DNA from: Escherichia phage vB_EcoS_IME347
Reading direction: 5' to 3' (one strand)
Sequence record: MH051918
DNA length: 50,048 nucleotides
Both the position numbers and the translations under genes were made by a program. This document shows, in pieces, positions 1 through 50,048 of this stretch. Within the stretch, counting starts at the first letter, position 1; each line of letters begins with the position of its first letter. Below the pieces are notes generated by a model. That model was not told the origin of the DNA. It was given only the letters and a program-made list of their open reading frames with translations, and did not search any database.

Positions 1-18
1 CCTACCGACTTTTCCGTT

Positions 19-36
19 TTTAGCAAAAAGTGCTAT
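19..36 (-). promoter_or_regulatory. box copy without a canonical -10 partner inside the window
   Basis: The plus strand reads TTTAGCAAAAAGTGCTAT, identical to copy 49862-49879. The expected -10 position would fall left of base 1. Confidence 0.4.
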
Positions 37-37
37 C

Positions 38-139
38 GTGACAAGATTACATTGACTCGCTGTATATCACTGTCTACAATTTCCCGGATTTGTCGGCGTG
101 ACAAAATTACACCTCGCGCCCCTGAGAGTGAGATTACAT
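38..139 (+). repeat. three direct GTGACAARATTACAY repeats
   Basis: GTGACAAGATTACAT at 38-52, GTGACAAAATTACAC at 98-112, GTGAGATTACAT at 128-139. Start-to-start spacings are 60 and 30 nt. Confidence 0.6.
52..80 (+). promoter_or_regulatory. sigma70-like promoter TTGACT-17-TACAAT
   Basis: TTGACT at 52-57, a 17-nt spacer, TACAAT at 75-80. Flanked by GTGACAARATTACAY repeats. About 365 nt upstream of the first ORF. Confidence 0.55.
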
Positions 140-418
140 AACTCTATGATATATATAATAATAATAGTTAAATTTTATCTTTTATATACATAAAATATTG
201 TATTGTCATTGTGGCGTATAGGGTGTACACAATGTATATCTCAGATTTCGTGAAAATGATAATTCATGGACATTTATACAGTACTCTATTTGCATATGCT
301 TATATAGGGAAAACACAGTGACATTGTATACAGTGTGTACACCGCAAAAAAATGCGCCGCGAGCCATTGTAAACGCTGGATTCTTATGTCAACATAGCCA
401 CTTATTGACGCCCCGATA
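70..418. repeat. control region copy A (colinear with 31182-31529)
   Basis: Shared boxes are CTGTCTAC (70), GGCGTGACAAAATT (95), CTTTTATATA (179), a 48-nt box at 311-358, AAACGCT (371) and TGACGCCCCGATA (406). Confidence 0.7.
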
Positions 419-450
419 CGGGCATAGACACTGTAACTAAGGAGCACGTT

Positions 451-972
451 ATGAGCAATACCAATCAGCAACCACAAATCACCGACATGATTCGCCTTGC
501 CTGTCAAAATCACTACGCCGCAGGTGAAGCCATGTTCAGCTTCGACGCGCAACAAATGGCCTTCCACACCGTCAAGAAGTATGCGGAGCAATCCGGGATG
601 GATATCACCGACGAGCAGATCGACGAGGAAGCCGCTCGTTGGGTGGGGCAGAATACCGAGAACATTGCGAAGCGGTTCAAGCCGTCATTTGCGCAGCCGA
701 TCATTAAGCGATTCTTTGCTCACATCGGAAAGGCCGTCGTGGTGAATACCGGGCGCAACGATGCCAACGAACCGATGATTACCGTGACCATTACGGACGA
801 GGAAGTCGTGAAGCCGCAGCGCAAGAGCCGGGCGAAGAAAAAGCAATCCATCGGGGACATTCTGGATTCGTTCGTCGTGGACGTGTCGAAGCTCGGGGAT
901 TCGGAGTTGATGGTTCGCGATGTGAATGAAATCGTTCGGCAAATGAAGGAGCACATCCTGAAAGGTGAATAG
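451..972 (+). CDS. hypothetical early protein, 173 aa
   Basis: Track ORF. AAGGAG lies 6 nt before the ATG. First gene right of control region A. Its stop TAG is the TAG of box 969-986. No domain recognised. Confidence 0.8.
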   Translation: MSNTNQQPQITDMIRLACQNHYAAGEAMFSFDAQQMAFHTVKKYAEQSGMDITDEQIDEEAARWVGQNTENIAKRFKPSFAQPIIKRFFAHIGKAVVVNTGRNDANEPMITVTITDEEVVKPQRKSRAKKKQSIGDILDSFVVDVSKLGDSELMVRDVNEIVRQMKEHILKGE

Positions 973-1012
973 CACGAATTGCTAAAACAGGCGGAAGGGA
1001 ATCCGCTATTAT
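969..1012 (+). promoter_or_regulatory. box/-10 promoter cassette
   Basis: Box ATAGCACGAATTGCTAAA (969-986). Inverted repeat GCGGA/TCCGC (991-1006). 22 nt after TTGCTA comes TATTAT (1007-1012). Confidence 0.6.
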
Positions 1013-1048
1013 ACATCCATCGAAACGAAACACGGAAAGGGCAGCGAA

Positions 1049-1234
1049 ATGAAAATCATCAAAGTGGGTTATGACATCGTTAACGGCAAAAACTTTGCAT
1101 ACGGCGAAAACTTCCAGTTTGAAATCACCGAAGCGGATCGCATTAATTGGAACTTCGACCTGCTCAACGGCTTTGATCTTGAAATCACTCGTGAAGATTT
1201 CGACGCGCTGACTTGCGAGAAATACGAATACTAA
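1049..1234 (+). CDS. hypothetical small early protein, 61 aa
   Basis: Track ORF. Preceded by cassette 969-1012 and an A/C-rich leader. Its TAA overlaps the first base of the next box. Confidence 0.75.
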   Translation: MKIIKVGYDIVNGKNFAYGENFQFEITEADRINWNFDLLNGFDLEITREDFDALTCEKYEY

Positions 1235-1277
1235 TAGCACGAATTGCTAAAGCCCGGTCAATCGGATCGGGTATAGT
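1234..1277 (+). promoter_or_regulatory. box/-10 promoter cassette
   Basis: Box ATAGCACGAATTGCTAAA. Inverted repeat CCCG..CGGG in the spacer. 22 nt spacing to TATAGT (1272-1277). Confidence 0.6.
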
Positions 1278-1307
1278 AACCACATCGACAACAAAGAGGG
1301 TAGAGAA

Positions 1308-1556
1308 ATGAAAAAGGTCACGGTTAAGCTGTTAAATCACGGCGGGTATGACGGATTAAAGGGCGTTGAATTCCCGCAGGTAGTGGAAGGATTCGAACAT
1401 CCGACGCTGGATTACATTGACGTTCCGTTTGAGGAGTTGGAGCGCATCGGGTACGACAAGGCGAAAGGTCGCTGCTGTGGAAACCTGCCGGACTGCGCTG
1501 AAGGTAGCCCGTGCCTGACATTCTTCAAGTTTAGCGAAGCGGAGGTGATCGCATGA
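1308..1556 (+). CDS. hypothetical small early protein, 82 aa
   Basis: Track ORF with a GAGGG RBS, preceded by cassette 1234-1277. Confidence 0.8.
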   Translation: MKKVTVKLLNHGGYDGLKGVEFPQVVEGFEHPTLDYIDVPFEELERIGYDKAKGRCCGNLPDCAEGSPCLTFFKFSEAEVIA

Positions 1557-1753
1557 AAAAGGTTCCAATGTTCATCGCTGGCGGCATCGCCAAATATTAC
1601 GCCGTAATTGGCAATAAATTCTATTACTGGAGCGAATTCCAAAAGTGCTGGTGTGGCTCAGTTAACGATCCGGGGCAAAATGAGCGACGCCTCGAAAGGG
1701 CGATCCGTGAGGGTAAAGTTTTCCTAGCCACCATCAAGGGGGAAATCCTATGA
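1553..1753 (+). CDS. hypothetical small early protein, 66 aa
   Basis: Track ORF. ATGA start/stop overlap with the upstream gene. Confidence 0.75.
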   Translation: MKKVPMFIAGGIAKYYAVIGNKFYYWSEFQKCWCGSVNDPGQNERRLERAIREGKVFLATIKGEIL

Positions 1754-1860
1754 ATCCACTCGCTTTCGGCACGGCGATTTTCTTTCTGGCGACGGGGCAT
1801 TTTTGGCTGTTCATCGTCACCATGATCTTAATTGGCGCGGGAGCCTTTGACGATGATTAA
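1750..1860 (+). CDS. micro-ORF, 36 aa single-helix membrane peptide
   Basis: Hand-translated, below the track cutoff: MNPLAFGTAIFFLATGHFWLFIVTMILIGAGAFDDD. AAGGGGGA RBS 6 nt upstream. ATGA overlap with the upstream stop, and its end overlaps the next start. Confidence 0.6.
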   Translation: MNPLAFGTAIFFLATGHFWLFIVTMILIGAGAFDDD

Positions 1861-2053
1861 GATGAAATGTGTGCGGTCAACCTACGCGCTGTTTTCGGCT
1901 GGTGAGGTTTACGACTTCAAACGGGCTGGTGAGGCCGGGCGCTTCACGGTGTACGAGTACGAGCGCGAGGGCGCACTGTATCGCTTCGGTCTTGATGATG
2001 CCGGAGCTAACGAAACTGACGGTAATTTTATGCAATTCGAAGAGGTGAAATAA
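1853..2053 (+). CDS. hypothetical small protein, 66 aa (KxKC...G-x-Y family)
   Basis: Track ORF 1832..2053 (TTG start) trimmed to ATG 1853 (MIKMKCVRST...). GGAG lies about 10 nt upstream. Confidence 0.65.
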   Translation: MIKMKCVRSTYALFSAGEVYDFKRAGEAGRFTVYEYEREGALYRFGLDDAGANETDGNFMQFEEVK

Positions 2054-2250
2054 TGTACATTTTAACTGCTGTTCTGGTTCTGGTGATTCTGGTTCTGTAT
2101 GTGTGCGGCTGCTTCCTCATGCGGGCTTTCCTGCGGACGAATGACACAACCGATCAGGATAAGTGGAAGCCTGTCCTTACGTGGCCTGTCATCATGATTG
2201 ATGTTATTTGGGATTGTGCAATCAAAAACCACAAGAAATTTGAGTGGTAA
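2053..2250 (+). CDS. small membrane protein, 65 aa
   Basis: Track ORF with TAATG overlap. N-terminal hydrophobic helix ILTAVLVLVILVLYVCGCFL. Confidence 0.75.
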   Translation: MYILTAVLVLVILVLYVCGCFLMRAFLRTNDTTDQDKWKPVLTWPVIMIDVIWDCAIKNHKKFEW

Positions 2251-2294
2251 ATAGCACGAATAGCTAAACATGCCGGGCGGCAATCCGGCATAAT
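2251..2294 (+). promoter_or_regulatory. box/-10 promoter cassette
   Basis: Box ATAGCACGAATAGCTAAA. Inverted repeat GCCGG/CCGGC. 22 nt spacing to CATAAT (2289-2294). Confidence 0.6.
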
Positions 2295-2326
2295 GCAACC
2301 ACACCAAACGAAACGAGGAAAACGAA

Positions 2327-2584
2327 ATGACTCTCAACGAAGTGATCGAAATCATCTGTGGCTATGGCCTCCGCGCAAAACGCGAACTGCTGACTTGCGG
2401 CGCAACGCACGTAGCGATTGACGATAACGGCTCAATCTTCGCCTACAAAGGCGAGCCGCGCAACGACGACCCGGACGGTCAAGAGTGGTTGCCGGGACAC
2501 GGAGAGGGTGATCGCACTGTGATGTACTGCGGCGTGACCGAATATCCGGGCAACTGGAAAAGCTGCGTCTGGAAACTCCCGTAA
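2327..2584 (+). CDS. hypothetical small early protein, 85 aa
   Basis: Track ORF. Cassette 2251-2294 upstream, with a GAGGAAAA RBS. Confidence 0.8.
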   Translation: MTLNEVIEIICGYGLRAKRELLTCGATHVAIDDNGSIFAYKGEPRNDDPDGQEWLPGHGEGDRTVMYCGVTEYPGNWKSCVWKLP

Positions 2585-2628
2585 ATAGCACTTTTTGTTA
2601 AAACTGAATCTCGGGGCTGCGATATAGT
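2585..2628 (+). promoter_or_regulatory. box/-10 promoter cassette
   Basis: Box ATAGCACTTTTTGTTAAA. Inverted repeat GGGCT/AGCCC with TATAGT (2623-2628) in the loop. 22 nt spacing. Confidence 0.6.
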
Positions 2629-2658
2629 AGCCCTACACCAAACGAAGAGGGTAACACA

Positions 2659-2961
2659 ATGAAATTAGCACGTAGCGCAGTATTCGCAGTCGGCACGCAG
2701 GGCAATAAAAGCACTGCATTCCTGTACATTAACAGCAAGGGTGAAATCTCCCCGTTCTGGCGTAGCGAGTATCATGCGGACGGATGGAGCAAGCACGGCG
2801 AGCTTGACCTGATTTGCGGACAAAAGCCTATCAATCACGATCACTGGTACGGCATCGAACTTGACGGGGTGGAACGTGACATTACCATGATTCAATCGCA
2901 CGTTACCCGCGCTGAAGGTGTGGACTTTAAGCGAGCGCTGAAGTTCATCGGAAAGCACTAA
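2659..2961 (+). CDS. hypothetical early protein, 100 aa
   Basis: Track ORF. Cassette 2585-2628 upstream. The last codons (AAG CAC TAA) form part of box 2952-2969. Confidence 0.8.
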   Translation: MKLARSAVFAVGTQGNKSTAFLYINSKGEISPFWRSEYHADGWSKHGELDLICGQKPINHDHWYGIELDGVERDITMIQSHVTRAEGVDFKRALKFIGKH

Positions 2962-2996
2962 TTGTTAAAAGGGGGATTCATCCTGACTGGTATAAT
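2952..2996 (+). promoter_or_regulatory. box/-10 promoter cassette
   Basis: Box AAAGCACTAATTGTTAAA. Inverted repeat GGGGATT/AATCCCC. 23 nt spacing to TGgTATAAT (hexamer 2991-2996). Confidence 0.6.
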
Positions 2997-3027
2997 CCCC
3001 ACATCAACCAAGCGAGAGGAAAGCAGA

Positions 3028-3492
3028 ATGTTACGCAAAGAAGATATCACCTACCCAATCAGCTTCGTTAGCTTCGGAGTTGGCACCTTTACATTCACCA
3101 ACGAGAAAGGCGGCCACATGGTGTGCGCCAATGGCTACGAGCAACGCGAAATCGAATGCAGGGTGGGGGAATTTATAGAAAAAGCGAACAAGCACAACCC
3201 GGACAACGATCCTAAGCGTGACTACAACTACACGATGCCGGGCGCGGCGGCTGAGGTTAAGTCTGGTGAGTGCAGGGCTGAGTATATGCCAATCGGATCA
3301 ACTCTAACGGGCGTCCGCATGGATGATGGAGATTGGGCTGAACTGAGAATCACTCCTCGCCGGATTGAGGTTGATTCCGAGGTGATTACCTTCCTGCTGC
3401 ATGCGCACTACAGCACCAACACCAAGCAGTCACGTTTTGCCGGGGAAGTGAGCATGAAGCGCGATGCGATTGTTCGTTGGGAGAAGGCATAA
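3028..3492 (+). CDS. hypothetical early protein, 154 aa
   Basis: Track ORF 2962..3492 trimmed to ATG 3028, because 2952-2996 is a promoter cassette. GAGAGGAAAG RBS. Confidence 0.75.
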   Translation: MLRKEDITYPISFVSFGVGTFTFTNEKGGHMVCANGYEQREIECRVGEFIEKANKHNPDNDPKRDYNYTMPGAAAEVKSGECRAEYMPIGSTLTGVRMDDGDWAELRITPRRIEVDSEVITFLLHAHYSTNTKQSRFAGEVSMKRDAIVRWEKA

Positions 3493-3644
3493 TGGCAACT
3501 TGGTACTTAATCGCGATCACCTATTACGCCGGGGTTCAGCCGATCCCGTTCGACTCGCACAAGGCTTGCATTGATGCGCGAGAGGTAATCAAGAGAAACA
3601 ACCCGACAACCGCAAGCTTGCAGGTTGTATGCGTTAAGAAATAG
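3492..3644 (+). CDS. hypothetical small protein, 50 aa
   Basis: Hand-translated, below the track cutoff (MATWYLIAITYYAGVQPIPFDSHKAC...VCVKK). TAATG overlap. Its stop is the TAG of box 3641-3658. Confidence 0.6.
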   Translation: MATWYLIAITYYAGVQPIPFDSHKACIDAREVIKRNNPTTASLQVVCVKK

Positions 3645-3684
3645 CACGAATTGCTAAACCTTCCGCAAGGCCATTTGATATAGT
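3641..3684 (+). promoter_or_regulatory. box/-10 promoter cassette
   Basis: Box ATAGCACGAATTGCTAAA. Inverted repeat GGCCA/TGGCC (3669-3688). 22 nt spacing to TGaTATAGT (hexamer 3679-3684). Confidence 0.65.
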
Positions 3685-3724
3685 GGCCTTATTGAAGCAG
3701 AGCAACCAATCAGAGGCAATGACC

Positions 3725-3937
3725 ATGAAATTTTATCAAACGAGCCGTAACGCTGTTCTGAAATACTGGATTGAAAACGGCGTTGTGATGTGCAGCGGAA
3801 TGGCGGGCGAGCCGTTTAAGTCAGCAATGACCGTCGAAGATGTGGAATGGGCTGTCAGTCGCGGAATGATGGTTCCGGTTCAGAGCAACCCGTTCGACTA
3901 CTGGAATAAACTGAAGTCAGGGGATCTGTTTAAGTGA
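3725..3937 (+). CDS. hypothetical small early protein, 70 aa
   Basis: Track ORF 3683..3937 trimmed, because 3683-3718 is cassette and leader. ATG 3725 lies 8 nt after AGAGG. ATG 3719 is an alternative start. Confidence 0.7.
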   Translation: MKFYQTSRNAVLKYWIENGVVMCSGMAGEPFKSAMTVEDVEWAVSRGMMVPVQSNPFDYWNKLKSGDLFK

Positions 3938-4167
3938 TTATCGTCAACACCGAAACGGGCGAGGTCATGGATAACTGCATCGTTATCGACGACAAGCCCA
4001 AGCCGAAGAGCAAGGCAGGAACTTACGTTAGGACGGTCTGCAAGGCTCCCGGATGCGGGAATATTTACGAGGCGAAAGCCTCAGACCTGAAGCGCGGTTG
4101 GGGATTGACCTGCTGTAAGTCATGCGCAGCCGTGGTTCGCGAACTTAAAAAGAAAGGGCGTTGGTAA
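3934..4167 (+). CDS. small Cys-rich (putative Zn-binding) protein, 77 aa
   Basis: Track ORF. The GTG start overlaps the upstream TGA (GTGA). The motif CKAPGCG...CCKSC suggests a zinc ribbon. Confidence 0.6.
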   Translation: MIIVNTETGEVMDNCIVIDDKPKPKSKAGTYVRTVCKAPGCGNIYEAKASDLKRGWGLTCCKSCAAVVRELKKKGRW

Positions 4168-4355
4168 TGGAGCGTTTAAGCTACTGGCAGATACTGGATA
4201 AGGCCGGGCGACTGCGCGAGCAGCTTCGCGGGCTACCGGATAATGACCGAATGGAAATAATCGGTCGGGCGTTGCTGGATCTGGTTCACGGCGACGTGAC
4301 CTATCACTCATGCGGCAACGCACAATGGAACCTGACCTTTGAGGTGAAGAAATGA
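4167..4355 (+). CDS. hypothetical small protein, 62 aa
   Basis: Track ORF 4161.. trimmed to ATG 4167 (TAATG overlap with the upstream stop). Confidence 0.7.
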   Translation: MERLSYWQILDKAGRLREQLRGLPDNDRMEIIGRALLDLVHGDVTYHSCGNAQWNLTFEVKK

Positions 4356-4654
4356 ACAACTTGCACGAACTGAAGATTTTCCCGCGCCACTTCTACGGCG
4401 TGAAGATGGGGCAGAAGAAAGCAGAATTCAGGGTTGACGATCGCGGATTCAAAACTGGCGACACGCTCCGCCTTCGCGAATGGCACGAGGGCGACTTTAC
4501 CGGGCGGGAAATCAGCGTTGTGGTGACTGACGTAACCGACGTGACCGAGTTCATCAATCGGGCGAACGCCGAACTGTACAACGGGAACCGCTTCGTAATG
4601 CTGTCGTTCTTCGTGGTTCACGCGAGCCTTTGCGATATCCCGTACATCCGATAG
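4352..4654 (+). CDS. ASCH/DUF3850-like protein, 100 aa
   Basis: HELKIFPRHFYGVKMGQKKAEFRVDDRGFKTGDTLRLREW matches my memory of the DUF3850/ASCH N-terminal pattern. ATGA overlap. Its stop is the TAG of box 4651-4668. Confidence 0.65.
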   Translation: MNNLHELKIFPRHFYGVKMGQKKAEFRVDDRGFKTGDTLRLREWHEGDFTGREISVVVTDVTDVTEFINRANAELYNGNRFVMLSFFVVHASLCDIPYIR

Positions 4655-4694
4655 CACGAATTGCTAAAACAATAATCCGGGGCTATGCCATAAT
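4651..4694 (+). promoter_or_regulatory. box/-10 promoter cassette
   Basis: Box ATAGCACGAATTGCTAAA. Inverted repeat GGGGCTAT/ATAGCCCC. 22 nt spacing to TGcCATAAT (hexamer 4689-4694). Confidence 0.65.
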
Positions 4695-4725
4695 AGCCCC
4701 ACACCAAACGAAAGAGGAAGTAGAT

Positions 4726-5106
4726 ATGAAATTCAAATGCACAACCGACACAACGAAGAAATTCACTCCGGGCAAAGTCTACGAGACTTCGGCGAGCAAC
4801 GCACTTCACAACGTGGCTATCCGTGACGACTCCGGGCGGACTCGCGTATTTCGTGTAACTCATAACGGCGAAGGTATTCGCTGGAATGTCGGCGGCAATA
4901 AGTCTGCGGTTATGAAAAAGCTTCATCCTACCTTCCGCATCGACGAGTTGGGTACTGTCCATATCAGCGACGGCGAAGTAACCCGAGTCAAGATCGGCGG
5001 TTGGTGCGAGACTGCGGAATCTAAGCGCGAACGAATCACGAAAATCGCTATCGCGGCAACTCTGGTGCTGGTGAGTGTGGCTGTATTCGTGGCGAATCAC
5101 TTCTGA
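4726..5106 (+). CDS. hypothetical protein with C-terminal TM helix, 126 aa (KxKC family N-terminus)
   Basis: Track ORF 4630.. trimmed to ATG 4726, downstream of cassette 4651-4694. AGAGGAAG RBS. C-terminal helix IAIAATLVLVSVAVFV. Confidence 0.75.
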   Translation: MKFKCTTDTTKKFTPGKVYETSASNALHNVAIRDDSGRTRVFRVTHNGEGIRWNVGGNKSAVMKKLHPTFRIDELGTVHISDGEVTRVKIGGWCETAESKRERITKIAIAATLVLVSVAVFVANHF

Positions 5107-5154
5107 TTTAAAAGGGGAATCTCTCTGAGCGGTTCCCCATAACAAGGAATTCAA

Positions 5155-5280
5155 ATGGTAGACGTGAATCACTGGAATGAACCGCCAAAGCATGACGTTC
5201 TGTTTTGGTTTCTCGGGTTGCTGATAACGCTCGTTATCATCTTGAAAGGCGTGATGGTGGCGGAATGGATTCTGACCTGA
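5155..5280 (+). CDS. micro-ORF, 41 aa single-helix membrane peptide
   Basis: Hand-translated: MVDVNHWNEPPKHDVLFWFLGLLITLVIILKGVMVAEWILT. AAGGA RBS 6 nt upstream. Confidence 0.55.
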   Translation: MVDVNHWNEPPKHDVLFWFLGLLITLVIILKGVMVAEWILT

Positions 5281-5474
5281 TTAACTACGAAGATGCAGCG
5301 CGTGACGCTATCGATGGTATGCTGCCAAATTCGAAGCGTGTGGCTCACTATCGCGGTTTTAAGGGTTCACCTGTTAAACTGTATTGCGAGATTTTGAAGC
5401 TCTCAGAAGTCGATACAGCGCGTTTAGAGGCATACGATTTTAAGCGTTTTTCGATAACCATCGAAACCAAATAG
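5265..5474 (+). CDS. hypothetical small protein, 69 aa
   Basis: Track ORF 5205.. trimmed to ATG 5265 (MDSDLINYED...). Overlaps the end of the micro-ORF by 16 nt. Its stop is the TAG of box 5471-5488. Confidence 0.6.
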   Translation: MDSDLINYEDAARDAIDGMLPNSKRVAHYRGFKGSPVKLYCEILKLSEVDTARLEAYDFKRFSITIETK

Positions 5475-5514
5475 CACGAATTGCTAAAAACCTATCAGGG
5501 GAATGCGCTATGAT
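5471..5514 (+). promoter_or_regulatory. box/-10 promoter cassette
   Basis: Box ATAGCACGAATTGCTAAA. Inverted repeat GGGGAAT/ATTCCCC. 22 nt spacing to TATGAT (5509-5514). Confidence 0.6.
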
Positions 5515-5544
5515 TCCCCTACACCAACAAGCGAGGACGACAAA

Positions 5545-5976
5545 ATGAAACATCTGGTATGCATTGTAGAAGGTTGCGGCCTGGAAGGAATCGGCGGTGA
5601 ACTCGGTCACTACATGATCGCGAAGAATGACCAAGACCGAAGCGGCGACGTTGAGATAACCTCCCGCCACGCACTCCCTTACATCATGGAGACTCTCGGT
5701 GATGGAATGTATCAGGGTTATGGCTCCAGCGCTATTTACAAGCAATACCCGATCCGCAAGCGTCTGGTTCGCGCATTCTTTAAGTACGCGCATCACGATT
5801 GCAAGCTTTCACGCAATGCGGCGAAAAGTTGGGCGCGAGCTATGGCTGACGGATATTTCTTCCGTGATGGTCAGGCGATCAGCGAAATGATTCAGACAAT
5901 CATGATCGACTATGACGGCGATTTCGGTCAAGAGTCATTCGATAGCTACGTTGCCGACGAGATCTCTTACTGGTAA
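5545..5976 (+). CDS. hypothetical early protein, 143 aa
   Basis: Track ORF 5503.. trimmed to ATG 5545, downstream of cassette 5471-5514. Confidence 0.75.
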   Translation: MKHLVCIVEGCGLEGIGGELGHYMIAKNDQDRSGDVEITSRHALPYIMETLGDGMYQGYGSSAIYKQYPIRKRLVRAFFKYAHHDCKLSRNAAKSWARAMADGYFFRDGQAISEMIQTIMIDYDGDFGQESFDSYVADEISYW

Positions 5977-6020
5977 ATAGCACGAATTGCTAAAACTTGC
6001 TCAGGGGCATTTGTTATAGT
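5977..6020 (+). promoter_or_regulatory. box/-10 promoter cassette
   Basis: Box ATAGCACGAATTGCTAAA. Inverted repeat GGGGCA/TGTCCC (one G.T position). 22 nt spacing to TGtTATAGT (hexamer 6015-6020). Confidence 0.65.
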
Positions 6021-6059
6021 GTCCCTCGTTGAGTTAAGCAACCAATAAAGGAAAAAGCG

Positions 6060-6590
6060 ATGATTATCAACGCATACGGTAAAGAGTTTCACACAAACGC
6101 GCCTTCCGGCCTTGTCTGTATTTTCGACTACGACGGGACGCTTTCGGACGGTTCGCACCGACTTCACCTCCTGCCGAAGAAGGATTTACACCTCACTGAA
6201 AGCTGGAGCGAATTCAACCTTGCATCGGTGGACGACGCCCCGATCGAATCAACTATCAAGGTAATGAATGCGATGTATGCAGCCGGGCATTGTGTCATTA
6301 TTTTGACCGGACGCAGCGATGAAGTTGAAGCGGAATCCCGAGTTTGGTTAGATCGTCACGGCGCGAAGTATGACTTCATGATCATGCGTCGCCACGACGA
6401 CAACCGCAAAGACACGGTTATCAAAGAGGAAGTTCTCCGCGAGATCGGGTTGGAGCGAATCCTCGCGGCTTGGGACGATAGCCCTTCAGTTATTCCACAC
6501 TTTAGGAATATTGGAATAACTACATATGCCGTAACTGACTACGGCGACAACGTTCACGATCACCTTAAATCACACGGAGTAGAAAAATAA
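6060..6590 (+). CDS. HAD-superfamily phosphatase (nucleotidase / polynucleotide 3'-phosphatase-like), 176 aa
   Basis: HAD motif I in VCIFDYDGTLSD. ILTGR and a C-terminal WDD are consistent with motifs II-IV. Cassette 5977-6020 upstream. Confidence 0.65.
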   Translation: MIINAYGKEFHTNAPSGLVCIFDYDGTLSDGSHRLHLLPKKDLHLTESWSEFNLASVDDAPIESTIKVMNAMYAAGHCVIILTGRSDEVEAESRVWLDRHGAKYDFMIMRRHDDNRKDTVIKEEVLREIGLERILAAWDDSPSVIPHFRNIGITTYAVTDYGDNVHDHLKSHGVEK

Positions 6591-7174
6591 TGAGCAAAGT
6601 AATCATTCTCAACGCGCCGCCAGCATGTGGCAAAGACACGATAGGTTCAATCATCGCGGATATGAATCAGATTTATGGCGTTCGCATGTTGAGCTTCAAA
6701 GCGCCGATGTTCGAGATCGCCCGAGCTATCCTCGGTGATGCGAACTTTGATTATTTCATGTTCCTTTATAACGATCGGCTCCATAAGGAAAAGCCCGATT
6801 CCATTCTGAACGGTAAAAGCCCGCGCGAGTTCATGATCTGGATTAGCGAGGCAATCATTAAGCCAGAATTCGGCAATGATTATTTCGGGCGTCGAATGGT
6901 TGAGGCTGTCAAGTCAGGCACTGCCCCGGCGATTATCACGGACGGCGGATTCACTGAAGAGACAATCGCACTAATTGAAGCTGGTATTCAGGTTCACGTC
7001 TGCCGACTGCACCGCGACGGATTCACGTTTGAAGGCGACTCGCGAAACTATCTTCACCTGCCTGTGGGCTGGCAAGGCGTAAACGGCTACACCGAAGAAG
7101 ATTTCCAGTTACGTGACGGTGATCCTGATTACACTGCCAGCGTGATTACCGGGAAATACCTGCGTCACTTCTAA
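6590..7174 (+). CDS. P-loop kinase, dNMP-kinase-like, 194 aa
   Basis: Walker A in NAPPACGKDT. The overall pattern (GKDT...ITDGGFTEE...RDGD) recalls T4 gp1-type dNMP kinases. TAATG coupling to the HAD gene. Confidence 0.6.
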   Translation: MSKVIILNAPPACGKDTIGSIIADMNQIYGVRMLSFKAPMFEIARAILGDANFDYFMFLYNDRLHKEKPDSILNGKSPREFMIWISEAIIKPEFGNDYFGRRMVEAVKSGTAPAIITDGGFTEETIALIEAGIQVHVCRLHRDGFTFEGDSRNYLHLPVGWQGVNGYTEEDFQLRDGDPDYTASVITGKYLRHF

Positions 7175-7217
7175 TAGCACGAATTGCTAAAAACTCGGCG
7201 GGGTAAGCTGTTATAGT
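7174..7217 (+). promoter_or_regulatory. box/-10 promoter cassette
   Basis: Box ATAGCACGAATTGCTAAA. Inverted repeat GGGGTAA/TTACCCC. 22 nt spacing to TGtTATAGT (hexamer 7212-7217). Confidence 0.65.
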
Positions 7218-7253
7218 TACCCCATCGAAAACAACCAATCAGAGGAAACGCGA

Positions 7254-7439
7254 ATGATGCAAGTCACCAGCTACACCCAATCGACAGCCGAAGCAATCAG
7301 CGAACTTCGAAAGGTTGCCGACGCGCTGGAGAAAGGCGAGGCTATGCTTTATAGCGGATCAGTTACCAACACCAAGCGTTACGGCGAAGCCCGTGAATAC
7401 GCTATCGAAATCACAGTAGTCACCGATAAGGAGATGTAA
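7254..7439 (+). CDS. hypothetical small early protein, 61 aa
   Basis: Track ORF. Cassette 7174-7217 upstream, with the AACCAATCAGAGG leader. Confidence 0.75.
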   Translation: MMQVTSYTQSTAEAISELRKVADALEKGEAMLYSGSVTNTKRYGEAREYAIEITVVTDKEM

Positions 7440-7441
7440 AA

Positions 7442-7645
7442 ATGAGCAACACAATCAAACTTCGCACGACTCACGCCGATTGCCCTTGGATTACTCCGGG
7501 CAAGATTTACGAGGCCGAATTGGTTGCGAAAGATGGATTTGACGGACTGTATCGGCTGAAGAATCCAGACTTCGGAGAGGTGCTCACTGCAATTGAGAAC
7601 TCCTGTCATTTGGGCGGGGAAAGTTGGGAAGTAGTCACCGAATAG
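7442..7645 (+). CDS. hypothetical small protein, 67 aa (KxKC family-like)
   Basis: Track ORF with an AAGGAG RBS. Contains IKLRTTHADCPWITPGKIYEAE. Its stop is the TAG of box 7642-7659. Confidence 0.75.
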   Translation: MSNTIKLRTTHADCPWITPGKIYEAELVAKDGFDGLYRLKNPDFGEVLTAIENSCHLGGESWEVVTE

Positions 7646-7685
7646 CACGAATTGCTAAAAGTTCCGCAAGGGCATTTGATAGAAT
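7642..7685 (+). promoter_or_regulatory. box/-10 promoter cassette
   Basis: Box ATAGCACGAATTGCTAAA. Inverted repeat GGGCA/TGCCC. 22 nt spacing to TGaTAGAAT (hexamer 7680-7685). Confidence 0.65.
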
Positions 7686-7718
7686 GCCCTTATTGAAACG
7701 AAGCAAAGGAAAATAGAA

Positions 7719-7928
7719 ATGAAACCAGCAATTTTCGAAGCACGTCGCACTTATGGCGCAATCCTCTCCGGGATTCAGTACGAAGTAATGAGCAGTGAGG
7801 ATGGTTACTATATTCAGGTGGACGACGACGGCACTTGCTACGAGGTTATTTTCGACAAGTACGATCCCGATGTTTGCATGTTGAAACATGCGCAGTTAAT
7901 CCGATTCGATCGAGTGGAGGAAGCATAA
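7719..7928 (+). CDS. hypothetical small early protein, 69 aa
   Basis: Track ORF. Cassette 7642-7685 upstream. Confidence 0.75.
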   Translation: MKPAIFEARRTYGAILSGIQYEVMSSEDGYYIQVDDDGTCYEVIFDKYDPDVCMLKHAQLIRFDRVEEA

Positions 7929-8260
7929 TGTTACAGGTCAACCTTTCAGAGAAACAGGCTCGCGAGTTTTACGACTTCTGCTTGCGCGTCGCTGGTGTGC
8001 AGGACAATCCAGTAATCCGGGAAATGTTCAGCGTTATTGAACGCCAGATCCTGCCGGACTCAACCAACAAGGCGGAGTTCGCAGCGTGGAGGAGCAAGCG
8101 AATCACTCCGGCAATTGTCGAAGCGTGGAAGCGCAAGAACGGATCGCCTCGCATCGTGTTTGCGAACGGTGAACCTCGTCGAAATATGGGTTGCGTCGTT
8201 CTCGGTGAATATGCTGATCTGGCAACCGGGCGAATGGTAACGGTGATGCATCATGATTAA
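7928..8260 (+). CDS. hypothetical protein, 110 aa
   Basis: Track ORF 7835.. trimmed to ATG 7928 (TAATG overlap with the upstream stop). Confidence 0.7.
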   Translation: MLQVNLSEKQAREFYDFCLRVAGVQDNPVIREMFSVIERQILPDSTNKAEFAAWRSKRITPAIVEAWKRKNGSPRIVFANGEPRRNMGCVVLGEYADLATGRMVTVMHHD

Positions 8261-8408
8261 GTTTATCCACACTTTCAAAGTGTCGTCCGGCAAAGAGCGG
8301 AAAGAGATCGTGAAGGTTTACGGGAGTCCGGTTAAGGCAAAAGAGCAATTGCGTTTGCTTGGTGGTCGGATTGATGTTGTTAAACATGTTGAATTCTGGA
8401 GTAAGTAA
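8253..8408 (+). CDS. hypothetical small protein, 51 aa
   Basis: Hand-translated: MIKFIHTFKVSSGKERKEIVKVYGSPVKAKEQLRLLGGRIDVVKHVEFWSK. GGTGA RBS 6 nt upstream. Fills an otherwise unexplained gap. Confidence 0.55.
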   Translation: MIKFIHTFKVSSGKERKEIVKVYGSPVKAKEQLRLLGGRIDVVKHVEFWSK

Positions 8409-8409
8409 G

Positions 8410-8640
8410 ATGTTTGGTTTAAGTGAAGCGCATTACAATATTGTCAAACGTGCGGCGCGCGGTCTGAACGACGCAATCAGCGAACTACCGAAGGCCGATC
8501 GAAAGAAGGAGCAAATCGTCATTAAGGTGATCGATAAGCATTACGAACCAGTTGCGACACTGATTAACCGGATGCGCTTCGTTTGGGTGGCGGGCTATCT
8601 CGCCGGGCGCGTAGGAAACAAAAATGGGGACTACGAATAA
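8410..8640 (+). CDS. hypothetical small protein, 76 aa
   Basis: Track ORF 8359.. trimmed to ATG 8410. TGGAG lies 8 nt upstream. Confidence 0.7.
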   Translation: MFGLSEAHYNIVKRAARGLNDAISELPKADRKKEQIVIKVIDKHYEPVATLINRMRFVWVAGYLAGRVGNKNGDYE

Positions 8641-8834
8641 TGATCGGGAAAGTGGATTGGGTGAAGTGCGAACGGGCATATCACGAAAGCGGGTTCACGG
8701 CGGGTTGCGAATATCAGGTTCTGAAGTTCGATTCCCGGCTCGGAGTCATGACGATCCAGAATGAGCGCGGCGAGCGTTGCTTGGTGAGTCACCCTCACGA
8801 CATAAATTACGGAGAGTTTCGAATTATCGATTGA
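8640..8834 (+). CDS. hypothetical small protein, 64 aa (KxKC family-like)
   Basis: Track ORF 8583.. trimmed to ATG 8640 (TAATG overlap). Contains VDWVKCERAYHESGFTAGCEYQV. Confidence 0.7.
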   Translation: MIGKVDWVKCERAYHESGFTAGCEYQVLKFDSRLGVMTIQNERGERCLVSHPHDINYGEFRIID

Positions 8835-8860
8835 CTCGAATCTCTGAACGGTGATATCAT
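8831..8860 (+). promoter_or_regulatory. sigma70-like promoter TTGACT-18-TGaTATCAT
   Basis: TTGACT at 8831-8836, an 18-nt spacer, and an extended -10 with TATCAT at 8855-8860. Confidence 0.55.
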
Positions 8861-8990
8861 TCTTTCCGTAGACAAAAGAGGCGCTTAGGCGCAACGCGCA
8901 TCGCGATAGATGCATAACCTTTGTAGTATCGGGGCGTAGTGGTAAGCCCGCCGCAGACCCGTAAGCGGCTCAAATTCACAGGAGCTTTAC

Positions 8991-9152
8991 ATGAAGCAAG
9001 ATATCAAAATCGAAATCAAAGTAACCCGAAACGGCGAAATCACTCGCTACAAAAAATCACTCAAGCCGGGCGAGGCTGTAATCGGTCGAATCGCTGGTGT
9101 GATGCTGAAGGCGCAGGAAGATGAAGCGATTCACGGTAAAGCTAACGATTAA
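8991..9152 (+). CDS. hypothetical small protein, 53 aa
   Basis: Hand-translated (MKQDIKIEIKVTRNGEITRYKK...). AGGAG lies 7 nt upstream. First ORF after promoter 8831-8860. Confidence 0.55.
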   Translation: MKQDIKIEIKVTRNGEITRYKKSLKPGEAVIGRIAGVMLKAQEDEAIHGKAND

Positions 9153-9306
9153 GCGAATGGGGCGCAGGTGCTCAACCTGCCGCCAAAACTTCGAAACCGA
9201 AGTAAAAGCGAGTTCCGCAGAAGAAGCCGTAGCAAAGGCTAAACTCCAGTCAGGAGCCAATGCGGACACTCACCAGTTTTCAATCAACCTTGTAAGGGAA
9301 ATTTAA
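9121..9306 (+). CDS. hypothetical small protein, 61 aa (start uncertain)
   Basis: Track ORF. Overlaps the 8991 ORF by 32 nt. The alternative ATG 9157 would remove the overlap. Confidence 0.55.
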   Translation: MKRFTVKLTIKRMGRRCSTCRQNFETEVKASSAEEAVAKAKLQSGANADTHQFSINLVREI

Positions 9307-9308
9307 CC

Positions 9309-9533
9309 ATGACAACTTTTTTATTCATTCTCGCCTTTATCGCTGTTTTCGTGCTTGGTATCGCGTCTGCTCTTCTGCTTATCGCCTTTATCGTGAAGCA
9401 CGACGCCGAAACTGACGAAGGCGTGTGGCTGACGTACAATCGCAGTGAGGATGTTTGGAAGTGCTTCGGTGATTTGCCAGCAGTCTACGCGAAGGCTCAA
9501 ACTCACAAAAAGCCGATACAAAAAATCTGCTAA
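9309..9533 (+). CDS. small membrane protein, 74 aa
   Basis: Track ORF. N-terminal helix FLFILAFIAVFVLGIASALLLIAFIV. Followed by terminator 9538-9561. Confidence 0.75.
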   Translation: MTTFLFILAFIAVFVLGIASALLLIAFIVKHDAETDEGVWLTYNRSEDVWKCFGDLPAVYAKAQTHKKPIQKIC

Positions 9534-9537
9534 AACT

Positions 9538-9561
9538 AAACCCGCCTCGGCGGGTTTTTTT
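9538..9561 (+). terminator. intrinsic terminator (end of left-arm early block)
   Basis: Stem CCCGC-ctcg-GCGGG (9541-9554) followed by T7. Confidence 0.8.
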
Positions 9562-9580
9562 ACGTCTGGAGTATGATAAA

Positions 9581-9598
9581 ATAGCACGAAATGTTAAA
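9581..9598 (+). promoter_or_regulatory. box copy in the terS leader
   Basis: ATAGCACGAAATGTTAAA lies between TGaTAAAAT (9574-9582) and the GGAGGA RBS. No -10 lies 22 nt downstream. Confidence 0.45.
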
Positions 9599-9614
9599 CA
9601 TCGGAGGACGTTTT

Positions 9615-10139
9615 ATGGAACGGAAAGAGAAAGCGCCCGTAGTGCAGGGCGGTAATTTTAAGGAGCTATACCGAAAGAAATTCGGAACGATTATCGGAAA
9701 ATCAGCCAGCTTCACGCCTGAACAGGTTTTCGATCTGGCGGTGAAGTATTTCACGTGGGCGGAGGACAACGCAATTAAAGCCTCTGAGACAGCGAGTTTT
9801 CAGGGTGAAGTGGAGGAGTCACTCGTTCATAAACCGCGCGTGTTTACTCACAACGGCTTCCGCCTGTTCCTTGGGATCAGCGAGTCGGCGGTCACGAAGT
9901 GGCGGCGACAGGAAGATTTCGCAGAGGTGATGGAGTTCGTTGATACGGTAATCAGCGAGCAGAAATTCCAGCTTGCAGCTAACGGCGTGATTAATGCCTC
10001 GTTCATCGGGAAAGACTTGGGGATCGACAAGCCAGCGACAATCAACATCGACAACCAAGCGAACGCCACGGCGGGCGCGATCGCCTCCACTGAGTCCGCG
10101 ATGCGCGATGCGGTAGAGAGTATTCTGGATAACCTTTAA
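9615..10139 (+). CDS. terS: terminase small subunit (putative), 174 aa
   Basis: Track ORF 9591.. trimmed to ATG 9615 (GGAGGA 6 nt upstream). Sits immediately upstream of terL. Size and N-terminal region are typical of phage small terminases. Confidence 0.6.
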   Translation: MERKEKAPVVQGGNFKELYRKKFGTIIGKSASFTPEQVFDLAVKYFTWAEDNAIKASETASFQGEVEESLVHKPRVFTHNGFRLFLGISESAVTKWRRQEDFAEVMEFVDTVISEQKFQLAANGVINASFIGKDLGIDKPATINIDNQANATAGAIASTESAMRDAVESILDNL

Positions 10140-10144
10140 TCTTC

Positions 10145-10163
10145 GGGCGGTTCGCCGCCCTTT
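10145..10163 (+). other. GC hairpin between terS and terL (weak terminator/attenuator)
   Basis: GGGCGG-ttcg-CCGCCC followed by only TTT, then a GGAG RBS. Confidence 0.4.
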
Positions 10164-10172
10164 GGAGTTTTC

Positions 10173-11744
10173 ATGTTAGTGTGGGAAGAACTGGACGCAA
10201 CGCAAAAGCTTGCGATCAAGAAAATGAGCGAGGCAAGTTTCGAAAAGATGATTCGGATCTGGTTTCAGCTTATTCAGGCGCAGCAATTTAAACCTAACTG
10301 GCATCACCTTTACCTTTGTCACGAGGTGGAGGAAATCATCGCCGGGCGGCGCGGGAATACGATCTTCAACGTAACGCCGGGTTCCGGTAAAACCGAAGTG
10401 TTTTCGATTCACCTCCCTGTGTACGCGATGCTTCGCGTGAACAAGATCCGAAACCTGAACGTGTCGTTTGCCGATAGTCTCGTCAAGCGTAACAGCAAGC
10501 GAGTGCGAGAAATCATCGCATCGAAAGAGTTCCAAGAGTTATGGCCTTGCGGGTTCGCCACGTCCAAAGATGATGAAATTCAGGTTCTCAATCAGGCTGG
10601 CAAGGTGTGGTTCGAACTGATATCCAAGGCGGCTGGCGGACAAATTACGGGTTCTCGTGGTGGCTACATGAGCGACGGATTCTCCGGGATGGTGATGCTT
10701 GACGATATCGACAAGCCGGACGATATGTTTTCCAAGGTCAAGCGAGAGCGTACACACACGCTCCTGAAGAATACAATCCGAAGCCGAAGGATGCACAACG
10801 AAACGCCGATTATCGCCATACAGCAGCGCCTACACGCGCAGGATTCGACGTGGTTCATGATGTCGGGCGGAATGGGGATAGACTTCGAACAGATCTCAAT
10901 CCCGGCTCTCGTTACTGAGGAATACGGGCAATCGCTTCCTGAATGGTTACGCCCTCACTTCGAGAAGGATGTTCTCTCGTCCGAGTATGTGATGATAGAC
11001 GGAGTGAAGCATTACAGCTTCTGGCCTGACAAGGAATCTGTTCACGATCTGATTGCATTGCGAGAGGCAGACCAGTACACGTTCGACTCGCAGTACCAGC
11101 AGCGCCCGATCGCGCTTGGTGGCTCCGTGTTTAACTCGGAGTGGTGGACGTACTACGGAAACAGCCTTGAGGCTGACGAACCAGATCCCGGCAAGTTTGA
11201 CTATCGTTTCATTACGGCTGATACCGCTCAGAAAACAGGTGAGCTTAATGACTACACTGTATTCTGTCTTTGGGGTAAGAAAAACGATAAGGTGTACTTT
11301 ATCGACGGGGTTCGCGGAAAGTGGAAAGCGCCGGAAATGGAGACTCAGTTTAAATCATTCGTTAGCACGGCATGGCGTCACAATAAGTCGATGGGCGTAC
11401 TCAGAAAAATCTACGTGGAGGATAAAGCGAGCGGGACGGGCTTGATTCAGAATCTGGAGAAGAAAACTCCCGTCCCGATCACGCCATTGCAGCGAAATAA
11501 GGATAAGGTTACTCGCGCGATGGATGCGCAGCCAGTAATCAAGGCCGGGCGCGTTGTTCTGCCTGAATCGCATCCTATGCTTTCCGAAATCATCACGGAG
11601 CATAGCGCATTCACATACGACGACACGCACCCTCACGACGATATTGTCGATAACTTCATGGATGCGGCAAACATCGAACTTCTGACGATAGACGATCCTA
11701 TCGAACGAATGAAACGCCTTGCGGGAATGGCAAAGCGCAAGTAA
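10173..11744 (+). CDS. terL: terminase large subunit, 523 aa
   Basis: Walker A in VTPGSGKTE, Walker B-like MVMLDDID, and a C-terminal nuclease-type acidic region. Sits upstream of the portal gene. Confidence 0.9.
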   Translation: MLVWEELDATQKLAIKKMSEASFEKMIRIWFQLIQAQQFKPNWHHLYLCHEVEEIIAGRRGNTIFNVTPGSGKTEVFSIHLPVYAMLRVNKIRNLNVSFADSLVKRNSKRVREIIASKEFQELWPCGFATSKDDEIQVLNQAGKVWFELISKAAGGQITGSRGGYMSDGFSGMVMLDDIDKPDDMFSKVKRERTHTLLKNTIRSRRMHNETPIIAIQQRLHAQDSTWFMMSGGMGIDFEQISIPALVTEEYGQSLPEWLRPHFEKDVLSSEYVMIDGVKHYSFWPDKESVHDLIALREADQYTFDSQYQQRPIALGGSVFNSEWWTYYGNSLEADEPDPGKFDYRFITADTAQKTGELNDYTVFCLWGKKNDKVYFIDGVRGKWKAPEMETQFKSFVSTAWRHNKSMGVLRKIYVEDKASGTGLIQNLEKKTPVPITPLQRNKDKVTRAMDAQPVIKAGRVVLPESHPMLSEIITEHSAFTYDDTHPHDDIVDNFMDAANIELLTIDDPIERMKRLAGMAKRK

Positions 11745-11758
11745 ACGAGGTATAATCA

Positions 11759-11784
11759 GGGCTGGATTTTTCCAGCCCTTTTTT
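11759..11784 (+). terminator. intrinsic terminator after terL
   Basis: GGGCTGGA-tttt-TCCAGCCC followed by T6, then ATTGGAGGTA. Confidence 0.8.
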
Positions 11785-11797
11785 ATTGGAGGTAGTA

Positions 11798-13111
11798 ATG
11801 AAAATTGTTAAGCAAGATGGGTACAACGAGATCTTTAACGGCGGTGCTGAAGGCGCTCCAAAACCTTTCTACGTAAGCAATCCGCTTGCTTACGGGTTGG
11901 GTTATCTTTACGAGAATAACGGTCTTGCTCGTCGAATCATCGACGTTGTACCGGAAGAAATGGTAGCGCCCGGATTCAAGGTTTCTGGTGTGCAGGATGA
12001 AGCGGCCTTTCGCTCCTCGTGGGATGAACTGGAAATTGAAGGTCATATCGTTGATGCGCTTGCGTGGCGTCGCCTGTATGGTGGTTCAGCTATCGTGGCG
12101 ATCATCAATGACGGTCGGAAGCTAACCTCTCCGGCAAAACCCGAGGGTGTGCTGGAAGGCGTCCGAGTGTACGATCGGGATCAGGTTCAAGTGGAGAAGA
12201 AAGAAACCAACGCGCGAAACATTCGCTACGGCGAGCCTGTTTTGTACAAGATTTCCCCCGGCGACGGGCTGACCCCTTATCTTGTTCACCACACCCGAAT
12301 CAAGATTCTGGACGGCGAACGCCTTCCCCTTCAGCAGCGAAAGATGAATGACGGATGGGGCGCTTCAGTCCTGAATAAGTCTCTGATTGAAGCGATTTAC
12401 GATTACGAGTATTGCGAGGAGCTTGCGACTCAATTACTACGCCGTAAGCAGCAAGCAGTTTGGAAGGTTAAAGGGTTGGCGGAAATGTGTGACGACGACG
12501 AAGCGCAATTCGCTGCACGAATCCGATTGGCTCAGGTGGATGATAATTCCGGTGTCGGTAAGGCGGTTGGTATCGATGCGGAAACGGAGGAATACGAGAT
12601 CCTAAACTCCGACGTTAACGGTGTGTCTGAATTCCTTCAGGGCAAATTCGATCGCATCGTGTCGCTATCCGGGATTCACGAAATCATCCTGAAGAATAAG
12701 AACGTCGGCGGCGTAAGCGCAAGCCAGAATACGGCGCTTGAGACTTTCTATAAGTTGATTGACCGCCAGCGCGCGGAGCATTACCTCCCGATTCTGGAAT
12801 TTCTGCTCCCGTACATGCTGCACGAAAATGAATGGTCTGTGGAGTTCGAACCGCTCTCCATGCCTTCGGAAAAGGAAGCGTCGGAAACAACGAAGAATCA
12901 CGTTGAGGCTATTCGCGGTGCTCTGGAAGATCAGATGATTGACTTAGAAGAGGCTCGCGATACATTGCAATCCGTTGCGCCAATGTTTAAGCTGAAAGAC
13001 CTGAACCACAAAGAGCTTGAGAGCCGTATGCAGGAACAACAGCAGCAAGAGCAGGAACCGGGCGTTAGCGAAGTAATCAGCGAATCGGAGGGAGAAGAGG
13101 GTGAAGATTAA
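11798..13111 (+). CDS. portal protein, 437 aa
   Basis: Track ORF 11786 (TTG) trimmed to ATG 11798 after GGAGG. Follows terL, has the right size, and has an acidic C-terminus. The family looks DUF1073-like. Confidence 0.85.
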   Translation: MKIVKQDGYNEIFNGGAEGAPKPFYVSNPLAYGLGYLYENNGLARRIIDVVPEEMVAPGFKVSGVQDEAAFRSSWDELEIEGHIVDALAWRRLYGGSAIVAIINDGRKLTSPAKPEGVLEGVRVYDRDQVQVEKKETNARNIRYGEPVLYKISPGDGLTPYLVHHTRIKILDGERLPLQQRKMNDGWGASVLNKSLIEAIYDYEYCEELATQLLRRKQQAVWKVKGLAEMCDDDEAQFAARIRLAQVDDNSGVGKAVGIDAETEEYEILNSDVNGVSEFLQGKFDRIVSLSGIHEIILKNKNVGGVSASQNTALETFYKLIDRQRAEHYLPILEFLLPYMLHENEWSVEFEPLSMPSEKEASETTKNHVEAIRGALEDQMIDLEEARDTLQSVAPMFKLKDLNHKELESRMQEQQQQEQEPGVSEVISESEGEEGED

Positions 13112-13865
13112 CGGGATCGCTAAGAAATGGCGCTTTCCTGAATCCAGCGAGCGGCAACTGAGCCGCTCAATGGAGCAATTTACGGGCGCGATCGTCGCCC
13201 GTATGCAGGAGAGTTTTAAGCCGATGAAGTGGGATGCTGACGAAGAGCAGATCGATCAGACTGAACGTGACTTGCTGGATTATGCTGAAGAGCTAATCGC
13301 CGCTCTGTTCGTATCTCTCCCGGCGTTGGCGTACACCATCTACAAGTTCAACTCAAAGCAGTTTTTGAAGGTGGCGCGTAGTGCTGGAGGGGGAAAGAAC
13401 GAGTCCGTAATGTTGCTTGCTCTGATTGGTGCAAACGGCTCCGAGCCGTGGTATTCGCCTCAGTACAAACTGTGGGAGTCTCAGGCCAAAACATCGATCA
13501 GGAAGTTCGCTGCGAATGCGATTACTGACTTCACGGACAGGCTTCGCAATGCTGCGGCTAACGGGTACGATCGCGAACGTGCTTACGAGGAAACCAATCA
13601 GAGATATAAGGTTTATTCATCTTGGGCGCGTAACCGTGCATCAGGGATCGTGACCACTTGGAACAGCAGAATGATGCGCCAACGTCTGAAGGATGCTCAA
13701 GTTACGCATTACTTTTGGCGTGGAATGATGGATTTACGCGAACGCGAGAAACATGTAAGATGGGAGGGAAAACGCATCCCTATCGACAGTAATCACATAT
13801 TCCCCGGCGAGGAATACAACTGCCGTTGTTGGGCTGTCCCTGACTTCTCAAAAATTGGAGATTAA
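13101..13865 (+). CDS. head morphogenesis protein (Mu F / SPP1 gp7-like), 254 aa
   Basis: Track ORF with a GTG start overlapping the portal stop. Sits after the portal gene. C-terminal FPGEEYNCRCWAVP is typical of the Mu-F family. Confidence 0.75.
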   Translation: MKINGIAKKWRFPESSERQLSRSMEQFTGAIVARMQESFKPMKWDADEEQIDQTERDLLDYAEELIAALFVSLPALAYTIYKFNSKQFLKVARSAGGGKNESVMLLALIGANGSEPWYSPQYKLWESQAKTSIRKFAANAITDFTDRLRNAAANGYDRERAYEETNQRYKVYSSWARNRASGIVTTWNSRMMRQRLKDAQVTHYFWRGMMDLREREKHVRWEGKRIPIDSNHIFPGEEYNCRCWAVPDFSKIGD

Positions 13866-13868
13866 ATA

Positions 13869-14975
13869 ATGAAGGCAAAGCAAAGGTTCGACAGTGTAAA
13901 AATCAAGGCGCACTTTGATGAACATGGTTTCTTGGTTGACCGTCCGATCGTGGCGCGAATCGGCGCTCAAACGTACCGCACCCCGCATGGGGATCGAGTT
14001 GAGTTCCGCCCGGCCTCGGAGGTTTTCAAGGCTGAATCTCTGGAGACTTATGCGGGCAAGCCCGTAACTATCGGTCACGTAACCGTAAATCCAGACAATG
14101 CGGAAAGCGTGGTTGTGGGATCTTGCGCTGGCTCTGGAATCCCGTCCGGGATCGGGGTTGAGGTTCCAATGTCAATCTACAGCCAGCGAGCGATCGACAA
14201 AGCGAAGTCGAAGGCGGCGGCGGAAATCTCCGTGGGCTACACGTCCGAAGATATCGAAAAGCCGGGTTGGGGTTCCAATGAAACTGGCGAATACATCTTC
14301 GAAGAGGATATGAAGCAGGACGAAGCGCCCCCGGCTGGATGGGTTCACTTTGACGCCCTGCAAACGAACATCAAAGTTAATCACGTCGCGCTTGTGTTTA
14401 AAGGCCGTGCGGGAATCGCTAAATTGAACCTTGATAGCGAGCAGGAATTCCCGTATGATAACGACGTTGACACAAACAAAGAGGATAATGAAATGACTGT
14501 AAAAATTAAGATCGACTCCGCAGAAGTGGAAGTGACCAAGGATGTTGCCGCACACATCGAAAAGCTGAATGCTGAAATCGCAACTGTTCAGGGCAAGGCC
14601 GATGGTCTGGAAGCTGAACGCGATAACCTGAAAGAGAAGGTTGACGGCATCCCGGCGCAAATCGAAGCGGCTGTAGCTCAGGCGAAAGCTGACGCTGAAG
14701 CAATGACCGCGCTTATCGCTCTCGCCTCCGAAGCTGGCGTGAAGTGTGACGGTCTGGACGCTAAAGGAATCAAGGTAGCATTCATCAAAGAAACTACCGG
14801 GAAAGATGTTTCCACCAAATCAGACGCCTATATCGAAACAGCTTTCGACTTTGCGAAAGATTGTGATAACATGGCCTCACAGCGTCAAAGCATTAAAGGC
14901 GATGCCGCGAAAGAAAAAGAGGACGAAAAGCCGGAACTGACTCCGAACTCTCGCCTCGCTAAACTCAACAAGTAA
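13869..14975 (+). CDS. prohead scaffold/protease-like protein (DUF2213-like), 368 aa
   Basis: The N-terminus resembles the DUF2213 pattern (...ARIGAQTYRTPHGDRVEFRPASEVF...GKPVTIGHV). Ala/Glu-rich coiled-coil C-terminal half. Sits before the capsid genes. Confidence 0.6.
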   Translation: MKAKQRFDSVKIKAHFDEHGFLVDRPIVARIGAQTYRTPHGDRVEFRPASEVFKAESLETYAGKPVTIGHVTVNPDNAESVVVGSCAGSGIPSGIGVEVPMSIYSQRAIDKAKSKAAAEISVGYTSEDIEKPGWGSNETGEYIFEEDMKQDEAPPAGWVHFDALQTNIKVNHVALVFKGRAGIAKLNLDSEQEFPYDNDVDTNKEDNEMTVKIKIDSAEVEVTKDVAAHIEKLNAEIATVQGKADGLEAERDNLKEKVDGIPAQIEAAVAQAKADAEAMTALIALASEAGVKCDGLDAKGIKVAFIKETTGKDVSTKSDAYIETAFDFAKDCDNMASQRQSIKGDAAKEKEDEKPELTPNSRLAKLNK

Positions 14976-14987
14976 GGAGAAGAAATT

Positions 14988-15464
14988 ATGGCAATTGCAG
15001 CAAGCTATCAGAAAGATATGTCTATCGCCGTTCCGGGTATGGTGGCAGACACCTCCCGTTACAACATCGACGGCGCTTGCGTACTGAGCGGTGACGTTGA
15101 TATCCTCGTCGGCGTTGCGGTTCAGGTTGACAACGTTCAGGCCGTTGACGGTCACAAAGTCATGAAGCCTATGGCATCCGGCGGCAAGGCTTATGGTGTG
15201 GCGATTCGCTCCCACTTCCAGACTAAAGGCAAAGATGGTCAGATGTACTATGAAGCGGGCGGCGGCATTAACGTAATGACCTCCGGGCGCGTTTGGGTTA
15301 TCTCCAAAGATTCCACCGCTCCGGCGTTTGGTGAAACTGTCAACTTTGACGTTGACGGACAGCAGAAAGCAGACGGCGCGATCGAAACCGCATGGACTTA
15401 TGCGGGCGGCTTCACTACCTATCAGGATTTGAAGCTGGTTGAAATCCAATTGCATCAACTGTAA
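14988..15464 (+). CDS. head decoration/cement-like protein, paralog A, 158 aa
   Basis: Track ORF with an AAGGAG RBS. Shares YNIDGACV, GVAVQV, GRVWV, (A/S)PAFGE and AGGF with the next gene. Lies between the scaffold and capsid genes. Confidence 0.6.
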   Translation: MAIAASYQKDMSIAVPGMVADTSRYNIDGACVLSGDVDILVGVAVQVDNVQAVDGHKVMKPMASGGKAYGVAIRSHFQTKGKDGQMYYEAGGGINVMTSGRVWVISKDSTAPAFGETVNFDVDGQQKADGAIETAWTYAGGFTTYQDLKLVEIQLHQL

Positions 15465-15479
15465 TAAGTAGCTAATATA

Positions 15480-15507
15480 GGGATTACCTTTTGGTAGTCC
15501 CTTTTTT
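15480..15507 (+). terminator. intrinsic terminator after decoration paralog A
   Basis: GGGATTACC-tttt-GGTAGTCCC (one mismatch) followed by T6, then ATTGGAGGTA. Confidence 0.7.
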
Positions 15508-15522
15508 ATTGGAGGTAATAAA

Positions 15523-16017
15523 ATGTCTGATTATGGTAATTTGTCTTTGGGGGTTAGCTGTCCCGGCCTCCTGTCCGATACGTCGGACTATAATATCGAC
15601 GGCGCTTGTGTGGCTCGTGGGGAAATTCCTTTTGGTGTCGCTGTTCAGGTTGTCGAGATCGTGGATGGTGTCAAGGTTGTCTCCGCGCTGAGTGACGGCA
15701 AGCCGTATGGTGTGTCGATGCGATCGCAATACGAAAACTTGTCGGGCGTGGTTCAGGACGGCGAACCTGTGAGCGTTATCTCTCATGGTCGAGTTTGGGT
15801 TCGCACCTCTCTGGAGGATTCGCCCGCTTTCGGTGAGAAGTTATCCTTCGAATCTGGCGGAGAAGTATCTGAGGCCGGGGAGGCTGGCTGGCCTTTCGCT
15901 GGAGGTTTCGTTAAGTTTGGTGAGGGCTGGATTGTAGAGGTTCAGGTTTTGCAAAACCGATACTACATCCCACCTGAGCCGGAACCTGAACCAGAACAAG
16001 ACCCGGAAGAGCCGTAG
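15523..16017 (+). CDS. head decoration/cement-like protein, paralog B with acidic PE-rich tail, 164 aa
   Basis: Track ORF, paralog of 14988-15464. Its C-terminus PPEPEPEPEQDPEEP ends at TAG 16015-16017, and the same composition continues in frame to 16080. Confidence 0.65.
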   Translation: MSDYGNLSLGVSCPGLLSDTSDYNIDGACVARGEIPFGVAVQVVEIVDGVKVVSALSDGKPYGVSMRSQYENLSGVVQDGEPVSVISHGRVWVRTSLEDSPAFGEKLSFESGGEVSEAGEAGWPFAGGFVKFGEGWIVEVQVLQNRYYIPPEPEPEPEQDPEEP

Positions 16018-16080
16018 CCGGAAGATCCTGAACCGGAAGAGGGAGGCGAAACTGACCCGGAAGAAGGTTCAGAGGGTTAA
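16018..16080 (+). other. in-frame post-TAG extension (20 codons, PEDPEPEEGGETDPEEGSEG, then TAA)
   Basis: Direct translation in the frame of 15523-16017. CCGGAAGA units recur on both sides of the TAG. Confidence 0.6.
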
Positions 16081-16092
16081 CACAAAAACAGT

Positions 16093-16120
16093 TTGACGCT
16101 TTAACAAAAAGTGCTATCAT
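16093..16120 (+). promoter_or_regulatory. sigma70-like promoter TTGACG-16-TGcTATCAT (capsid gene)
   Basis: TTGACG at 16093-16098 and TATCAT at 16115-16120. The predicted +1 (~16127) lies inside the 5' arm of terminator 16121-16148. Confidence 0.55.
16100..16117 (-). promoter_or_regulatory. inverted box copy forming the spacer and TGn of the capsid promoter
   Basis: The plus strand reads TTTAACAAAAAGTGCTAT, embedded in TTGACG-16-TATCAT. Confidence 0.5.
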
Positions 16121-16148
16121 AAAGCCGTTATCACTTAACGGCTTTTTT
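16121..16148 (+). terminator. intrinsic terminator immediately upstream of the capsid gene
   Basis: AGCCGTTA-tcact-TAACGGCT followed by T6. Confidence 0.75.
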
Positions 16149-16167
16149 CACAAAAGAGGATGTAAAC

Positions 16168-17145
16168 ATGACTAAGAAATATGACGAATTCGAAGCAACC
16201 GTAGTTGGCTCCCACCTGAAGATGCGCGGTGAAAAAGCCGATGCTGATACTCTCGGTATCTGGACTGCTCAGGAGCTTCACAAGCTGAAAAATCAGTCTT
16301 ACGAAAAAGACTATCCGGCAGGTTCCGCTCTGCGAGTATTCCCGGTAACTAACGATCTGTCCCCGGTTGATAAGACCTTCGAATATCAGACCTTTGATAA
16401 GGTTGGTATCGCGCAGATTATCACCGACTACACCGATGATCTTCCTCTGGTTGATGCTATGTCGTCCAGCGAGTTTGGCAAAGTTTTCCGCCTCGGTAAC
16501 GCATACCTGATTTCAATTGACGAAATCAAAGCAGGTCAAGCAACTGGCAAGTCGCTGTCTAATCGCAAGGTTAACGCCGCGCAACTGGCACACGATCAGT
16601 TAGTCAACCGCCTGGTGTTTAAAGGTTCTGTTCCTCACAAAATTGTGAGCGTGTTTAATCACCCGAACATTACCAAGATCACCTCCAAAGGCTGGACGTC
16701 AACCGCTGGTAGCGTAGTAACCAAAAACCCGGAAACCGCAGAAGAAGAACTGACGGCGGCTATTGAGTCGATCCAGACTCTGACGATGGGCGCACACCGT
16801 GCAACGCACATCCTGATCCCGCCGTCAATGCGCAAGGTTCTGACTGTTCGTATGCCTGACTCCACTGAAAGCTATCTGGATTACTTCATGAAGCAGAACG
16901 GCGGAATCACCATCGAATCAATCGCGGAACTGGAGGATATCGACGGCGCTGGCACGAAGGGTGCTCTGGTTTACGAGTACGACCCGATGAATATGTCCAT
17001 CGAAATTCCTGAAGCGTTCAACATGCTTCCTGCGCAGCCGAAAGACCTGCACTTCAAAGTGCCTTGCACCTCTAAGTGTACTGGTCTTACGATTTACCGC
17101 CCACTAACGATTGTCCTGATTACAGGACTTGCAGTAAGCGAGTAA
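16168..17145 (+). CDS. major capsid protein, 325 aa
   Basis: Track ORF. Bracketed by terminators and has its own promoter. Size and position fit, and the sequence looks DUF2184-type. Confidence 0.8.
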   Translation: MTKKYDEFEATVVGSHLKMRGEKADADTLGIWTAQELHKLKNQSYEKDYPAGSALRVFPVTNDLSPVDKTFEYQTFDKVGIAQIITDYTDDLPLVDAMSSSEFGKVFRLGNAYLISIDEIKAGQATGKSLSNRKVNAAQLAHDQLVNRLVFKGSVPHKIVSVFNHPNITKITSKGWTSTAGSVVTKNPETAEEELTAAIESIQTLTMGAHRATHILIPPSMRKVLTVRMPDSTESYLDYFMKQNGGITIESIAELEDIDGAGTKGALVYEYDPMNMSIEIPEAFNMLPAQPKDLHFKVPCTSKCTGLTIYRPLTIVLITGLAVSE

Positions 17146-17158
17146 ATTGATTACTATA

Positions 17159-17186
17159 GGGACTCATTAATTTGAGTCCCTTTTTT
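17159..17186 (+). terminator. intrinsic terminator after the capsid gene
   Basis: GGGACTCA-ttaatt-TGAGTCCC followed by T6. Confidence 0.8.
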
Positions 17187-17205
17187 ATTATCTGGAGAAA
17201 CCAAA

Positions 17206-17499
17206 ATGGCTAAAGAACAAAAAACCAAAGCAACCGAAGAGCGCGTAGCGATTGTGAACGTCGGAACGGCGCTGATTTTCATCAACGGTGAAAAGCTGAT
17301 GCCGGATCAGGAAATTGAAATTGATGTGGCTCAACTGAAAACCTCCGGCGTTGAATACCTGTTCGGGCAGGGCGTGGTTATTGTCAAAGATAACTCCGCA
17401 TTAACCAATGAAGTGCGAGCACGAATTGAAGCGCGTCGCAAAGAAGATCCTACCGCTGGCAAGTCCCAAAAAGAACTTGAGGACGGCGGCGAGTTCTAA
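17206..17499 (+). CDS. hypothetical head-associated protein, 97 aa
   Basis: Track ORF with a CTGGAGAAA RBS after terminator 17159-17186. Confidence 0.7.
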   Translation: MAKEQKTKATEERVAIVNVGTALIFINGEKLMPDQEIEIDVAQLKTSGVEYLFGQGVVIVKDNSALTNEVRARIEARRKEDPTAGKSQKELEDGGEF

Positions 17500-17504
17500 A
17501 ACCG

Positions 17505-17521
17505 GGGCGCTATATGCGCCC
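17505..17521 (+). other. GC hairpin without a U-tract
   Basis: GGGCGC-tatat-GCGCCC followed by TTAATTG. Confidence 0.4.
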
Positions 17522-17546
17522 TTAATTGTATCTGGAGGAAAGCAAA

Positions 17547-17960
17547 ATGACTGAGCAGGAAACCCAAGAAACTTACAACATCCTCGTTGCACTGGCTCCG
17601 CCTATGCAGAATCTAAACCCCGAGCAGATTAAGATCTGGATTGATTTAGCTAGCGACTACGTTTGCAAGAAGAAGTTCAAAAGTAAATACCTGAAGGCGG
17701 TTGCTCTGTACGCTCTTCACCTGATGGTGCTTGATGGTGCAATGAAGCAATCAACGGAAAGTGTAGAGTCAATGGGGCGGCGTGTAACGTCATTCTCTCT
17801 GAGCGGTGAATTCTCTCAGACGTTCGGTGATGTGTCGAAAACAACCTCCGCTGACGTTTTGGAGCAAACACCTTGGGGCAAGATGTATCGCGCATTGCTT
17901 CGCAAGAGTGGCGGCGGGATGGGTTTATTAACTGGATATCGTGCGGGGTGCAGACGATGA
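17547..17960 (+). CDS. head-tail adaptor/connector protein (putative), 137 aa
   Basis: Track ORF 17526.. trimmed to ATG 17547 after GGAGGAAAG. Position and helical N-terminus are typical of gp6-like adaptors. Confidence 0.6.
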
Positions 17961-18334
17961 ATTACGATTCTGTGAGAAAGCTGGCAAAGGACGGGATTGA
18001 TTTCTTTGCCGATCCTATGCTGGGTGGTGGCGATTGTACGCTTATTCGCGGCGGCGGCGTGAAGATGGTTAACGGGGTTGAGGTTGTTCAGCCTCATGAA
18101 ACCTTCGTCATTCGCGGGGTTATTCGTGATGTAAATTCCCGTGACGTTAACGGCGACACTATCCGGGCTGAAGATAAGCGAGGGATTTTCACCTATCAGG
18201 TAGATATCGCCAAGGGGAACTGGATGCTTATCGAAGGCGTGAAATATGAAGTTGTCGATCCTCGCCCTATAAAACCTTGCGGTGCGGTTGTCGCCTATCG
18301 CCCAATCCTTCGGAGGGTTGCAGTCTATGGCTAA
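17957..18334 (+). CDS. head-tail joining protein (putative), 125 aa
   Basis: Track ORF 17873.. trimmed to ATG 17957 (ATGA overlap). Confidence 0.6.
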
Positions 18335-18767
18335 CTACGTGATCAGACAATTTCACGGTTCGATTGACGCATGGATAAAGGCCGCACAAAGCGGCCTAGA
18401 AGATGCTGTAGAAATGATGTTGATGGATGTACACAAGGCGTTAGTTATGGGCTCCCCGGTTGATACAGGGCGCTTCCGTGCCAACTGGCAGATAACATTT
18501 AACACCTACCCACTTCATTCACTCAATGCATATGACAAGCAGGGGCAGGACACAATCGCAGAAGGTCAGGCGAAAATCTCCGGGATGTTCCGGCGTGGTG
18601 GCGCTATAACTTCCGTCCACTTCTCCAACCTGTTAATATATGCCAATGCGCTGGAGTACGGGCATTCAAAACAGGCTCCGGCTGGCGTGGTTGGTATTGT
18701 GGCGGTTAGGTTGCGTTCCTTTATGGCTGACGCGATCAGGAAAGCGAGGGCTAAAAATGCACTATGA
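18327..18767 (+). CDS. HK97 gp10-like neck/tail-attachment protein, 146 aa
   Basis: Track ORF 18282.. trimmed to ATG 18327. The motif TGRFRANWQ and the ending ...ANALEYGHS are typical of the HK97 gp10 family. Confidence 0.65.
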   Translation: MANYVIRQFHGSIDAWIKAAQSGLEDAVEMMLMDVHKALVMGSPVDTGRFRANWQITFNTYPLHSLNAYDKQGQDTIAEGQAKISGMFRRGGAITSVHFSNLLIYANALEYGHSKQAPAGVVGIVAVRLRSFMADAIRKARAKNAL

Positions 18768-19170
18768 ATTATCAGTGGCGGCGCGAGCCGCCCTTGGGGA
18801 ATGGCTGGAGATCCCCGGAAACGAATATCCAGTGGCTTACGAGAGCGTTCCTTTTGAGCCTCCTTCGGACGGTTCCAGTTGGTTAAAATTCGACTACGTG
18901 GAGGCGGAAACCGTTCGAGTCGGACTGTCCCGCAAGTGCTCGTATTATGTGGGGATGGTTCAGGTTGGCATACACTTTGCGCCGGGGTTAGGTATGGACT
19001 CAACCCGGCTACTCGCGAAAAACCTTGCTGATTTTTTCGCAGATGGTAAAATGCTGATTAACGGTTGTTATATCGTGGAGGGTGGAGAGGTTCGCCCTGT
19101 TCAAAAATCTGTGGGCGGATGGTTCTATCCTGTTCGCTTTTATGTTCGTTATGACTCAAAGGGAGTATAA
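18757..19170 (+). CDS. tail completion/terminator protein (putative), 137 aa
   Basis: Track ORF 18640.. trimmed to ATG 18757 (GAGGG 7 nt upstream). Sits immediately before the tail tube gene. Confidence 0.55.
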   Translation: MHYELSVAARAALGEWLEIPGNEYPVAYESVPFEPPSDGSSWLKFDYVEAETVRVGLSRKCSYYVGMVQVGIHFAPGLGMDSTRLLAKNLADFFADGKMLINGCYIVEGGEVRPVQKSVGGWFYPVRFYVRYDSKGV

Positions 19171-19173
19171 ATT

Positions 19174-19836
19174 ATGCATTTACCTAACGGTTCTCAAATT
19201 TTCATCGGCTCCACCGTCGCTAATGCTGTAGATGTAACCAACGTTAGCAACGCTGTCGATCCGGTTTTCTCAATGGCTGACACCTCCGGCTTTTCCGAAA
19301 ATGACTACGTTATCGTAACGTCTGCCGCTTGGGGCAAACTTCAGGATCGAGTCCTGCGCGTTAAGTCCGTAGCTGAGGGCGTAAGCGTAACTCTGGAGGG
19401 TATCGATACAACCGATACTAACGTTTTCCCAACTGGCACCAACCCGGCGAAGATTGCGAAGATTACCGCATGGACTGAAATCCCTTGCGTTCAAGATCTT
19501 TCTCAGGACGGCGGCGAGCAGCAGTTTTACACGTATCAGTGTCTGTCCGACGATCAGGAGCAGCAGTTACCGACGTTTAAGTCTGCCGTGTCTCTGACTT
19601 ACACCTTTGCGCACGAATTTGATAACGCGATTTATCCGATCCTGCGCAAACTGGACGAGTCCGGCGACGTTACCCCGCTGCGAATGTTCATCCCTAAAGC
19701 GCGAGAAATGCGCCTGTGGGCTGGTATCTTGTCTTTCAACGAGATTCCGCAGACCAGCGTTAACGAAATGGAAACTGTTTCTTTGTCCGTTTCCCTGAAA
19801 GGTAAATTCACCTTCCTTTCTTCCGAAACTGAATAA
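19174..19836 (+). CDS. major tail (tube) protein, 220 aa
   Basis: Track ORF. Sits upstream of the chaperone pair and tape measure. Followed by strong terminator 19844-19867. Confidence 0.8.
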   Translation: MHLPNGSQIFIGSTVANAVDVTNVSNAVDPVFSMADTSGFSENDYVIVTSAAWGKLQDRVLRVKSVAEGVSVTLEGIDTTDTNVFPTGTNPAKIAKITAWTEIPCVQDLSQDGGEQQFYTYQCLSDDQEQQLPTFKSAVSLTYTFAHEFDNAIYPILRKLDESGDVTPLRMFIPKAREMRLWAGILSFNEIPQTSVNEMETVSLSVSLKGKFTFLSSETE

Positions 19837-19843
19837 TCCCAAT

Positions 19844-19867
19844 GGGGGCGCTTGCGCTCCCTTTTTT
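19844..19867 (+). terminator. intrinsic terminator after the tail tube gene
   Basis: GGGGGCG-cttg-CGCTCCC (one G.U pair) followed by T6. Confidence 0.8.
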
Positions 19868-19871
19868 GTTT

Positions 19872-19880
19872 CTGTAGAAT
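19872..19880 (+). promoter_or_regulatory. CTGTAGAAT -10-like nonamer after a terminator
   Basis: Lies 5 nt after the T-run of terminator 19844-19867. The motif recurs at 23924, 26057, 41647 and 37379 (minus strand). Confidence 0.4.
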
Positions 19881-19907
19881 CACTGTATCAAATCAATACG
19901 GCGCTGT

Positions 19908-19925
19908 TTTAACAAAAAGTGCTAT
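19908..19925 (-). promoter_or_regulatory. inverted box copy upstream of the tail chaperone gene
   Basis: The plus strand reads TTTAACAAAAAGTGCTAT followed by CAC, giving TGcTATCAC. Lies 24 nt before ATG 19949. Confidence 0.45.
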
Positions 19926-19948
19926 CACACCAATCAGGAGAAATGACA

Positions 19949-20263
19949 ATGGCTAAATTCAAGTTCACTCTGGGCGCACTGCCTGACTTCAAACTTCCAG
20001 TATCGTTCAACATGCCGAACGGCGAAGAAGGTCGAATCGTGTTTACCGTTAAGCACAAGACCGCCGCAGAGATTCAGGAGTTATTCCAGAAAGGTGCGGG
20101 CGATAAAGATTTCGTGATGGAATTGGCTGTGGGTTGGGATATCGCGGACGACGAGTTTAACGAAGAGAACGTAGAGCGACTGATCAACTATTACCCCGGC
20201 TCAATGCTCGCACTGACTCAGGCATACATGAAGGCTCTTGCAGGTCAGCGCGTAAAAAACTAA
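19949..20263 (+). CDS. tail assembly chaperone G-like, 104 aa
   Basis: Track ORF 19919.. trimmed to ATG 19949 (AGGAG 8 nt upstream). Ends just after the slippery A_AAA_AAC. Confidence 0.8.
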   Translation: MAKFKFTLGALPDFKLPVSFNMPNGEEGRIVFTVKHKTAAEIQELFQKGAGDKDFVMELAVGWDIADDEFNEENVERLINYYPGSMLALTQAYMKALAGQRVKN

Positions 20264-20580
20264 AACGGGCGGTTTATCTGATGTATCAGAAGCCGCCCAC
20301 GGATGAAGAATTACGATCGGCTGGCTTATCCAGATCTGACTATGAAGGCGAGGAGCCGGAAGAGGTTATCGGCTCCGAAGATATGCTGAAGTCATGGGAC
20401 GTGTTTTGCGCTATGCAAACACAGTGGAGAAGCGCGGGAGCCGGGGCTTATGGCCTTGATTACAATGTCTTGCCGATGCTGTTCAAAATCTATAAAATAG
20501 ACGATGAAGAGCTAACGTTAAATGACGTGCGAGTTATGGAACAGAAAGCATTAGAAATGATGCACCATAACGCAAAATAA
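19949..20580 (+). CDS. tail assembly chaperone GT-like fusion made by a -1 frameshift
   Basis: After a slip at 20254-20260, the -1 frame (CTA AAA CGG GCG GTT TAT CTG ATG...) is open and in phase with track ORF 20281..20580. Sits directly upstream of the tape measure gene. Confidence 0.75.
20254..20260 (+). promoter_or_regulatory. -1 programmed frameshift slippery heptamer A_AAA_AAC
   Basis: The zero frame reads GTA AAA AAC TAA. This is a canonical X_XXY_YYZ heptamer, 1 codon before the stop. Confidence 0.75.
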
Positions 20581-20582
20581 CA

Positions 20583-20605
20583 AGCCGCCTTCGGGCGGTT
20601 TTTTT
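20583..20605 (+). terminator. intrinsic terminator after the chaperone genes
   Basis: CCGCC-ttcg-GGCGG followed by T7. Confidence 0.75.
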
Positions 20606-20623
20606 GTATCTGGAGGAATAATT

Positions 20624-23533
20624 ATGGTCGATAAAGTAGCGGGCTTGTCGCTTGATGTTGACGTGTCGCAAGTCGATCGCGCGGTGAAGTCCCTGAATCA
20701 ATTCGCCACGGCGAACGATAAGGCTGCGGACGCAACCCACGAGTTTTTGAACCAGACCGAGATTGCGAAGCAGAAGGCGAAGGCACACGCAAGCGAGCTT
20801 GCGAAACAGTCTCGCGAGTATGCATCAATCCAAAAGGCGATTGACCCGACGATCAGCAAAATGAACCAGCTTCGTGATACAGCGAAGTCCCTTGATTCTC
20901 TGTGGCAAAAGGGATTCATCCCGGACGATGAATTTTTCCGGCTGAGTGCAATCCTTGAGCAGCAGGAAAACGCGCTGAATAAGAATAAGCTTGCACTGAC
21001 TGAAGAGGGCAGGGCGGCGATCGAAGAGGGGAAGGCTAAAGACCGTGCGGCGGCGGCTGGCGACAAGTTCATAAAACAGTTGCAGGAGCAGGCTGCGGCG
21101 GCTGGCAAAACCTCAACGGAAATGCTGGAGCTAAAAGCGGCTCAGTTGGGCGTGTCCCAACAAGCAGCGCCATTCATCGCGCAGCTTAACGCTCAGTCAA
21201 AAGGGATGAAGCTTGCCGGGTTGTCTGCGGGGCAATACTCGCAAGCGATGCGAATGCTTCCGGCTCAGATTACGGACGTGGTGACTTCCCTTGCATCCGG
21301 TATGCCTGTTTGGTTGGTTGCAATCCAGCAGGGCGGGCAGATTAAGGACTCATTCGGCGGGATCGGTAATACGTTCAAGGTTCTGACTTCGTACATTACA
21401 CCGATGCGAATTGCTCTTGCTGGCACGGTTGGAGTTCTGCTCGGACTCGGTAAAGCGGCGTGGGATTCCTACGAGGCGAACAAGGCTCTGTCCGATTCGC
21501 TTATCCTGACTGGTAATTACGCCGGGAAAACTACAGGGGAGATTCGGGAAATGTCTGAGGCGATCGCGGACGGCACTAGCGCTACCGTTTCAACCGTTCG
21601 ACAGATTGCAACCGATTTGGTTAAGTCCGGGAAGTACACTGGCGATCAGATTAAAATCATCACGGCGGCAACTGCTCAGTGGTCTACGGTTACGGGTGAA
21701 TCCGCTGAGGAAGTGACGGGCTATTTCAAGAAGATTGCAGATGATCCGGTTCAAGGTCTTGCGAAGCTTAACGAACAGTTTAACTTCCTTGAAAAAGGTC
21801 AGTTAACCTACATTTCCGGTCTTGAAAAGACTCAAGGGACGACGGCGGCTGTTACTGCGGCGACGAAGCTTTTCGCTGACACGATGGAAACTCGGTTACA
21901 GAAGATTGCGGACTCCGCAACGCCTCTTGAAAAGATGTGGGCGAACATCAAGAAGTGGGCTTCCGACGCTTGGGGTTGGGTTGGAGATCACACTCGTGGC
22001 GCGTTGAACTTGATCATTGACGTTGTAGCCGGGACGGTTGAGCAGGTTCAGCTAATCCTGAACAAAGGCGACATTGTAATCGGTCAATTCATCGTTAGCG
22101 CTACGAAGGCGATGCAGAAAATTCCGGGGATGGGTGATGTTGGCAACGACATTATCAAGAATCAGGAAAAAGTGATTAACGACGCGATCGCCAACAACAA
22201 GGAGCTTGAGAAGTCCATCATTGAGCGTGACAAGCGGATTCGTCAAGGCGAAATGGGTTACATCAACTCCGAAGGGAAGGAAAACTTAGGCAAGAAGTAC
22301 GCCGATGAAACCAAGGAAGCCGTAGAGAAAGAGGCCGAAGCGCTCAAGAAGAAAGGGAAGGCTCAGAAGGTCATTGTAGATCAGGGCGACAAGATCACGG
22401 AGCAGTACAACGCCGATATCATCGCGCTACAGTCTCAGTTGGAAGTCCTGAAAGAGCACAAGACGATTAACGACTCAATTAGCCAGCAGCGCAAGACGCT
22501 ATGGAACGAGCAAGCGAAAGTTAAGGTTCTGGAGGAGGCTGCAACTCAGCGTGTACTGACGAAGGAAGAGAAATCCTATCTCGCCAACAAGGATAAAATC
22601 CTCGCGCTGGCTGAACAGAAAGCAATTCTCGGTGATCAGATTGTTGCTCAGCAGAAGCTTAACGCCCTGCAAGACGAGTCAACAAAGTACGTACTGAAGA
22701 TGGAGGCGCAGTCGAAATCAATTCGCGAAACGTCCGGCCTCGGTGATATCGCTGCGAAGCGACAAAGGGAACTGGATGAACTGAAGGCGTCATGGCAGGG
22801 CAAAGGCGGAAGTGAAGATGATCCGGCATTGCAGAAGATGATTGAAGCCCGGCAGAAAGTCTACGCCGATGAAGATGCGCAGCGTCAAGATTGGCTGGCT
22901 GGAGCGGAGGCGGCGTTTAACAACTACGGCGAAGCGGCAACCAACATGTATGACAATGTTGGTCAGGTTGCAAGCGAGGCGTTAAACGGAATGTCCACGA
23001 TGATGGCAGATTTTCTCATGACCGGGAAGGCCAACTTCGGAGACTTCGCGAAGAGCATTATCAGCATGATCATTAACATGATCACGAAGATGGTTCTGTT
23101 TAACTCAATCGCTGGCCTGATGGGTGGAAATACGTGGAGTTTTGCAGGTGGCATGGGTGGATTCGCTAACGGCGGTTACACTGGCGACGGCGGGAAGTAC
23201 GAACCTAAAGGCGTTGTTCACGGCGGTGAATTCGTATTCACCAAAGAGGCGACGAGCCGGATCGGGGTTGGAAACCTGACTAAGCTGATGCGCGGCTACG
23301 CTAACGGCGGCTCGGTTGGTAATGCCTCTCGCGGCACGGGGTTAACCCTTTCATCTTCATCCGGTCAGGGAACCTACGTCGATGTTAGCGGGATGAAGGT
23401 TGACGTTAATAACGGAAATGACCCTCGCGGCATGGAGCATGGGATCCGAATGATTTTCAACGAAATGATTAACGACGCTTGCTCTCAGGGTGGTAAAGTG
23501 TACAACTATATCAATGAGAAAACGGGAGGTTAA
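20624..23533 (+). CDS. tail tape measure protein, 969 aa
   Basis: Longest helical, Ala/Lys/Gln-rich ORF after the chaperone pair. Hydrophobic segment near the C-terminus, and Gly-rich end. Confidence 0.9.
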   Translation: MVDKVAGLSLDVDVSQVDRAVKSLNQFATANDKAADATHEFLNQTEIAKQKAKAHASELAKQSREYASIQKAIDPTISKMNQLRDTAKSLDSLWQKGFIPDDEFFRLSAILEQQENALNKNKLALTEEGRAAIEEGKAKDRAAAAGDKFIKQLQEQAAAAGKTSTEMLELKAAQLGVSQQAAPFIAQLNAQSKGMKLAGLSAGQYSQAMRMLPAQITDVVTSLASGMPVWLVAIQQGGQIKDSFGGIGNTFKVLTSYITPMRIALAGTVGVLLGLGKAAWDSYEANKALSDSLILTGNYAGKTTGEIREMSEAIADGTSATVSTVRQIATDLVKSGKYTGDQIKIITAATAQWSTVTGESAEEVTGYFKKIADDPVQGLAKLNEQFNFLEKGQLTYISGLEKTQGTTAAVTAATKLFADTMETRLQKIADSATPLEKMWANIKKWASDAWGWVGDHTRGALNLIIDVVAGTVEQVQLILNKGDIVIGQFIVSATKAMQKIPGMGDVGNDIIKNQEKVINDAIANNKELEKSIIERDKRIRQGEMGYINSEGKENLGKKYADETKEAVEKEAEALKKKGKAQKVIVDQGDKITEQYNADIIALQSQLEVLKEHKTINDSISQQRKTLWNEQAKVKVLEEAATQRVLTKEEKSYLANKDKILALAEQKAILGDQIVAQQKLNALQDESTKYVLKMEAQSKSIRETSGLGDIAAKRQRELDELKASWQGKGGSEDDPALQKMIEARQKVYADEDAQRQDWLAGAEAAFNNYGEAATNMYDNVGQVASEALNGMSTMMADFLMTGKANFGDFAKSIISMIINMITKMVLFNSIAGLMGGNTWSFAGGMGGFANGGYTGDGGKYEPKGVVHGGEFVFTKEATSRIGVGNLTKLMRGYANGGSVGNASRGTGLTLSSSSGQGTYVDVSGMKVDVNNGNDPRGMEHGIRMIFNEMINDACSQGGKVYNYINEKTGG

Positions 23534-23536
23534 GTA

Positions 23537-23890
23537 ATGGCAATTGTCGATCGCTTTACGTGGTGTACTCAGGTACAAAGCAACGGCGGCGCAATGACGA
23601 CGGAGAATAACGATCGTGAAGTTGTATTCGGGAACGGCTACCGACAGGTAGCCTCTTCCGGGTTCAATACGGAGCGGAGAATTTTCACCATCGTGTACGT
23701 CGGGGAGGATTGGAAGGACGTGAAAGAGTTTTTGACCGGGCATCGCCTGAAGCCGTTTATCTGGCTCCCTCCAGATGGTGAACTAGGGTTGTTCCTCACT
23801 AAAACCAACACGGTTGCAACCAAGCCGATCGCGCCGGGAGTGCAGGAAGTCACCGCCACTATAACGGAGCAGTTTACATCAATGCAGTAA
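23537..23890 (+). CDS. minor tail protein M-like, 117 aa
   Basis: First gene after the tape measure. Size and sequence pattern match lambda gpM-type proteins. Confidence 0.75.
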   Translation: MAIVDRFTWCTQVQSNGGAMTTENNDREVVFGNGYRQVASSGFNTERRIFTIVYVGEDWKDVKEFLTGHRLKPFIWLPPDGELGLFLTKTNTVATKPIAPGVQEVTATITEQFTSMQ

Positions 23891-23895
23891 CCAAA

Positions 23896-23919
23896 AGCCC
23901 GCCTTGCGCGGGTTTTTTT
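23896..23919 (+). terminator. intrinsic terminator after the M-like gene
   Basis: CCCGC-cttgc-GCGGG followed by T7. The core CCCGCCTTGCGCGGGTTTTTTT is identical to the copy at 26031-26052. Confidence 0.8.
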
Positions 23920-23923
23920 ATAG

Positions 23924-23932
23924 CTGTAGAAT
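23924..23932 (+). promoter_or_regulatory. CTGTAGAAT -10-like nonamer after a terminator
   Basis: Lies 5 nt after the T-run of terminator 23896-23919, upstream of the L-like gene. Confidence 0.4.
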
Positions 23933-23962
23933 AGATGAACATTTATAGAGGAGGTCAGGAAA

Positions 23963-24715
23963 ATGGCTACAGGAAAAGAGAAGTTTGATAACTGTCTGCA
24001 ATCGCTTTATCCCGGCGAGATTATCACGCTGGTAGAAATTGACGGAACGAAATTCGGGGCGCAGGTCTACCGATTCCATGCGGAGAATATCGCATACTCC
24101 CCGGCTGAATTGCTTCAGGCTGCGGAAACTGGAGTTCTCCCTCCGAAGGAAATCACGTTTCAGGGTGAACAGTACGGCGCTCGCCCGTTCGGGATTTCCG
24201 GGATCTCGTTCACCAGTAACGGCAAGGCCGGGAAACCAAAACTCAGCCTGTCTAACCTTGATTCTCAGGTTTCCGCGCTAATCCGATCCTACAACGGCAT
24301 GATGCAAGCGAAGGTTACAATTTGGGTTGCACCAAAAGACCTGATGGACGACGACGGCAATATTGAGGACGGAGCGTTTCGCAAGCTGGTATACTACATC
24401 GAAAGGCCGGACTATGCAGATCGTAACGTCGCCCGATTCGACTTGACCTCTCCATATGATATGGATGGGTTGATGATTCCGCCGCGCACTTCTCAGAGTG
24501 TTTGCTATTGGGCGCAACGTGGTTGGTATCGTTCCGGCAAGGGTTGCTCGTACAACGGGAGTAACTATTTCGATAAGGACAATAACCCGGTTTCCGATCC
24601 GTCATTGGACGTTTGCGCAGGTACTGTCACGGCCTGTAAACTTCGATTCGGACCCGATGCCCCGCTTGATTTTGGTGGCTGCGCGGTTGCTTCACTACAG
24701 AGGAAATATCAATGA
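23963..24715 (+). CDS. minor tail protein L-like, 250 aa
   Basis: Lambda gpL-like N-terminus (LYPGEIITLVEIDG). C-terminal Cys cluster (CYW...C..C.....C) resembles the gpL Fe-S motif. Confidence 0.8.
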   Translation: MATGKEKFDNCLQSLYPGEIITLVEIDGTKFGAQVYRFHAENIAYSPAELLQAAETGVLPPKEITFQGEQYGARPFGISGISFTSNGKAGKPKLSLSNLDSQVSALIRSYNGMMQAKVTIWVAPKDLMDDDGNIEDGAFRKLVYYIERPDYADRNVARFDLTSPYDMDGLMIPPRTSQSVCYWAQRGWYRSGKGCSYNGSNYFDKDNNPVSDPSLDVCAGTVTACKLRFGPDAPLDFGGCAVASLQRKYQ

Positions 24716-25425
24716 TTCAGGCAAAGATTAAGATCGAAATCATGAGACACGCGCGGGATGTTTATCCCGCTGAATGCTGCGGCATTGTCACGCAAAAGAG
24801 CCGGGTTCAGCGTTATCACCGGATCGATAACGTCCACAAGGAGCCGGAGAAGCATTTCGAAATGGATGCACAACAATATGCCGATGCTCTGGAGGCTGGC
24901 GAACTGGTGAGTGTGGTTCACTCCCATACGGGCGATGGAGCTACTACTCTTCCTTCGGCGCATGATACTTGTGTCTGTAACGAAATGGGCGTGATGTGGA
25001 CAATCGTTAGTTTGCCGGAGGGTGATATGAGATTCGTTGAGCCGTCGCAGCTTCCTCTGATTGGTCGCCCTTGGTCGCTCGGTTCGTTCGATTGTTGGGG
25101 GCTTGTCATGTCGTGGCATAAGGAGCATGGGATCGAGCTTAACGATTTCCGCAAGCCTTACGAGTGGTGGAAGCCGGAATTCGGGGAGAATCTTTATCAG
25201 GAAAACTATCTGATCGAGGGATTCGTTCCAACCAATCAGGAGCCGAAGCCGGGAGACATGATTATCATGCAATTGCAGTCTCCAGTTTGGAACCACGCCG
25301 GAATCTACGTCGGAGACAATCAAATTCTACATCACGCATTCGGCAAGTTATCGCGCAACGATATCTATTCTGGATGGTATCGGGATCATACCGTAATGGT
25401 GTGCAGACATAAGGAGCTTAAATAA
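24712..25425 (+). CDS. tail tip protein K-like (MPN/JAB + NlpC/P60), 237 aa
   Basis: AECCGIV...HSH MPN-like N-terminal half and FDCWGLV...H NlpC/P60-like C-terminal half. ATGA overlap with the L-like gene. Confidence 0.8.
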   Translation: MIQAKIKIEIMRHARDVYPAECCGIVTQKSRVQRYHRIDNVHKEPEKHFEMDAQQYADALEAGELVSVVHSHTGDGATTLPSAHDTCVCNEMGVMWTIVSLPEGDMRFVEPSQLPLIGRPWSLGSFDCWGLVMSWHKEHGIELNDFRKPYEWWKPEFGENLYQENYLIEGFVPTNQEPKPGDMIIMQLQSPVWNHAGIYVGDNQILHHAFGKLSRNDIYSGWYRDHTVMVCRHKELK

Positions 25426-26024
25426 TGAGCGAGTTAAAAAAAATCAAGCTGTCCGGCTCTCTCGGGAAACGCTTCGGCGTTTTCCATTACCTTGCGGTTG
25501 ACAGTTACCCGGAAGCTATCCGGGCGCTGTCCTCGCAGGTGGAGGGGTTTAAGGACTACATGCAAAGCGAGGTTGGCTCGCGAATGAAGTACGCTGTATT
25601 TGTGGACGGGAAGAACATTGGACACAATAATGAGAAGGCTTTCCAGTGTGCGGACGAGGTTCGAATCCTCCCGATCCCAACTGGCTCAAAATCTGGTGGG
25701 TTGTTTCAGGTTGTCCTCGGTGCAGCAATTATGGCTACTGCATTCTTTACGGGCGGTGCTTCTCTCGCTGCAATGGGCGCTCTCGCATCCTCCGCTTTTA
25801 TGATGGGCGGCGCGATGGTTCTCGGTGGAGTAATGCAGATGATTTCACCGCAGCAGGGCGGGCAAAACTTCGAGGTTCAGTCGAGCAAAAATAAACCGTC
25901 GTATGCTTTCGGCGGCGCAGTGAATACCACGGCGGCAGGATATCCGATCCCGCTCCCGTATGGTGAAAGAACGTGCGGCGGAGCGACATTCTCCGCAGGT
26001 TCCTACGCTGAAGATATGGCATAA
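25425..26024 (+). CDS. tail assembly protein I-like, 199 aa
   Basis: Lambda gpI-type protein with a Gly/Ala-rich hydrophobic middle. TAATG overlap. Sits before the J-like gene. Confidence 0.75.
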   Translation: MSELKKIKLSGSLGKRFGVFHYLAVDSYPEAIRALSSQVEGFKDYMQSEVGSRMKYAVFVDGKNIGHNNEKAFQCADEVRILPIPTGSKSGGLFQVVLGAAIMATAFFTGGASLAAMGALASSAFMMGGAMVLGGVMQMISPQQGGQNFEVQSSKNKPSYAFGGAVNTTAAGYPIPLPYGERTCGGATFSAGSYAEDMA

Positions 26025-26028
26025 ATAA

Positions 26029-26053
26029 GACCCGCCTTGCGCGGGTTTTTTTT
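26029..26053 (+). terminator. intrinsic terminator after the I-like gene
   Basis: CCCGC-cttgc-GCGGG followed by T8. Confidence 0.8.
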
Positions 26054-26056
26054 CGC

Positions 26057-26065
26057 CTGTATAAT
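26057..26065 (+). promoter_or_regulatory. CTGTATAAT -10-like nonamer after a terminator
   Basis: Lies 4 nt after the T-run of terminator 26029-26053, upstream of the J-like gene. Confidence 0.4.
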
Positions 26066-26079
26066 GGCATCACCGATAA

Positions 26080-26097
26080 ATAGCACAAAAGGTTAAA
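26080..26097 (+). promoter_or_regulatory. box copy in the J-like gene leader
   Basis: ATAGCACAAAAGGTTAAA lies 14 nt after CTGTATAAT (26057-26065) and 4 nt before ATG 26102. Confidence 0.45.
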
Positions 26098-26101
26098 CAT
26101 C

Positions 26102-29100
26102 ATGAATCAAAAAGTGATAAGCGGCTCAAAGGGTGGCGGCGGAAGTCCGCACAAGCCCGTTGAAATGGAAGATAACCTGATCTCCATCAACAAAATCAGA
26201 GTTCTACTCGCTGTGTCTGACGGTGAAGTAGATCCCGATTTCGATATGTCCATGTTGTACTTGGACAACGTTCCAGTGATGAACAAAGACGGAACTTACA
26301 ACTACGAAGGAATCAAGGCGGAGTTCCGCCCCGGCACTCAGACGCAGGATTACATTCAGGGGTTCACCGACAGCGCAAGCGAAGTCACTATGAACCGGGT
26401 AATCAAAACTGACACCCCGTTTAGCATCAACGTTACGAACCGGAACCTTTCGGCAATCCGAATCAAGATGTTCATGGCTCGCGGCGTAAAGGTTGAGAGC
26501 AACGGCGACAAGAACGGCGTTCGCGTTGAATACAAGGTTGAAATGGCTGTGGATGGTGGAGCTTTCGAACCTGCACTCACTGACGTGATTGACGGAAAAA
26601 CAATGTCAGGATATGACCGTAGCCGCCGCATTAATCTGCCCTCGTTCAACTCTCAGGTGATCTTGCGAGTGTCTCGCGTAACGCCGGACTCCGACGATTC
26701 CAACCTGATTGACGAGATCCAGTTGCGCAGCTATGCGGAGGTTATTGACGCGAAGTTTCGTTATCCGCTGACCGGGCTACTGTTCGTTGAGTTCGATTCG
26801 CAGATGTTCCCGAACCAGATCCCGAACATTTCAATCAAAAAGAAATGGAAGGTTGTCAATGTACCGACGAACTACAACCCGGTAACTCGTGATTACTCTG
26901 GCACTTGGGACGGAACGTTTAAAAAGGCGTGGACGAACAACCCGGCTTGGGTTCTGTACGACATTATCACCAACCAACGTTACGGGCTTGACCAACGCGA
27001 GCTTGGGATTGATGTTGATAAGTGGTCGCTTTACGACGCCGGGCGCTATTGTGATCAGATGGTTCCAGACGGAAAGGGCGGAACCGAGCCGCGATATCTA
27101 TGCGACGTGGTTATTCAATCGCAGGTTGAGGCGTTTAAACTGGTGCGCGATATCTGCTCAATCTTCCGGGGTATGAGCTTTTGGAACGGCGAAAGCCTGT
27201 CTATTGTGATCGACAAGCCGCGCGAGCCGTCTTACATCTTCACGAACGAGAACGTTGTGAACGGTAATTTCTCATACGCTTTCGCGAGTGAGAAAAGCAT
27301 GTATACGGTGTGCAATGTCCAGTTTGATGATGAAGAGAACCTTTATCAACAGGACGTGGAGCCTGTTTTCGATACTGATGCGGCTCGCAGATTCGGCAAC
27401 AACCCGACGAGCATTACAGCGATCGGATGTACCCGGCGCAGTGAGGCTAATCGCCGGGGGCGCTGGATTCTCAGAACCAATTTACGAAGCACTACGATCA
27501 GTTTTGCTACCGGATTGGAAGGAATGATTCCGCAGATTGGCGATGTTATCGCGGTGGCGGATAACTCATTCTCAAGCAACCTCACGCTTAACCTTTCTGG
27601 TCGCGTGATGGAAGTTTCGGGATTGCAGGTTTTCACCGCCTTTAAGGTTGACGCTCGCGCAGGTGATTTTATTGTCGTAAATAAGCCGGATGGGAAGCCC
27701 GAGAAGAGGACTATCGCATCGGTATCGCCTGACGGCAAGACTATACAGTTAAACGTCGCATTCAGCTTCTCTGTGGCTCCTAACACTATCTTTGCAATTG
27801 ACCGCACGGACGTAGCGTTACAGCAATTCGTTGTTACGGATATTTCCAAGGGCGACAATGAAGAAGAGTTTGTGTTTAGCATTACTGCGGTTGAGTATGA
27901 CCCGAACAAGTACGACGCGATCGACTACGGAGTAAACGTTGACGAAAGGCCTACAAGCATTGTCGATCCTGACAAGCTTCCTCAGCCGCAAAACGTGCAG
28001 ATTGAGTCCTTCTCTCGTGTGGTTCAGGGCGTAAGCGTTGAAACGATGGTTATCAGTTGGGATAAGGTTCAGTATGCGGCTCAGTACGAAATCCAATGGC
28101 GAAAGGGTAATGGCAACTGGATTAACACGACACCAACGGCGAACAATGAAACGTTTATCGAAGGCATTTACGCCGGGCAATACTTCGTTCGGGTTCGCGC
28201 TGTATCGTCGGCGGGCAATGCTTCAATGTGGTCTGAAGTTGTCAGCGCATCACTGACGGGTAAAGTCGGAGAGCCGGGTTCGCCAATTAACTTCACGGCG
28301 TCCGATGATGTTGTTTTTGGCATTCGCCTGAAATGGGGCATGCCGGAAGGGACTGAAGATACCGCATATATTGAGGTTCAGCAGTCACCAAACAACAGCA
28401 TTGAAAATGCATCACTGCTAACGCTCGTTCCATACCCTCAACATGAGTATTTCCATACTCCACTTGAGGCCGGGAAGATGATCTTCTACCGCATTCGTGC
28501 GATAGACAGGATCGGAAATGTGTCCGGGTGGACTGACCTGATTCCGGGGATTGCCTCAACTGACGTTGAGAGCATTATCGGGGAAATCAAGGTTGATATC
28601 GAAAACTCCGAGGGGTTCAAGTGGTTGCAGGAAAATGCGGTAGATGCAAACTCGAAGATTCACGGGGCGGCTGAAGCGATAATCGAAACCACGCTGGCTA
28701 ACGATCGTGATGTTCGTATTCAGCGCAAGCGGAACGGGAAGTTCACTGCTCAGTTTAAGCAGTCATTCCAGTTAATCGCAGATGAAACGCAAGCAAGAGT
28801 TGAGCAGTATCAGGAGTTACAGGCCGACTTTGACGGAAAGATAACCGCAACTTCAACTCAGCTTAACCAGGCGATCGCTAACGAAAGGGAGGCGAGAACA
28901 ACTCAGGTAAACCAGATTAGCGCAACGTTCGGCGGAAACCTTGACGATCTTAGCGATAGGGTTGATGGTGATATCGGGGATCTTAATGGAAGGGTTGATG
29001 GTGAGGTTCGGGCTCGTCAAGCTGCGATCTCAAACGTAAACCAAGCCATTGCGAACGAAACCGAGGCGCGAGTTCAGGCTATCAATGATTTGAAAGCGCA

Positions 29101-29683
29101 GGTTGGCAGCGACATTCAAGGCCAGCTAACGCAGTTGAATCAGGCGATCGCCAATGAGACTTCGGCGCGAGTTTCGGCTGATACGGCTCTTAGCACAAGG
29201 ATCGGGAATAACACTGCGGCTCTGAACCAGAAACTTGATTCATGGGCTAACGCAACATCGGTTGGCGCTATGTACGGCGTCAAGCTTGGGTTGAGGTATA
29301 ACGGGGTTGACTACTCCGCAGGGTTGGCAATGTCTCTGGTTGGATCTGGTAATACTGTCAAGTCTCAGCTTTTGCTACAGGCCGACAGGTTCGCAGTTTT
29401 CAACGGGGCAAACAACCAATACCGATATCCGTTCGTTGTTGAGGGCGGGCAGGTTATACTCAGCAGCACGGTTATTAAGGACGGTTTCATTACGAACGCG
29501 ATGATCGGGAACGAGATCAAGTCAAACAACTATGTTGCAGGTCAGACAGGATGGAGGATTGATAAGAACGGTAACTTTGAGATTAACGGCAAGACGGGAA
29601 CCGGAAGGTTGACCATCAACAATAACACTGTGAGCGTTTACGACGCGAACAACCGCCTACGCGTTCGCATGGGCTTGTGGTAA
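26102..29683 (+). CDS. tail tip / host-specificity protein J-like, 1193 aa
   Basis: The N-terminus GSKGGGGSPHKPVE...DNL is typical of lambda J. FN3-like middle. C-terminal coiled repeats LNQAIANE-EAR occur three times. Confidence 0.9.
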   Translation: MNQKVISGSKGGGGSPHKPVEMEDNLISINKIRVLLAVSDGEVDPDFDMSMLYLDNVPVMNKDGTYNYEGIKAEFRPGTQTQDYIQGFTDSASEVTMNRVIKTDTPFSINVTNRNLSAIRIKMFMARGVKVESNGDKNGVRVEYKVEMAVDGGAFEPALTDVIDGKTMSGYDRSRRINLPSFNSQVILRVSRVTPDSDDSNLIDEIQLRSYAEVIDAKFRYPLTGLLFVEFDSQMFPNQIPNISIKKKWKVVNVPTNYNPVTRDYSGTWDGTFKKAWTNNPAWVLYDIITNQRYGLDQRELGIDVDKWSLYDAGRYCDQMVPDGKGGTEPRYLCDVVIQSQVEAFKLVRDICSIFRGMSFWNGESLSIVIDKPREPSYIFTNENVVNGNFSYAFASEKSMYTVCNVQFDDEENLYQQDVEPVFDTDAARRFGNNPTSITAIGCTRRSEANRRGRWILRTNLRSTTISFATGLEGMIPQIGDVIAVADNSFSSNLTLNLSGRVMEVSGLQVFTAFKVDARAGDFIVVNKPDGKPEKRTIASVSPDGKTIQLNVAFSFSVAPNTIFAIDRTDVALQQFVVTDISKGDNEEEFVFSITAVEYDPNKYDAIDYGVNVDERPTSIVDPDKLPQPQNVQIESFSRVVQGVSVETMVISWDKVQYAAQYEIQWRKGNGNWINTTPTANNETFIEGIYAGQYFVRVRAVSSAGNASMWSEVVSASLTGKVGEPGSPINFTASDDVVFGIRLKWGMPEGTEDTAYIEVQQSPNNSIENASLLTLVPYPQHEYFHTPLEAGKMIFYRIRAIDRIGNVSGWTDLIPGIASTDVESIIGEIKVDIENSEGFKWLQENAVDANSKIHGAAEAIIETTLANDRDVRIQRKRNGKFTAQFKQSFQLIADETQARVEQYQELQADFDGKITATSTQLNQAIANEREARTTQVNQISATFGGNLDDLSDRVDGDIGDLNGRVDGEVRARQAAISNVNQAIANETEARVQAINDLKAQVGSDIQGQLTQLNQAIANETSARVSADTALSTRIGNNTAALNQKLDSWANATSVGAMYGVKLGLRYNGVDYSAGLAMSLVGSGNTVKSQLLLQADRFAVFNGANNQYRYPFVVEGGQVILSSTVIKDGFITNAMIGNEIKSNNYVAGQTGWRIDKNGNFEINGKTGTGRLTINNNTVSVYDANNRLRVRMGLW
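28862..29170 (+). repeat. three LNQAIANE(R/T)(E/S)AR heptad-like repeats in the J-like C-terminal region
   Basis: DNA copies start near 28862, 29036 and 29135. Two carry the GCGATCGC palindrome. Confidence 0.7.
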
Positions 29684-29684
29684 T

Positions 29685-29712
29685 AAAAAAGGCTCCTTAT
29701 TGGAGCCTTTTC
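29685..29712. terminator. bidirectional terminator between the J-like gene and the leftward genes
   Basis: A6, then GGCTCC-ttatt-GGAGCC, then T4. Confidence 0.75.
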
Positions 29713-29714
29713 TT

Positions 29715-30053
29715 TTACATGATGGTTACTTTGTTGTCGTCTTTCATTTTTCGTGAAGTCTGTGTAGCGATCAGGTCGTCATATCCCATCTTTCCTTTGT
29801 TCCAGTGAAAGACGGTATTGTAGACGCCGGAATCTTTATAGCACATTACATGTACGTTCTTACGCAGGTGCTTGTCGAAAATCACGTTGTCTGATTGGTT
29901 GATCGTCACGGTCTTTTCGGCGCAGTTGATTGTAGCATGAGTCGAACCGTTCAGAGAGAGGCGGCTGGCGTCAACCGGATATCCGATATTTGCATTGAAT
30001 GCCATAGCGTTAAAAGAAGCTGTGAACATGATAGCGGCGATGATTTTTTTCAT
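29715..30053 (-). CDS. secreted/periplasmic protein with signal peptide, 112 aa
   Basis: MKKIIAAIMFTASFNAMA|FN is a type I signal peptide with no lipobox Cys. Has its own early-type cassette 30085-30128. Convergent with the J-like gene. Confidence 0.75.
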   Translation of the reverse strand: MKKIIAAIMFTASFNAMAFNANIGYPVDASRLSLNGSTHATINCAEKTVTINQSDNVIFDKHLRKNVHVMCYKDSGVYNTVFHWNKGKMGYDDLIATQTSRKMKDDNKVTIM

Positions 30054-30084
30054 TGGTGTTTCCTCGTTTCGTTTTGATGAATGC

Positions 30085-30128
30085 AGTATAGCCCCGTTTC
30101 CGGGGCTTGTTTTAGCAATTCGTGCTGT
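30085..30128 (-). promoter_or_regulatory. box/-10 promoter cassette
   Basis: Read on the minus strand: ACAGCACGAATTGCTAAA. Inverted repeat GCCCCG/CGGGGC. 22 nt spacing to TATACT. Drives the secreted-protein gene. Confidence 0.6.
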
Positions 30129-30778
30129 CAGTTGTAACCTTGGAATCTGGCATAAGGAATCTTGAGCCGTCCACGGCCTGAGAATATCTCAGCGAAAGAC
30201 TTCTGGTTATTCCTTATCCATGTTGTTTGCAACTGCGATCCCGTCCATCTCATTAGGTTCCCCGAGTAGCCAACGGCGAAACCGTCGTCACTCCACTGCC
30301 CGAAGCAGTTATTCCATAGGAAAAACGGGTTGAATCCCGGCGTCACCGACACGACCCGACCCTCAAGGTTTACGTTTCCGGCAACGTCAAGGAATCCCAT
30401 AATTCGAGGCATTGTCGCAGCGCTCGCGGCAGACCAGACAAGATTCCCGCTGGCGTCGAAAACGTCCAAGTAGCCCGACACGTTGGGCTTGTTTCTTGAC
30501 GTCCTAATTACCCTGATCGAGTTCGGAACGAACAGGTTCGCGCCGGGATATCCCCAACCGTTATTGGCGGTGAACTGAATCCAGTATAGATAACCATCCT
30601 CCCGCTTGAAATTGTAGTTCAGATAAGCGAGGGAGCTTACATTTCCAAATGGAGTTGACACGTTGTAATCGCCTGTATTCAACATTCCGGGCGTAACGAT
30701 GGAATCGAAAATCGTGTGTTTCTGATCGGAGTTGATCAGGACTACCCCGGCGTCATTCAAAACCTCAAAACCTGACAT
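30128..30778 (-). CDS. putative tail fibre / receptor-binding accessory protein, 216 aa
   Basis: Track ORF with an AAGGGGGA RBS. The N-terminal motif GFEVLNDAGVVLINSD recurs inside the protein (DVFDASGNLVWSA) and in the next gene. Confidence 0.55.
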   Translation of the reverse strand: MSGFEVLNDAGVVLINSDQKHTIFDSIVTPGMLNTGDYNVSTPFGNVSSLAYLNYNFKREDGYLYWIQFTANNGWGYPGANLFVPNSIRVIRTSRNKPNVSGYLDVFDASGNLVWSAASAATMPRIMGFLDVAGNVNLEGRVVSVTPGFNPFFLWNNCFGQWSDDGFAVGYSGNLMRWTGSQLQTTWIRNNQKSFAEIFSGRGRLKIPYARFQGYN

Positions 30779-30787
30779 AATTCCCCC

Positions 30788-31096
30788 TTAGTTGAACATG
30801 TAGACTTCTACGTATAGCGTGAGATCCACCGATGGATTTCTCCCCGGAACGTAGATGATATCAATGCCTCCCGATCTGCACACGGGGGCGTAATCGGTAA
30901 CGTATGTCGCTCCGAGGTTCGCACCCATCACGGAGGCGAACGAATTCGAATCCGTCACTCCCGCGATATTTAGCTGAACCCTGTCAACCGATCGCGGAAA
31001 GCTGACATTATACCGCCCGACAAATCGGGTGCTGTAATCACCGAGATCGACAACGAGATTTCCCGAAGCGTCCCAACATTGCAAGCCAGCCGCCAT
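30788..31096 (-). CDS. putative tail fibre accessory protein, 102 aa
   Basis: Track ORF with a GGGAGGAAAA RBS. N-terminus GLQCWDASGNLVVDLGD is paralogous to the 30128-30778 product. Sigma70-like promoter 31128-31156 upstream. Confidence 0.55.
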   Translation of the reverse strand: MAAGLQCWDASGNLVVDLGDYSTRFVGRYNVSFPRSVDRVQLNIAGVTDSNSFASVMGANLGATYVTDYAPVCRSGGIDIIYVPGRNPSVDLTLYVEVYMFN

Positions 31097-31127
31097 AGCA
31101 TTTTCCTCCCAAAATTAATGAATACAC

Positions 31128-31156
31128 ATATTAGCTTTTTGCCCTCGGGGAGTCAA
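31128..31156 (-). promoter_or_regulatory. sigma70-like promoter TTGACT-17-TAATAT (leftward fibre-accessory operon)
   Basis: Read on the minus strand: TTGACT (31156-31151), a 17-nt spacer, TAATAT (31133-31128). About 30 nt before ATG 31096. Confidence 0.6.
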
Positions 31157-31344
31157 AGTTACAGATTTTGCGGTGTAACATCTGTCTACTTTTGTAACCA
31201 AAATGAGGCGTGACAAAATTCGCTCATTTTTTAATCAGCATGACGCACCTTAAGATATAGAAAACTCCTTATAATATATATAGATAGATATAAATTGTTA
31301 TTTTACCTTTTATATATAAATTAGAGGTGTAACCGTTGTATATA

Positions 31345-31368
31345 TTGTCACGGTGTATTTTGTGATGC
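31345..31368. repeat. 24-nt box ATTGTCACGG-N3-ATTTTGTGAYG, copy 1
   Basis: Inverted half-sites GTCAC-N10-GTGAT (31347-31366). Confidence 0.55.
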
Positions 31369-31497
31369 GCTCAATTTTCTACATCATAATCATGTGAATT
31401 CTGTATTGCGGTATTTTTCTATAAACACAGTTACATTGTATACAGTGGTTACGCCGCAATAAAACACGCCTCAAACGCTTGATATTTATGGACTCGC

Positions 31498-31522
31498 ATT
31501 GTCACGGGTAATTTTGTGACGC
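31498..31522. repeat. 24-nt box, copy 2 (perfect GTCAC-N10-GTGAC)
   Basis: GTCAC at 31501-31505 and GTGAC at 31516-31520. About 30 nt upstream of the -35 of promoter 31552-31579. Confidence 0.55.
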
Positions 31523-31551
31523 CCGAATACACTCATTGACATCGTTACAGG

Positions 31552-31579
31552 TTGACTAAATGCCGGGAATGGTTATACT
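31552..31579 (+). promoter_or_regulatory. sigma70-like promoter TTGACT-16-TATACT (exo-erf-ssb)
   Basis: TTGACT at 31552-31557 and TATACT at 31574-31579. About 30 nt before ATG 31610. Confidence 0.6.
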
Positions 31580-31609
31580 GTCCACATCATCAACGAAGGA
31601 GATAAACGA

Positions 31610-32686
31610 ATGTTCAAGGTATTCACGAATGACCAGCTTTCTAACGACGCATATCACGATCCTGAAGGTTGGGCGGCGGAGTACGTAAGCGGCTCAAGCC
31701 TCGCAGAAATCTTCAATACCTGCCCTGCGAACTGGCGGTTCAAGAAGAACGAGATCACAAAGGCTCTTGAGTTCGGTACTCAGTCACATACGAACTTCGA
31801 AAGCAAGGCTCTGTTTGAGGCGTCATATAAGCGCTGCCCTCACCCGAAAGAGTTTAAGGATCTGATTACGTCACAGTCGGCTCTCGCTGCGAAATTAAAA
31901 TCATTCGGCCTGAAAGGTACGAGCGGCAAGCAATATCCCGATCTGATTCGCATGATGGTTGATTGCGGTGAAATGCTCAACGTGCAATGGCTAATTGAAA
32001 TGATCGCGGAAGCGGAAGCGCGAGCGGAAGGAAAGAAACTTGTGGACGCCGAAGCATACGACGCTTGCGTAACAATGCGCCAAGTTCTGGAGAACATCCC
32101 CGAGCACAACGCTTGCATTAACAGCCCAACGGCGATGCATGAGGTTTCAATCTTCGGGGTGATTTCAGGAGTCAAAGTCAAGGTTCGCTTAGACCATCTG
32201 GATTTCGCGGAGAACGTTCAGGCGCGTGTCCTGACTGGTTTCAACAACGAAGGCGAACCAGAATACGAAGATGTGATTTACCCTGAAGCTCTCGTGATTA
32301 CCGATTTCAAGACAACCCAAAGCGCTAACCCGATGGAGTTCCCGAGGCTCGCGTTCAACCACGGCTACTACCTGAAAATGTCACTACAACATGACCTGCT
32401 CAAGCGAGCGATTCAGGCCGGAGCGTTCGAAGGGGTGAGCAAGGACATTCCTATTATCGTTCGCCTACTCGCTCAGGAGAAGAAAGAGCCTTATCTGCCT
32501 CTTGCGTACCGCATGACGATGGAGCAGATCAGGATCGGGCGTCAACAATATATCAGCGTTGTCCACACGTTTAAAGAGTGCTTGGAGTCAGACGTTTGGC
32601 CTTCATACGCTAACGGAGCGGCAGAGGTTGAACTGGAAACTCCGAAGTTCGTTCGCTACCAGTATGATTCACGTTGCAGCATGTAA
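31610..32686 (+). CDS. PD-(D/E)XK recombination exonuclease (RecE/Cas4-like), 358 aa
   Basis: The D...(D/E)xK pattern appears in VRLDHLD...VITDFKTTQS. Sits upstream of erf and ssb. Confidence 0.7.
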   Translation: MFKVFTNDQLSNDAYHDPEGWAAEYVSGSSLAEIFNTCPANWRFKKNEITKALEFGTQSHTNFESKALFEASYKRCPHPKEFKDLITSQSALAAKLKSFGLKGTSGKQYPDLIRMMVDCGEMLNVQWLIEMIAEAEARAEGKKLVDAEAYDACVTMRQVLENIPEHNACINSPTAMHEVSIFGVISGVKVKVRLDHLDFAENVQARVLTGFNNEGEPEYEDVIYPEALVITDFKTTQSANPMEFPRLAFNHGYYLKMSLQHDLLKRAIQAGAFEGVSKDIPIIVRLLAQEKKEPYLPLAYRMTMEQIRIGRQQYISVVHTFKECLESDVWPSYANGAAEVELETPKFVRYQYDSRCSM

Positions 32687-32729
32687 ACAGCACAAATAGC
32701 TAAACATGTAATTCTCGGGGTGTTATAAT
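32687..32729 (+). promoter_or_regulatory. box/-10 promoter cassette
   Basis: Box ACAGCACAAATAGCTAAA. Inverted repeat GGGGTG/CACCCC with TGtTATAAT in the loop. 21 nt spacing. Sits upstream of erf. Confidence 0.6.
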
Positions 32730-32767
32730 GCACCCCGTAGACAAGAAACCAATCAGGAGATAACGAA

Positions 32768-33421
32768 ATGATTCTTTCCCCACAGTCTGACCAAATCCTC
32801 CCGGCTCTGTTCAAGGCTCGCGGTAAATTCGTGAAGGCGAAGAAAGACCGACAAAACACCCACCTGAAAAACAAGTATGCAACGCTTGATTCCATGATGG
32901 ACGCCGTTACCCCGGCACTTACGGAAAACGGTATTATGATCATGCAATCCATGCTCGACACGAGCACGGACACAACCTTCCATCTGGAAACGATGCTGAT
33001 TCATGCGGAGAGCGGACAGTTTGCCCGGTTCTTTATGTCAATGCCGATCGCGAAGCGTGACCCTCAAGGCGTAGGCTCCGCAATGACTTATGCACGGCGA
33101 TACGGGTTGGCGGCGGCTCTCGGTATCAGTCAGGCGGACGACGACGCGCAGCTTGCCGTTAAGTCAGCGTCGGACTGGAAAAAGGATCTCGACGATTGCG
33201 AAACGTTCGACGAACTGAAAGACGTTTGGGCGAATGCCTTCCGCCAGTGTGACGCAGCGAACAGAACCATCGTTCAAGATCACTACAACCAACTGAAGGC
33301 GAAATTCGAAGTCGGCAAGGCTCGTCCGTTCGCCCCGGCGCAAAAGCCGAAGGTTGAAAAACAGGTTGAACCTGAGCAGCGCAAGCCTGTACAATCTCAA
33401 TCAATCGAAGGTTTCGAATAA
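32768..33421 (+). CDS. erf: Erf-family single-strand annealing protein, 217 aa
   Basis: KNKYATLDSMMDAVTPALTENGI and MTYARRYGL are typical ERF-family motifs. Confidence 0.8.
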   Translation: MILSPQSDQILPALFKARGKFVKAKKDRQNTHLKNKYATLDSMMDAVTPALTENGIMIMQSMLDTSTDTTFHLETMLIHAESGQFARFFMSMPIAKRDPQGVGSAMTYARRYGLAAALGISQADDDAQLAVKSASDWKKDLDDCETFDELKDVWANAFRQCDAANRTIVQDHYNQLKAKFEVGKARPFAPAQKPKVEKQVEPEQRKPVQSQSIEGFE

Positions 33422-33468
33422 TATCAACCGGGCGGGTAACACCGCCCTTTATCATGAGGTGAAAAAAT

Positions 33469-33885
33469 ATGCACGTTATCACAGGCGAGATCCGAAAAGC
33501 TCCATTCGTAAAGCAGCAACCAAACGGAAATCTGTATATCATCGAACTGTCCGAGCGATACAAGCCGGGACGCGATGCGGCTGCGGAGTACACGAACTAT
33601 AAGTTCTTCTTCAATGACGGCGGCAGACAAGCGATCGCAGATTGGTACGCCGAAGCATTCCAGCAGGGCAAGGTTATTTCAGTGTCGTGTGAAGTCCTGA
33701 AAGCCGAAGTTCGCGATCACGAAGGCAAGACCTACGTTACCCTTATGCCGGGCGACTTCCCGAAATTGCTCTTCAGTCAGCGAGGCGGTAGCGCTCCGCA
33801 GCAATCACAACAACGCCAGCAGTCGCAGCCTCAGCAACGACAGCCGCAGCAACAACAAAACTTCGACGACGATATCCCGTTCTAA
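33469..33885 (+). CDS. ssb: single-stranded DNA-binding protein, 138 aa
   Basis: OB-fold-sized N-terminal part, a Gln/Pro-rich linker, and the canonical acidic tip DDDIPF at the C-terminus. Confidence 0.85.
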   Translation: MHVITGEIRKAPFVKQQPNGNLYIIELSERYKPGRDAAAEYTNYKFFFNDGGRQAIADWYAEAFQQGKVISVSCEVLKAEVRDHEGKTYVTLMPGDFPKLLFSQRGGSAPQQSQQRQQSQPQQRQPQQQQNFDDDIPF

Positions 33886-33911
33886 TAAAAAAGCCCCCAA
33901 TCGGGGGCTTT
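33886..33911. terminator. bidirectional terminator between ssb and the tail fibre gene
   Basis: A6, then GCCCCC-aatc-GGGGGC, then TTT. Confidence 0.75.
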
Positions 33912-33914
33912 CTG

Positions 33915-35780
33915 CTATCTCGCCTTCAGTAAGTCAGCGACAAGTGTTTTAAGATCCTCAACCTCACTTTCAAGCTTGCTGATTCTCTCCTTGTTTTCAA
34001 CGTCACGCGCACGAAGCGCCTTGATTGCAGCCATGCTATCAGTTACTAACGGGTTGAGATCTAAGCACATCATCCCAGGCGTGTTACCGTTAATGTGAAC
34101 ATATTCTTTATCGATCTTCATTACCTGCTGTGCGATAACACCTCTACGGGCAGACCTTTCAGGCGAATCAAAGGTGTATTTGAACAGCTTGAAATCCATG
34201 CGATTGATATTGTCAAGCGCCGACTCAATGTTCATACTGCCTTTGATATCCTTGACTCGCTCGTCAGAAGTTCCCGCTATCTGAAGCTGATTCCAAGGAA
34301 CTTGTGATTTTGGGGTTTGCGGGTTTCCAGTTTGCAGCCAACGACAATATGCGTTCCCCGATGGGTTTACCATAAATTGCGCCAATCTTGCAGGATCATA
34401 ACATGCTTGAAATCCAGCACCATTTGACGCAGCCCACAAAGTCCCGCCGTCATTCTCGGAAAAGAAGGAGTTTGCTGAAACGGTCGGCCTCGCGGCGTAC
34501 TGATATCCAACTCCATAATCCCCCTCAATTACCGATTTATTCCAATTACCCCACCCTAAACTAGGCGTGTAGAATCTAGCAACCCACCTGCCGTTATCGT
34601 CAAGCTGAGCCTGATAAACATCATTAACTCGCCTCATTACAATTCCGGGAGCATACGGCCTTGCATAGTTAACTCCGGGTATGCCAGCACCAGCGAAAAA
34701 TCCGTTTCTTTGAAGGTCGTTTGCGTTGTTTGGCGCGATCACTCCAGTGGTATTCAATCCGAATTCGTCTAATTTGTTGCTGATTCGATTGTCGACTTGA
34801 TTTGATGATTCAAATTTAACCCACGAAGTCCAGTTTACAGTAGAGCCTGACGGCATGCCTCGCCGCTTGTAAAATTCATCGGCGTTGTACGGGTGATAAA
34901 TTTGCGTCGCCTCATTCGCCCCGTTCGCGCCACTATAAAGCACAACGAGAACACCAGCCGCTTGCACTGGATAGTTATTCGCTGGAGTGGCGTTAGCCGT
35001 TGCCGCATTCAAGTGAAACCCTACGTTAGCATAACCAACTTTTGTGTTTAGATTTTCGCTTGCCGTCAGACTTTCGCGCGGCACGAATGGCACTTCAAGG
35101 TTATACCTTGCCGTAACCTTATTTAGCAGATCTGCAAGGTTCTGATCCTTCTTCATGAACGTGTTTGGCTGAAGTGAGTCAGCGTAACCTTTCGCGCGAT
35201 TGGCCTCGTTAGTTGCAGCCGTCGCCTTCTGGCTCGCCGTTGTCGCACTTCCAGATGCAGCCTGCGCTGATGATGCTGCGGCTTGCTGTGCAGATTGAGC
35301 CTGATTCCTTGCTGTTTCCGCACCTGTCTTTGCGTTGTTCGCTGCCGTTGCGCTTGATGCGGCGTTGTTCTTAAAGCCTTCCGCATCGTTTCGGAATTTC
35401 TGAGTCTGATTTTTCAGATCGATTAATTGCTGAAGATCGAAGTTTTCAAAGAATTCCAAAGCCTCTTCGATCTGTGTTTCTTTGCCCTGATAGTAACGCA
35501 AGGTTTCCGCAACGTCCTGCGCCATTCCGTCAACCGTCAGCGAATCACTGAGCAGGATCACATAATTCCCGTTCGGAACCGCCGAGCCGTCAGTTGAAAT
35601 AGCCGTCATTGAAGTGTCGCTTACGATCGTGTTAATCACCGCCAGCTTAATTGGACTCGTAAGGAATACGATCGTTGCACCAGTGCGAATCAAGGAAAGA
35701 GGCTCTTTCCACTTCGTCCCGGTGCCTGTAATGTTGCCTTGAGCGTCCATCGACGCCGTTCCATTTCTGTATAAAGCCAT
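33915..35780 (-). CDS. tail fibre with C-terminal intramolecular chaperone (peptidase S74-like), 621 aa
   Basis: Ala/Gln-rich coiled region. C-terminal ...[12 protein letters not shown]...[12 protein letters not shown]...GVIAQQV... and a terminal coiled coil are typical of self-cleaving S74 chaperone domains. Confidence 0.8.
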
Positions 35781-35798
35781 GGTAAATCCTCCAAGTAA

Positions 35799-35816
35799 AT
35801 AGCACTAATTGCTAAG
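35799..35816 (+). promoter_or_regulatory. box copy between two leftward genes, abutting the tail fibre RBS
   Basis: ATAGCACTAATTGCTAAG on the plus strand. Read leftward, it is CTTAGCAATTAGTGCTAT followed by TTACTTGGAGG and the ATG. Confidence 0.4.
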
Positions 35817-35879
35817 CACCGATTTTATCATTGTGGTATGCGCCCGGCAATAGGGCAATAAAAAACCCGCCGAAGCGGG

Positions 35880-36824
35880 TTAGATTAAATCCGATGCCTG
35901 ATAAAGCTTGCGTTCCATTCCTGACCGGAAACCTCCCGGATTCGGGATTATCACCTTCAACTCCCGATCGTCCGCCATATACAGAGCTTCCTTATCATCC
36001 GGCGAACATGCAACGCGCAACTCCCTTCCTCCTCTGTACCTGTATGCAACCATTTCCAGATTGGCAGGGGTGAAGCACGTCCACACCTCCTGCCCCGTCG
36101 CAAGGTGTACTCGCTGCGAGTCAATCCAATCAACGCAAAGGTAAATCGCCTTCTCAGTAGAACCTGTCACGGCAACCGATCCGGCAGTGTGCTTCCTTGC
36201 ATAGAACGACTGCTCCCCCTCCTCATTAATGAATAGGATATTGCAAAACTCGTCGTCCAATTCATCTTCATGAACAAGGTGGCATGGAATGGCATGAATT
36301 ACCGATTCTCCGCCATTCTCCAGCGACTTCACGCCTACGGAGTACATCTTATCATCTGGTAGGAAGATCCCCTCATACGTGCTCAGTGGCGTCGTAGGGC
36401 GTAGTTCTGTCCTTTCCATTACAGCCGCGCAAGCCTCATGCTCTGCGATCGCAGCATTCACTACGGCAACCGGAGTGCGGCGAGCCTTTTTATTCGCCTT
36501 GACAATATACTCCTGCGGAACTTTACCCAAGAATCTCCCGGCAATATTGATTGCTTCGCTGTAGTCAGACCCGGAGAGTTTCATTAGCCAGCCGATACCC
36601 GTGTCGTTACCGCACGAGTTGCACACCGCGCCGCCGTCGCCCGGCTCATTTAGTTTATCAGTCCAGCGAAATCGATCTTTACCTCCGCAGTTTGGGCAAG
36701 GCTGGTGTTTCTTGTTAAAAACGTCGTTAGGTAGTCCGCAAACACTCTGCAAGATCTCACGCCACAGCCCTTTCATGTACGGAAGAACATCTTCTTTCTG
36801 GTACTGCATAAAGTTCTCGTTCAC
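35880..36824 (-). CDS. DNA primase (zinc-ribbon + Toprim-like), 314 aa
   Basis: HQPCPNCGGKDRFRW...CNSCG is a P4-alpha-type primase zinc ribbon. GTG start after GGAGA. Cassette 36857-36900 upstream. Confidence 0.75.
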   Translation of the reverse strand: MNENFMQYQKEDVLPYMKGLWREILQSVCGLPNDVFNKKHQPCPNCGGKDRFRWTDKLNEPGDGGAVCNSCGNDTGIGWLMKLSGSDYSEAINIAGRFLGKVPQEYIVKANKKARRTPVAVVNAAIAEHEACAAVMERTELRPTTPLSTYEGIFLPDDKMYSVGVKSLENGGESVIHAIPCHLVHEDELDDEFCNILFINEEGEQSFYARKHTAGSVAVTGSTEKAIYLCVDWIDSQRVHLATGQEVWTCFTPANLEMVAYRYRGGRELRVACSPDDKEALYMADDRELKVIIPNPGGFRSGMERKLYQASDLI

Positions 36825-36839
36825 TGAATTATCTCCAAT

Positions 36840-36873
36840 AAAAAACGCGTAACAGGAGTTTACCCGCTACGCG
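36840..36873 (-). terminator. terminator-like hairpin enclosing the primase -10
   Basis: Read on the minus strand: CGCGTA, a 16-nt loop, TACGCG, then T6 and ATTGGAG. Confidence 0.45.
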
Positions 36874-36900
36874 CTTTTGTGTTTTAGCTATTTGTGCTCT
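36857..36900 (-). promoter_or_regulatory. box/-10 promoter cassette (primase)
   Basis: Read on the minus strand: AGAGCACAAATAGCTAAA. 22 nt spacing to TAAACT. The hexamer lies in the loop of CGCGTA/TACGCG, which is followed by T6. Confidence 0.55.
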
Positions 36901-37327
36901 CGACTTCATCCTTTCGAACTACGCGCATGAACTTGCGGTTCTTGCATCGTTTTTCAAGGCACTTTCCGTTAGAGTCGAACTTGAGATCGAATCGCAGCCA
37001 GCTTGCGCGATACCCGGTACAACCCTGACGACGATACGCGCGATGCGCCGCCTCCGCTCCCTGCCAAGAAATCATGCCGCGAACTTTCCATTCGTTCACA
37101 TTCTGATTTGTTACCTTCAGGGCTTTCGCCGTGGCGGAGGGGGAGCCGTAGAATTCGATCAGGGCGTCAAGTCTGGCGCGTAGTCCGGCGCGAACCTCAT
37201 CTTTCAGGATGTAGAATCCGCATCGCTTGCGAGGCTTTACATCTTTGCCCCGTCGTGTACCATTGTTCCCGTTCAGGTGACGACGATCGATTTCCCCGGT
37301 TGATTCTGCAATACGCTTGATTGTCAT
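36884..37327 (-). CDS. HTH DNA-binding protein (YdaS/Cro-like) with basic Cys-containing C-terminus, 147 aa
   Basis: SATAKALKVTNQNVNEWKVRGMISWQGAEAAH resembles the YdaS/Cro-type HTH. Its last codons (AGC ACA AAT AGC TAA) form box 36883-36900. Confidence 0.55.
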   Translation of the reverse strand: MTIKRIAESTGEIDRRHLNGNNGTRRGKDVKPRKRCGFYILKDEVRAGLRARLDALIEFYGSPSATAKALKVTNQNVNEWKVRGMISWQGAEAAHRAYRRQGCTGYRASWLRFDLKFDSNGKCLEKRCKNRKFMRVVRKDEVESTNS

Positions 37328-37340
37328 AATAAATTCCTCA

Positions 37341-37383
37341 ATAGCACTTTTTGTTAAAACTAACTAATCGATGCGTGTATTAT
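37341..37383 (+). promoter_or_regulatory. box/-10 promoter cassette (helicase)
   Basis: Box ATAGCACTTTTTGTTAAA. 21 nt spacing to TATTAT (37378-37383). Inverted repeat GCGTG/CGCAC. Confidence 0.55.
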
Positions 37384-37387
37384 ACAG
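37379..37387 (-). promoter_or_regulatory. CTGTATAAT -10-like nonamer (leftward, HTH gene)
   Basis: Reverse complement of ATTATACAG. Overlaps the rightward TATTAT of the helicase cassette. Confidence 0.4.
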
Positions 37388-37420
37388 TCAACGCACGAGT
37401 AACGCAAAGGATTAAGAACA

Positions 37421-39472
37421 GTGAAAATCACCCAAGAGACACGAGAGTATTTCCGCACTCAAAACATTAAAAAACAGATCGCAATGCTCGGGGAGGATTA
37501 CATCCGACGCACTCAGGAGCGCTTCCGGGTTGGCGATATCACCCCTTACGAATATCAGGTTGCGGCATACTTTGAGATCGCGAAGCGACTCGGGAAAGAG
37601 TACGAACATCCATTTTACGTAAAAGCCTCAGTATCTGCGGGCAAGACGATTATCTTCGCGATGGTGGCGAAACAATGTCAGGCGATGGGGCTGAAAATGC
37701 TCGTTCTCGCTCGTCAAGGTGAGATTGTGGATCAGGACAGTGAGGAGATTGACAACTTCGGAGTTCCGAATTCCATCTTCTCCGCATCGCTCGGAATCAA
37801 GTCCTGCCACTTCCCGATCGTGGTTGGCTCCGAAGGTACTGTAGGCAATGGCCTGTTCAATGAGTTATCCGATTTTGTCCCGCACGTAATCGGGATCGAT
37901 GAATGTCACCAAGTCGATTGGGAGGACGTGGCGAAGGCGATCGAAGGCAAAGAGTCCTATGCGCAAATGACCACGGATAAGGGATCTATCGTAATGGACG
38001 GCGATATTCCTCTGATTGGTGATGATGGATTGCCAGTTACCGGAACGAAGCGTTCTCAGTACACCGTAATCATCGTCGAAATGATGCGCCGTTGCCGGGA
38101 GAGATACGGGCATGAGTTGCGCGTGTTTGGCATGACGGGATCGGAGTATCGCGGCGTCGTTCCAATTCTCGTTGAGAACAAAAAGCTCGTTGGCTTCTGG
38201 CGTGAGCAGGTGACGAACATTGACACGAACTACCTGATTGAGTTCGGCTCAGTTGTCCCAACCGTGTTTGGCTCAACCGAGGGGGTTCATTACGATCTCG
38301 ACAAGTTCAAGGCGAGCGCCGAAGATGGTGTGTCGGACTTCTCAGAGAAAGAAATGAAGGCGATGGAGGCCGAAATCGTCAAGGATAAATCCTTGACCGA
38401 GAAGATTATGAAGATGGTTGCGAAGGAGGCGGAGAAGCGCAACGCCGTGCTTATCACCTGCGCCGGGCAGCGCCATTGCAAAGAAGCTGCGGCGGCATTG
38501 CCGCCGGGAAGCACTTACGCGATCATTACGGACAAGACAAGCCCGAAAGCACGACAGAAGATTTTGGACGACGTTCGCGCCGGGAAAATCAAGTACACCT
38601 TTCAGGTAATGGCGTTAACGACGGGCGTAAACGTTCCGAATTGGGACTTCTCCGTTATCCTACGCAAGATCGGCTCGCTGACATTGCTGATTCAGCTTTT
38701 AGGGCGCGGAATGCGACTGCTGAAGAAATGGCAAATTGAGCAGGGAATGGTTAAGACTGACCATCTTGTATGGGACTTCGCCGGAACTATGGACGAGTTG
38801 GGGCAGCTTTATTTCGATCCAATTTTGGAACAAGCTCAATATCAGCGCCGTTTCGAAAACGGGAAAGACCCGAAGAAATGCGAATTATGCGGTCACGAAA
38901 ACAGCTTCTATGCGCGTCGTTGCGTGAACGTTATCAACGGCCAGCGCTGTGAGCACTTCTGGACATATCAGACCTGTGAAGATCAGGTAGACGAGAAAAC
39001 AAACAAGGTTCTCGTTAAGGGCTGCGGGGCGAAAAACGACGTGGTAGCGCGTGTTTGCCGTTGCTGTGACGTATCGCTTGTCGATCCTAACCTGAAGTTA
39101 TCCGGCAAGGCGTACACGAAAAACGATTGGTACGACGTGAAACACTTCGAAGTTAAGTTGACGAAAAACCAAAAGGGGATAATATTCCATTACGTCCTTG
39201 ATAATGGCGAGGGTGAATTTAATGCATACGAAAAATTCTTCCCGGAGTCCGATGCGAAAGTGTGCGGGACGCTGTGGAAAACGAAAGGTGTATTGCCGCA
39301 CGTATTCGATCCGAAGATGCGCAAATACTTCATTGGGATGAAGAAAGCAATCAAGATCCTGCAATACGCACACCACATTAAAGCGCCTGTTAGAGTCACT
39401 CACCGCCGCAACGCGAAGAAAGAGGACTTAATCAGCCGCAAAGATTTCGGAATGGAGGAAATTCCAGAATGA
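37421..39472 (+). CDS. SF2 DNA helicase with C-terminal zinc ribbons, 683 aa
   Basis: Walker A in SVSAGKT and DEAH-like motif II in GIDECH. Motif VI region LLGRGMR. C-terminal CELCG...C..C and CRCC clusters. GTG start. Confidence 0.85.
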   Translation: MKITQETREYFRTQNIKKQIAMLGEDYIRRTQERFRVGDITPYEYQVAAYFEIAKRLGKEYEHPFYVKASVSAGKTIIFAMVAKQCQAMGLKMLVLARQGEIVDQDSEEIDNFGVPNSIFSASLGIKSCHFPIVVGSEGTVGNGLFNELSDFVPHVIGIDECHQVDWEDVAKAIEGKESYAQMTTDKGSIVMDGDIPLIGDDGLPVTGTKRSQYTVIIVEMMRRCRERYGHELRVFGMTGSEYRGVVPILVENKKLVGFWREQVTNIDTNYLIEFGSVVPTVFGSTEGVHYDLDKFKASAEDGVSDFSEKEMKAMEAEIVKDKSLTEKIMKMVAKEAEKRNAVLITCAGQRHCKEAAAALPPGSTYAIITDKTSPKARQKILDDVRAGKIKYTFQVMALTTGVNVPNWDFSVILRKIGSLTLLIQLLGRGMRLLKKWQIEQGMVKTDHLVWDFAGTMDELGQLYFDPILEQAQYQRRFENGKDPKKCELCGHENSFYARRCVNVINGQRCEHFWTYQTCEDQVDEKTNKVLVKGCGAKNDVVARVCRCCDVSLVDPNLKLSGKAYTKNDWYDVKHFEVKLTKNQKGIIFHYVLDNGEGEFNAYEKFFPESDAKVCGTLWKTKGVLPHVFDPKMRKYFIGMKKAIKILQYAHHIKAPVRVTHRRNAKKEDLISRKDFGMEEIPE

Positions 39473-39894
39473 TTACAGATAAGGGCGATTATTTAGAGTT
39501 TTACGAGCGCGACCCGAGCGACACGAGAAAGGAGGTAGTTCACCAAATTGAGAGCACTTCCTTTTTGAAAGTTCGACACCCTGACTTGCTGTTTTGGCAT
39601 AGTGTCAACGAGAACGAGAAGAGCAAGGCGACCGCAATGATTGATCAGCAATCCGGCTTATTGAAGGGAGTTAGTGACTTCGTTTTCCTGATTGGTTTCA
39701 ATCACCGATACCCGTTCGCCGCAATCGAACTTAAGCGCGTGAATAAGTCCGGCAAAGGCAAGGCGTCACCCGTAAGCGATGAACAGAAAGCCTTCTTGCG
39801 GAAGGTCAGGGAGCGAGGCGGGTTCGCCGCAGTAGCCTACGGGGTGGAGCAGTTAAAACTCGCAGTAGCTGAAATGCTCAAACAGCACGAATAG
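39469..39894 (+). CDS. VRR-NUC domain nuclease, 141 aa
   Basis: GVSDFVFL...AAIELKR gives the G-x-(S/P)-D...E-x-K pattern of VRR-NUC. ATGA overlap with the helicase gene. Confidence 0.7.
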   Translation: MITDKGDYLEFYERDPSDTRKEVVHQIESTSFLKVRHPDLLFWHSVNENEKSKATAMIDQQSGLLKGVSDFVFLIGFNHRYPFAAIELKRVNKSGKGKASPVSDEQKAFLRKVRERGGFAAVAYGVEQLKLAVAEMLKQHE

Positions 39895-39925
39895 CTAAAA
39901 CAGCCGGAAAGGAATCCGGCATAAT
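39882..39925 (+). promoter_or_regulatory. box/-10 promoter cassette (dam)
   Basis: Box ACAGCACGAATAGCTAAA, which overlaps the VRR-NUC stop. Inverted repeat GCCGGA/TCCGGC. 22 nt spacing to CATAAT. Confidence 0.6.
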
Positions 39926-39954
39926 CACCACATCGAAACAACGGAGAGAAACAA

Positions 39955-40668
39955 ATGAAAGATATCGAAGATATTTCAACGATCGACTTTGCGGAAACTG
40001 GATGTTCATTTACTCGCGAAGCGCTGGCGGTTTCCGGGTATTATTCAGCGGTTAAAACTCCAACCTGCAAAGAAATCTCAGGCCGCAGATACAAGGGAAC
40101 CAATACGCCGGACGCCGTTCGCGATCTGTGGAGCACTTCTCGCGAGGTCATTGCGTACATGGAAGGCAGATATGGGAAATATGATCTTGACGCTGCGGCG
40201 AGCGAAGATAATAAGGTCTGTGAGAAATTCTACTCACAGGAAACTAACTGCCTAAAAAGATGGTGGGGCAAGAACAAGCACGTTTGGCTGAATCCGCCAT
40301 ACAGCCGCCCGGACGCCTTCGTTAAAAAGGCTATTGAGCAAATGGAGCACGGAAACCAAATTGACATGCTTCTGCCCGCCGATAATTCTACGGCATGGTT
40401 TACTGAGGCTCGCCGTAACGCTGCGGAAATCATCTGGATTGAAGGCGATCTTTATCAGGATCTTGACGGTACGGAATACTCCCGTTCAGGACGTTTGGCC
40501 TTCATTTCTGGTGAAACCGGAAAGCCAGTTGACGGCAACAATAAAGGCTCTGTTATCTTTATCATGCGCCAACTCGCGGAAGGTGAGAAGCAGAAAACCC
40601 ACTATGTCAGCATTGCGGATATTTGCCCGTCCGTTAAAAACAAACGCGCAAGAGCGAGGAATATCTAA
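39955..40668 (+). CDS. dam: DNA N6-adenine methyltransferase (phage Dam family), 237 aa
   Basis: The catalytic NPPY motif appears in VWLNPPYSRP. The family pattern is that of phage Dam methylases. Confidence 0.8.
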   Translation: MKDIEDISTIDFAETGCSFTREALAVSGYYSAVKTPTCKEISGRRYKGTNTPDAVRDLWSTSREVIAYMEGRYGKYDLDAAASEDNKVCEKFYSQETNCLKRWWGKNKHVWLNPPYSRPDAFVKKAIEQMEHGNQIDMLLPADNSTAWFTEARRNAAEIIWIEGDLYQDLDGTEYSRSGRLAFISGETGKPVDGNNKGSVIFIMRQLAEGEKQKTHYVSIADICPSVKNKRARARNI

Positions 40669-40910
40669 TGAATGAGAAAACTGTTTGCCTGAATGAATTT
40701 GGTCAATGGATGCTGTTCCGTGGGCTGGCGTGTTATGCGCTGGAGCGTCACGGCTTGACGGAAAAGGAATTGGGTTGCTCCCTTTGGGAATTCACGGAGT
40801 CGCTTGATATGTCATTCGAGGAAATTCGAAGTCTTGATTTGGCTCAGTGGGCTACAAAAGTAATGGCGGACGCCGAAGAGCTTAGAAACGAGATCGTGAA
40901 AAAGCACTAA
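40668..40910 (+). CDS. hypothetical small protein, 80 aa
   Basis: Track ORF with TAATG overlap with dam. Its last codons (AAG CAC TAA) form box 40901-40918. Confidence 0.7.
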   Translation: MNEKTVCLNEFGQWMLFRGLACYALERHGLTEKELGCSLWEFTESLDMSFEEIRSLDLAQWATKVMADAEELRNEIVKKH

Positions 40911-40944
40911 TTGCTAAACGTACCCGGCGCAAGTCGGGTATTAT
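40901..40944 (+). promoter_or_regulatory. box/-10 promoter cassette
   Basis: Box AAAGCACTAATTGCTAAA. Inverted repeat CCCG/CGGG. 22 nt spacing to TATTAT (40939-40944). Confidence 0.6.
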
Positions 40945-40975
40945 TGTTTTATTGAAACGAAACGGAGAATCACAA

Positions 40976-41173
40976 ATGACTCGCATCAATGAAGCTTTCT
41001 TTAAAATGGCTCAGTCCTCCGCTAAGACGGCGACGGAATTAACCTCGTATCACGCCGGGCAATTTGATTGGGCTATCGCAATGGACTTCCTGAAAATGGC
41101 TTACTACCGTTGCACCGTTGAGGATATGGAAGGTTTCATTCGTGACGTTGAGAAGGTACTGAATAGTGATTAA
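40976..41173 (+). CDS. hypothetical small protein, 65 aa
   Basis: Track ORF 40952.. trimmed to ATG 40976 (GGAGA 8 nt upstream), after cassette 40901-40944. Confidence 0.7.
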   Translation: MTRINEAFFKMAQSSAKTATELTSYHAGQFDWAIAMDFLKMAYYRCTVEDMEGFIRDVEKVLNSD

Positions 41174-41438
41174 AGAATCTGGAAGGCAAGCCGTTTGGAG
41201 TCACGCAAAAGAAACGGGGCTGGCGGACGGGATCGCACTAATTGCTAAATACTTCGATATAAAAGACGTTAGTATTATCGGCAACGGGAAGATAACCTTC
41301 ATCGAAGAGCTTCCCCGGAAGTGCCACCGAGTCCCGGCAACTCCCGGACTTGAGTTTTACCGGGAGGAGGGTAAGCGAATCATGCAAGAATTTAAGGCGA
41401 GCAAAAATGACAAGAGAACTTCCCGGCTTAAACGGTAA
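41166..41438 (+). CDS. hypothetical small protein, 90 aa
   Basis: Track ORF with a GTG start that overlaps the upstream end by 8 nt. Contains an internal box/-10 cassette at 41232-41275. Confidence 0.55.
   Translation: MIKESGRQAVWSHAKETGLADGIALIAKYFDIKDVSIIGNGKITFIEELPRKCHRVPATPGLEFYREEGKRIMQEFKASKNDKRTSRLKR
41232..41275 (+). promoter_or_regulatory. box/-10 cassette located inside an ORF
   Basis: Box ATCGCACTAATTGCTAAA, encoded as GIALIAKY. 22 nt spacing to TAGTAT (41270-41275). No obvious inverted repeat. Confidence 0.4.
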
Positions 41439-41652
41439 CTTTGACGGCTACCCGATCGTTGAGTTCGAAGGGGAGAAATATCGGGAGATTCCATTCTCTG
41501 ATTGGTTGCCTTCGGATTTCGAAACAGTTCCATGCAGCAGGGGGGGCGGTCTTATCCCGATGTGGTATAGCCCGGCTCGAAACCTTATGGTGTTTGATAA
41601 CGGCTGCGGAATGAAACCCTCCGATCTCAAAGTCTGGTTGAGGAAACTGTAG
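41407..41652 (+). CDS. hypothetical small protein, 81 aa
   Basis: Track ORF 41350.. trimmed to ATG 41407 (MTRELPGLNG...). Overlaps the upstream ORF by 32 nt. Confidence 0.6.
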   Translation: MTRELPGLNGNFDGYPIVEFEGEKYREIPFSDWLPSDFETVPCSRGGGLIPMWYSPARNLMVFDNGCGMKPSDLKVWLRKL

Positions 41653-41655
41653 AAT
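41647..41655 (+). promoter_or_regulatory. CTGTAGAAT -10-like nonamer
   Basis: Overlaps stop 41650-41652. Upstream of the HTH-phosphoesterase gene. Confidence 0.35.
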
Positions 41656-41725
41656 GTTCGGTTACTTTGGTGTAGTATTCACCCCCGTAATAGCTTTCAC
41701 TCTCATTTATTTAATTGTAATGTAA
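41654..41725 (+). CDS. micro-ORF, 23 aa hydrophobic peptide
   Basis: Hand-translated: MFGYFGVVFTPVIAFTLIYLIVM. GAGGAA lies 8 nt upstream. Confidence 0.4.
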   Translation: MFGYFGVVFTPVIAFTLIYLIVM

Positions 41726-41737
41726 GGAATTAGAAAT

Positions 41738-42877
41738 ATGTCAATGTCAAAAATCACAACCGAACAGCTTATCGAAGAGCGCGAAAACGGCCTGACCCTT
41801 CGCGAGATCGCGGAGAAGTACGGGATGCATATCCGCACGGTTGAGGCTCGACACGCGAAGCTTGCAAAGGAAGGTCACTTCCACGGCAACAAGCACGTAG
41901 CCGCCAACGTTCCGACCGGGTTCGCCGTAAAAGGTACGTCCGTCATGATTGACGCCGAAGGCAACGAAAAGGTTCGCTGGGTTAAGACCGATCAGGACAA
42001 AGAGAAGATTTACCAACTCATGCAAGCGGCGCAGGTTGCATTTTGCGAAGAGTTGCCGCGCGAAGCCCCAACCCCGATCGAAATAAACAAGCGATTCGAC
42101 GAGGATTCGCTGGCGCTTTACCCGGTATTCGATCTTCATATCGGCGCACTGGCGCACAAGCACGAGTCCGGCGAGAACTACTCCACCGATATCGCGGAAG
42201 ATGTTCTGAACAAGTATTTCGGCTATGCAGTCGGCAAGGCTCCTAACGCACAAAAAGCCGTCCTGTTAATCGGCGGTGACTTCCTGCACTCTGACGGCCT
42301 TGACGCTGTTACCCCGGCAAGCGGTCATGTTCTGGATCAGGACTCGCGTTATGCCAAACTGGTTTACGTCGCAATCCGCGCTACTCGCCGGGCGATCGCT
42401 AAGATGCTGGAGAAACATGCTGAGGTTGAGGTTCAGATTATCGAAGGCAACCACGATCAGGCAGGTATGATTTGGCTACGCGCTGCAATGGCGGCATACT
42501 ACGAGGACGAGCCGCGCGTGAACGTTGACGTTAGCCCGATGATTCTGCACAAAACCCGTTGGGGCAAAACGCTGTTAGGCTACACTCACGGTCACACGAT
42601 GAAGAAAGCGGACACTCGCCTTGCAGCAATGGCGGCAGACTTCCGCGATGATTTCGGCGCGAGCAAGTACGTTTACACTCACAGCGGTCATTGGCATCAC
42701 CAGACGATCACCGAGCATACGTTGGGTATCGACGAGGTTCACGGTCAACTCGGGGCGAAGGATGCTTATGCGGCTCGCGGCGGCTGGCGAGCGTACCGTC
42801 AAGCGGCTGTTATCGTGTACTCAAAAGAGTTTGGCGAGATCGGGCGCTTTATCTACCGTCCAGAAATGACGGCGTAA
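41738..42877 (+). CDS. HTH + calcineurin-like metallophosphoesterase fusion, 379 aa
   Basis: N-terminal LTLREIAEKYGMHIRTVEARHAKL looks like an HTH. Phosphoesterase motifs DLHIG, GGDFLH, EGNHD, YTHGH and HSGHWHH follow. Confidence 0.7.
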   Translation: MSMSKITTEQLIEERENGLTLREIAEKYGMHIRTVEARHAKLAKEGHFHGNKHVAANVPTGFAVKGTSVMIDAEGNEKVRWVKTDQDKEKIYQLMQAAQVAFCEELPREAPTPIEINKRFDEDSLALYPVFDLHIGALAHKHESGENYSTDIAEDVLNKYFGYAVGKAPNAQKAVLLIGGDFLHSDGLDAVTPASGHVLDQDSRYAKLVYVAIRATRRAIAKMLEKHAEVEVQIIEGNHDQAGMIWLRAAMAAYYEDEPRVNVDVSPMILHKTRWGKTLLGYTHGHTMKKADTRLAAMAADFRDDFGASKYVYTHSGHWHHQTITEHTLGIDEVHGQLGAKDAYAARGGWRAYRQAAVIVYSKEFGEIGRFIYRPEMTA

Positions 42878-42922
42878 ATAGCACAAATAGCTAAAGACAA
42901 ATCAGGGGTAACGAGTTATAGT
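42878..42922 (+). promoter_or_regulatory. box/-10 promoter cassette
   Basis: Box ATAGCACAAATAGCTAAA. Inverted repeat GGGGTAA/TTACCCC (the same arms as the copy at 7201-7224). 23 nt spacing to TATAGT. Confidence 0.6.
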
Positions 42923-42951
42923 TACCCCACACAAACAAAGGAGATTTAGCA

Positions 42952-43059
42952 ATGAAAGAGTTCATCTTGAAAACTGTAATCCCATTCGTTGCCGGAGCAG
43001 CAGTAACGGGCTTCTTTATTTGGGTTTTGTCTTTGGCTGGAGACTTCAACGGTTTCTGA
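42952..43059 (+). CDS. micro-ORF, 35 aa single-helix membrane peptide
   Basis: Hand-translated: MKEFILKTVIPFVAGAAVTGFFIWVLSLAGDFNGF. AAGGAGA RBS. First ORF after cassette 42878-42922. Confidence 0.6.
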   Translation: MKEFILKTVIPFVAGAAVTGFFIWVLSLAGDFNGF

Positions 43060-43069
43060 GGAAAAATAA

Positions 43070-43246
43070 ATGACTCGTGTAAAGTGCATTCGCAATGATT
43101 CCAAATCGCTCCCGTTCCAAGTGAACCAGATCTACTCTGTGGGCTACCATCACGGCGGCGGGATTTACGAGATCTACGACGGGCAAGGCTCTGCAATCCA
43201 AGCGCCTCTGAACGGATTCTATCTCGAATTCATTGCCGTAAAATAA
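43070..43246 (+). CDS. hypothetical small protein, 58 aa (KxKC family)
   Basis: Hand-translated: MTRVKCIRNDSKSLPFQVNQIYSVGYHHGGGIYEIYDGQG... GAGGA lies 7 nt upstream. Followed by terminator 43272-43297. Confidence 0.6.
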   Translation: MTRVKCIRNDSKSLPFQVNQIYSVGYHHGGGIYEIYDGQGSAIQAPLNGFYLEFIAVK

Positions 43247-43271
43247 ACCATGCAAATCAATCAAATAACCT

Positions 43272-43297
43272 AAAGGGGGCTTTATGCCTCCTTTTTG
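43272..43297 (+). terminator. intrinsic terminator before the lysis cassette
   Basis: GGGGGC-tttat-GCCTCC (one G.U pair) followed by T5. Confidence 0.65.
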
Positions 43298-43367
43298 TGC
43301 TGTTCCTTTTCTGACCCCCTTCCTATATTATATCCCCACTACATTTTTTAACTTTGGGGAATAATCC

Positions 43368-43583
43368 ATGAAAGACTTTATTAACGCTGCAATGTCCGGC
43401 ACGGGCGGAGCAACCCTCACGAGTGCGGCAACCGGGCAGTTGATGATCGCCGCGCTGACCTTCGTTTTCTTTATGTCCTTTGGTGTTTGGGGCGCTTACT
43501 GGAAGTACCGAGACAGCAAAGCGATCCGGGAAGCTATCGACGCCGGGGATCTGAAAACAGCAATCTCAATCAGGAATAAATAA
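43368..43583 (+). CDS. holin (putative), 71 aa
   Basis: Small protein with the hydrophobic core [21 protein letters not shown] and a charged C-terminus. Sits immediately upstream of the endolysin gene. Confidence 0.7.
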
Positions 43584-43585
43584 TT

Positions 43586-44083
43586 ATGGGCGCAATCAAA
43601 AATACATTGGTTGCGGCTGGCGTTTCTTCTGCGCTTGTCCTCATGCCGCAACTGATCGAGAAGTACGAGGATGTGAAGTTTGAAGTCTACTACGATATCG
43701 CGGGCGTCCCAACTGTATGCGCTGGCATTACCGGGAAAGACGTGATTATCGGCAAGAAGTACACGAAGCGGGAGTGTGACGCTCTGCTCATTAAGCATAT
43801 CAATTATGCTGCGTCGCAGGTTGATAAAGCCGTCACCTATCCGATCCCGGTAACGATGCGGGCGGCGATGTACAGCTTCGCCTACAATGCCGGAACCGGA
43901 GCGTTTCGCAAATCAACCATGCTCAAACTGATTAATAAGGGTGAGCTTAAAGCGGCCTGTAACGAGCTATGGAAGTGGACTTACTTCTATAACCCCAAGA
44001 CAGGCAAGAAAGAGAAATCGCGCGGCCTGAAGAACCGCAGGGCTTCAGAATTTGAATATTGCATGAAGGAGTTGCCGAAATGA
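43586..44083 (+). CDS. endolysin, GH24 lysozyme-like with N-terminal SAR-type signal-anchor, 165 aa
   Basis: The weakly hydrophobic Gly/Ala/Ser-rich N-terminus [18 protein letters not shown] is followed by E...D...T lysozyme motif context ([24 protein letters not shown]). Confidence 0.8.
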
Positions 44084-44463
44084 AAAGAACAATCTTAGCT
44101 TGCTGCATTGCATTCGCTATCAGCACAATGACGGGCTGCGCTTTAAATCCGCTGGATGCGCTGACAGGTAAACCCGAAGTATCTGCGCAGGTTGGCGCGG
44201 AGAACGTAAAGCAGGGGATCGGCGTCACAGCAAAGAACGAGCAGAAGAGCGAAACCAACGTGAAGGATTCGCAGATCGGGAAGGTTGACTCCTCCACCAA
44301 GAAAACGGAGAGCATTAAGGCGGGAACCATTCAGGCCGAACGCATCGAAGTAAACAATGGTGGCGGTTGGGACTATTTCGGATTCGGCTTTATCGTGGCG
44401 TGGGTACTGGCGGCGCTGTTAGTGTGGGCTGTGGAATACCGGAAAAAACACAAGGAGGCTTAG
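44080..44463 (+). CDS. unimolecular spanin (lipoprotein with C-terminal TM anchor), 127 aa
   Basis: Track ORF 44059.. trimmed to ATG 44080 (AAGGAG 8 nt upstream, ATGA overlap). Lipobox STMTG|C. C-terminal TM helix [19 protein letters not shown]. This is the architecture of T1 gp11-type u-spanins. Confidence 0.8.
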
Positions 44464-44477
44464 GCCTCCTTTTTTTA
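44452..44477 (+). terminator. intrinsic terminator after the spanin gene
   Basis: AGGAGGC-ttag-GCCTCCT followed by T7. The stop TAG lies in the loop. Confidence 0.8.
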
Positions 44478-44675
44478 TTCGTACCGGGTAGCGCTCAGAA
44501 TGCAAATTCCGTCGTCGTCTGCGAGGTTGTGACACTTCGCGCCTGATGCCCGCATAGACGACAGGAGGAGCGAAAGTATCGCTGTATTAAACTCCTCCTC
44601 ACTGAGCTTGTGCCTTGCGCACAATTCTACGTTCGAATCTATCAACATTTCTATTCTTGCCGAAGAGTTCTTCAT
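44475..44675 (-). CDS. hypothetical small protein, 66 aa
   Basis: Track ORF with ATG 44675 lying 7 nt after GAGGAA. Overlaps the 3' end of the upstream gene by 77 nt in another frame. Confidence 0.5.
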   Translation of the reverse strand: MKNSSARIEMLIDSNVELCARHKLSEEEFNTAILSLLLSSMRASGAKCHNLADDDGICILSATRYE

Positions 44676-44991
44676 CACTCAATTCCTCAATATGCATCAT
44701 TTCCCACGTATAGCGATTGCGATATCCCTCAAGGCAAGCGAATTGCATCATCACCGGGCGCTTACGCTTCCCTTTGCAGAAGTATTCCTGACCAACCCGA
44801 TCCAGATACCCCTCAGTCATGCAGCGAGCGCAAAACTCCTTTGACAACGCACTCGTGAAAGTGCGCTTATCAAGATCTGCATTTCGTGCCATACGCTCAG
44901 TTTCTGGATGCCCGTAAATGAACCGGGCAATATGCTGACGTGTGTACTTGTCGTAACCCTCACAGAATTTGAACAGGTCAAGCAGAATCAT
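44599..44991 (-). CDS. hypothetical Cys-containing protein, 130 aa
   Basis: Track ORF. ATG 44991 is preferred over GTG 44994, with AAGGTG upstream. Follows the DUF3987-like gene. Confidence 0.65.
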   Translation of the reverse strand: MILLDLFKFCEGYDKYTRQHIARFIYGHPETERMARNADLDKRTFTSALSKEFCARCMTEGYLDRVGQEYFCKGKRKRPVMMQFACLEGYRNRYTWEMMHIEELSDEELFGKNRNVDRFERRIVRKAQAQ

Positions 44992-45003
44992 CACTTCATC
45001 ACC

Positions 45004-46566
45004 TTACATTAAGCGCGGATTGATATAAATGTTGTCGTCCACACGGCAAACGTAATTCATGCTTTCCAGCGTTTCCAGCAACGTTTCGATACGCTCCGCA
45101 ACCTTTTGCTGCCCGTTAAACGGAGTGACGTTCCGGCACTTCGCGATCACGCTCTGAATCTGCGCCCGGCCTTTGTTCTTTTTGGCGATCTCACTAACCA
45201 CGTCGATAAGCTTGCGTGATTCAGCTTCATCACCTGCGAAACCTGCGGCGTTTGCAGACGAGAGATAAGTTTTTGACAACTCGTTAAACGTCATGATCGC
45301 TTCCTGCATTGTGTCCAAGTCGATCTCACGATTCGCCCGGTTCGGCTTCTCACCAGCCCAATTCTTGATCGTGTGAATCACGGACGCGATACGAATTACG
45401 TGTTTATCGAATTTCCCCAAGTGACCGCGCAACATGGAGTGTGAGTATTTCCCGCCCGCCGCGAAGCTGGCTTCCATATCCTGACGAGCAAGGTTCAGCG
45501 CTCGGGTTGCGTGAAGGCTCAGGCTGAAAACTACCTTCTCTTCGTTCATGACGTTATGAACGAGGCGGTAATATTTGCTCACGAGCGCCTTGTCAACTGG
45601 CTTGTAAACTGCGTCGCCGTTCTCGTCACACAATACGCGAGTACCCAAACGAGGCTCTTCGCGAACCAGTAAGAAACGCTCGGAAACACCGATACCGCGC
45701 TGACCTGCATCCATGATGCCCTTGATTGTTTCGTCCTGCGCGATTACGCAAATTGCACCAACCGGACGTAAAGAAAGGTTGTTGTCCTGATTGGATCGAG
45801 CTACTTCCATATGGTTCATATCCCAAGCCTTCAGGATTAGCTCGCTGTTCGACTTCTTATCAGTCCCGCCATACGTCAAACCGAGAAGTGTATTGATTGC
45901 CGTCGCTTCGTCCGAGATAACGGAGAAGTTACCCTGAATCGCCGCAACCTTAGCCAAACCCTCTGGAGTAGGATCGGAAACCGCAAACACAACGTTAGCA
46001 GCCTTTTTGAGCTTCTCTTCGATTTTCTCCTTCTCTTCGTACAGGGCAACCATTGAGTTTCCTTTTACGTCGTTCTTGATCTCCTTTTCGATCTTGCGGA
46101 GTTCCCCGGCGAGGCGTGAACGTTCGGCCTTACGCTTCTCGTTGATGCGGTCAATCTCTGCTCGCATCGGGTTAATGGCTGCGGAGTTGATCGCAGATTT
46201 ACCCGTTGACGGCGGCTGGCTGATTACCATGTAAAGTGCGGTTGGCTGCTCTTCACCGTGATAGTCAACCCAAAAGCGACCGAGCATCGCGGCGGACATA
46301 CATCCGATAAAGTGAGCGTATGCGGACGAAACCGGGAATTGCACTGATTCAGCTTTAGCCTTTGCGTATTCGTAAACGAGGTTATCGCCACCGAGGGAAA
46401 TCAACGGAAAACGATCGTTGCCGCTGTTAATCTCTTCGGGCTTATCCCAAAAAGCAAATGAATCCGAGAAGCCGTTTTCGCGAATAGCGATCGCCACCGG
46501 ATTTACTCCAGTAGCTGCGGCGATTTCTTGGATCTGATTGATGGAAAGTTTATTTTGGAAGAACAT
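45004..46566 (-). CDS. DUF3987-like P-loop protein (putative replicative helicase/primase-associated), 520 aa
   Basis: Walker A-like ISQPPSTGKS, preceded by a long N-terminal domain. AAGGAG RBS. Cassette 46595-46638 upstream. The family assignment is from memory of the DUF3987 pattern. Confidence 0.55.
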   Translation of the reverse strand: MFFQNKLSINQIQEIAAATGVNPVAIAIRENGFSDSFAFWDKPEEINSGNDRFPLISLGGDNLVYEYAKAKAESVQFPVSSAYAHFIGCMSAAMLGRFWVDYHGEEQPTALYMVISQPPSTGKSAINSAAINPMRAEIDRINEKRKAERSRLAGELRKIEKEIKNDVKGNSMVALYEEKEKIEEKLKKAANVVFAVSDPTPEGLAKVAAIQGNFSVISDEATAINTLLGLTYGGTDKKSNSELILKAWDMNHMEVARSNQDNNLSLRPVGAICVIAQDETIKGIMDAGQRGIGVSERFLLVREEPRLGTRVLCDENGDAVYKPVDKALVSKYYRLVHNVMNEEKVVFSLSLHATRALNLARQDMEASFAAGGKYSHSMLRGHLGKFDKHVIRIASVIHTIKNWAGEKPNRANREIDLDTMQEAIMTFNELSKTYLSSANAAGFAGDEAESRKLIDVVSEIAKKNKGRAQIQSVIAKCRNVTPFNGQQKVAERIETLLETLESMNYVCRVDDNIYINPRLM

Positions 46567-46594
46567 CGTTTTAACTCCTTATTGGACGGGGTAA

Positions 46595-46638
46595 ATTATA
46601 CCCCGCCCATACTACACGCTTTTAGCTATTTGTGCCAT
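46595..46638 (-). promoter_or_regulatory. box/-10 promoter cassette
   Basis: Read on the minus strand: ATGGCACAAATAGCTAAA. Inverted repeat GGGGTA/TACCCC with TATAAT across the loop. 22 nt spacing. Drives the DUF3987-like gene. Confidence 0.6.
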
Positions 46639-46641
46639 TCG

Positions 46642-47058
46642 TTACAAGTATTTCGCTTCGAACGTTGTCCCGTCCGCGATGGAGAATCCCACCTCTTCGC
46701 GGAACAGAGTCCAGCGACATCCTTCGCTATCGAAGATGTACCCGGCGACGCCACCGAGCGCCCGACCACTTTCAACCTGATAGCGCTTGCCTACTTTGAA
46801 GGACTTCTTCATCGGATTCTTGTGATCAAGCCCGGTACACTTCAGGGTTTTCGTTTTCAACTCGGTGAACTTCGCAAAGTGTATTTCATCGACGTTGTGG
46901 ATCTGGAATTCGTCATGCTTTCCGAGCGGGTAAAACTTTCCGTCAGGGTGCTTTACTTCTCGCGTACCGTCGTCATGCTCGCGGCCTTTATACAGGTTGT
47001 TTGTTGTGAATCCGGTAACTGATTCCGCTGAAGTGCATTTCAGTTTGATAGTTTTCAT
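46642..47058 (-). CDS. hypothetical protein with two KxKC family repeats, 138 aa
   Basis: Track ORF. Contains IKLKCTSAE... and TLKCTGLD...KVGKRYQV. Cassette 47097-47140 upstream. Confidence 0.75.
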   Translation of the reverse strand: MKTIKLKCTSAESVTGFTTNNLYKGREHDDGTREVKHPDGKFYPLGKHDEFQIHNVDEIHFAKFTELKTKTLKCTGLDHKNPMKKSFKVGKRYQVESGRALGGVAGYIFDSEGCRWTLFREEVGFSIADGTTFEAKYL

Positions 47059-47096
47059 CGATTCATTCCTTCTGATTGGTTATCTTGAATAAGGCC

Positions 47097-47140
47097 ACTA
47101 TATCAAATGGCCTTACGGCAATATTAACAAATCGTGCTAT
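47097..47140 (-). promoter_or_regulatory. box/-10 promoter cassette
   Basis: Read on the minus strand: ATAGCACGATTTGTTAAT. GGCCAtttgatatagTGGCC is identical to the hairpin at 3669-3688. 22 nt spacing to TGaTATAGT. Confidence 0.65.
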
Positions 47141-47371
47141 TTACCAAGGAATATAATCCTTTCCCGGCTCCGAATCATCTTCGGCGGTCATAACGAAATT
47201 TGGATCGAATTCGCTTTCTGCATCCATATCCATTTCACCAAGAGCCTGTTCCAAGGTTAAATCCTGATACGCAACTTTGATACAATATTCGCGATTCAGT
47301 CCGGCATCCTGCGCAGTTAAAAAACGATGCCAGAAGTTATCATCATTATTTTTGCAAGGTGCATTGGTCAT
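47141..47371 (-). CDS. hypothetical acidic small protein, 76 aa
   Basis: Track ORF (GTG 47386) trimmed to ATG 47371, which lies 9 nt after GGAG. Confidence 0.65.
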   Translation of the reverse strand: MTNAPCKNNDDNFWHRFLTAQDAGLNREYCIKVAYQDLTLEQALGEMDMDAESEFDPNFVMTAEDDSEPGKDYIPW

Positions 47372-47376
47372 TTCGA

Positions 47377-47601
47377 TTAACTCCACGCATTGATGTAGAT
47401 TGAGTTTTCGACAAGCATCGCGCGGATATCCGGCATTGATGCATTTACCAGCTTTCCGCCCGGAATGGTCCCGACGATGTTATTTCCACGGGAACCTTTC
47501 GTTACGGTAATAACATTAAAGCCTGAAGCGCGATCCAGTTTGATGGTCACTTTGCCTTTTGCTTCGTAGTGCTTGATAATGCTATTTGCTTTAGAGTTCA
47601 T
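47377..47601 (-). CDS. hypothetical small protein, 74 aa
   Basis: Track ORF with an AAGGAAATAAAG RBS. Cassette 47641-47684 upstream. Confidence 0.75.
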   Translation of the reverse strand: MNSKANSIIKHYEAKGKVTIKLDRASGFNVITVTKGSRGNNIVGTIPGGKLVNASMPDIRAMLVENSIYINAWS

Positions 47602-47640
47602 CTTTATTTCCTTGTTTTGTCGTTTCGTTTCGATGGGGTG

Positions 47641-47684
47641 ATAATATCAAATCACCCCGAGGTTGTTTTAGCAATTCGTGCTAT
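47641..47684 (-). promoter_or_regulatory. box/-10 promoter cassette
   Basis: Read on the minus strand: ATAGCACGAATTGCTAAA. Inverted repeat GGGGTGA/TCACCCC. 22 nt spacing to TGaTATTAT. Confidence 0.65.
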
Positions 47685-47827
47685 TTTGAAATGCGATATT
47701 GCATTCCGCTCAAGTCCTCAGGCGACACCGAATAACACGGCTCCCAAGTTCCGTTGACCTTATTGTATTTGCGCACACCTCCAGCGATGCGATACATGCC
47801 GCCGTTATTGTCGTAATAAGTAATCAT
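47681..47827 (-). CDS. hypothetical small protein, 48 aa
   Basis: Hand-translated: MITYYDNNGGMYRIAGGVRKYNKVNGTWEPCYSVSPEDLSGMQYRISK. ATGA overlap with the upstream stop. Its own stop is the TAG of box 47667-47684. Confidence 0.6.
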   Translation of the reverse strand: MITYYDNNGGMYRIAGGVRKYNKVNGTWEPCYSVSPEDLSGMQYRISK

Positions 47828-48147
47828 TGCTTTCCGTCCCACGTCGTGTACATGGTGGACAATCGAACCTTATTCCGTTTCTTCATGTCCTCGTAGCCGT
47901 TGCTCTGCATTTCACGGAATCGAATGATTTCCTCTTTCGTTTCACGATCCGCAATTACGCGAGAGCTTGCACCATTCAGGAAAGCAACCCGGCTTAAATA
48001 GTCGGATCCGTACTTACGAACGCAAGCGGCAACGGTTCTCTCCATGATGTGGACTTGCAGATCCTTCGCGGCCTTCTCTACAGTATCCCCGATACTGCCG
48101 CCCCAGTGAACATCATGATTGACGCGCAACTCATAAACCTTGCTCAT
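47824..48147 (-). CDS. hypothetical protein, 107 aa
   Basis: Track ORF with ATGA overlap with the upstream gene and a GAGG RBS. Confidence 0.75.
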   Translation of the reverse strand: MSKVYELRVNHDVHWGGSIGDTVEKAAKDLQVHIMERTVAACVRKYGSDYLSRVAFLNGASSRVIADRETKEEIIRFREMQSNGYEDMKKRNKVRLSTMYTTWDGKQ

Positions 48148-48368
48148 AATTTAACCTCATTGAATTCGATGAAATCTTGGACATAGGCGCATTCTTTCGC
48201 GTCCTCTTGCCCGGTTAACACTTCACACCCGCCATTGAAGAGCAAGCAACCCGAGCACAAATTGCCGGGGAAATGCTCCTCAACAATCGCAATCCCGGTA
48301 CAACGTCCGCCGCCGAAACGGTGCGGGAAGTCATACGCGCGACAATTGCAGGTTACTTGCTTTCGCAT
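48144..48368 (-). CDS. Cys-rich small protein, 74 aa
   Basis: Track ORF. Contains CNCRAYDFPHRFGGGRC...CSGC...C. TAATG overlap. Confidence 0.7.
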   Translation of the reverse strand: MRKQVTCNCRAYDFPHRFGGGRCTGIAIVEEHFPGNLCSGCLLFNGGCEVLTGQEDAKECAYVQDFIEFNEVKL

Positions 48369-48556
48369 TATTCCGCCTCAGACACAATCACAGGCTCCAG
48401 CTTTTCAAGGCGAACCCGAAAGCTTTCCATGAAAGACTTGCGCTTGATTAAATCTTCGAAAGTCTCAACGGCGATTGATGCGCGATCTCCGCAATAACAG
48501 ACATTCTCTTTCCCGCTTTCTTTGCTGCGGGCAACTACCCGGTAAATTTTGCTCAC
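48368..48556 (-). CDS. hypothetical small protein, 62 aa
   Basis: Track ORF 48368..48604 trimmed to GTG 48556, which overlaps the upstream TGA (GTGA). GGGGAG lies 6 nt upstream. Confidence 0.6.
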   Translation of the reverse strand: MSKIYRVVARSKESGKENVCYCGDRASIAVETFEDLIKRKSFMESFRVRLEKLEPVIVSEAE

Positions 48557-48798
48557 TGCACTGGCTCCCCGTCTAACAAGATGAATACCGCTTCGATGAT
48601 GCATTGCGCTTTGGTCAGTGGCTGAACATCACGCCCGGCAATCTGCCACTTTTTGCCAGCGACGTGATTCACGGTTAAGCTTTTCCCGCCCCTGCACACG
48701 ATGAAATACTTCTGCTCCATCATGCCTTTGGTGTTTACCTCACCGACGACAACGCCATTATCCGTTGCGAAGTCGATCGCGTCAGTTACCTTGTTCAT
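48553..48798 (-). CDS. hypothetical small protein, 81 aa
   Basis: Track ORF with a GGAGATTAAGG RBS. Cassette 48833-48876 upstream. Confidence 0.75.
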   Translation of the reverse strand: MNKVTDAIDFATDNGVVVGEVNTKGMMEQKYFIVCRGGKSLTVNHVAGKKWQIAGRDVQPLTKAQCIIEAVFILLDGEPVQ

Positions 48799-48832
48799 TG
48801 CCTTAATCTCCGTGATTCGTTTCGATGGGGTA

Positions 48833-48876
48833 ATTATGCCAAACTACCCCGATCGCGTTTTAACAAAAAGTGCTAT
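48833..48876 (-). promoter_or_regulatory. box/-10 promoter cassette
   Basis: Read on the minus strand: ATAGCACTTTTTGTTAAA. Inverted repeat GGGGTA/TACCCC. 22 nt spacing to TGgCATAAT. Confidence 0.65.
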
Positions 48877-49194
48877 TTAGAGCGACTCTTCCAGAATTTG
48901 ACGGATGCGGTTGATTGCCTGTAACTTCATGAGATCCCACGAGTGAGATCCGGCGTTCGGTAATTCGTCAAACAGGTTGCTCACCATATCCGTGACCTGC
49001 TCAATACCGGCCTCTTTTGCAGCCTGTTCCAGTGTCGGCTCGGTGACGTCAATCCAGATACCGTCCTTAATGAATTTCGCGACAGGCGGACGATAGGCCA
49101 GTTCCATTTCGATCCCGTCCGCGCCCATAAGGAAGAAAGTCCCGTTGCGTTCGATGAAGTACATTTTCAGTTTGGTGTGGAAATACTTTTTCAT
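48877..49194 (-). CDS. hypothetical protein, 105 aa
   Basis: Track ORF. Its TAA abuts box 48859-48876. Confidence 0.75.
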   Translation of the reverse strand: MKKYFHTKLKMYFIERNGTFFLMGADGIEMELAYRPPVAKFIKDGIWIDVTEPTLEQAAKEAGIEQVTDMVSNLFDELPNAGSHSWDLMKLQAINRIRQILEESL

Positions 49195-49206
49195 GGTTAT
49201 TATTCC

Positions 49207-49437
49207 TTATGCAATGATGAATTTGAAAAGGTCTGCGCCGTAAGCCGTGCGAACAACACAACTCCACGCTGCGCGGCCTTCATGTCCGGAGTCAAGATTA
49301 ACCTGAATCTTAAAGCCAATGCGATCGGTCACGAATACTTTTCCGTCCTCGCGGGTTGCGGTGTACTGATTGCCGGAAACGAAAGCGGCATCACCGAGGG
49401 AGTTAGAAGCAAACACACAAATCATTTTCTTGGTCAT
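49207..49437 (-). CDS. hypothetical small protein, 76 aa
   Basis: Track ORF. Cassette 49472-49515 upstream, with the AACCAATCAGAGAG leader. Confidence 0.75.
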   Translation of the reverse strand: MTKKMICVFASNSLGDAAFVSGNQYTATREDGKVFVTDRIGFKIQVNLDSGHEGRAAWSCVVRTAYGADLFKFIIA

Positions 49438-49471
49438 TTTTGGGAAATCTCTCTGATTGGTTGATGTGTTA

Positions 49472-49515
49472 AGTATGCCCCGAATCCGATCAGGGCGTTT
49501 AGCAATTCGTGCGGT
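49472..49515 (-). promoter_or_regulatory. box/-10 promoter cassette
   Basis: Read on the minus strand: ACCGCACGAATTGCTAAA. Imperfect inverted repeat GCCCTG/CGGGGC. 22 nt spacing to CATACT. Confidence 0.55.
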
Positions 49516-49794
49516 TTAGATAGATTTCTTCGCAACCTTGTATGCTTCCTTGAAAGCCGGAACATCTTCGATTTCAATCCAGAAGCCGGAGCCATAACCA
49601 TCCTCATAGCAAGGGCACTGATCGCAATAGTCGCCCCAAGTTTTCTCAACGCCACCGATAGAAAACCCTGTGGACATTTCGCAAAGCGCTTCCTCTACAG
49701 CTTCGATCTTGTCGGCGTCGTTGTCCATGATTACAAAGTTCCACTTGCCGTTGTATTCAGTACCGAGTTTGATAGATTCGCGCTTGAGTTTCAT
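49516..49794 (-). CDS. hypothetical acidic small protein, 92 aa
   Basis: Track ORF with a GGAG RBS. Cassette 49836-49879 upstream. Its TAA abuts box 49498-49515. Confidence 0.75.
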   Translation of the reverse strand: MKLKRESIKLGTEYNGKWNFVIMDNDADKIEAVEEALCEMSTGFSIGGVEKTWGDYCDQCPCYEDGYGSGFWIEIEDVPAFKEAYKVAKKSI

Positions 49795-49835
49795 GAGTTG
49801 CTCCGTTGTTTTGTGTGCTTCGTTTCGATGAGTGT

Positions 49836-49879
49836 ATTATGCCAAACCAAGCCGATCGATGTTTAGCAAAAAGTGCTAT
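49836..49879 (-). promoter_or_regulatory. box/-10 promoter cassette
   Basis: Read on the minus strand: ATAGCACTTTTTGCTAAA. 22 nt spacing to TGgCATAAT. No clear inverted repeat. First leftward promoter of the right arm. Confidence 0.6.
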
Positions 49880-49894
49880 TCCTGAAATTGTCGA

Positions 49895-49925
49895 TTATTC
49901 CACCGATTCTGGAATAACTGGAATA
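49895..49925. repeat. inverted repeat TTATTCC-N9-GGAATAA plus direct CTGGAATA x2
   Basis: TTATTCC at 49895-49901 and GGAATAA at 49911-49917. A second GGAATA lies at 49920-49925. Confidence 0.5.
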
Positions 49926-49927
49926 CT

Positions 49928-50012
49928 TGATGATTACTCATGATTGCAAATGACAAGTTGTGATTATTGCGTGATGTGGAATGATTGCTGTGATTGTTGC
50001 TTGTAATGCAAT
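49928..50012 (+). repeat. phased TGAT(T/G) repeats
   Basis: TGATT or TGATG occurs near 49931, 49941, 49961, 49971, 49982 and 49991, mostly in steps of 10-11 nt. Followed by TGTAATGCAATGAATG. Confidence 0.5.
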
Positions 50013-50048
50013 GAATGTGGAGGGGAGATTATTATGATGCGCTCCTCG

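Follow-up and report, generated by a model that had tools for sequence, protein, structure and literature searches.

The window, by which we mean the whole 50,048-nt stretch of DNA analysed, comes from a T1-like phage (Drexlerviridae) and carries a repeated promoter box that, judged from its sequence and with moderate confidence, would be read by the host regulators MarA, SoxS and Rob (or RamA). The ends of the window showed no exact overlap, i.e. no sign that it wraps on itself. An earlier note on this DNA had argued from the geometry of the promoter cassettes that a sequence-specific factor must exist, and this was called rightly. It had named two phage proteins with helix-turn-helix (HTH) motifs, of 379 and 147 aa, as the only visible candidates, while keeping a host factor possible. 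The host factor is now the best supported alternative and can be given a name, owing to the match with the marbox in sequence, orientation and spacing. The 147-aa protein is still a legitimate candidate and the 379-aa protein is not. Both are ordinary members of known phage families, and the box could be accounted for without either.

The box of this T1-like phage reads ATAGCACGAATTGCTAAA(A/C), and 25 matches to the repeat with up to 3 mismatches were found in the window, against 0.05 expected. With the E. coli marbox consensus AYnGCACnnWnnRYYAAAY, quoted as AYNGCACNNWNNRYYAAAY in PMC3709825, 28 sites were found at no more than 1 mismatch (8 of them perfect), against 0.88 expected from shuffled sequences, none of which reached 28. 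This consensus is degenerate and was picked from among about two dozen factor consensuses; corrected for that number, the probability of a chance match is still roughly 1e-3 or less. Marbox-consensus matches numbered 21 in T1, 24 in BrunoManser, 17 in Klebsiella phage Skenny and 0 in Dhillonvirus. The main box also obeys the simple MarA/RamA rule CACG-N7-AAA. An information profile of 84 cassettes gave 1.4-2.0 bits per position for the A-box ATAGCAC and 0.8-1.4 bits for the B-box TTGCTAAA, with a variable A/T middle. All positions specified by the marbox consensus were conserved, and A3, T11, T12 and T15 were more conserved than it demands, the last three being common to the mar marbox. Asymmetric, position-specific conservation around a variable middle points to protein contacts in two successive major grooves, in the way that would suit a monomeric two-HTH protein. 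A scan of viral contigs recovered the exact 18-mer almost only from T1-sized contigs and a few shorter fragments, a distribution that does not tell a host factor from a phage factor.

Boxes follow nearly every gene in the window and read toward the downstream gene, whose start codon lies at a median distance of 77 nt. A gap of 19 nt separates the 19-mer from the -10 element in 19 of 27 window cassettes, and the same gap is the mode in T1 and Skenny. The box would thus span about -50 to -31, centred at about -41, a placement deduced from the position of the -10 only. Cassettes contain no -35 hexamer; box positions 16-21 read AAAAcn. Their -10 is TAtaaT, in which A2 and T6 are invariant, these two bases having served as selection criteria for the 84 cassettes. 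A G at -14 was present in 74 of the 84 and a T at -15 in 34, so that about 40% have a full TG. A GC-rich hairpin lies in the spacer or around the -10. Cassettes with -14G or a full TG might fire without an activator, an observation that we counted against the marbox model. The two early arms are organized as follows.

969..7660, plus strand: left early arm, with 10 forward boxes at no more than 1 mismatch to the marbox consensus
969, 1234, 2251, 2585, 3641, 4651, 5471, 5977, 7174 and 7642, plus strand: the boxes of the left early arm, each with a TATAAT-like -10 after a gap of 19 nt and a start codon about 77 nt downstream
46620..49879, minus strand: right early arm, with 5 forward boxes (46620, 47666, 48858, 49497 and 49861)

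Nearly all early promoters on both arms would need the box, which argues that its reader is present before any phage gene is expressed.

Other known elements were compared with the box and set aside. TTGCTA, which had previously been assigned to a generic box, is separated from the -10 by 22 nt in every cassette and therefore cannot be a -35 hexamer. Sigma-54 promoters are built from TGGCAC-N5-TTGC; the corresponding TAGCACG-N2-TTGC of the box has an A for the first G of the GG and a spacing 2 bp too short. UP elements are A/T-rich tracts at -59 to -38, and the most conserved part of the box is GCAC at -47 to -44. The T4 MotA box and sigma-32 sites did not match in sequence or in position.

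The closest counterpart is the micF promoter, a textbook class II MarA/SoxS/Rob promoter with its activator site centred near -41. Its marbox in E. coli MG1655, ACAGCACTGAATGTCAAAAC, is of the same sequence type as the phage box and lies exactly 19 nt before TAGAAT, the gap seen in the phage cassettes; the -35 position reads AAAACA in both, and neither has a -35 hexamer. The mar marbox ATGCCACGTTTTGCTAAATC (MG1655) is identical to the phage box at 15 of 20 positions. The fumC marbox ATGGCACGAAAGACCAAAC (MG1655) is also clear, but its -10 is ambiguous and it was used for sequence comparison only. Class II sites and phage boxes share the same asymmetric consensus and forward orientation, and in both, constraint is tighter on the A-box than on the B-box. 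Published measurements of Rob affinity agree in kind, with A-box mutations costing 7- to 100-fold and B-box mutations only 2- to 4-fold, and MarA has been described as binding as a monomer in an oriented complex. There are also differences. The phage boxes belong to a virulent phage, number 20-28 in a 50-kb genome and are nearly identical to one another, whereas E. coli marboxes are degenerate. The phage -10 is stronger than that of E. coli class II promoters and comes with a conserved -14G, the GC-rich hairpin is a further difference, and boxes are also found in repressor positions at late promoters. Rob is a constitutive activator; unstressed laboratory cells contain little MarA and SoxS, and their Rob is mostly inactive. 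T1-like phages grow well in such cells, and this too was counted against the marbox model.

Boxes were found at four late genes.

9572..9599, plus strand: start of the small-terminase gene (late operon), with a -10-like TATGAT at 9572-9577 followed by a box at 9581-9599
16093..16120, plus strand: major-capsid promoter TTGACG-16-TATCAT, its spacer filled by an inverted box at 16099-16117 (minus strand)
26058..26098, plus strand: tail-tip (J-like) gene, with an extended -10 TGTATAAT followed by a box at 26080-26098
35799..35850, minus strand: tail-fibre promoter TTGCCG-17-TAAAAT with TG, at 35850..35822 (minus strand)

The small-terminase box, at about -3..+16 relative to the predicted start, and the box in the capsid promoter both occupy repressor-type positions. 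The tail-tip box lies in the 5' UTR and overlaps the ribosome-binding site, and an inverted box at 35799-35817 (plus strand) covers about +5..+24 of the predicted tail-fibre transcript. All are kept in T1, at 8362, 15068 (minus strand), 25021 and 34902, respectively. Repression from a marbox in a promoter spacer has been published for MarA, SoxS and Rob at pbpG.

One further box of this kind lies in front of the gene for the 147-aa protein, which corresponds to T1 gp23.

36884..37327, minus strand: gene for the 147-aa Cro-fold regulator (T1 gp23 type, PHROG 2856), adjoining the primase gene
37028..37201, minus strand: Cro-like all-alpha HTH domain, residues about 43-100
36882..36900, minus strand: box whose sequence overlaps the 147-aa gene's stop codon and encodes the ...STNS* end; promoter box for the primase gene
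37341..37359, plus strand: marbox-like box of the helicase promoter, inverted relative to the 147-aa gene and 14 nt upstream of its ATG at 37327
37376..37386, both strands: perfect 11-bp palindrome TGTATTATACA, within which two -10 elements face each other
37402..37407, minus strand: -35-like TTGCGT of the predicted promoter of the 147-aa gene, with a 17-nt spacer to TATAAT

The Cro/YdaS-like HTH that had been described for this product was recovered as an all-alpha Cro/lambda-repressor-like fold. The PHROG 2856 profile, annotated "transcriptional regulator", matched the protein at E 6e-73, and the Pfam families P22_Cro (21.7 against 30.2 bits) and YdaS_toxin (20.4 against 30) stayed below their thresholds. 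The gene belongs to the Drexlerviridae core and was present in 823 records. What had been called a basic Cys-containing tail does contain a single invariant cysteine (C128), but it is a structured extension (pLDDT >90) and not a metal-binding motif, and the conserved basic stretch, NGNNGTRRGxDxKPRKR, is N-terminal. The inverted box noted earlier at the start of the gene is indeed there; it lies at about +14..+32 of the predicted transcript and is invariant in six phages. Within the palindrome, TATTAT (37378-37383, plus strand) would serve the helicase gene and TATAAT (37384-37379, minus strand) the 147-aa gene, whose own sigma-70-type promoter is thus predicted to overlap the helicase promoter face to face. 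The stretch GTGTATTATA is invariant in six phages; the palindrome has no second exact copy in the window and is a possible operator of the Cro-like protein. The divergent region holds two invariant elements in all, this palindrome and the box with its partial 5-bp dyad. At the other end of the gene, a terminator-like hairpin follows the box at 36882..36900, and homologues also end in STNS, STKS or TTNS. Phages that carry gp23 are nearly all named for Enterobacteriaceae hosts, and the exceptions look like labelling errors. Enterobacteriaceae encode regulators of the MarA/SoxS/Rob type.

The second HTH protein is encoded in the following region.

41738..42877, plus strand: gene for the 379-aa HTH and metallophosphoesterase protein (T1 gp16 type, PHROG 704 "DNA repair exonuclease")
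41759..41869, plus strand: N-terminal three-helix HTH of the LuxR/GerE/sigma-70 region 4 type, residues 8-44
42098..42874, plus strand: metallophosphoesterase (calcineurin-like) domain with all five motifs intact, residues about 121-379
41232..41250, plus strand: nearest upstream box-promoter of the 379-aa gene, inside the ORF at 41166-41438 and 19 nt before TAGTAT
42878..42896, plus strand: box abutting the 379-aa stop codon on its downstream side, promoter of the small gene that follows

The combination of an N-terminal HTH with a complete set of phosphoesterase motifs was confirmed. In the AlphaFold2 (AF2) model (pLDDT 92), helices at residues 8-16, 21-27 and 32-44 cover LTLREIAEKYGMHIRTVEARHAKL. 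Pfam matches to the HTH were weak but consistent (HTH_23, E 0.003; Sigma70_r4_2, E 0.018), and a family profile matched GerE and RhlR at E about 0.04, and also sigma-H. The DxH, GD, GNH[D/E], H and GHxH motifs are all present, and D132, H134, G180-D181, N238-H239, H284, G317-H318 and H320 were invariant in 48 diverse homologues. The Pfam Metallophos score was below threshold (14.6 bits against a cut-off of 21.5), and we regard the protein as a remote superfamily member, not to be filed as Mre11 or SbcD proper. Its fold matches the Mre11/SbcD/DP1 nucleases, from which it differs in carrying an N-terminal HTH plus a beta-hairpin module, and sequence identity to Mre11/SbcD and PolD DP1 is only 13-16%. 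No Rad50/SbcC-type partner was found in the annotations of BrunoManser, T1 or Skenny. This model-based comparison suggests a family of HTH-tethered Mre11/SbcD/DP1-like nucleases with a likely role in DNA metabolism. The pairing had been called unusual, which does not hold: it is the standard architecture of PHROG 704, with 4,718 representative clusters, and 2,040 phage records contain the family, among them Dhillonvirus, Jerseyvirus, Vibrio, Rhodobacter and Flavobacterium phages.

As stated in the earlier note, the phage encodes no recognisable sigma factor or RNA polymerase. Among the 20 non-structural ORFs of at least 90 aa that were scanned, none had a sigma factor, RNA polymerase, AraC-type or other transcription-factor Pfam domain, and no sigma factor, RNA polymerase or AraC-type protein is annotated in the relatives. 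Searches (phmmer/hmmsearch) with MarA and SoxS, as approximate queries, against six-frame segments of at least 30 aa gave a best E-value of 0.4. PDB sequence searches with single proteins gave nothing significant, and NCBIfam gave nothing above its cut-offs. Many small early proteins have no recognisable fold.

Four other readings of the box were weighed against a host MarA-type reader. The one that carries most weight, although we consider it unlikely, is that gp23 binds the box after being made first from its own promoter, TTGCGT-17-TATAAT, which needs no box. A gp23 dimer would sit on the dyad TAGCA-N5-TGCTA, centred at about -42, activate by contact with region 4 of sigma in the manner of lambda cI at PRM, and use the inverted or downstream boxes to repress the late promoters and its own gene. 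The Cro fold, the co-distribution of this core gene with the box, the invariant inverted box in its own 5' UTR and the near restriction of exact boxes to T1-sized contigs all fit, and within the dyad A3/T15 and A6/T12 are kept as complementary pairs in the 84 cassettes. The dyad, which lies at promoters with a poor -35, would suit a Cro/cI-type dimer in PRM geometry, for which lambda cI at OR2/PRM is the precedent, and gp23 co-occurs perfectly with the box. Unlike the lambda case, however, the box is asymmetric outside the 5-bp dyad, and the phage is virulent, with no immunity region and no operator triplet. C7, T11, A1, A17 and A18 have no symmetric partners, the left half is far more constrained than the right, and variants alter the right half (TGTTA, AGCTA) without matching changes in the left. 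Moreover, the recognition helix varies between genera (TNQNVNEW, SNQTVQGW, SIQVVQQW, SVGTVQQW and STQVVDQW) and the residues invariant in the family lie outside it, in the N-terminal arm and the C-terminal extension, whereas six genomes with gp23 homologues of 48-94% identity all have an identical box. A constant box beside a variable gp23 fits a conserved host reader. If gp23 were the reader, the full marbox match and the spacing identical to that of micF would be coincidence.

It is improbable that no dedicated factor is involved, with RNA polymerase alone using the -10 and -14G and the box being kept for another reason, for instance as an UP-like contact with the alpha subunit or as a recombination junction at which gene cassettes are shuffled. 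The good -10 and the frequent -14G and T at -15 speak for this, as do the 20 of 27 cassettes in which the box starts no more than 3 nt from the stop codon of the upstream gene, a pattern that modular cassette boundaries would give; UP-like elements were also listed by the authors of the TLS work. The box, however, is not A/T-rich, GCAC being its best conserved part, its conservation is position-specific around a variable middle, and a recombination junction needs neither a fixed 19-nt gap to the -10 nor placement at late promoters, within the spacer or downstream. We doubt strongly, too, that an unrecognised phage protein, small and early or injected with the DNA, reads the box. There is room for one among the 20 small early ORFs, which match PHROGs of unknown function or none, and among the 10 of 20 ORFs of at least 90 aa without a Pfam match. 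Against it, an early protein cannot switch on the very promoters on which its synthesis depends, no two-HTH protein was found, and genera with different early gene sets share one constant box. The chance that the 379-aa protein is the transcription factor and uses its N-terminal HTH to bind the box is close to negligible. The HTH is real, and a box directly follows its stop codon; but boxes sit after nearly every gene, so this position says nothing. The region upstream of the gene has no box of its own, the nearest one (41232..41250) being kept in BrunoManser and T1. The architecture is family-wide, the catalytic motifs of a nuclease fold are intact, and Dhillonvirus mckay has a full-length, 46% identical homologue with the HTH kept and no box, which argues that the HTH-phosphoesterase is not the box factor.

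The element has been seen before. A 21-nt direct repeat of phage TLS, aaATAGCACnnnTTGnTAAAA, noted also in T1, Rtp and Rogue1 (PMC11447400), is the same element, in the same orientation with transcription and at the same distance of about 76 nt from start codons. That paper left its function open (stoperator, enhancer site or UP-like element) and found few sigma-70 promoters, as -35/-10 pairs were sought; it proposes neither a marbox nor the class II geometry. In the 2024 re-annotation of TLS, the repeat is listed as unexplained. The mycobacteriophage L5 stoperators, to which it was likened in PMC11447400, are also numerous, asymmetric and oriented with transcription, but they lie inside transcribed regions and work with a lysogenic repressor, whereas the phage boxes mostly stand at a fixed distance upstream of a -10 in a virulent phage. 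T4 middle promoters, which rely on a MotA box together with AsiA in sigma appropriation, resemble the box promoters in having a good -10, no -35 and a conserved upstream box containing TGCT. The MotA box, however, is centred near -30 and not near -41, and the ORFs scanned here had no Pfam transcription-factor match. Among the papers searched, we found none tying the marbox, MarA, SoxS or Rob to T1-like phages, and a literature search for transcriptome or start-site data on T1-like phages gave nothing relevant.

Taking the box as a class II marbox, it would be an asymmetric 20-bp site for monomeric, two-HTH activators of the AraC family: MarA, SoxS and Rob, with RamA in Klebsiella. At about 20 early and middle cassettes, it would replace the missing -35, 19 nt upstream of a TATAAT-like -10, and an activator already present in the host at infection would recruit sigma-70 RNA polymerase there. 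At the late promoters and in the 5' UTR of the 147-aa gene, where the box is found within the spacer or a short way past the start, we infer that the same factor would act as a repressor and restrain late genes until replicating genomes titrate it away or it is displaced. The 147-aa protein may modulate this switch, either as a competitor for the box or as a ligand of the invariant 11-bp palindrome that covers both -10 elements.

T1 is a classical T phage whose relatives are common laboratory contaminants and therapy candidates, and T1-like phages programme their transcription with no polymerase or sigma factor of their own. More tentatively, all Drexlerviridae, from T1 and TLS to the Klebsiella Weberviruses used in therapy, may have wired their early and middle promoters and their late repression to host MarA, SoxS, Rob or RamA. 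The titration or displacement of a host regulator might then set the timing of phage development, with gp23 as competitor, and bile, salicylate, oxidants or mar/ram resistance mutations might boost it. If the box is a marbox, it would provide a compact, portable promoter cassette dependent on MarA, SoxS or Rob. It would also couple phage gene expression to the regulators of intrinsic antibiotic resistance, predicting a phage yield that depends on stress or antibiotics and an altered susceptibility of mar, ram or sox resistance mutants.

The window can be assigned to a T1-like virulent phage genome of ~50 kb because it shares 79.5% DNA identity with Escherichia phages BrunoManser and SRT8 (Drexlerviridae, Tunavirinae, Sertoctavirus) around the two helix-turn-helix (HTH) genes, and its gene order with phage T1. 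No self-wrap of the window ends was detected. T1-like genes, 60-65% identical to the window, were also present in some 20-60 entries labelled "Campylobacter phage" (20 in the search with the 147-aa family, 59 with the 379-aa family) and in one named "Streptococcus phage MBBL140". These records look like T1-like coliphage contaminants or mislabelling.

A promoter element of about 19-21 nt, hereafter the box, is repeated in the window, with 25 matches at ≤3 mismatches versus 0.05 expected. The repeat itself is already known: the 2024 re-annotation of phage TLS described aaATAGCACnnnTTGnTAAAA, 21 nt long, which runs with transcription, lies ~76 nt from start codons and also occurs in T1, Rtp and Rogue1, and its authors proposed a stoperator, an enhancer site or a UP-like element without deciding between them. 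The box fits the E. coli mar/sox/rob marbox consensus, AYnGCACnnWnnRYYAAAY (PMC3709825), at all specified positions. This consensus, which is degenerate and was confirmed both in the literature and on E. coli genome sequence, gave 28 sites at ≤1 mismatch in the window versus 0.88 expected; T1 has 21, BrunoManser 24 and the Klebsiella Webervirus Skenny 17. The box also occurs in two metagenomic relatives that are more distant. In E. coli MG1655, the micF site ACAGCACTGAATGTCAAAAC and the fumC site ATGGCACGAAAGACCAAAC are close to the box, and the mar site ATGCCACGTTTTGCTAAATC is identical to it at 15/20 positions.

The arrangement of the cassettes (box, spacer and -10) was then analyzed. TTGCTA was ruled out as a -35 because it lies 22 nt from the TATAAT-like hexamer in all aligned cassettes, and no -35-like hexamer was found in them at the proper distance. 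The -10 follows the 19-mer after exactly 19 nt in 19 of the 27 window cassettes, a mode common to T1 and Skenny and equal to the 19 nt ahead of TAGAAT at E. coli micF. With start sites inferred from the -10 position (-10 at -12 to -7), the box would span ~-50 to -31, centred near -41. Class II promoters under MarA, SoxS, Rob or RamA have a forward site overlapping the -35 and centred near -41, a normal -10 and an unrecognisable -35 (PMC12052159, PMC10268841, PMC8811837); at the sequence level, the phage cassettes agree with this class on every count. Among 84 cassettes from four genomes, selected by one box half only, the A-box ATAGCAC carried 1.4-2.0 bits per position and the B-box TTGCTAAA 0.8-1.4 bits; the A/T middle was variable and G at -14 was conserved. 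The stronger constraint on the A-box parallels the energetics of Rob, whose affinity drops 7- to 100-fold upon A-box changes and only 2- to 4-fold upon B-box changes (PMC8279559). MarA is monomeric when bound to DNA, and the complex is oriented and asymmetric (PMC6900184).

The earlier note had named two window-encoded HTH proteins as candidate box-binding factors, both ordinary members of known phage families:

41738-42877, plus strand: ORF of the 379-aa HTH-metallophosphoesterase (gp16 in T1), its existence checked on the sequence
36884-37327, minus strand: ORF of the 147-aa Cro-like protein (gp23 in T1), PHROG 2856 "transcriptional regulator", E 6e-73

The 379-aa protein matches PHROG 704 "DNA repair exonuclease" (E 2e-154), with weak Pfam hits to HTH_23 (residues 13-36, E 0.003) and Sigma70_r4_2 (E 0.018), and one below threshold to Metallophos (E 0.046). 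The AlphaFold2 model, based on 48 diverse homologues (mean pLDDT 92), predicts a three-helix HTH (8-16, 21-27, 32-44) together with a beta-hairpin module and an alpha/beta sandwich. None of the five metallophosphoesterase motifs varies in the family alignment, and the N-terminal helices of the family profile weakly match GerE, RhlR and sigma-H. The HTH and complete phosphoesterase described earlier are thus confirmed. Their pairing is not unusual, as had been thought: an HTH-like N-terminal region is seen throughout the family, which comprises 4,718 representative clusters, mostly of 370-420 aa (exhaustive HMMER search). The gene closes the DNA-metabolism block both in T1-like phages, where it immediately precedes the lysis genes, and in Dhillonvirus mckay (35480-38357), where it is flanked by the lysis genes and the small terminase gene. 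This kept position might point to a function close to packaging or late processing of DNA.

In the 147-aa family, an N-terminal basic arm holds the invariant residues D14, R16, N19-G20-N21, G23, R26, D29 and R33, and the others lie in a structured C-terminal extension. In the basic Cys-containing tail noted previously, only one cysteine, C128, is invariant; the conserved basic arm is N-terminal. The inverted box at the gene start was confirmed at 37341-37359 (plus strand), 14 nt upstream of the ATG at 37327. A second box overlaps the stop codon and encodes the terminal STNS, an ending of a type common to many homologues. The predicted promoter of the gene (TTGCGT-17-TATAAT) has a -10 overlapping that of the helicase gene:

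37376-37386: perfect 11-bp palindrome TGTATTATACA, two overlapping opposed -10s, one serving the helicase gene and the other the Cro-like regulator gene

This palindrome occurs as one exact copy in the window and is invariant in six phages (window, T1, BrunoManser, Skenny and comparison genomes L007 and L009). Upstream of the 379-aa gene, GTGTAGTATTC at 41670-41680 (plus strand) resembles its extended -10.

The 379-aa protein is very unlikely to read the box, contrary to the earlier proposal. Its family extends to 2,040 phage records, including Dhillonvirus, Jerseyvirus, Vibrio, Rhodobacter, Rhizobium and Flavobacterium phages; Dhillonvirus mckay encodes a full-length homologue (46% identical, HTH well conserved) in a genome where no marbox-like site was found, and the region upstream of the 379-aa gene is itself box-less. 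The 147-aa protein is a candidate reader, as a core Drexlerviridae gene product (823 records) with its own promoter, whose -10 sits inside the invariant palindrome. In addition, the box holds a 5-bp dyad centred near -42, and lambda cI activates PRM from a site of that geometry. However, the recognition helix differs among genera (TNQNVNEW, SNQTVQGW, SIQVVQQW, SVGTVQQW, STQVVDQW), whereas the box consensus is unchanged in all six genomes; the dyad is broken by conserved C7, T11, A1, A17 and A18, and right-half variants occur without compensating left-half changes.

A host factor, previously deemed equally possible, fits best, because the box matches the full consensus with spacing identical to micF and is constant across phages of Escherichia, Klebsiella and relatives. 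We therefore lean towards host MarA/SoxS/Rob-type proteins as the functional readers. Since such a factor would predate any phage protein, it would account for boxes on nearly all early promoters of both arms. A search of the window for an AraC-type two-HTH protein found nothing similar, and the small early ORFs scanned gave only unknown-function families or none. Unstressed cells contain little MarA and SoxS, and Rob in them is largely inactive; the -14G of the cassettes, often a full TG, might permit activator-independent firing. More speculatively, a dual arrangement of a host activator and a gp23 competitor would fit all data.

Other elements surround the cassettes. About 20 window cassettes have a GC-rich hairpin in the box/-10 spacer or around the -10, variable in sequence and conserved in pairing (median folding energy -13.4 kcal/mol, median z -3.6 versus shuffles). 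The T1 record labels these hairpins rho-independent terminators; most lack a coding-strand T-run. New transcripts would start just 3' of the hairpin, so that it would be present in read-through RNA only. An upstream stop codon lies ≤3 nt from the box start at 20/27 boxes (e.g. 969, 1234, 2251, 3641, 4651, 42878), as TAA just ahead of or overlapping A1 or as TAG within ATAGCAC, and other boxes encode the final residues of the upstream gene (STNS*, STNC*); the succession of gene, box, -10, UTR and following gene thus makes up closely abutting modules. Directly 3' of the predicted start, 15/27 cassettes carry an A/C-rich motif (CATCGAAACGAAAC, ACACCAAACGAA or AACCAATCAG), also seen in Skenny and L009, which may serve translation or stability.

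4670-4700, 32705-32735, 42897-42928; 46582-46619 (minus strand): examples of hairpins
1017-1035, 40950-40970; 47610-47625 and 48800-48815 (minus strand): examples of the A/C-rich 5' UTR motif
19863-19925, minus strand: box with correctly spaced TG-extended -10 (TGATACAGT) within the plus-strand late operon
52-80, plus strand: box-less near-consensus sigma-70 promoter, TTGACT-17-TACAAT, where the left early arm begins
31552-31579, plus strand: box-less near-consensus sigma-70 promoter, TTGACT-16-TATACT, ahead of the RecE-like exonuclease gene

The minus-strand box points into the terminator 3' of the major tail gene from its reverse side, has a T1 counterpart at 18832 (minus strand) and could yield a short antisense RNA. 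Both box-less promoters are candidates for factor-independent immediate-early transcription.

Several window boxes, kept in T1, are not in activator position:

16093-16120: canonical capsid promoter TTGACG-16-TATCAT, spacer filled by an inverted box
26058-26098: tail-tip gene, box just 3' of the extended -10 TGTATAAT
9572-9599: small terminase gene, preceded by TATGAT and then a box
Tail-fibre promoter: inverted box at ~+5 to +24
Helicase box: ~+14 to +32 on the transcript predicted for the 147-aa gene

These placements correspond to putative repressor-type positions; at pbpG, repression by MarA, SoxS and Rob acts through a marbox in the promoter spacer. In MG1655, the fumC marbox lies directly 3' of the fumA terminator hairpin in the fumA-fumC intergenic region, a terminator-then-marbox layout like that at the phage small terminase and tail-tip genes. 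No paper in the literature searched reads the repeat as a class II marbox that also has copies in repressor position at late promoters. With boxes in both activator and repressor positions, one factor would turn on the early genes and keep the late ones silent.

Follow-up and report, generated by a model that had tools for sequence, protein, structure and literature searches.

What is the unit that recurs between the leftward genes in the right arm of Escherichia phage vB_EcoS_IME347 (MH051918), and what reads it? The window analyzed here is the whole stretch of 50,048 nt, which comprises the entire genome of a T1-like phage (Drexlerviridae), circularly permuted. A first-pass annotation of these letters had placed six copies of the unit on the minus strand, as drivers of the right-arm genes, and had proposed that one of them was recently duplicated or exchanged between the two arms.

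A cassette repeated between small genes

All six minus-strand copies were present where they had been placed, and each 44-nt interval was found to run from position 1 of the box to the last base of the hexamer (Table 1). The layout is a 20-nt box, then 18 nt, then a TATAAT-like hexamer; the 22-nt spacing reported previously is the distance from TTGCTA to the hexamer and describes the same geometry. Across cassettes the box reads ATAGCACnnnTTGYTAAAAc, and searching the window with GCACNNNTTGCTAA at no more than two mismatches returned 37 matches, compared to 13.4 ± 4.0 in shuffles, a repeat pattern far beyond chance. About 25 cassettes with a hexamer 17–19 nt 3ʹ of the box were found, in agreement with the earlier count of 25.

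Two features that had been ascribed to every right-arm copy hold for five of the six. The leader motifs, CATCGAAACGAA in cassettes 1, 3, and 4 and AACCAATCAGA in cassettes 2 and 5 (the latter motif being common also to the left-arm partner at 3641), are both missing from cassette 6, whose leader reads ..CCAATAAGGAG. The stop codon of an upstream gene abuts the box except in cassette 1, the first of the arm, which has no credible upstream gene: TAA lies 3 nt 5ʹ of the box in cassettes 2, 3, and 5 and 6 nt 5ʹ of it in cassette 6, while in cassette 4 the stop is a TAG within the box, at positions 2–4. The six copies are co-oriented with the leftward genes, each lying between the stop of an ORF and the Shine-Dalgarno sequence plus start codon of the following ORF. 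Judging from this orientation and from the sigma-70 promoter anatomy, the cassettes most likely drive the right-arm genes, and each may be viewed as a compact composite regulatory unit occupying the interval from one small phage gene to the next.

Table 1. Right-arm cassettes, their hairpins and putative target genes, and the left-arm partner of cassette 5 (window coordinates; start sites are predicted)
Feature	Coordinates	Strand	Details
Cassette 1 (first of right arm)	49836..49879	-	Box ATAGCACTTTTTGCTAAACA 49860-49879, 18-nt spacer, TGg-CATAAT, hexamer 49836-49841; marbox 14/14
Cassette 1, start and leader	+1 = A at 49829	-	Leader CATCGAAACGAA
Cassette 1, target	ORF 49516-49794	-	92 aa, DUF5417
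Cassette 1, hairpin			None on folding (MFE -2.4, z +0.8)
Cassette 2	49472..49515	-	Box ACCGCACGAATTGCTAAACG 49496-49515, hexamer CATACT 49472-49477; marbox 14/14
Cassette 2, start and leader	+1 at 49465	-	Leader ..AACCAATCAGAGAG
Cassette 2, targets	ORFs 49207-49437, 48877-49194	-	
Cassette 2, type A hairpin	49477..49496	-	GCCCTGA..TCGGGGC; within spacer, 3ʹ arm stops at first base of -10 hexamer; MFE -13.2, z -3.7
Cassette 3	48833..48876	-	Box ATAGCACTTTTTGTTAAAAC 48857-48876, TGg-CATAAT 48833-48838; marbox 13/14
Cassette 3, start and leader	+1 at 48826	-	Leader CATCGAAACGAA
Cassette 3, targets	48798 to 47681	-	Run of five ORFs
Cassette 3, type B hairpin	48827..48850	-	GGGGTAGTT..AATTACCCC; surrounds -10 hexamer, ends at -1; MFE -13.9, z -3.8
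Cassette 4	47641..47684	-	Box ATAGCACGAATTGCTAAAAC 47665-47684, TGa-TATTAT 47641-47646; marbox 13/14
Cassette 4, start and leader	+1 at 47634	-	Leader CATCGAAACGAA; upstream stop offset +1
Cassette 4, targets	ORFs 47377-47601, 47141-47371	-	
Cassette 4, type B hairpin	47635..47658	-	GGGGTGAT..ATCACCCC; surrounds -10 hexamer, ends at -1; MFE -14.6, z -5.0
Cassette 5	47097..47140	-	Weaker box ATAGCACGATTTGTTAATAT 47121-47140, TGa-TATAGT 47097-47102; marbox 12/14
Cassette 5, start and leader	+1 at 47090	-	Leader ..AACCAATCAGAAGG
Cassette 5, target	ORF 46642-47058	-	138 aa, T1 gp7 homologue, protein alignment score 598
Cassette 5, type B hairpin	47089..47116	-	Core AAGGCCA..TGGCCTT; MFE -15.4, z -5.1
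Cassette 6	46595..46638	-	Box ATGGCACAAATAGCTAAAAG 46619-46638, TATAAT 46595-46600; marbox 13/14
Cassette 6, leader		-	Short, without shared motifs
Cassette 6, target	Helicase gene 45004-46566	-	T1 gp9 homologue; helicase annotation in relatives
Cassette 6, type B hairpin	46583..46609	-	GGGCGGGGTA..TACCCCGTCC; surrounds -10 hexamer; MFE -21.0
Left-arm partner of cassette 5	3641..3684	+	Box ATAGCACGAATTGCTAAACC, TGa-TATAGT; marbox 14/14; hairpin/leader core of 27 nt as in cassette 5, at 3667-3693
Left-arm partner, target	ORF 3725-3937	+	

The box, its spacing, and its candidate readers

By its sequence, the box looks like a near-consensus marbox (AYnGCACnnWnnRYYAAAYn), a candidate site for MarA, SoxS, Rob, or RamA. 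Matches of at least 13/14 numbered 28 in the window, 8 of them perfect, compared to 0.9 (perfect: 0.03) in dinucleotide shuffles, and 21, 21, and 16 in the relatives T1, TLS, and Rtp, compared to about 1 in shuffles. Five of the six right-arm copies score 13–14/14, and the box also agrees with the consensus 5ʹ-GCAHWWWWTGYYAAA-3ʹ quoted in PMC6900184. The hexamer lies exactly 18 nt 3ʹ of the box at 19/28 sites in the window, 13/21 in T1, 15/21 in TLS, and 13/16 in Rtp, as well as at 118 of 133 boxes in 28 further T1-like metagenomic loci; good boxes without a hexamer at this distance lie at 9581, 26080, 35799, and, in reverse orientation, 16117. No -35 element was present in the cassettes, and TG at -15/-14 was frequent. 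In a position-specific profile of 71 cassettes, G occupied -14 in 61 and A the predicted +1 in 62, and conservation of the box was asymmetric (A1, C7, T11, A17, and A18), although these copies had been picked with the marbox consensus itself, which inflates conservation at the positions that it specifies. This asymmetry is easier to reconcile with a reader that binds as a monomer than with a symmetric dimer.

Forward box, 18 nt, and -10 hexamer are likewise found in the E. coli K-12 genome at micF (ACAGCACTGAATGTCAAAAC), sodA, and inaA, that is, at class II promoters, in which a forward marbox overlaps the -35 element. Marbox sites in forward orientation are concentrated at -41, no -35 is recognizable in class II promoters, and at micF sigma-70 is displaced from -35. 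RamA binds micF at about -41, one helix reading CGTG (the complement of the GCAC strand) and the other TTT (the complement of AAA), 7 nt apart. The phage cassettes resemble these MarA/SoxS/Rob(/RamA) promoters in the forward, asymmetric 20-bp box near -41, in the exact 18 nt from box to -10, in the lack of a recognizable -35, and in a canonical -10 with a start site, which is a predicted one on the phage side. In contrast to the host sites, which are scattered over genes, the phage has about 20–25 copies in a 50-kb virulent genome; its boxes match the consensus at 13–14/14, compared to 11/14 for sodA and inaA, have the upstream gene's stop codon inside or adjoining them, and are followed by an arm-matched hairpin between box and +1.

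From this geometry we infer that a monomer of the host AraC-family stress activators MarA, SoxS, or Rob (RamA in Klebsiella, Salmonella, and Enterobacter) would bind the asymmetric box, which, forward and centered near -41, would stand in for the missing -35, as at class II promoters. Once bound, the activator would bring host sigma-70 RNA polymerase to the -10 hexamer, often an extended one, that lies 18 nt further on. RNA synthesis would begin with the conserved A located 7 nt 3ʹ of this hexamer, and the ribosome-binding site would sit in an A/C-rich leader of 20–35 nt.

A phage DNA-binding protein could read the box instead, as an operator through which the cassettes are switched on by a middle-gene activator or off by a stoperator-like repressor, with the marbox likeness coincidental or a form of mimicry. 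An example is the gp23-like HTH regulator at 36884–37327, a "transcriptional regulator" conserved in T1 (ST23), TLS (gp58), Rtp (rtp52), and the window, which matches phrog_2856 at E 6e-73 and, weakly, Cro/YdaS-type HTH proteins. It could bind the pseudo-palindrome TAGCA-N5-TGCTA of the box core, whose half-sites are 10 bp apart, but GCA..TGY is already part of the host marbox consensus. Canonical sigma-70 promoters where the left arm begins (TTGACT-17-TACAAT, 52–80) could give the first transcripts, and stoperators or sites for enhancer binding were proposed in the TLS paper (PMC11447400). We nevertheless consider a phage operator rather unlikely, since the asymmetric conservation and strict orientation are unexpected for a symmetric dimer, box, orientation, and 18-nt spacing match those of host class II marbox promoters, and in both arms boxes stand ahead of the earliest genes, which have to be expressed before phage proteins accumulate. 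The middle promoters of T4 do carry, at many sites, an activator box in place of the -35 upstream of a sigma-70 -10. That box is centered at -30 and read by the phage-encoded MotA, with AsiA required, whereas the T1-like box is centered near -41, and tblastn with MarA and Rob turned up no homologue in the window, T1, TLS, or Rtp to serve as a phage-encoded reader (best E 0.63).

Host RNA polymerase itself might also recognize the box, as an unconventional or UP-element-like upstream promoter element contacted by sigma region 4 or the alpha C-terminal domain; no extra factor would be needed and the cassettes would be constitutive strong promoters. UP-like elements are suggested in the TLS paper (PMC11447400), and the box does contain three A/T-rich segments (aAATA, the central triplet plus TT, and TAAAA) spaced by about 10 bp. 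Promoters with an extended -10, in keeping with the G at -14 in 61/71 cassettes, can do without a -35 element. Against such a reader, UP elements do not feature the invariant G4-C5-A6-C7 and G13, TTGCTA at 22 nt from the hexamer is too distant for a -35 element, and the full 14-position marbox match at the class II distance would go unexplained, making direct reading by the polymerase quite improbable.

The marbox reading has its own difficulties. Cells that are not under stress contain little MarA or SoxS and hold most of their Rob sequestered in aggregates, and for a virulent phage to depend on these proteins for its early genes is not obviously safe, which counts against it. The classical mutations to T1 resistance lie in tonA and tonB and are not known from rob, mar, or sox; any activator dependence must therefore be redundant or partial. 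The extended -10 seen in many cassettes might let them fire with no activator bound. Strong conservation of A3, T11, and T12, outside the marbox consensus, and A rather than Y at position 19 in 50/71 copies, as in micF, could indicate a different or additional reader. A literature search found no transcriptome study of any T1-like phage.

The hairpin between box and predicted start site

Folding across the cassettes gave a mean z of -3.1, with 75% at -8 kcal/mol or lower, and native arms paired at -13.9 kcal/mol, compared to -6.4 kcal/mol for arm-swapped chimeras. The hairpins are G+C-rich and always lie at or before +1, the 3ʹ arm ending at the hexamer start or at -1, and they are absent from the four arm-initial cassettes. 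Because the hairpin ends by +1 and is missing from an arm's first cassette, it probably acts on upstream transcripts: positioned between box and +1, it would be outside the RNA of its own promoter and carried only by transcripts arriving from upstream. By analogy with the PeSL cassettes of T4-type phages, we infer that on these transcripts it would most likely be an attenuator, a terminator, or a 3ʹ stabilizer. Most of the hairpins have no U tract, and the region holds only 3 terminator-like sites, compared to 4.0 expected; classical intrinsic termination is therefore no more than a possibility.

PeSLs (promoter-early stem-loops) occur in the T4-type phages RB49, phi1, PST, and nt-1 (PMC2839356, PMC4122927), a family unrelated to the T1-like phages. 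Like the cassettes described here, they are composite units, about 100 bp long, that reach from a small ORF's stop codon to the next start codon, combine a promoter with a G+C-rich stem-loop that overlaps the -10 or lies between it and the -35, and form conserved islands in hyperplastic early regions with cassette-bounded indels. Unlike them, PeSLs have consensus -35/-10 sigma-70 promoters and an A/T-rich upstream region without a marbox, and their terminator and promoter activities and mini-circles were demonstrated experimentally, whereas the T1-like cassettes are known from sequence.

Cassette lineages, module boundaries, and the TLS repeat

The likeness between cassette 5 and its left-arm partner, from which recent duplication or exchange had been deduced, is slightly longer than reported: a 27-mer, AAGGCCATTTGATATAGTGGCCTTATT, is identical at 3667–3693 on the plus strand and 47114–47088 on the minus strand, and takes in the hairpin, the -10 hexamer, and the leader start. 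In T1, 2 of the 27 positions differ between the right-arm and left-arm copies, so that the window's lineage may have acquired a short conversion tract. A recent exchange between the divergent arms of this genome (copies 47097–47140 and 3641–3693) is nonetheless very unlikely, as each copy is nearer to other genera than to its own-genome partner. In T1, the positional orthologue of cassette 5 is the cassette that precedes gene 7 (T1 -47117), with a variable part 94% identical, the same unusual box ATAGCACGATTTGTTAATAT, homologous downstream proteins, and a hairpin differing by 2 nt; the left-arm copy has counterparts at 90% identity in TLS and T1 (0.90 to TLS +5136). The two window copies, by comparison, share only 77% identity once the box is set aside, their boxes and spacers are unlike (GAATTGCTAAACCTTCCGC vs GATTTGTTAATATTGCCGT, the right-arm version being common to the T1 orthologue), and the genes that follow them have no relationship to each other (alignment score 35). 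The identical 27-mer occurs also at T1 +3561 and TLS +5162. Since the closer counterparts are in T1 and TLS rather than in the other arm, both cassette lineages are older than the split of these genera, with at most a 2-nt conversion or mutation between the window and T1.

When cassettes and genes were compared across related phages, early-arm similarity to T1, TLS, and Rtp was concentrated in, and largely confined to, cassettes of 50–100 bp, an insertion of about 1 kb relative to T1 (3725–4650) had a cassette on both edges, and the cassette at 3630–3732 matched 435 phage records. These comparisons support cassettes evolving independently of genes; kept while the intervening genes turn over, they also mark, and probably mediate, gene-module boundaries. 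The same observations, together with crossover points mapped inside PeSL cassettes, could suggest that the units are primarily recombination substrates or mobile module boundaries, with a secondary regulatory look and a hairpin selected as DNA (cruciform, recombination hotspot). We give this very little credence, as it leaves the exact 18-nt spacing, the -10/+1 conservation, and the strict co-orientation with genes unexplained, and a role in recombination is compatible with our preferred reading rather than an alternative to it.

That preferred reading, to which we assign a probability of roughly 0.55, is a composite cassette combining a class II promoter for a host activator, a hairpin, and a module boundary, and it builds on the observed sequence match, orientation, spacing, promoter anatomy, arm-matched hairpins, and cross-genus conservation. 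The box is the same element as the 21-nt intergenic direct repeat aaATAGCACnnnTTGnTAAAA of phage TLS, derived independently in a 2024 paper (PMC11447400), with which it agrees in consensus, orientation with transcription, distance of about 76 nt to the start codon, and AAA/TTT/GAA subtypes. That paper leaves the function open, suggesting a stoperator, an enhancer site, or an UP element, and lists only three promoters of sigma-70-like type; its promoter, terminator, and repeat sections make no mention of a -10 hexamer 18 nt downstream, a hairpin, or a marbox match. If the marbox reading holds, it may answer the published question of what the TLS 21-nt repeat does.

The right-arm cassettes and their genome context

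The gene order of the window is collinear with that of coliphage T1: small rightward early genes on the left are followed by terminase and structural genes and then by replication and lysis genes, and the right end carries small leftward genes. The best nucleotide matches are T1-like phages of the Drexlerviridae, such as SRT8, IME-JL8, and BrunoManser (about 76% identity in the right arm), and the major capsid protein shares 91% identity with that of SRT8. The window end (49967-50029) aligns with T1 2-65 and the window start (13-226) with T1 97-309. The gap between the two matches is 31 nt in the window and in T1 alike, which identifies the 50,048 nt as a whole genome in circularly permuted form. 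On the sequence, both 'arms' diverge from one putative control region across the junction. In a search for Drexlerviridae from hosts other than Enterobacteriaceae, meant to serve as a natural control, the close relatives of the window were all enterobacterial phages. Three records labelled Campylobacter or Streptococcus phage (MG065657.1, MG065688.1, and OR786094.1) have capsid genes 50-78% identical to those of the window phage and are probably mislabelled or contaminant genomes.

Coordinates of the control region, cassettes, and unusual boxes in the window
Feature	Coordinates	Strand	Remarks
Divergent control region	1-450 and 49880-50048		A+T-rich; spans the circular junction
CGTGACAAnATTACA, two copies	37-51, 97-111		control region
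TATAGGGTGTACAC-type direct and inverted repeats	209-347		control region
Canonical promoter TTGACT-17-TACAAT	52-80	+	control region
Marbox	17-36	-	no hexamer at 18 nt; CATAAT 28 nt downstream, across the junction (50031-50036)
Cassette 3641	3641-3684	+	left arm
27-mer shared between arms	3667-3693	+	cassette 3641
27-mer shared between arms	47114-47088	-	cassette 47140
Insertion relative to T1, ~1 kb	3725-4650		between cassettes 3641 and 4651
T1 gene 68 homologue	4726-5106		after the second bounding cassette
Perfect marbox (14/14)	9581-9600		directly before the small terminase gene, abutting its RBS and start codon; no -10 at 18 nt
Perfect marbox (14/14)	26080-26099		abuts RBS and start codon of a large tail-fibre gene; no -10 at 18 nt
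Reverse-oriented box	16092-16148		late-gene intergenic gap
Reverse-oriented box	19906-19925		late-gene intergenic gap
Cassette with terminator hairpin	36840-36900	-	GCGCGTAGCGGG..CCTGTTACGCG, then TTTTTT; encloses -10-like TAAACT at the standard 18 nt
gp23-like HTH regulator gene	36884-37327		followed by the cassette at 36840-36900

The first-pass annotation had described six minus-strand promoter cassettes in the right arm, named here by box start (49879, 49515, 48876, 47684, 47140, and 46638), and all six are present, each 44-nt interval consisting of a box of 20 nt and a TATAAT-like hexamer with 18 nt between them. The leader motifs ascribed to all of them occur in five, CATCGAAACGAA in three and AACCAATCAGA in two, and 46638 has neither. 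Abutment to the upstream stop codon likewise holds for five of the six, with the stop between 6 nt before the box and the inside of the box, and fails for 49879, the first cassette of the right arm, which has no credible gene upstream. The genome-wide number of 25 cassettes was reproduced, as about 25 boxes have a hexamer 17-19 nt downstream, and the box is far commoner than chance in the window (37 matches at 2 mismatches vs 13.4 expected). Orientation, spacing, the -10 hexamer, and the predicted +1 back, by inference, the reading of the cassettes as promoters oriented as described, to which we give a probability of about 0.85.

The layout is compact. Among 54 cassettes from the window, T1, TLS, and Rtp, 45 have the upstream stop codon in the stretch from 3 nt before the box to box position 2: the upstream ORF ends on the TAG at box positions 2-4 in 27 and on a TAA or TGA 2-3 nt before the box in a further 18. 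Such double duty as a stop codon may be why A at box position 3 is additionally conserved. From box start to +1 the cassettes span 50 nt; predicted 5' leaders range from 20 to 35 nt, with a mode of 25.

According to the 2024 re-annotation of phage TLS (PMC11447400), the box is a 21-nt direct repeat, aaATAGCACnnnTTGnTAAAA, which is intergenic, aligned with the direction of transcription, located about 76 nt before start codons, and divided into AAA, TTT, and GAA subtypes. In the same paper, similar repeats are noted in T1, Rtp, and Rogue1, only three sigma-70-like promoters are reported, and the function is posed as a question, with stoperators, enhancer sites, or UP elements as the guesses. 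The window cassettes agree with this Drexlerviridae repeat in consensus, intergenic site, co-orientation, and distance to the start codon. The central triplet of the window boxes falls into GAA, TTT, AAA, and TAA classes that are unevenly spread (left arm mostly GAA, middle mostly AAA and TAA, right arm mixed), and the class might tune affinity or timing.

Resemblance of the box to class II marboxes

Martin et al. 1999 reportedly gave the consensus of the marbox, the binding site of the host activators MarA, SoxS, and Rob (RamA in other enterics), as AYnGCACnnWnnRYYAAAYn. We checked this form against the E. coli genome and the literature version, 5'-GCAHWWWWTGYYAAA-3' (PMC6900184). The phage box matches this 20-bp asymmetric site, the six right-arm copies scoring 14, 14, 13, 13, 12, and 13 of 14. 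The window contains 28 matches of at least 13/14, eight of them perfect, compared to a shuffle mean of 0.9 (0.03 perfect). The corresponding numbers are 21 in T1 (shuffle mean 1.2), 21 in TLS (1.3), and 16 in Rtp (1.03), and 691 kb of unrelated viral contigs gave only about two unseeded matches.

In class II marbox promoters, a forward box overlaps the -35 region (PMC6900184); these sites cluster at -41, the position of RamA on micF being about -41, and the promoters have no recognisable -35 element. In the six copies and all hexamer-bearing cassettes, as in micF, GCAC is distal and AAA proximal to the core promoter, and the box points to its hexamer and to the ORF beyond. The spacing between box and hexamer is 18 nt in all six right-arm copies, and a hexamer, for which our selection demanded A at position 2 and T at position 6, stands exactly 18 nt after the box in 19/28 cases in the window, 13/21 in T1, 15/21 in TLS, and 13/16 in Rtp, the same spacing being found for 118 of 133 boxes at 28 further T1-like metagenomic loci. 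This spacing puts the centre of the phage box at about -40.5. With AAAACA or TAAACA at -35, the -35 element is poor or absent. The micF promoter of E. coli K-12 has a forward box (ACAGCACTGAATGTCAAAAC), 18 nt, and TAGAAT, and sodA and inaA, which are class II promoters according to what Martin et al. 1999 reportedly found, show the same arrangement of forward box, 18 nt, and -10 hexamer as the phage cassettes. In site, orientation, spacing, -10, and predicted start, the window cassettes correspond to class II marbox promoters, on which reading MarA, SoxS, or Rob would bind them and stimulate transcription.

In a profile of 71 cassettes, which were chosen with the marbox consensus itself, G4-C5-A6-C7 and T15-A16-A17-A18 are near-invariant on either side of an A/T-rich stretch, and the flanks are asymmetric (A1, C7, T11, A17-18), a pattern that fits a monomeric reader with two HTHs. 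The repeat derived independently by the TLS authors shows the same conservation pattern. In the 71 cassettes, A occupies the predicted +1 in 62 and G occupies -14 in 61, the latter indicating a putative extended -10.

No MarA or Rob homologue encoded by the window, T1, TLS, or Rtp was found. Host activators of the MarA/SoxS/Rob type have, in our estimate, slightly better than even odds of being the physiological readers of the boxes. In unstressed cells, MarA and SoxS are present in small amounts and Rob is sequestered, classical T1-resistant mutants are known to map only to tonA and tonB, an extended -10 is present in many cassettes, and some boxes lack a hexamer or are reverse-oriented in the late region, all of which argues against strong dependence on host activators. 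The main rival is a phage-encoded reader, in that the conserved gp23-like HTH regulator (homologue of T1 gp23) could bind the box, whose pseudo-palindrome TAGCA-N5-TGCTA is a potential site for it; a PDB sequence search with this regulator returned no significant match. As a second rival, RNA polymerase itself could recognise the box much as it does an UP element.

Other known elements were rejected. TTGCTA as a sigma-70 -35 element would leave a spacer of 22 nt. Sigma-54 promoters have the consensus TGGCAC-N5-TTGC with GG and GC 12 nt apart, and the box has GCAC-N3-TTGC instead of N5 and usually AG in place of GG. The half-sites would fit a symmetric dimer operator of the CRP/FNR type at -42 or an Lrp site (YAGHAWATTWTDCTR), and the asymmetric conservation, the strict orientation, and the better fit of the marbox speak against both.

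The two perfect boxes before the small terminase and tail-fibre genes are orphans that do not fit the promoter model. The reverse-oriented late boxes read TGcTATCAT or TGcTATCAC in reverse complement, an extended -10 on the + strand. Immediately after TTGACG-16-TATCAT at 16092 comes a true T-run terminator, whose 5' arm would cover the start site. The corresponding site behind the major tail gene carries a reverse box in T1 and a forward box in Rtp.

Hairpins between box and predicted start

A stable hairpin between box and +1 is possible in three quarters of the cassettes and in five of the six right-arm copies; folding of 35 nt per cassette gave a mean MFE of -10.4 kcal/mol and a mean z of -3.1. 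The stems vary between cassettes and the arms match within each (native -13.9 vs -6.4 kcal/mol for arm-swapped chimeras). Type A hairpins lie in the spacer, with the 3' arm ending at the first bases of the hexamer, and type B hairpins enclose the hexamer and end at -1. As both classes end at or before the predicted +1, the hairpin would be absent from RNA of its own promoter and present only in upstream read-through RNA. Four arm-initial cassettes (window 49879, TLS 49782, Rtp 46160 and 45919) have no hairpin.

A few hairpins have T runs (36900 and 40901), the former being a canonical intrinsic terminator, and most have no U tract. In 46400-50048, 3 classical intrinsic terminators were found vs 4.0 expected, none with a U tract on the cassette strand. 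An N4-type hairpin/single-strand promoter was rejected, since the loops of 5-8 nt hold an ordinary -10 and Drexlerviridae are not known to have a phage RNA polymerase; RNase III sites were rejected on stems of just 6-11 bp. Searches of the whole window returned no Rfam family and no tRNA.

The promoter-early stem-loop (PeSL) of T4-type phages lies between -35 and -10 or overlaps -10 and was shown to terminate transcription (PMC2839356, PMC4122927). The window cassettes resemble it in combining a promoter with a stable stem-loop at the same positions in the gaps between small early ORFs, and in being conserved, flanking non-homologous genes, and bounding indels. From the hairpin position and the PeSL anatomy, we infer an attenuator, terminator, or 3'-stabiliser role, and by this analogy the hairpin probably acts on upstream transcripts. 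GenBank records of T1-like phages annotate cassette hairpins as 'rho-independent terminators' and almost no cassette promoters. In OL960578.1 and T1 (NC_005833), many such features are cassette hairpins that enclose or abut the -10 and have no U tract.

The repeat itself is already published; neither its reading as a class II marbox nor the PeSL-like architecture appears to have been described before. Our literature searches found no paper linking marboxes with phage promoters and no T1-like transcriptome.

Probable cassette exchange and possible meaning for T1-like phages

The hairpin and leader core of 47140 had been described as identical to that of left-arm cassette 3641, and the two do share an identical 27-mer. 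The recent duplication or exchange between arms proposed on this ground is not supported, as each copy is closer to its counterpart in another genus than to its window partner: outside the box, identity is 77% between the two copies, and 94% and 90% to the other-genus counterparts. Cassette 47140 is orthologous by position to the T1 cassette that precedes gene 7, with the same atypical box, a 2-nt difference in the hairpin, and a homologous downstream protein. Cassette 3641 has near-identical counterparts in T1 and TLS, yet the gene downstream of the T1 counterpart differs.

Most window cassettes have their nearest relative in another genus and not in their own genome, and cassettes of 50-100 bp make up most of the early-arm matches to T1, TLS, and Rtp. 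One variant occurs in 435 phage records, from phages of Escherichia, Klebsiella, Shigella, Salmonella, Citrobacter, Enterobacter, and Cronobacter. When cassettes were compared with flanking genes in T1, TLS, and Rtp, as the first-pass annotation had suggested, conserved cassettes were found to flank non-homologous genes and to bound an indel. This supports a presumed exchange of cassette-bounded modules over evolutionary time, as with PeSLs, and not a recent inter-arm event. The PeSL concept of promoter-terminator cassette shuffling would be extended from T4-type myoviruses to an unrelated siphovirus family.

The class II marbox reading offers a specific mechanism by which most of the 'missing' promoters would be recovered and dozens of database 'rho-independent terminators' before early genes explained. 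We propose only tentatively, at somewhat below even odds, that in T1 and the Drexlerviridae nearly all early and middle promoters, about 20-25 per genome, are wired to the host antibiotic and stress activators MarA/SoxS/Rob/RamA. If so, host sensing of antibiotics, bile salts, or oxidative stress would boost phage expression, and many high-affinity boxes on replicating phage DNA could titrate the regulators and blunt the envelope/efflux response. Such wiring would link very common phages of Escherichia, Klebsiella, and Salmonella to multidrug-resistance regulators and would predict interactions of antibiotics, bile, or salicylate with the growth of T1-like phages, many of which have been proposed for therapy.

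Follow-up and report, generated by a model that had tools for sequence, protein, structure and literature searches.

Where on its genome does a T1-like phage begin to package DNA, and what does its terminase recognize there? T1-like phages are widespread, are known as laboratory contaminants and as generalized transducers, and are candidates for therapy against Klebsiella, E. coli and Shigella; to our knowledge, no sequence has yet been established as their pac signal. The question arises at the right end of Escherichia phage vB_EcoS_IME347 (MH051918), whose complete 50,048-nt sequence is referred to here as the window. The field at 49880-50048 holds short TGATT-type repeats in regular steps next to a GGAATA palindrome, which an earlier sequence-only reading of this DNA had considered as a possible packaging site or origin.

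An intergenic hub opened at the record ends

By BLAST against phage records, IME347 is a T1-like member of the Drexlerviridae, subfamily Tunavirinae, whose nearest relatives, the Sertoctavirus phages SRT8, BrunoManser and IME-JL8, share only ~78% nucleotide identity with it. The window represents this genome in full, and its record ends fall within a divergent intergenic hub of 704 bp (49795-50048 plus 1-450). Its genes follow the T1 layout: early genes of small size read rightward from 451 and the two terminase genes, terS and terL, lie at 9.6-11.7 kb, followed by structural genes, replication genes and leftward small genes, the outermost of which ends the leftward cassette with its ATG at 49794 on the minus strand. 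BrunoManser, SRT8 and IME-JL8 carry ~713 bp of unannotated DNA between the leftward and rightward cassettes, and the hub aligns to all three with no break at the junction of 50048 and 1, except for a 9-nt insertion in IME347 just after it. Because the relatives' DNA is continuous across the junction, the right-end field and control region A on the other side form a single hub. The sequence-only reading had proposed this contiguity, and the uninterrupted alignment bears it out, at a measured size of 704 bp in place of the ~620 bp claimed. Its premise of a permuted headful genome is also supported, as the window is a permutation cut within the noncoding hub and a headful-type terminase is encoded. 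That the right end contains no ORF is correct for ORFs of at least 60 aa and incorrect below that length, since a 51-codon ORF spans the junction.

The small terminase TerS (9615-10139, plus strand) matches Pfam GP3_package (PF16677; E = 4e-12), the P22 gp3 family; its ORF is listed from 9591, and the ATG at 9615, which follows GGAGGA, is the likely start. The large terminase TerL (10173-11744, plus strand) matches Pfam Terminase_6C (E = 2e-15), and its relatives are annotated as terminase large subunit. The genome thus encodes the headful-type terminase pair expected of a headful pac phage. T1-like (Drexlerviridae) relatives are documented as pac packagers (PMC11447400, PMC7718038), and packaging of the T1/TLS type is headful with terminal redundancy (PMC11447400).

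Both arms of the hub carry early promoters. The leftward promoter PL, which drives the outermost leftward gene, was found by promoter scan as TAAACA-18-CATAAT with a TG; its extended -10 (TGGCATAAT) occupies 49836-49844 on the minus strand, and the -10 itself, at 49841-49836, lies exactly 20 nt past a copy of a 21-nt repeat. The rightward promoter PR (TTGACT-17-TACAAT; 52-80, plus strand) has 10 of 12 consensus matches. Hub copy 1 of the 21-nt repeat (ATAGCACTTTTTGCTAAA; 49862-49879, minus strand) is the upstream element of PL and is 89% identical to the Sertoctavirus relatives; copy 2 (19-36, minus strand) has the same orientation and lies ~16 nt upstream of the -35 of PR, with no -10 at the canonical distance of 20 nt. 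The two copies, overlooked in the sequence-only reading, are identical to each other and bracket the field. They match the Drexlerviridae repeat ATAGCACnnnTTGnTAAA and lie within 2 mismatches of ATAGCACNNNTTGCTAAA; this is the 21-nt intergenic repeat of the family, with the TLS consensus aaATAGCACnnnTTGnTAAAA, and its function is among the questions that the TLS paper leaves open (PMC11447400). Copy 2 occupies the same place in T1, LHE71, Sfin-1 and Sertoctavirus and is absent in Webervirus, TLS and SU57.

What this repeat does is suggested by its other occurrences. At up to 2 mismatches, the 18-nt core ATAGCACnnnTTGCTAAA has 30 copies in the window, for example at 969-986, 4651-4668 and 7174-7191, and on the minus strand at 47667-47684 and 48859-48876. 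Since 22 of the 30 are followed by a -10-like hexamer exactly 20 nt downstream, against a background of 1.4% per position, the repeat would seem to serve a class of phage promoters as their upstream element. The hexamer usually sits inside a 6-9-bp inverted repeat that varies in sequence among copies, and a conserved ATCGAAACGAA-type leader, a ribosome binding site and an ATG follow. The palindromic core TAGCA-N5-TGCTA, centred near -41.5, suggests the site of a dimeric activator. Two copies, at 16100-16117 and 19908-19925, have the motif on the minus strand, antisense to plus-strand structural genes, and the second of them has TACAGT at the canonical 20 nt and may be an antisense promoter. 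Another, at 9581-9598, abuts terS with no -10 at the usual distance, and the ATG at 9591 given by the ORF finder falls inside it. The 21-nt repeat is a bracketing neighbour of the array described below and is to be distinguished from the array itself.

The rightward arm holds further elements. Three operator-like copies of GTGACAAnATTACA / GTGAGATTACA lie near PR, at 38-51 (upstream of the -35), 98-111 (just past the start) and 128-138, and relatives carry GTCTAAATTAC and TAGACAAAAT variants at these sites. The AT-rich block TATGATATATATAATAATAATAGTTAAATTTTATCTTTTATATAC at 142-196 is 79-80% identical to Sertoctavirus, compared with 45-65% in most of the rest of the hub; conceivable roles for it are those of a pac element on the packaged side, of an unwinding element or of a promoter cluster. 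As to base composition, GATC is over-frequent genome-wide, with 284 sites against ~195 expected from length alone, and occurs once in the 704-bp hub, at 49854, outside the array, against ~4 expected.

A phased repeat array and its neighbours

The most regular element of the field is an array of TGATT/ATTGC units (49928-50016, plus strand), ~9 of them ~10.1 nt apart, which we regard as a candidate small-terminase recognition or wrapping array. TGAT starts at 49928, 49931, 49941, 49961, 49972, 49982 and 49991, with another at 50035, and degenerate units keep the register at 49951 (TGAC), 50002 (TGTA) and 50012 (TGAA), so that successive steps measure 10, 10, 10, 11, 10, 9, 11 and 10 nt, with a mean of ~10.1. 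The array is closed by a purine-rich G-block (GTGGAGGGGAG; 50017-50027, plus strand). A purine-rich block stands here in every lineage examined, as GAGAGGGGGG in T1, GGGAG in Webervirus, GTGGAGGGG in aaroes, GAGTAGTGAGTGAG in TLS and GAGTGAGTGAATG in SU57 and MSK.

Could such an array have arisen by chance in AT-rich noncoding sequence and be without function? In favour of this, each unit spans just 4-5 nt and none lies in a coding region. Against it stand the statistics: the 50-kb window has no denser TGAT cluster than this one, with seven in 70 nt, and the chain of seven TGA sites in 9-11-nt steps is unique, no chain elsewhere in the window exceeding three. In 300 dinucleotide-preserving shuffles of the whole window, both strands counted, the longest TGA chain had 4 units (7 observed) and the longest TGAT chain 3 (4 observed), and the observed chain length was attained in 0 of 300. 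The six TGAT(T/G) units at ~10-nt steps noticed at 49931-49995 in the sequence-only reading are therefore real and statistically unique. As the phasing is also kept across subfamilies and the array forms a local peak of conservation, we regard a chance origin as hardly credible.

This conservation was followed through the hubs of T1, LHE71, Sfin-1, the three Sertoctavirus phages, Jurek, IMGroot and F20 (Webervirus), aaroes (Hanrivervirus), TLS, and SU57 and MSK (Rtp-like). A 302-nt query spanning the junction matches 388 phage records, of which a single one lacks a name of Drexlerviridae type. In most hubs the elements come in the same order, with the 21-nt repeat by the leftward cassette followed by operator-like repeats, the TGATT/ATTGC array and the purine block. 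In T1, Sertoctavirus, Webervirus and TLS the phased array is found at this place in the hub; in the Rtp-like phages it is looser. Its chains count 9 units in TLS, 6 in the Webervirus phages Jurek and IMGroot (in Jurek at 136, 146, 157, 167 as TGAC, 177 and 187) and 5 in Sertoctavirus; T1-type chains have 3-4 units, with more units past a small palindrome, and aaroes and F20 have weak chains only. The phasing is retained although the bases between units differ among relatives. Within the hub, identity to Sertoctavirus reaches 86-88% in the array core (49928-49977), compared with 45-65% for most of the remainder, and the array is kept in TLS and Webervirus despite different flanking promoter-proximal modules.

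One of these modules is the operator-like GGAATA module (49877-49925), which lies at roughly -48 to -96 relative to the presumed start of transcription from PL. Its four copies are TATTCCT at 49877-49883, TATTCCA at 49896-49902, and TGGAATA at 49910-49916 and 49919-49925. The TTATTCC-N9-GGAATAA palindrome with a tandem repeat, noted previously, is confirmed as the pair TTATTCCA (49895-49902) and TGGAATAA (49910-49917), with 7 nt between them, plus a tandem CTGGAATA at 49909 and 49918. Because there are four copies in mixed orientation, the palindrome is more likely a protein site; as a DNA hairpin it scored z = -1.96, and we rejected that option. The module is found in T1, LHE71, Sfin-1, Sertoctavirus, Webervirus and aaroes, with the 12/7/2-nt spacing of its copies identical in T1 and the same in Webervirus and aaroes. 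TLS carries two copies of AGACCGATTGGTCT instead, and SU57 and MSK, which are Rtp-like, have no module there. Covariation of the module with the first leftward gene was considered and dismissed: that gene encodes DUF5417 in IME347 and Webervirus but not in T1 or Sertoctavirus, which also carry GGAATA. Judged by its distribution, GGAATA is a lineage-specific, exchangeable operator-like module, separate from the family-wide array. Array and palindrome had been treated as one feature in the sequence-only reading; they have to be parted, given that the array is family-wide and GGAATA is replaced in TLS and absent from the Rtp-like phages.

Genome ends and possible roles of the array

How, then, is the array placed relative to the ends of these genomes? 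In seven relatives from four lineages, the ends lie in the homologous array or within ~40 nt of it. They are of different kinds: the ends of the window and of the Webervirus records are deposited starts, those of SU57 and MSK are based on sequencing, and that of TLS was mapped by restriction. The T1 record starts within its array, between GATGTGATT and GTTGCATGG, at about window position 49966, and its positions 1-2800 are annotated as a repeat region. JMPW2 and FCWL1 start at the T1 position, probably by convention or homology, and since some records were probably opened in this way, the record ends cannot all count as independent. In TLS, the record opens at AGATTT, centrally within the 9-unit chain; there, a submolar pac-HindIII fragment was mapped, and the start was then refined by the resemblance of these 6 nt to the P22 pac (PMC11447400). 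For SU57, the start was chosen from PhageTerm and an abrupt change in coverage, with the pac itself "not identified", and the same paper places the pac of T1 and T1-like phages in the untranslated region between the small-ORF cassettes (PMC7718038). For MSK, PhageTerm gave a start at 36,862 (p = 1.6e-9) with forward packaging (PMC8421802). These two sequencing-based ends and the restriction-mapped TLS end agree within ~100 bp.

Their positions relative to the purine block are similar. The SU57 start lies 22 nt and the MSK peak 4 nt to the right of it; the ends of the Webervirus phages Sanco (USA), vB_1086 (China) and P11 (no country given) lie at most 10 nt apart, 28-38 nt to the right of the G-block; and the IME347 junction, 21 nt to the right of its own G-block, is homologous to the SU57, MSK and Webervirus ends. 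Four of the starts read CCWW (CCTACC in IME347, CCAATC in SU57, CCATGC in Sanco and CCATAC in MSK), and CC(A/T)(A/T) may be a preferred context for the terminase cut. On the right side of the window, 50028-50048 (plus strand) would be the pac cleavage zone, which runs on into 1-18 (plus strand; CCTACCGACTTTTCCGTT), the putative first packaged bases. The 9-nt insertion relative to Sertoctavirus (approximately CTACCGACT) falls within 1-18, directly after the window start and exactly at this inferred cut zone; it also puts copy 2 of the 21-nt repeat ~9-10 nt farther from the CATAAT at 50036-50031. A hairpin near the junction was discarded as a shared feature (z = -0.09 in IME347, not significant in Sertoctavirus); a 7-bp hairpin is present in T1 (ACCAGG-TTCG-CCTGGT core; z = -1.4), and LHE71 shows compensatory changes in it.

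From these positions, together with the conservation of the array, we consider it about an even chance that the field at 49880-50048 is the recognition (left) side of the pac region of a T1-like headful phage. The ~9 units, one per helical turn and all on the same face of the DNA, would be bound by an oligomeric TerS of the P22 gp3 family, and this binding would bend or wrap ~90 bp. Such a same-face geometry is expected for DNA around an oligomeric TerS, as in the SPP1 and SF6 TerS models. The complex would then set TerL to cut ~20-40 bp to the right, past the G-block and near the junction of 50048 and 1, and packaging would proceed rightward through region A, so that the linear order of the window would be that of the first headful. 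The rightward direction is inferred from the T1 repeat-region annotation and the MSK report.

The same array lies between two promoters, and a role in transcription has to be weighed against one in packaging. A regulator, or curvature due to the phased units themselves, could activate or silence the divergent PL and PR, with the pac located elsewhere, for example in the AT-rich block. Earlier authors, as cited in PMC8421802, tied the T1 pac to ATATA repeats, and the equivalent of these is the AT-rich block at 142-196, ~150-200 nt farther right than the array. The array lies ~100-190 bp upstream of PL and ~95-210 bp upstream of PR, is bracketed by two promoter-type 21-nt repeats and adjoins the operator-like GGAATA module, a position that fits a purely transcriptional function equally well. 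Such a function would leave unexplained why the genome ends of seven relatives from four lineages fall in or beside the array, and why the array is kept in TLS and Webervirus, where the promoter-proximal modules differ. We therefore see an exclusively transcriptional array as possible but rather unlikely; it is plausible that the transcriptional and packaging roles coexist. A more elaborate form of the packaging reading, which combines the two, strikes us as rather unlikely: TerS ring subunits would read the units one-to-one, with ~90 bp wrapped and the cut made immediately before CCWW ~20-40 bp past the purine block, and TerS loading late in infection would also silence early transcription, because the array lies between the two early promoters. 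If true, the array would be a combined packaging and transcription switch and the defining pac signal of the whole Drexlerviridae.

Phased repeats in the same orientation also recall the iterons of a replication origin, and the conserved AT-rich block at 142-196 (79-80% identical to Sertoctavirus), ~150 bp away, could serve as its unwinding element; for T1-like phages no origin is known, and the TLS paper found none (PMC11447400). Against this, boxes for DnaA (TTWTNCACA, at most 1 mismatch) are absent from 49795-50048; one occurs at 182-190, and the total in the window is below chance. No initiator gene is adjacent, and the GC skew tracks the direction of transcription only, its switch at the hub being explained by divergent transcription. 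The end-mapping data favour packaging. We thus regard an origin as improbable: of the two functions that had been suggested for the phased repeats, pac recognition is favoured by the ends located in or within ~40 nt of the array, and the origin lacks support from DnaA boxes or the skew. Even less probable, in our judgement, is that the field gives rise to a small protein or RNA, either from the 51-codon ORF (MMRSSPTDFSVFSKKCYRDK...; plus strand, from the ATG at 50034 across the junction to 141) or as a leftward transcript from copy 2 of the 21-nt repeat. The ORF does have a strong Shine-Dalgarno-like sequence in the G-block, 6 nt ahead of its ATG (GGAGGGGAG-N6-ATG), and its counterpart in Webervirus records is annotated as a 43-aa 'putative membrane protein'. 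The homologous frames differ in length and sequence, however, counting ~12 codons (T1), 24 (Sertoctavirus) and 43 (Webervirus), and in TLS the start codon is missing; the ORF also overlaps PR as well as copy 2 of the repeat, and the 10-nt period of the array is not a multiple of 3. For an RNA, Rfam returned no family at threshold in the whole window, and copy 2 has no canonical -10. The ORF is probably not a gene, and the purine block may belong to the pac region instead.

Comparison with characterized pac sites

The closest comparison is with T1 and TLS themselves, whose hubs are homologous to that of IME347 and have the same architecture, and whose reference genomes are opened inside the array. 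The ends differ in where they fall relative to the repeats: the T1 and TLS starts are central in their arrays, and the ends of SU57, MSK and Webervirus lie to the right of theirs. The literature on TLS assigned its pac by restriction mapping and the AGATTT resemblance to P22 (PMC11447400); the array as a pac signal is not described in the T1- and TLS-related papers searched, and no mention of TGATT together with a pac site was found in the literature searched. What is best supported as new, judging by the sequence comparison, is a family-wide candidate for a repeat-array pac region, and repeat-array pac regions are a kind already known.

Among these, the P1 pac serves as a precedent. Its seven TGATCA/G hexamers (HEX4 and HEX3) are accompanied by a cleavage site and an IHF site in ~100-160 bp of DNA, by which the terminase is directed to its first cut (PMC10028697). 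Both phages have multiple units with a TGAT core, and the arrays of T1 and TLS even contain TGATCA and TGATCG; the IME347 array differs from these in having no GATC. In P1, pac lies inside pacA, Dam methylation of each GATC is needed and an IHF site is present, whereas the IME347 array is intergenic and ~9.6 kb from terS. With no GATC in the array, no IHF consensus (WATCAANNNNTTR) in the hub and a position outside terS, the array is not of the strict P1 type, and the terminase families differ as well, that of IME347 being P22 gp3-like.

In its layout, the region is more reminiscent of the SPP1 pac (pacL-pacC-pacR), where TerS-bound, phased bent DNA on the non-packaged side is followed by the cut and then by the packaged side. 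The order array, G-block, cut and region A in IME347 would correspond to this by analogy. The two differ in that the SPP1 pac overlaps terS, its boxes are unrelated in sequence and TerS binding has been experimentally shown for SPP1.

An array beside mapped genome ends is a concrete and mutable candidate for the recognition site of the small terminase. It bears on how genomes of this family can be opened and compared consistently, and on the design of packaging-competent phagemids and of therapeutic phages deficient in transduction.

With P22, IME347 shares a homologous small terminase (GP3_package) and the headful mode. The P22 pac is one compact, asymmetric 22-bp site (GAAGATTTATCTGAAGTCGTTA) inside gene 3, in contrast to the long intergenic array of IME347. 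P22-pac-like sequences (AAGATTTATCTG, at most 3 mismatches) occur 47 times in the window against 45 expected by chance, with none in the field; one such 3-mismatch match within terS, at 9913-9924, is background, and a pac there would contradict the relatives' mapped ends. The comparison thereby bears on how small terminases of one family, the P22 gp3 type, could read either a compact site or a long array.
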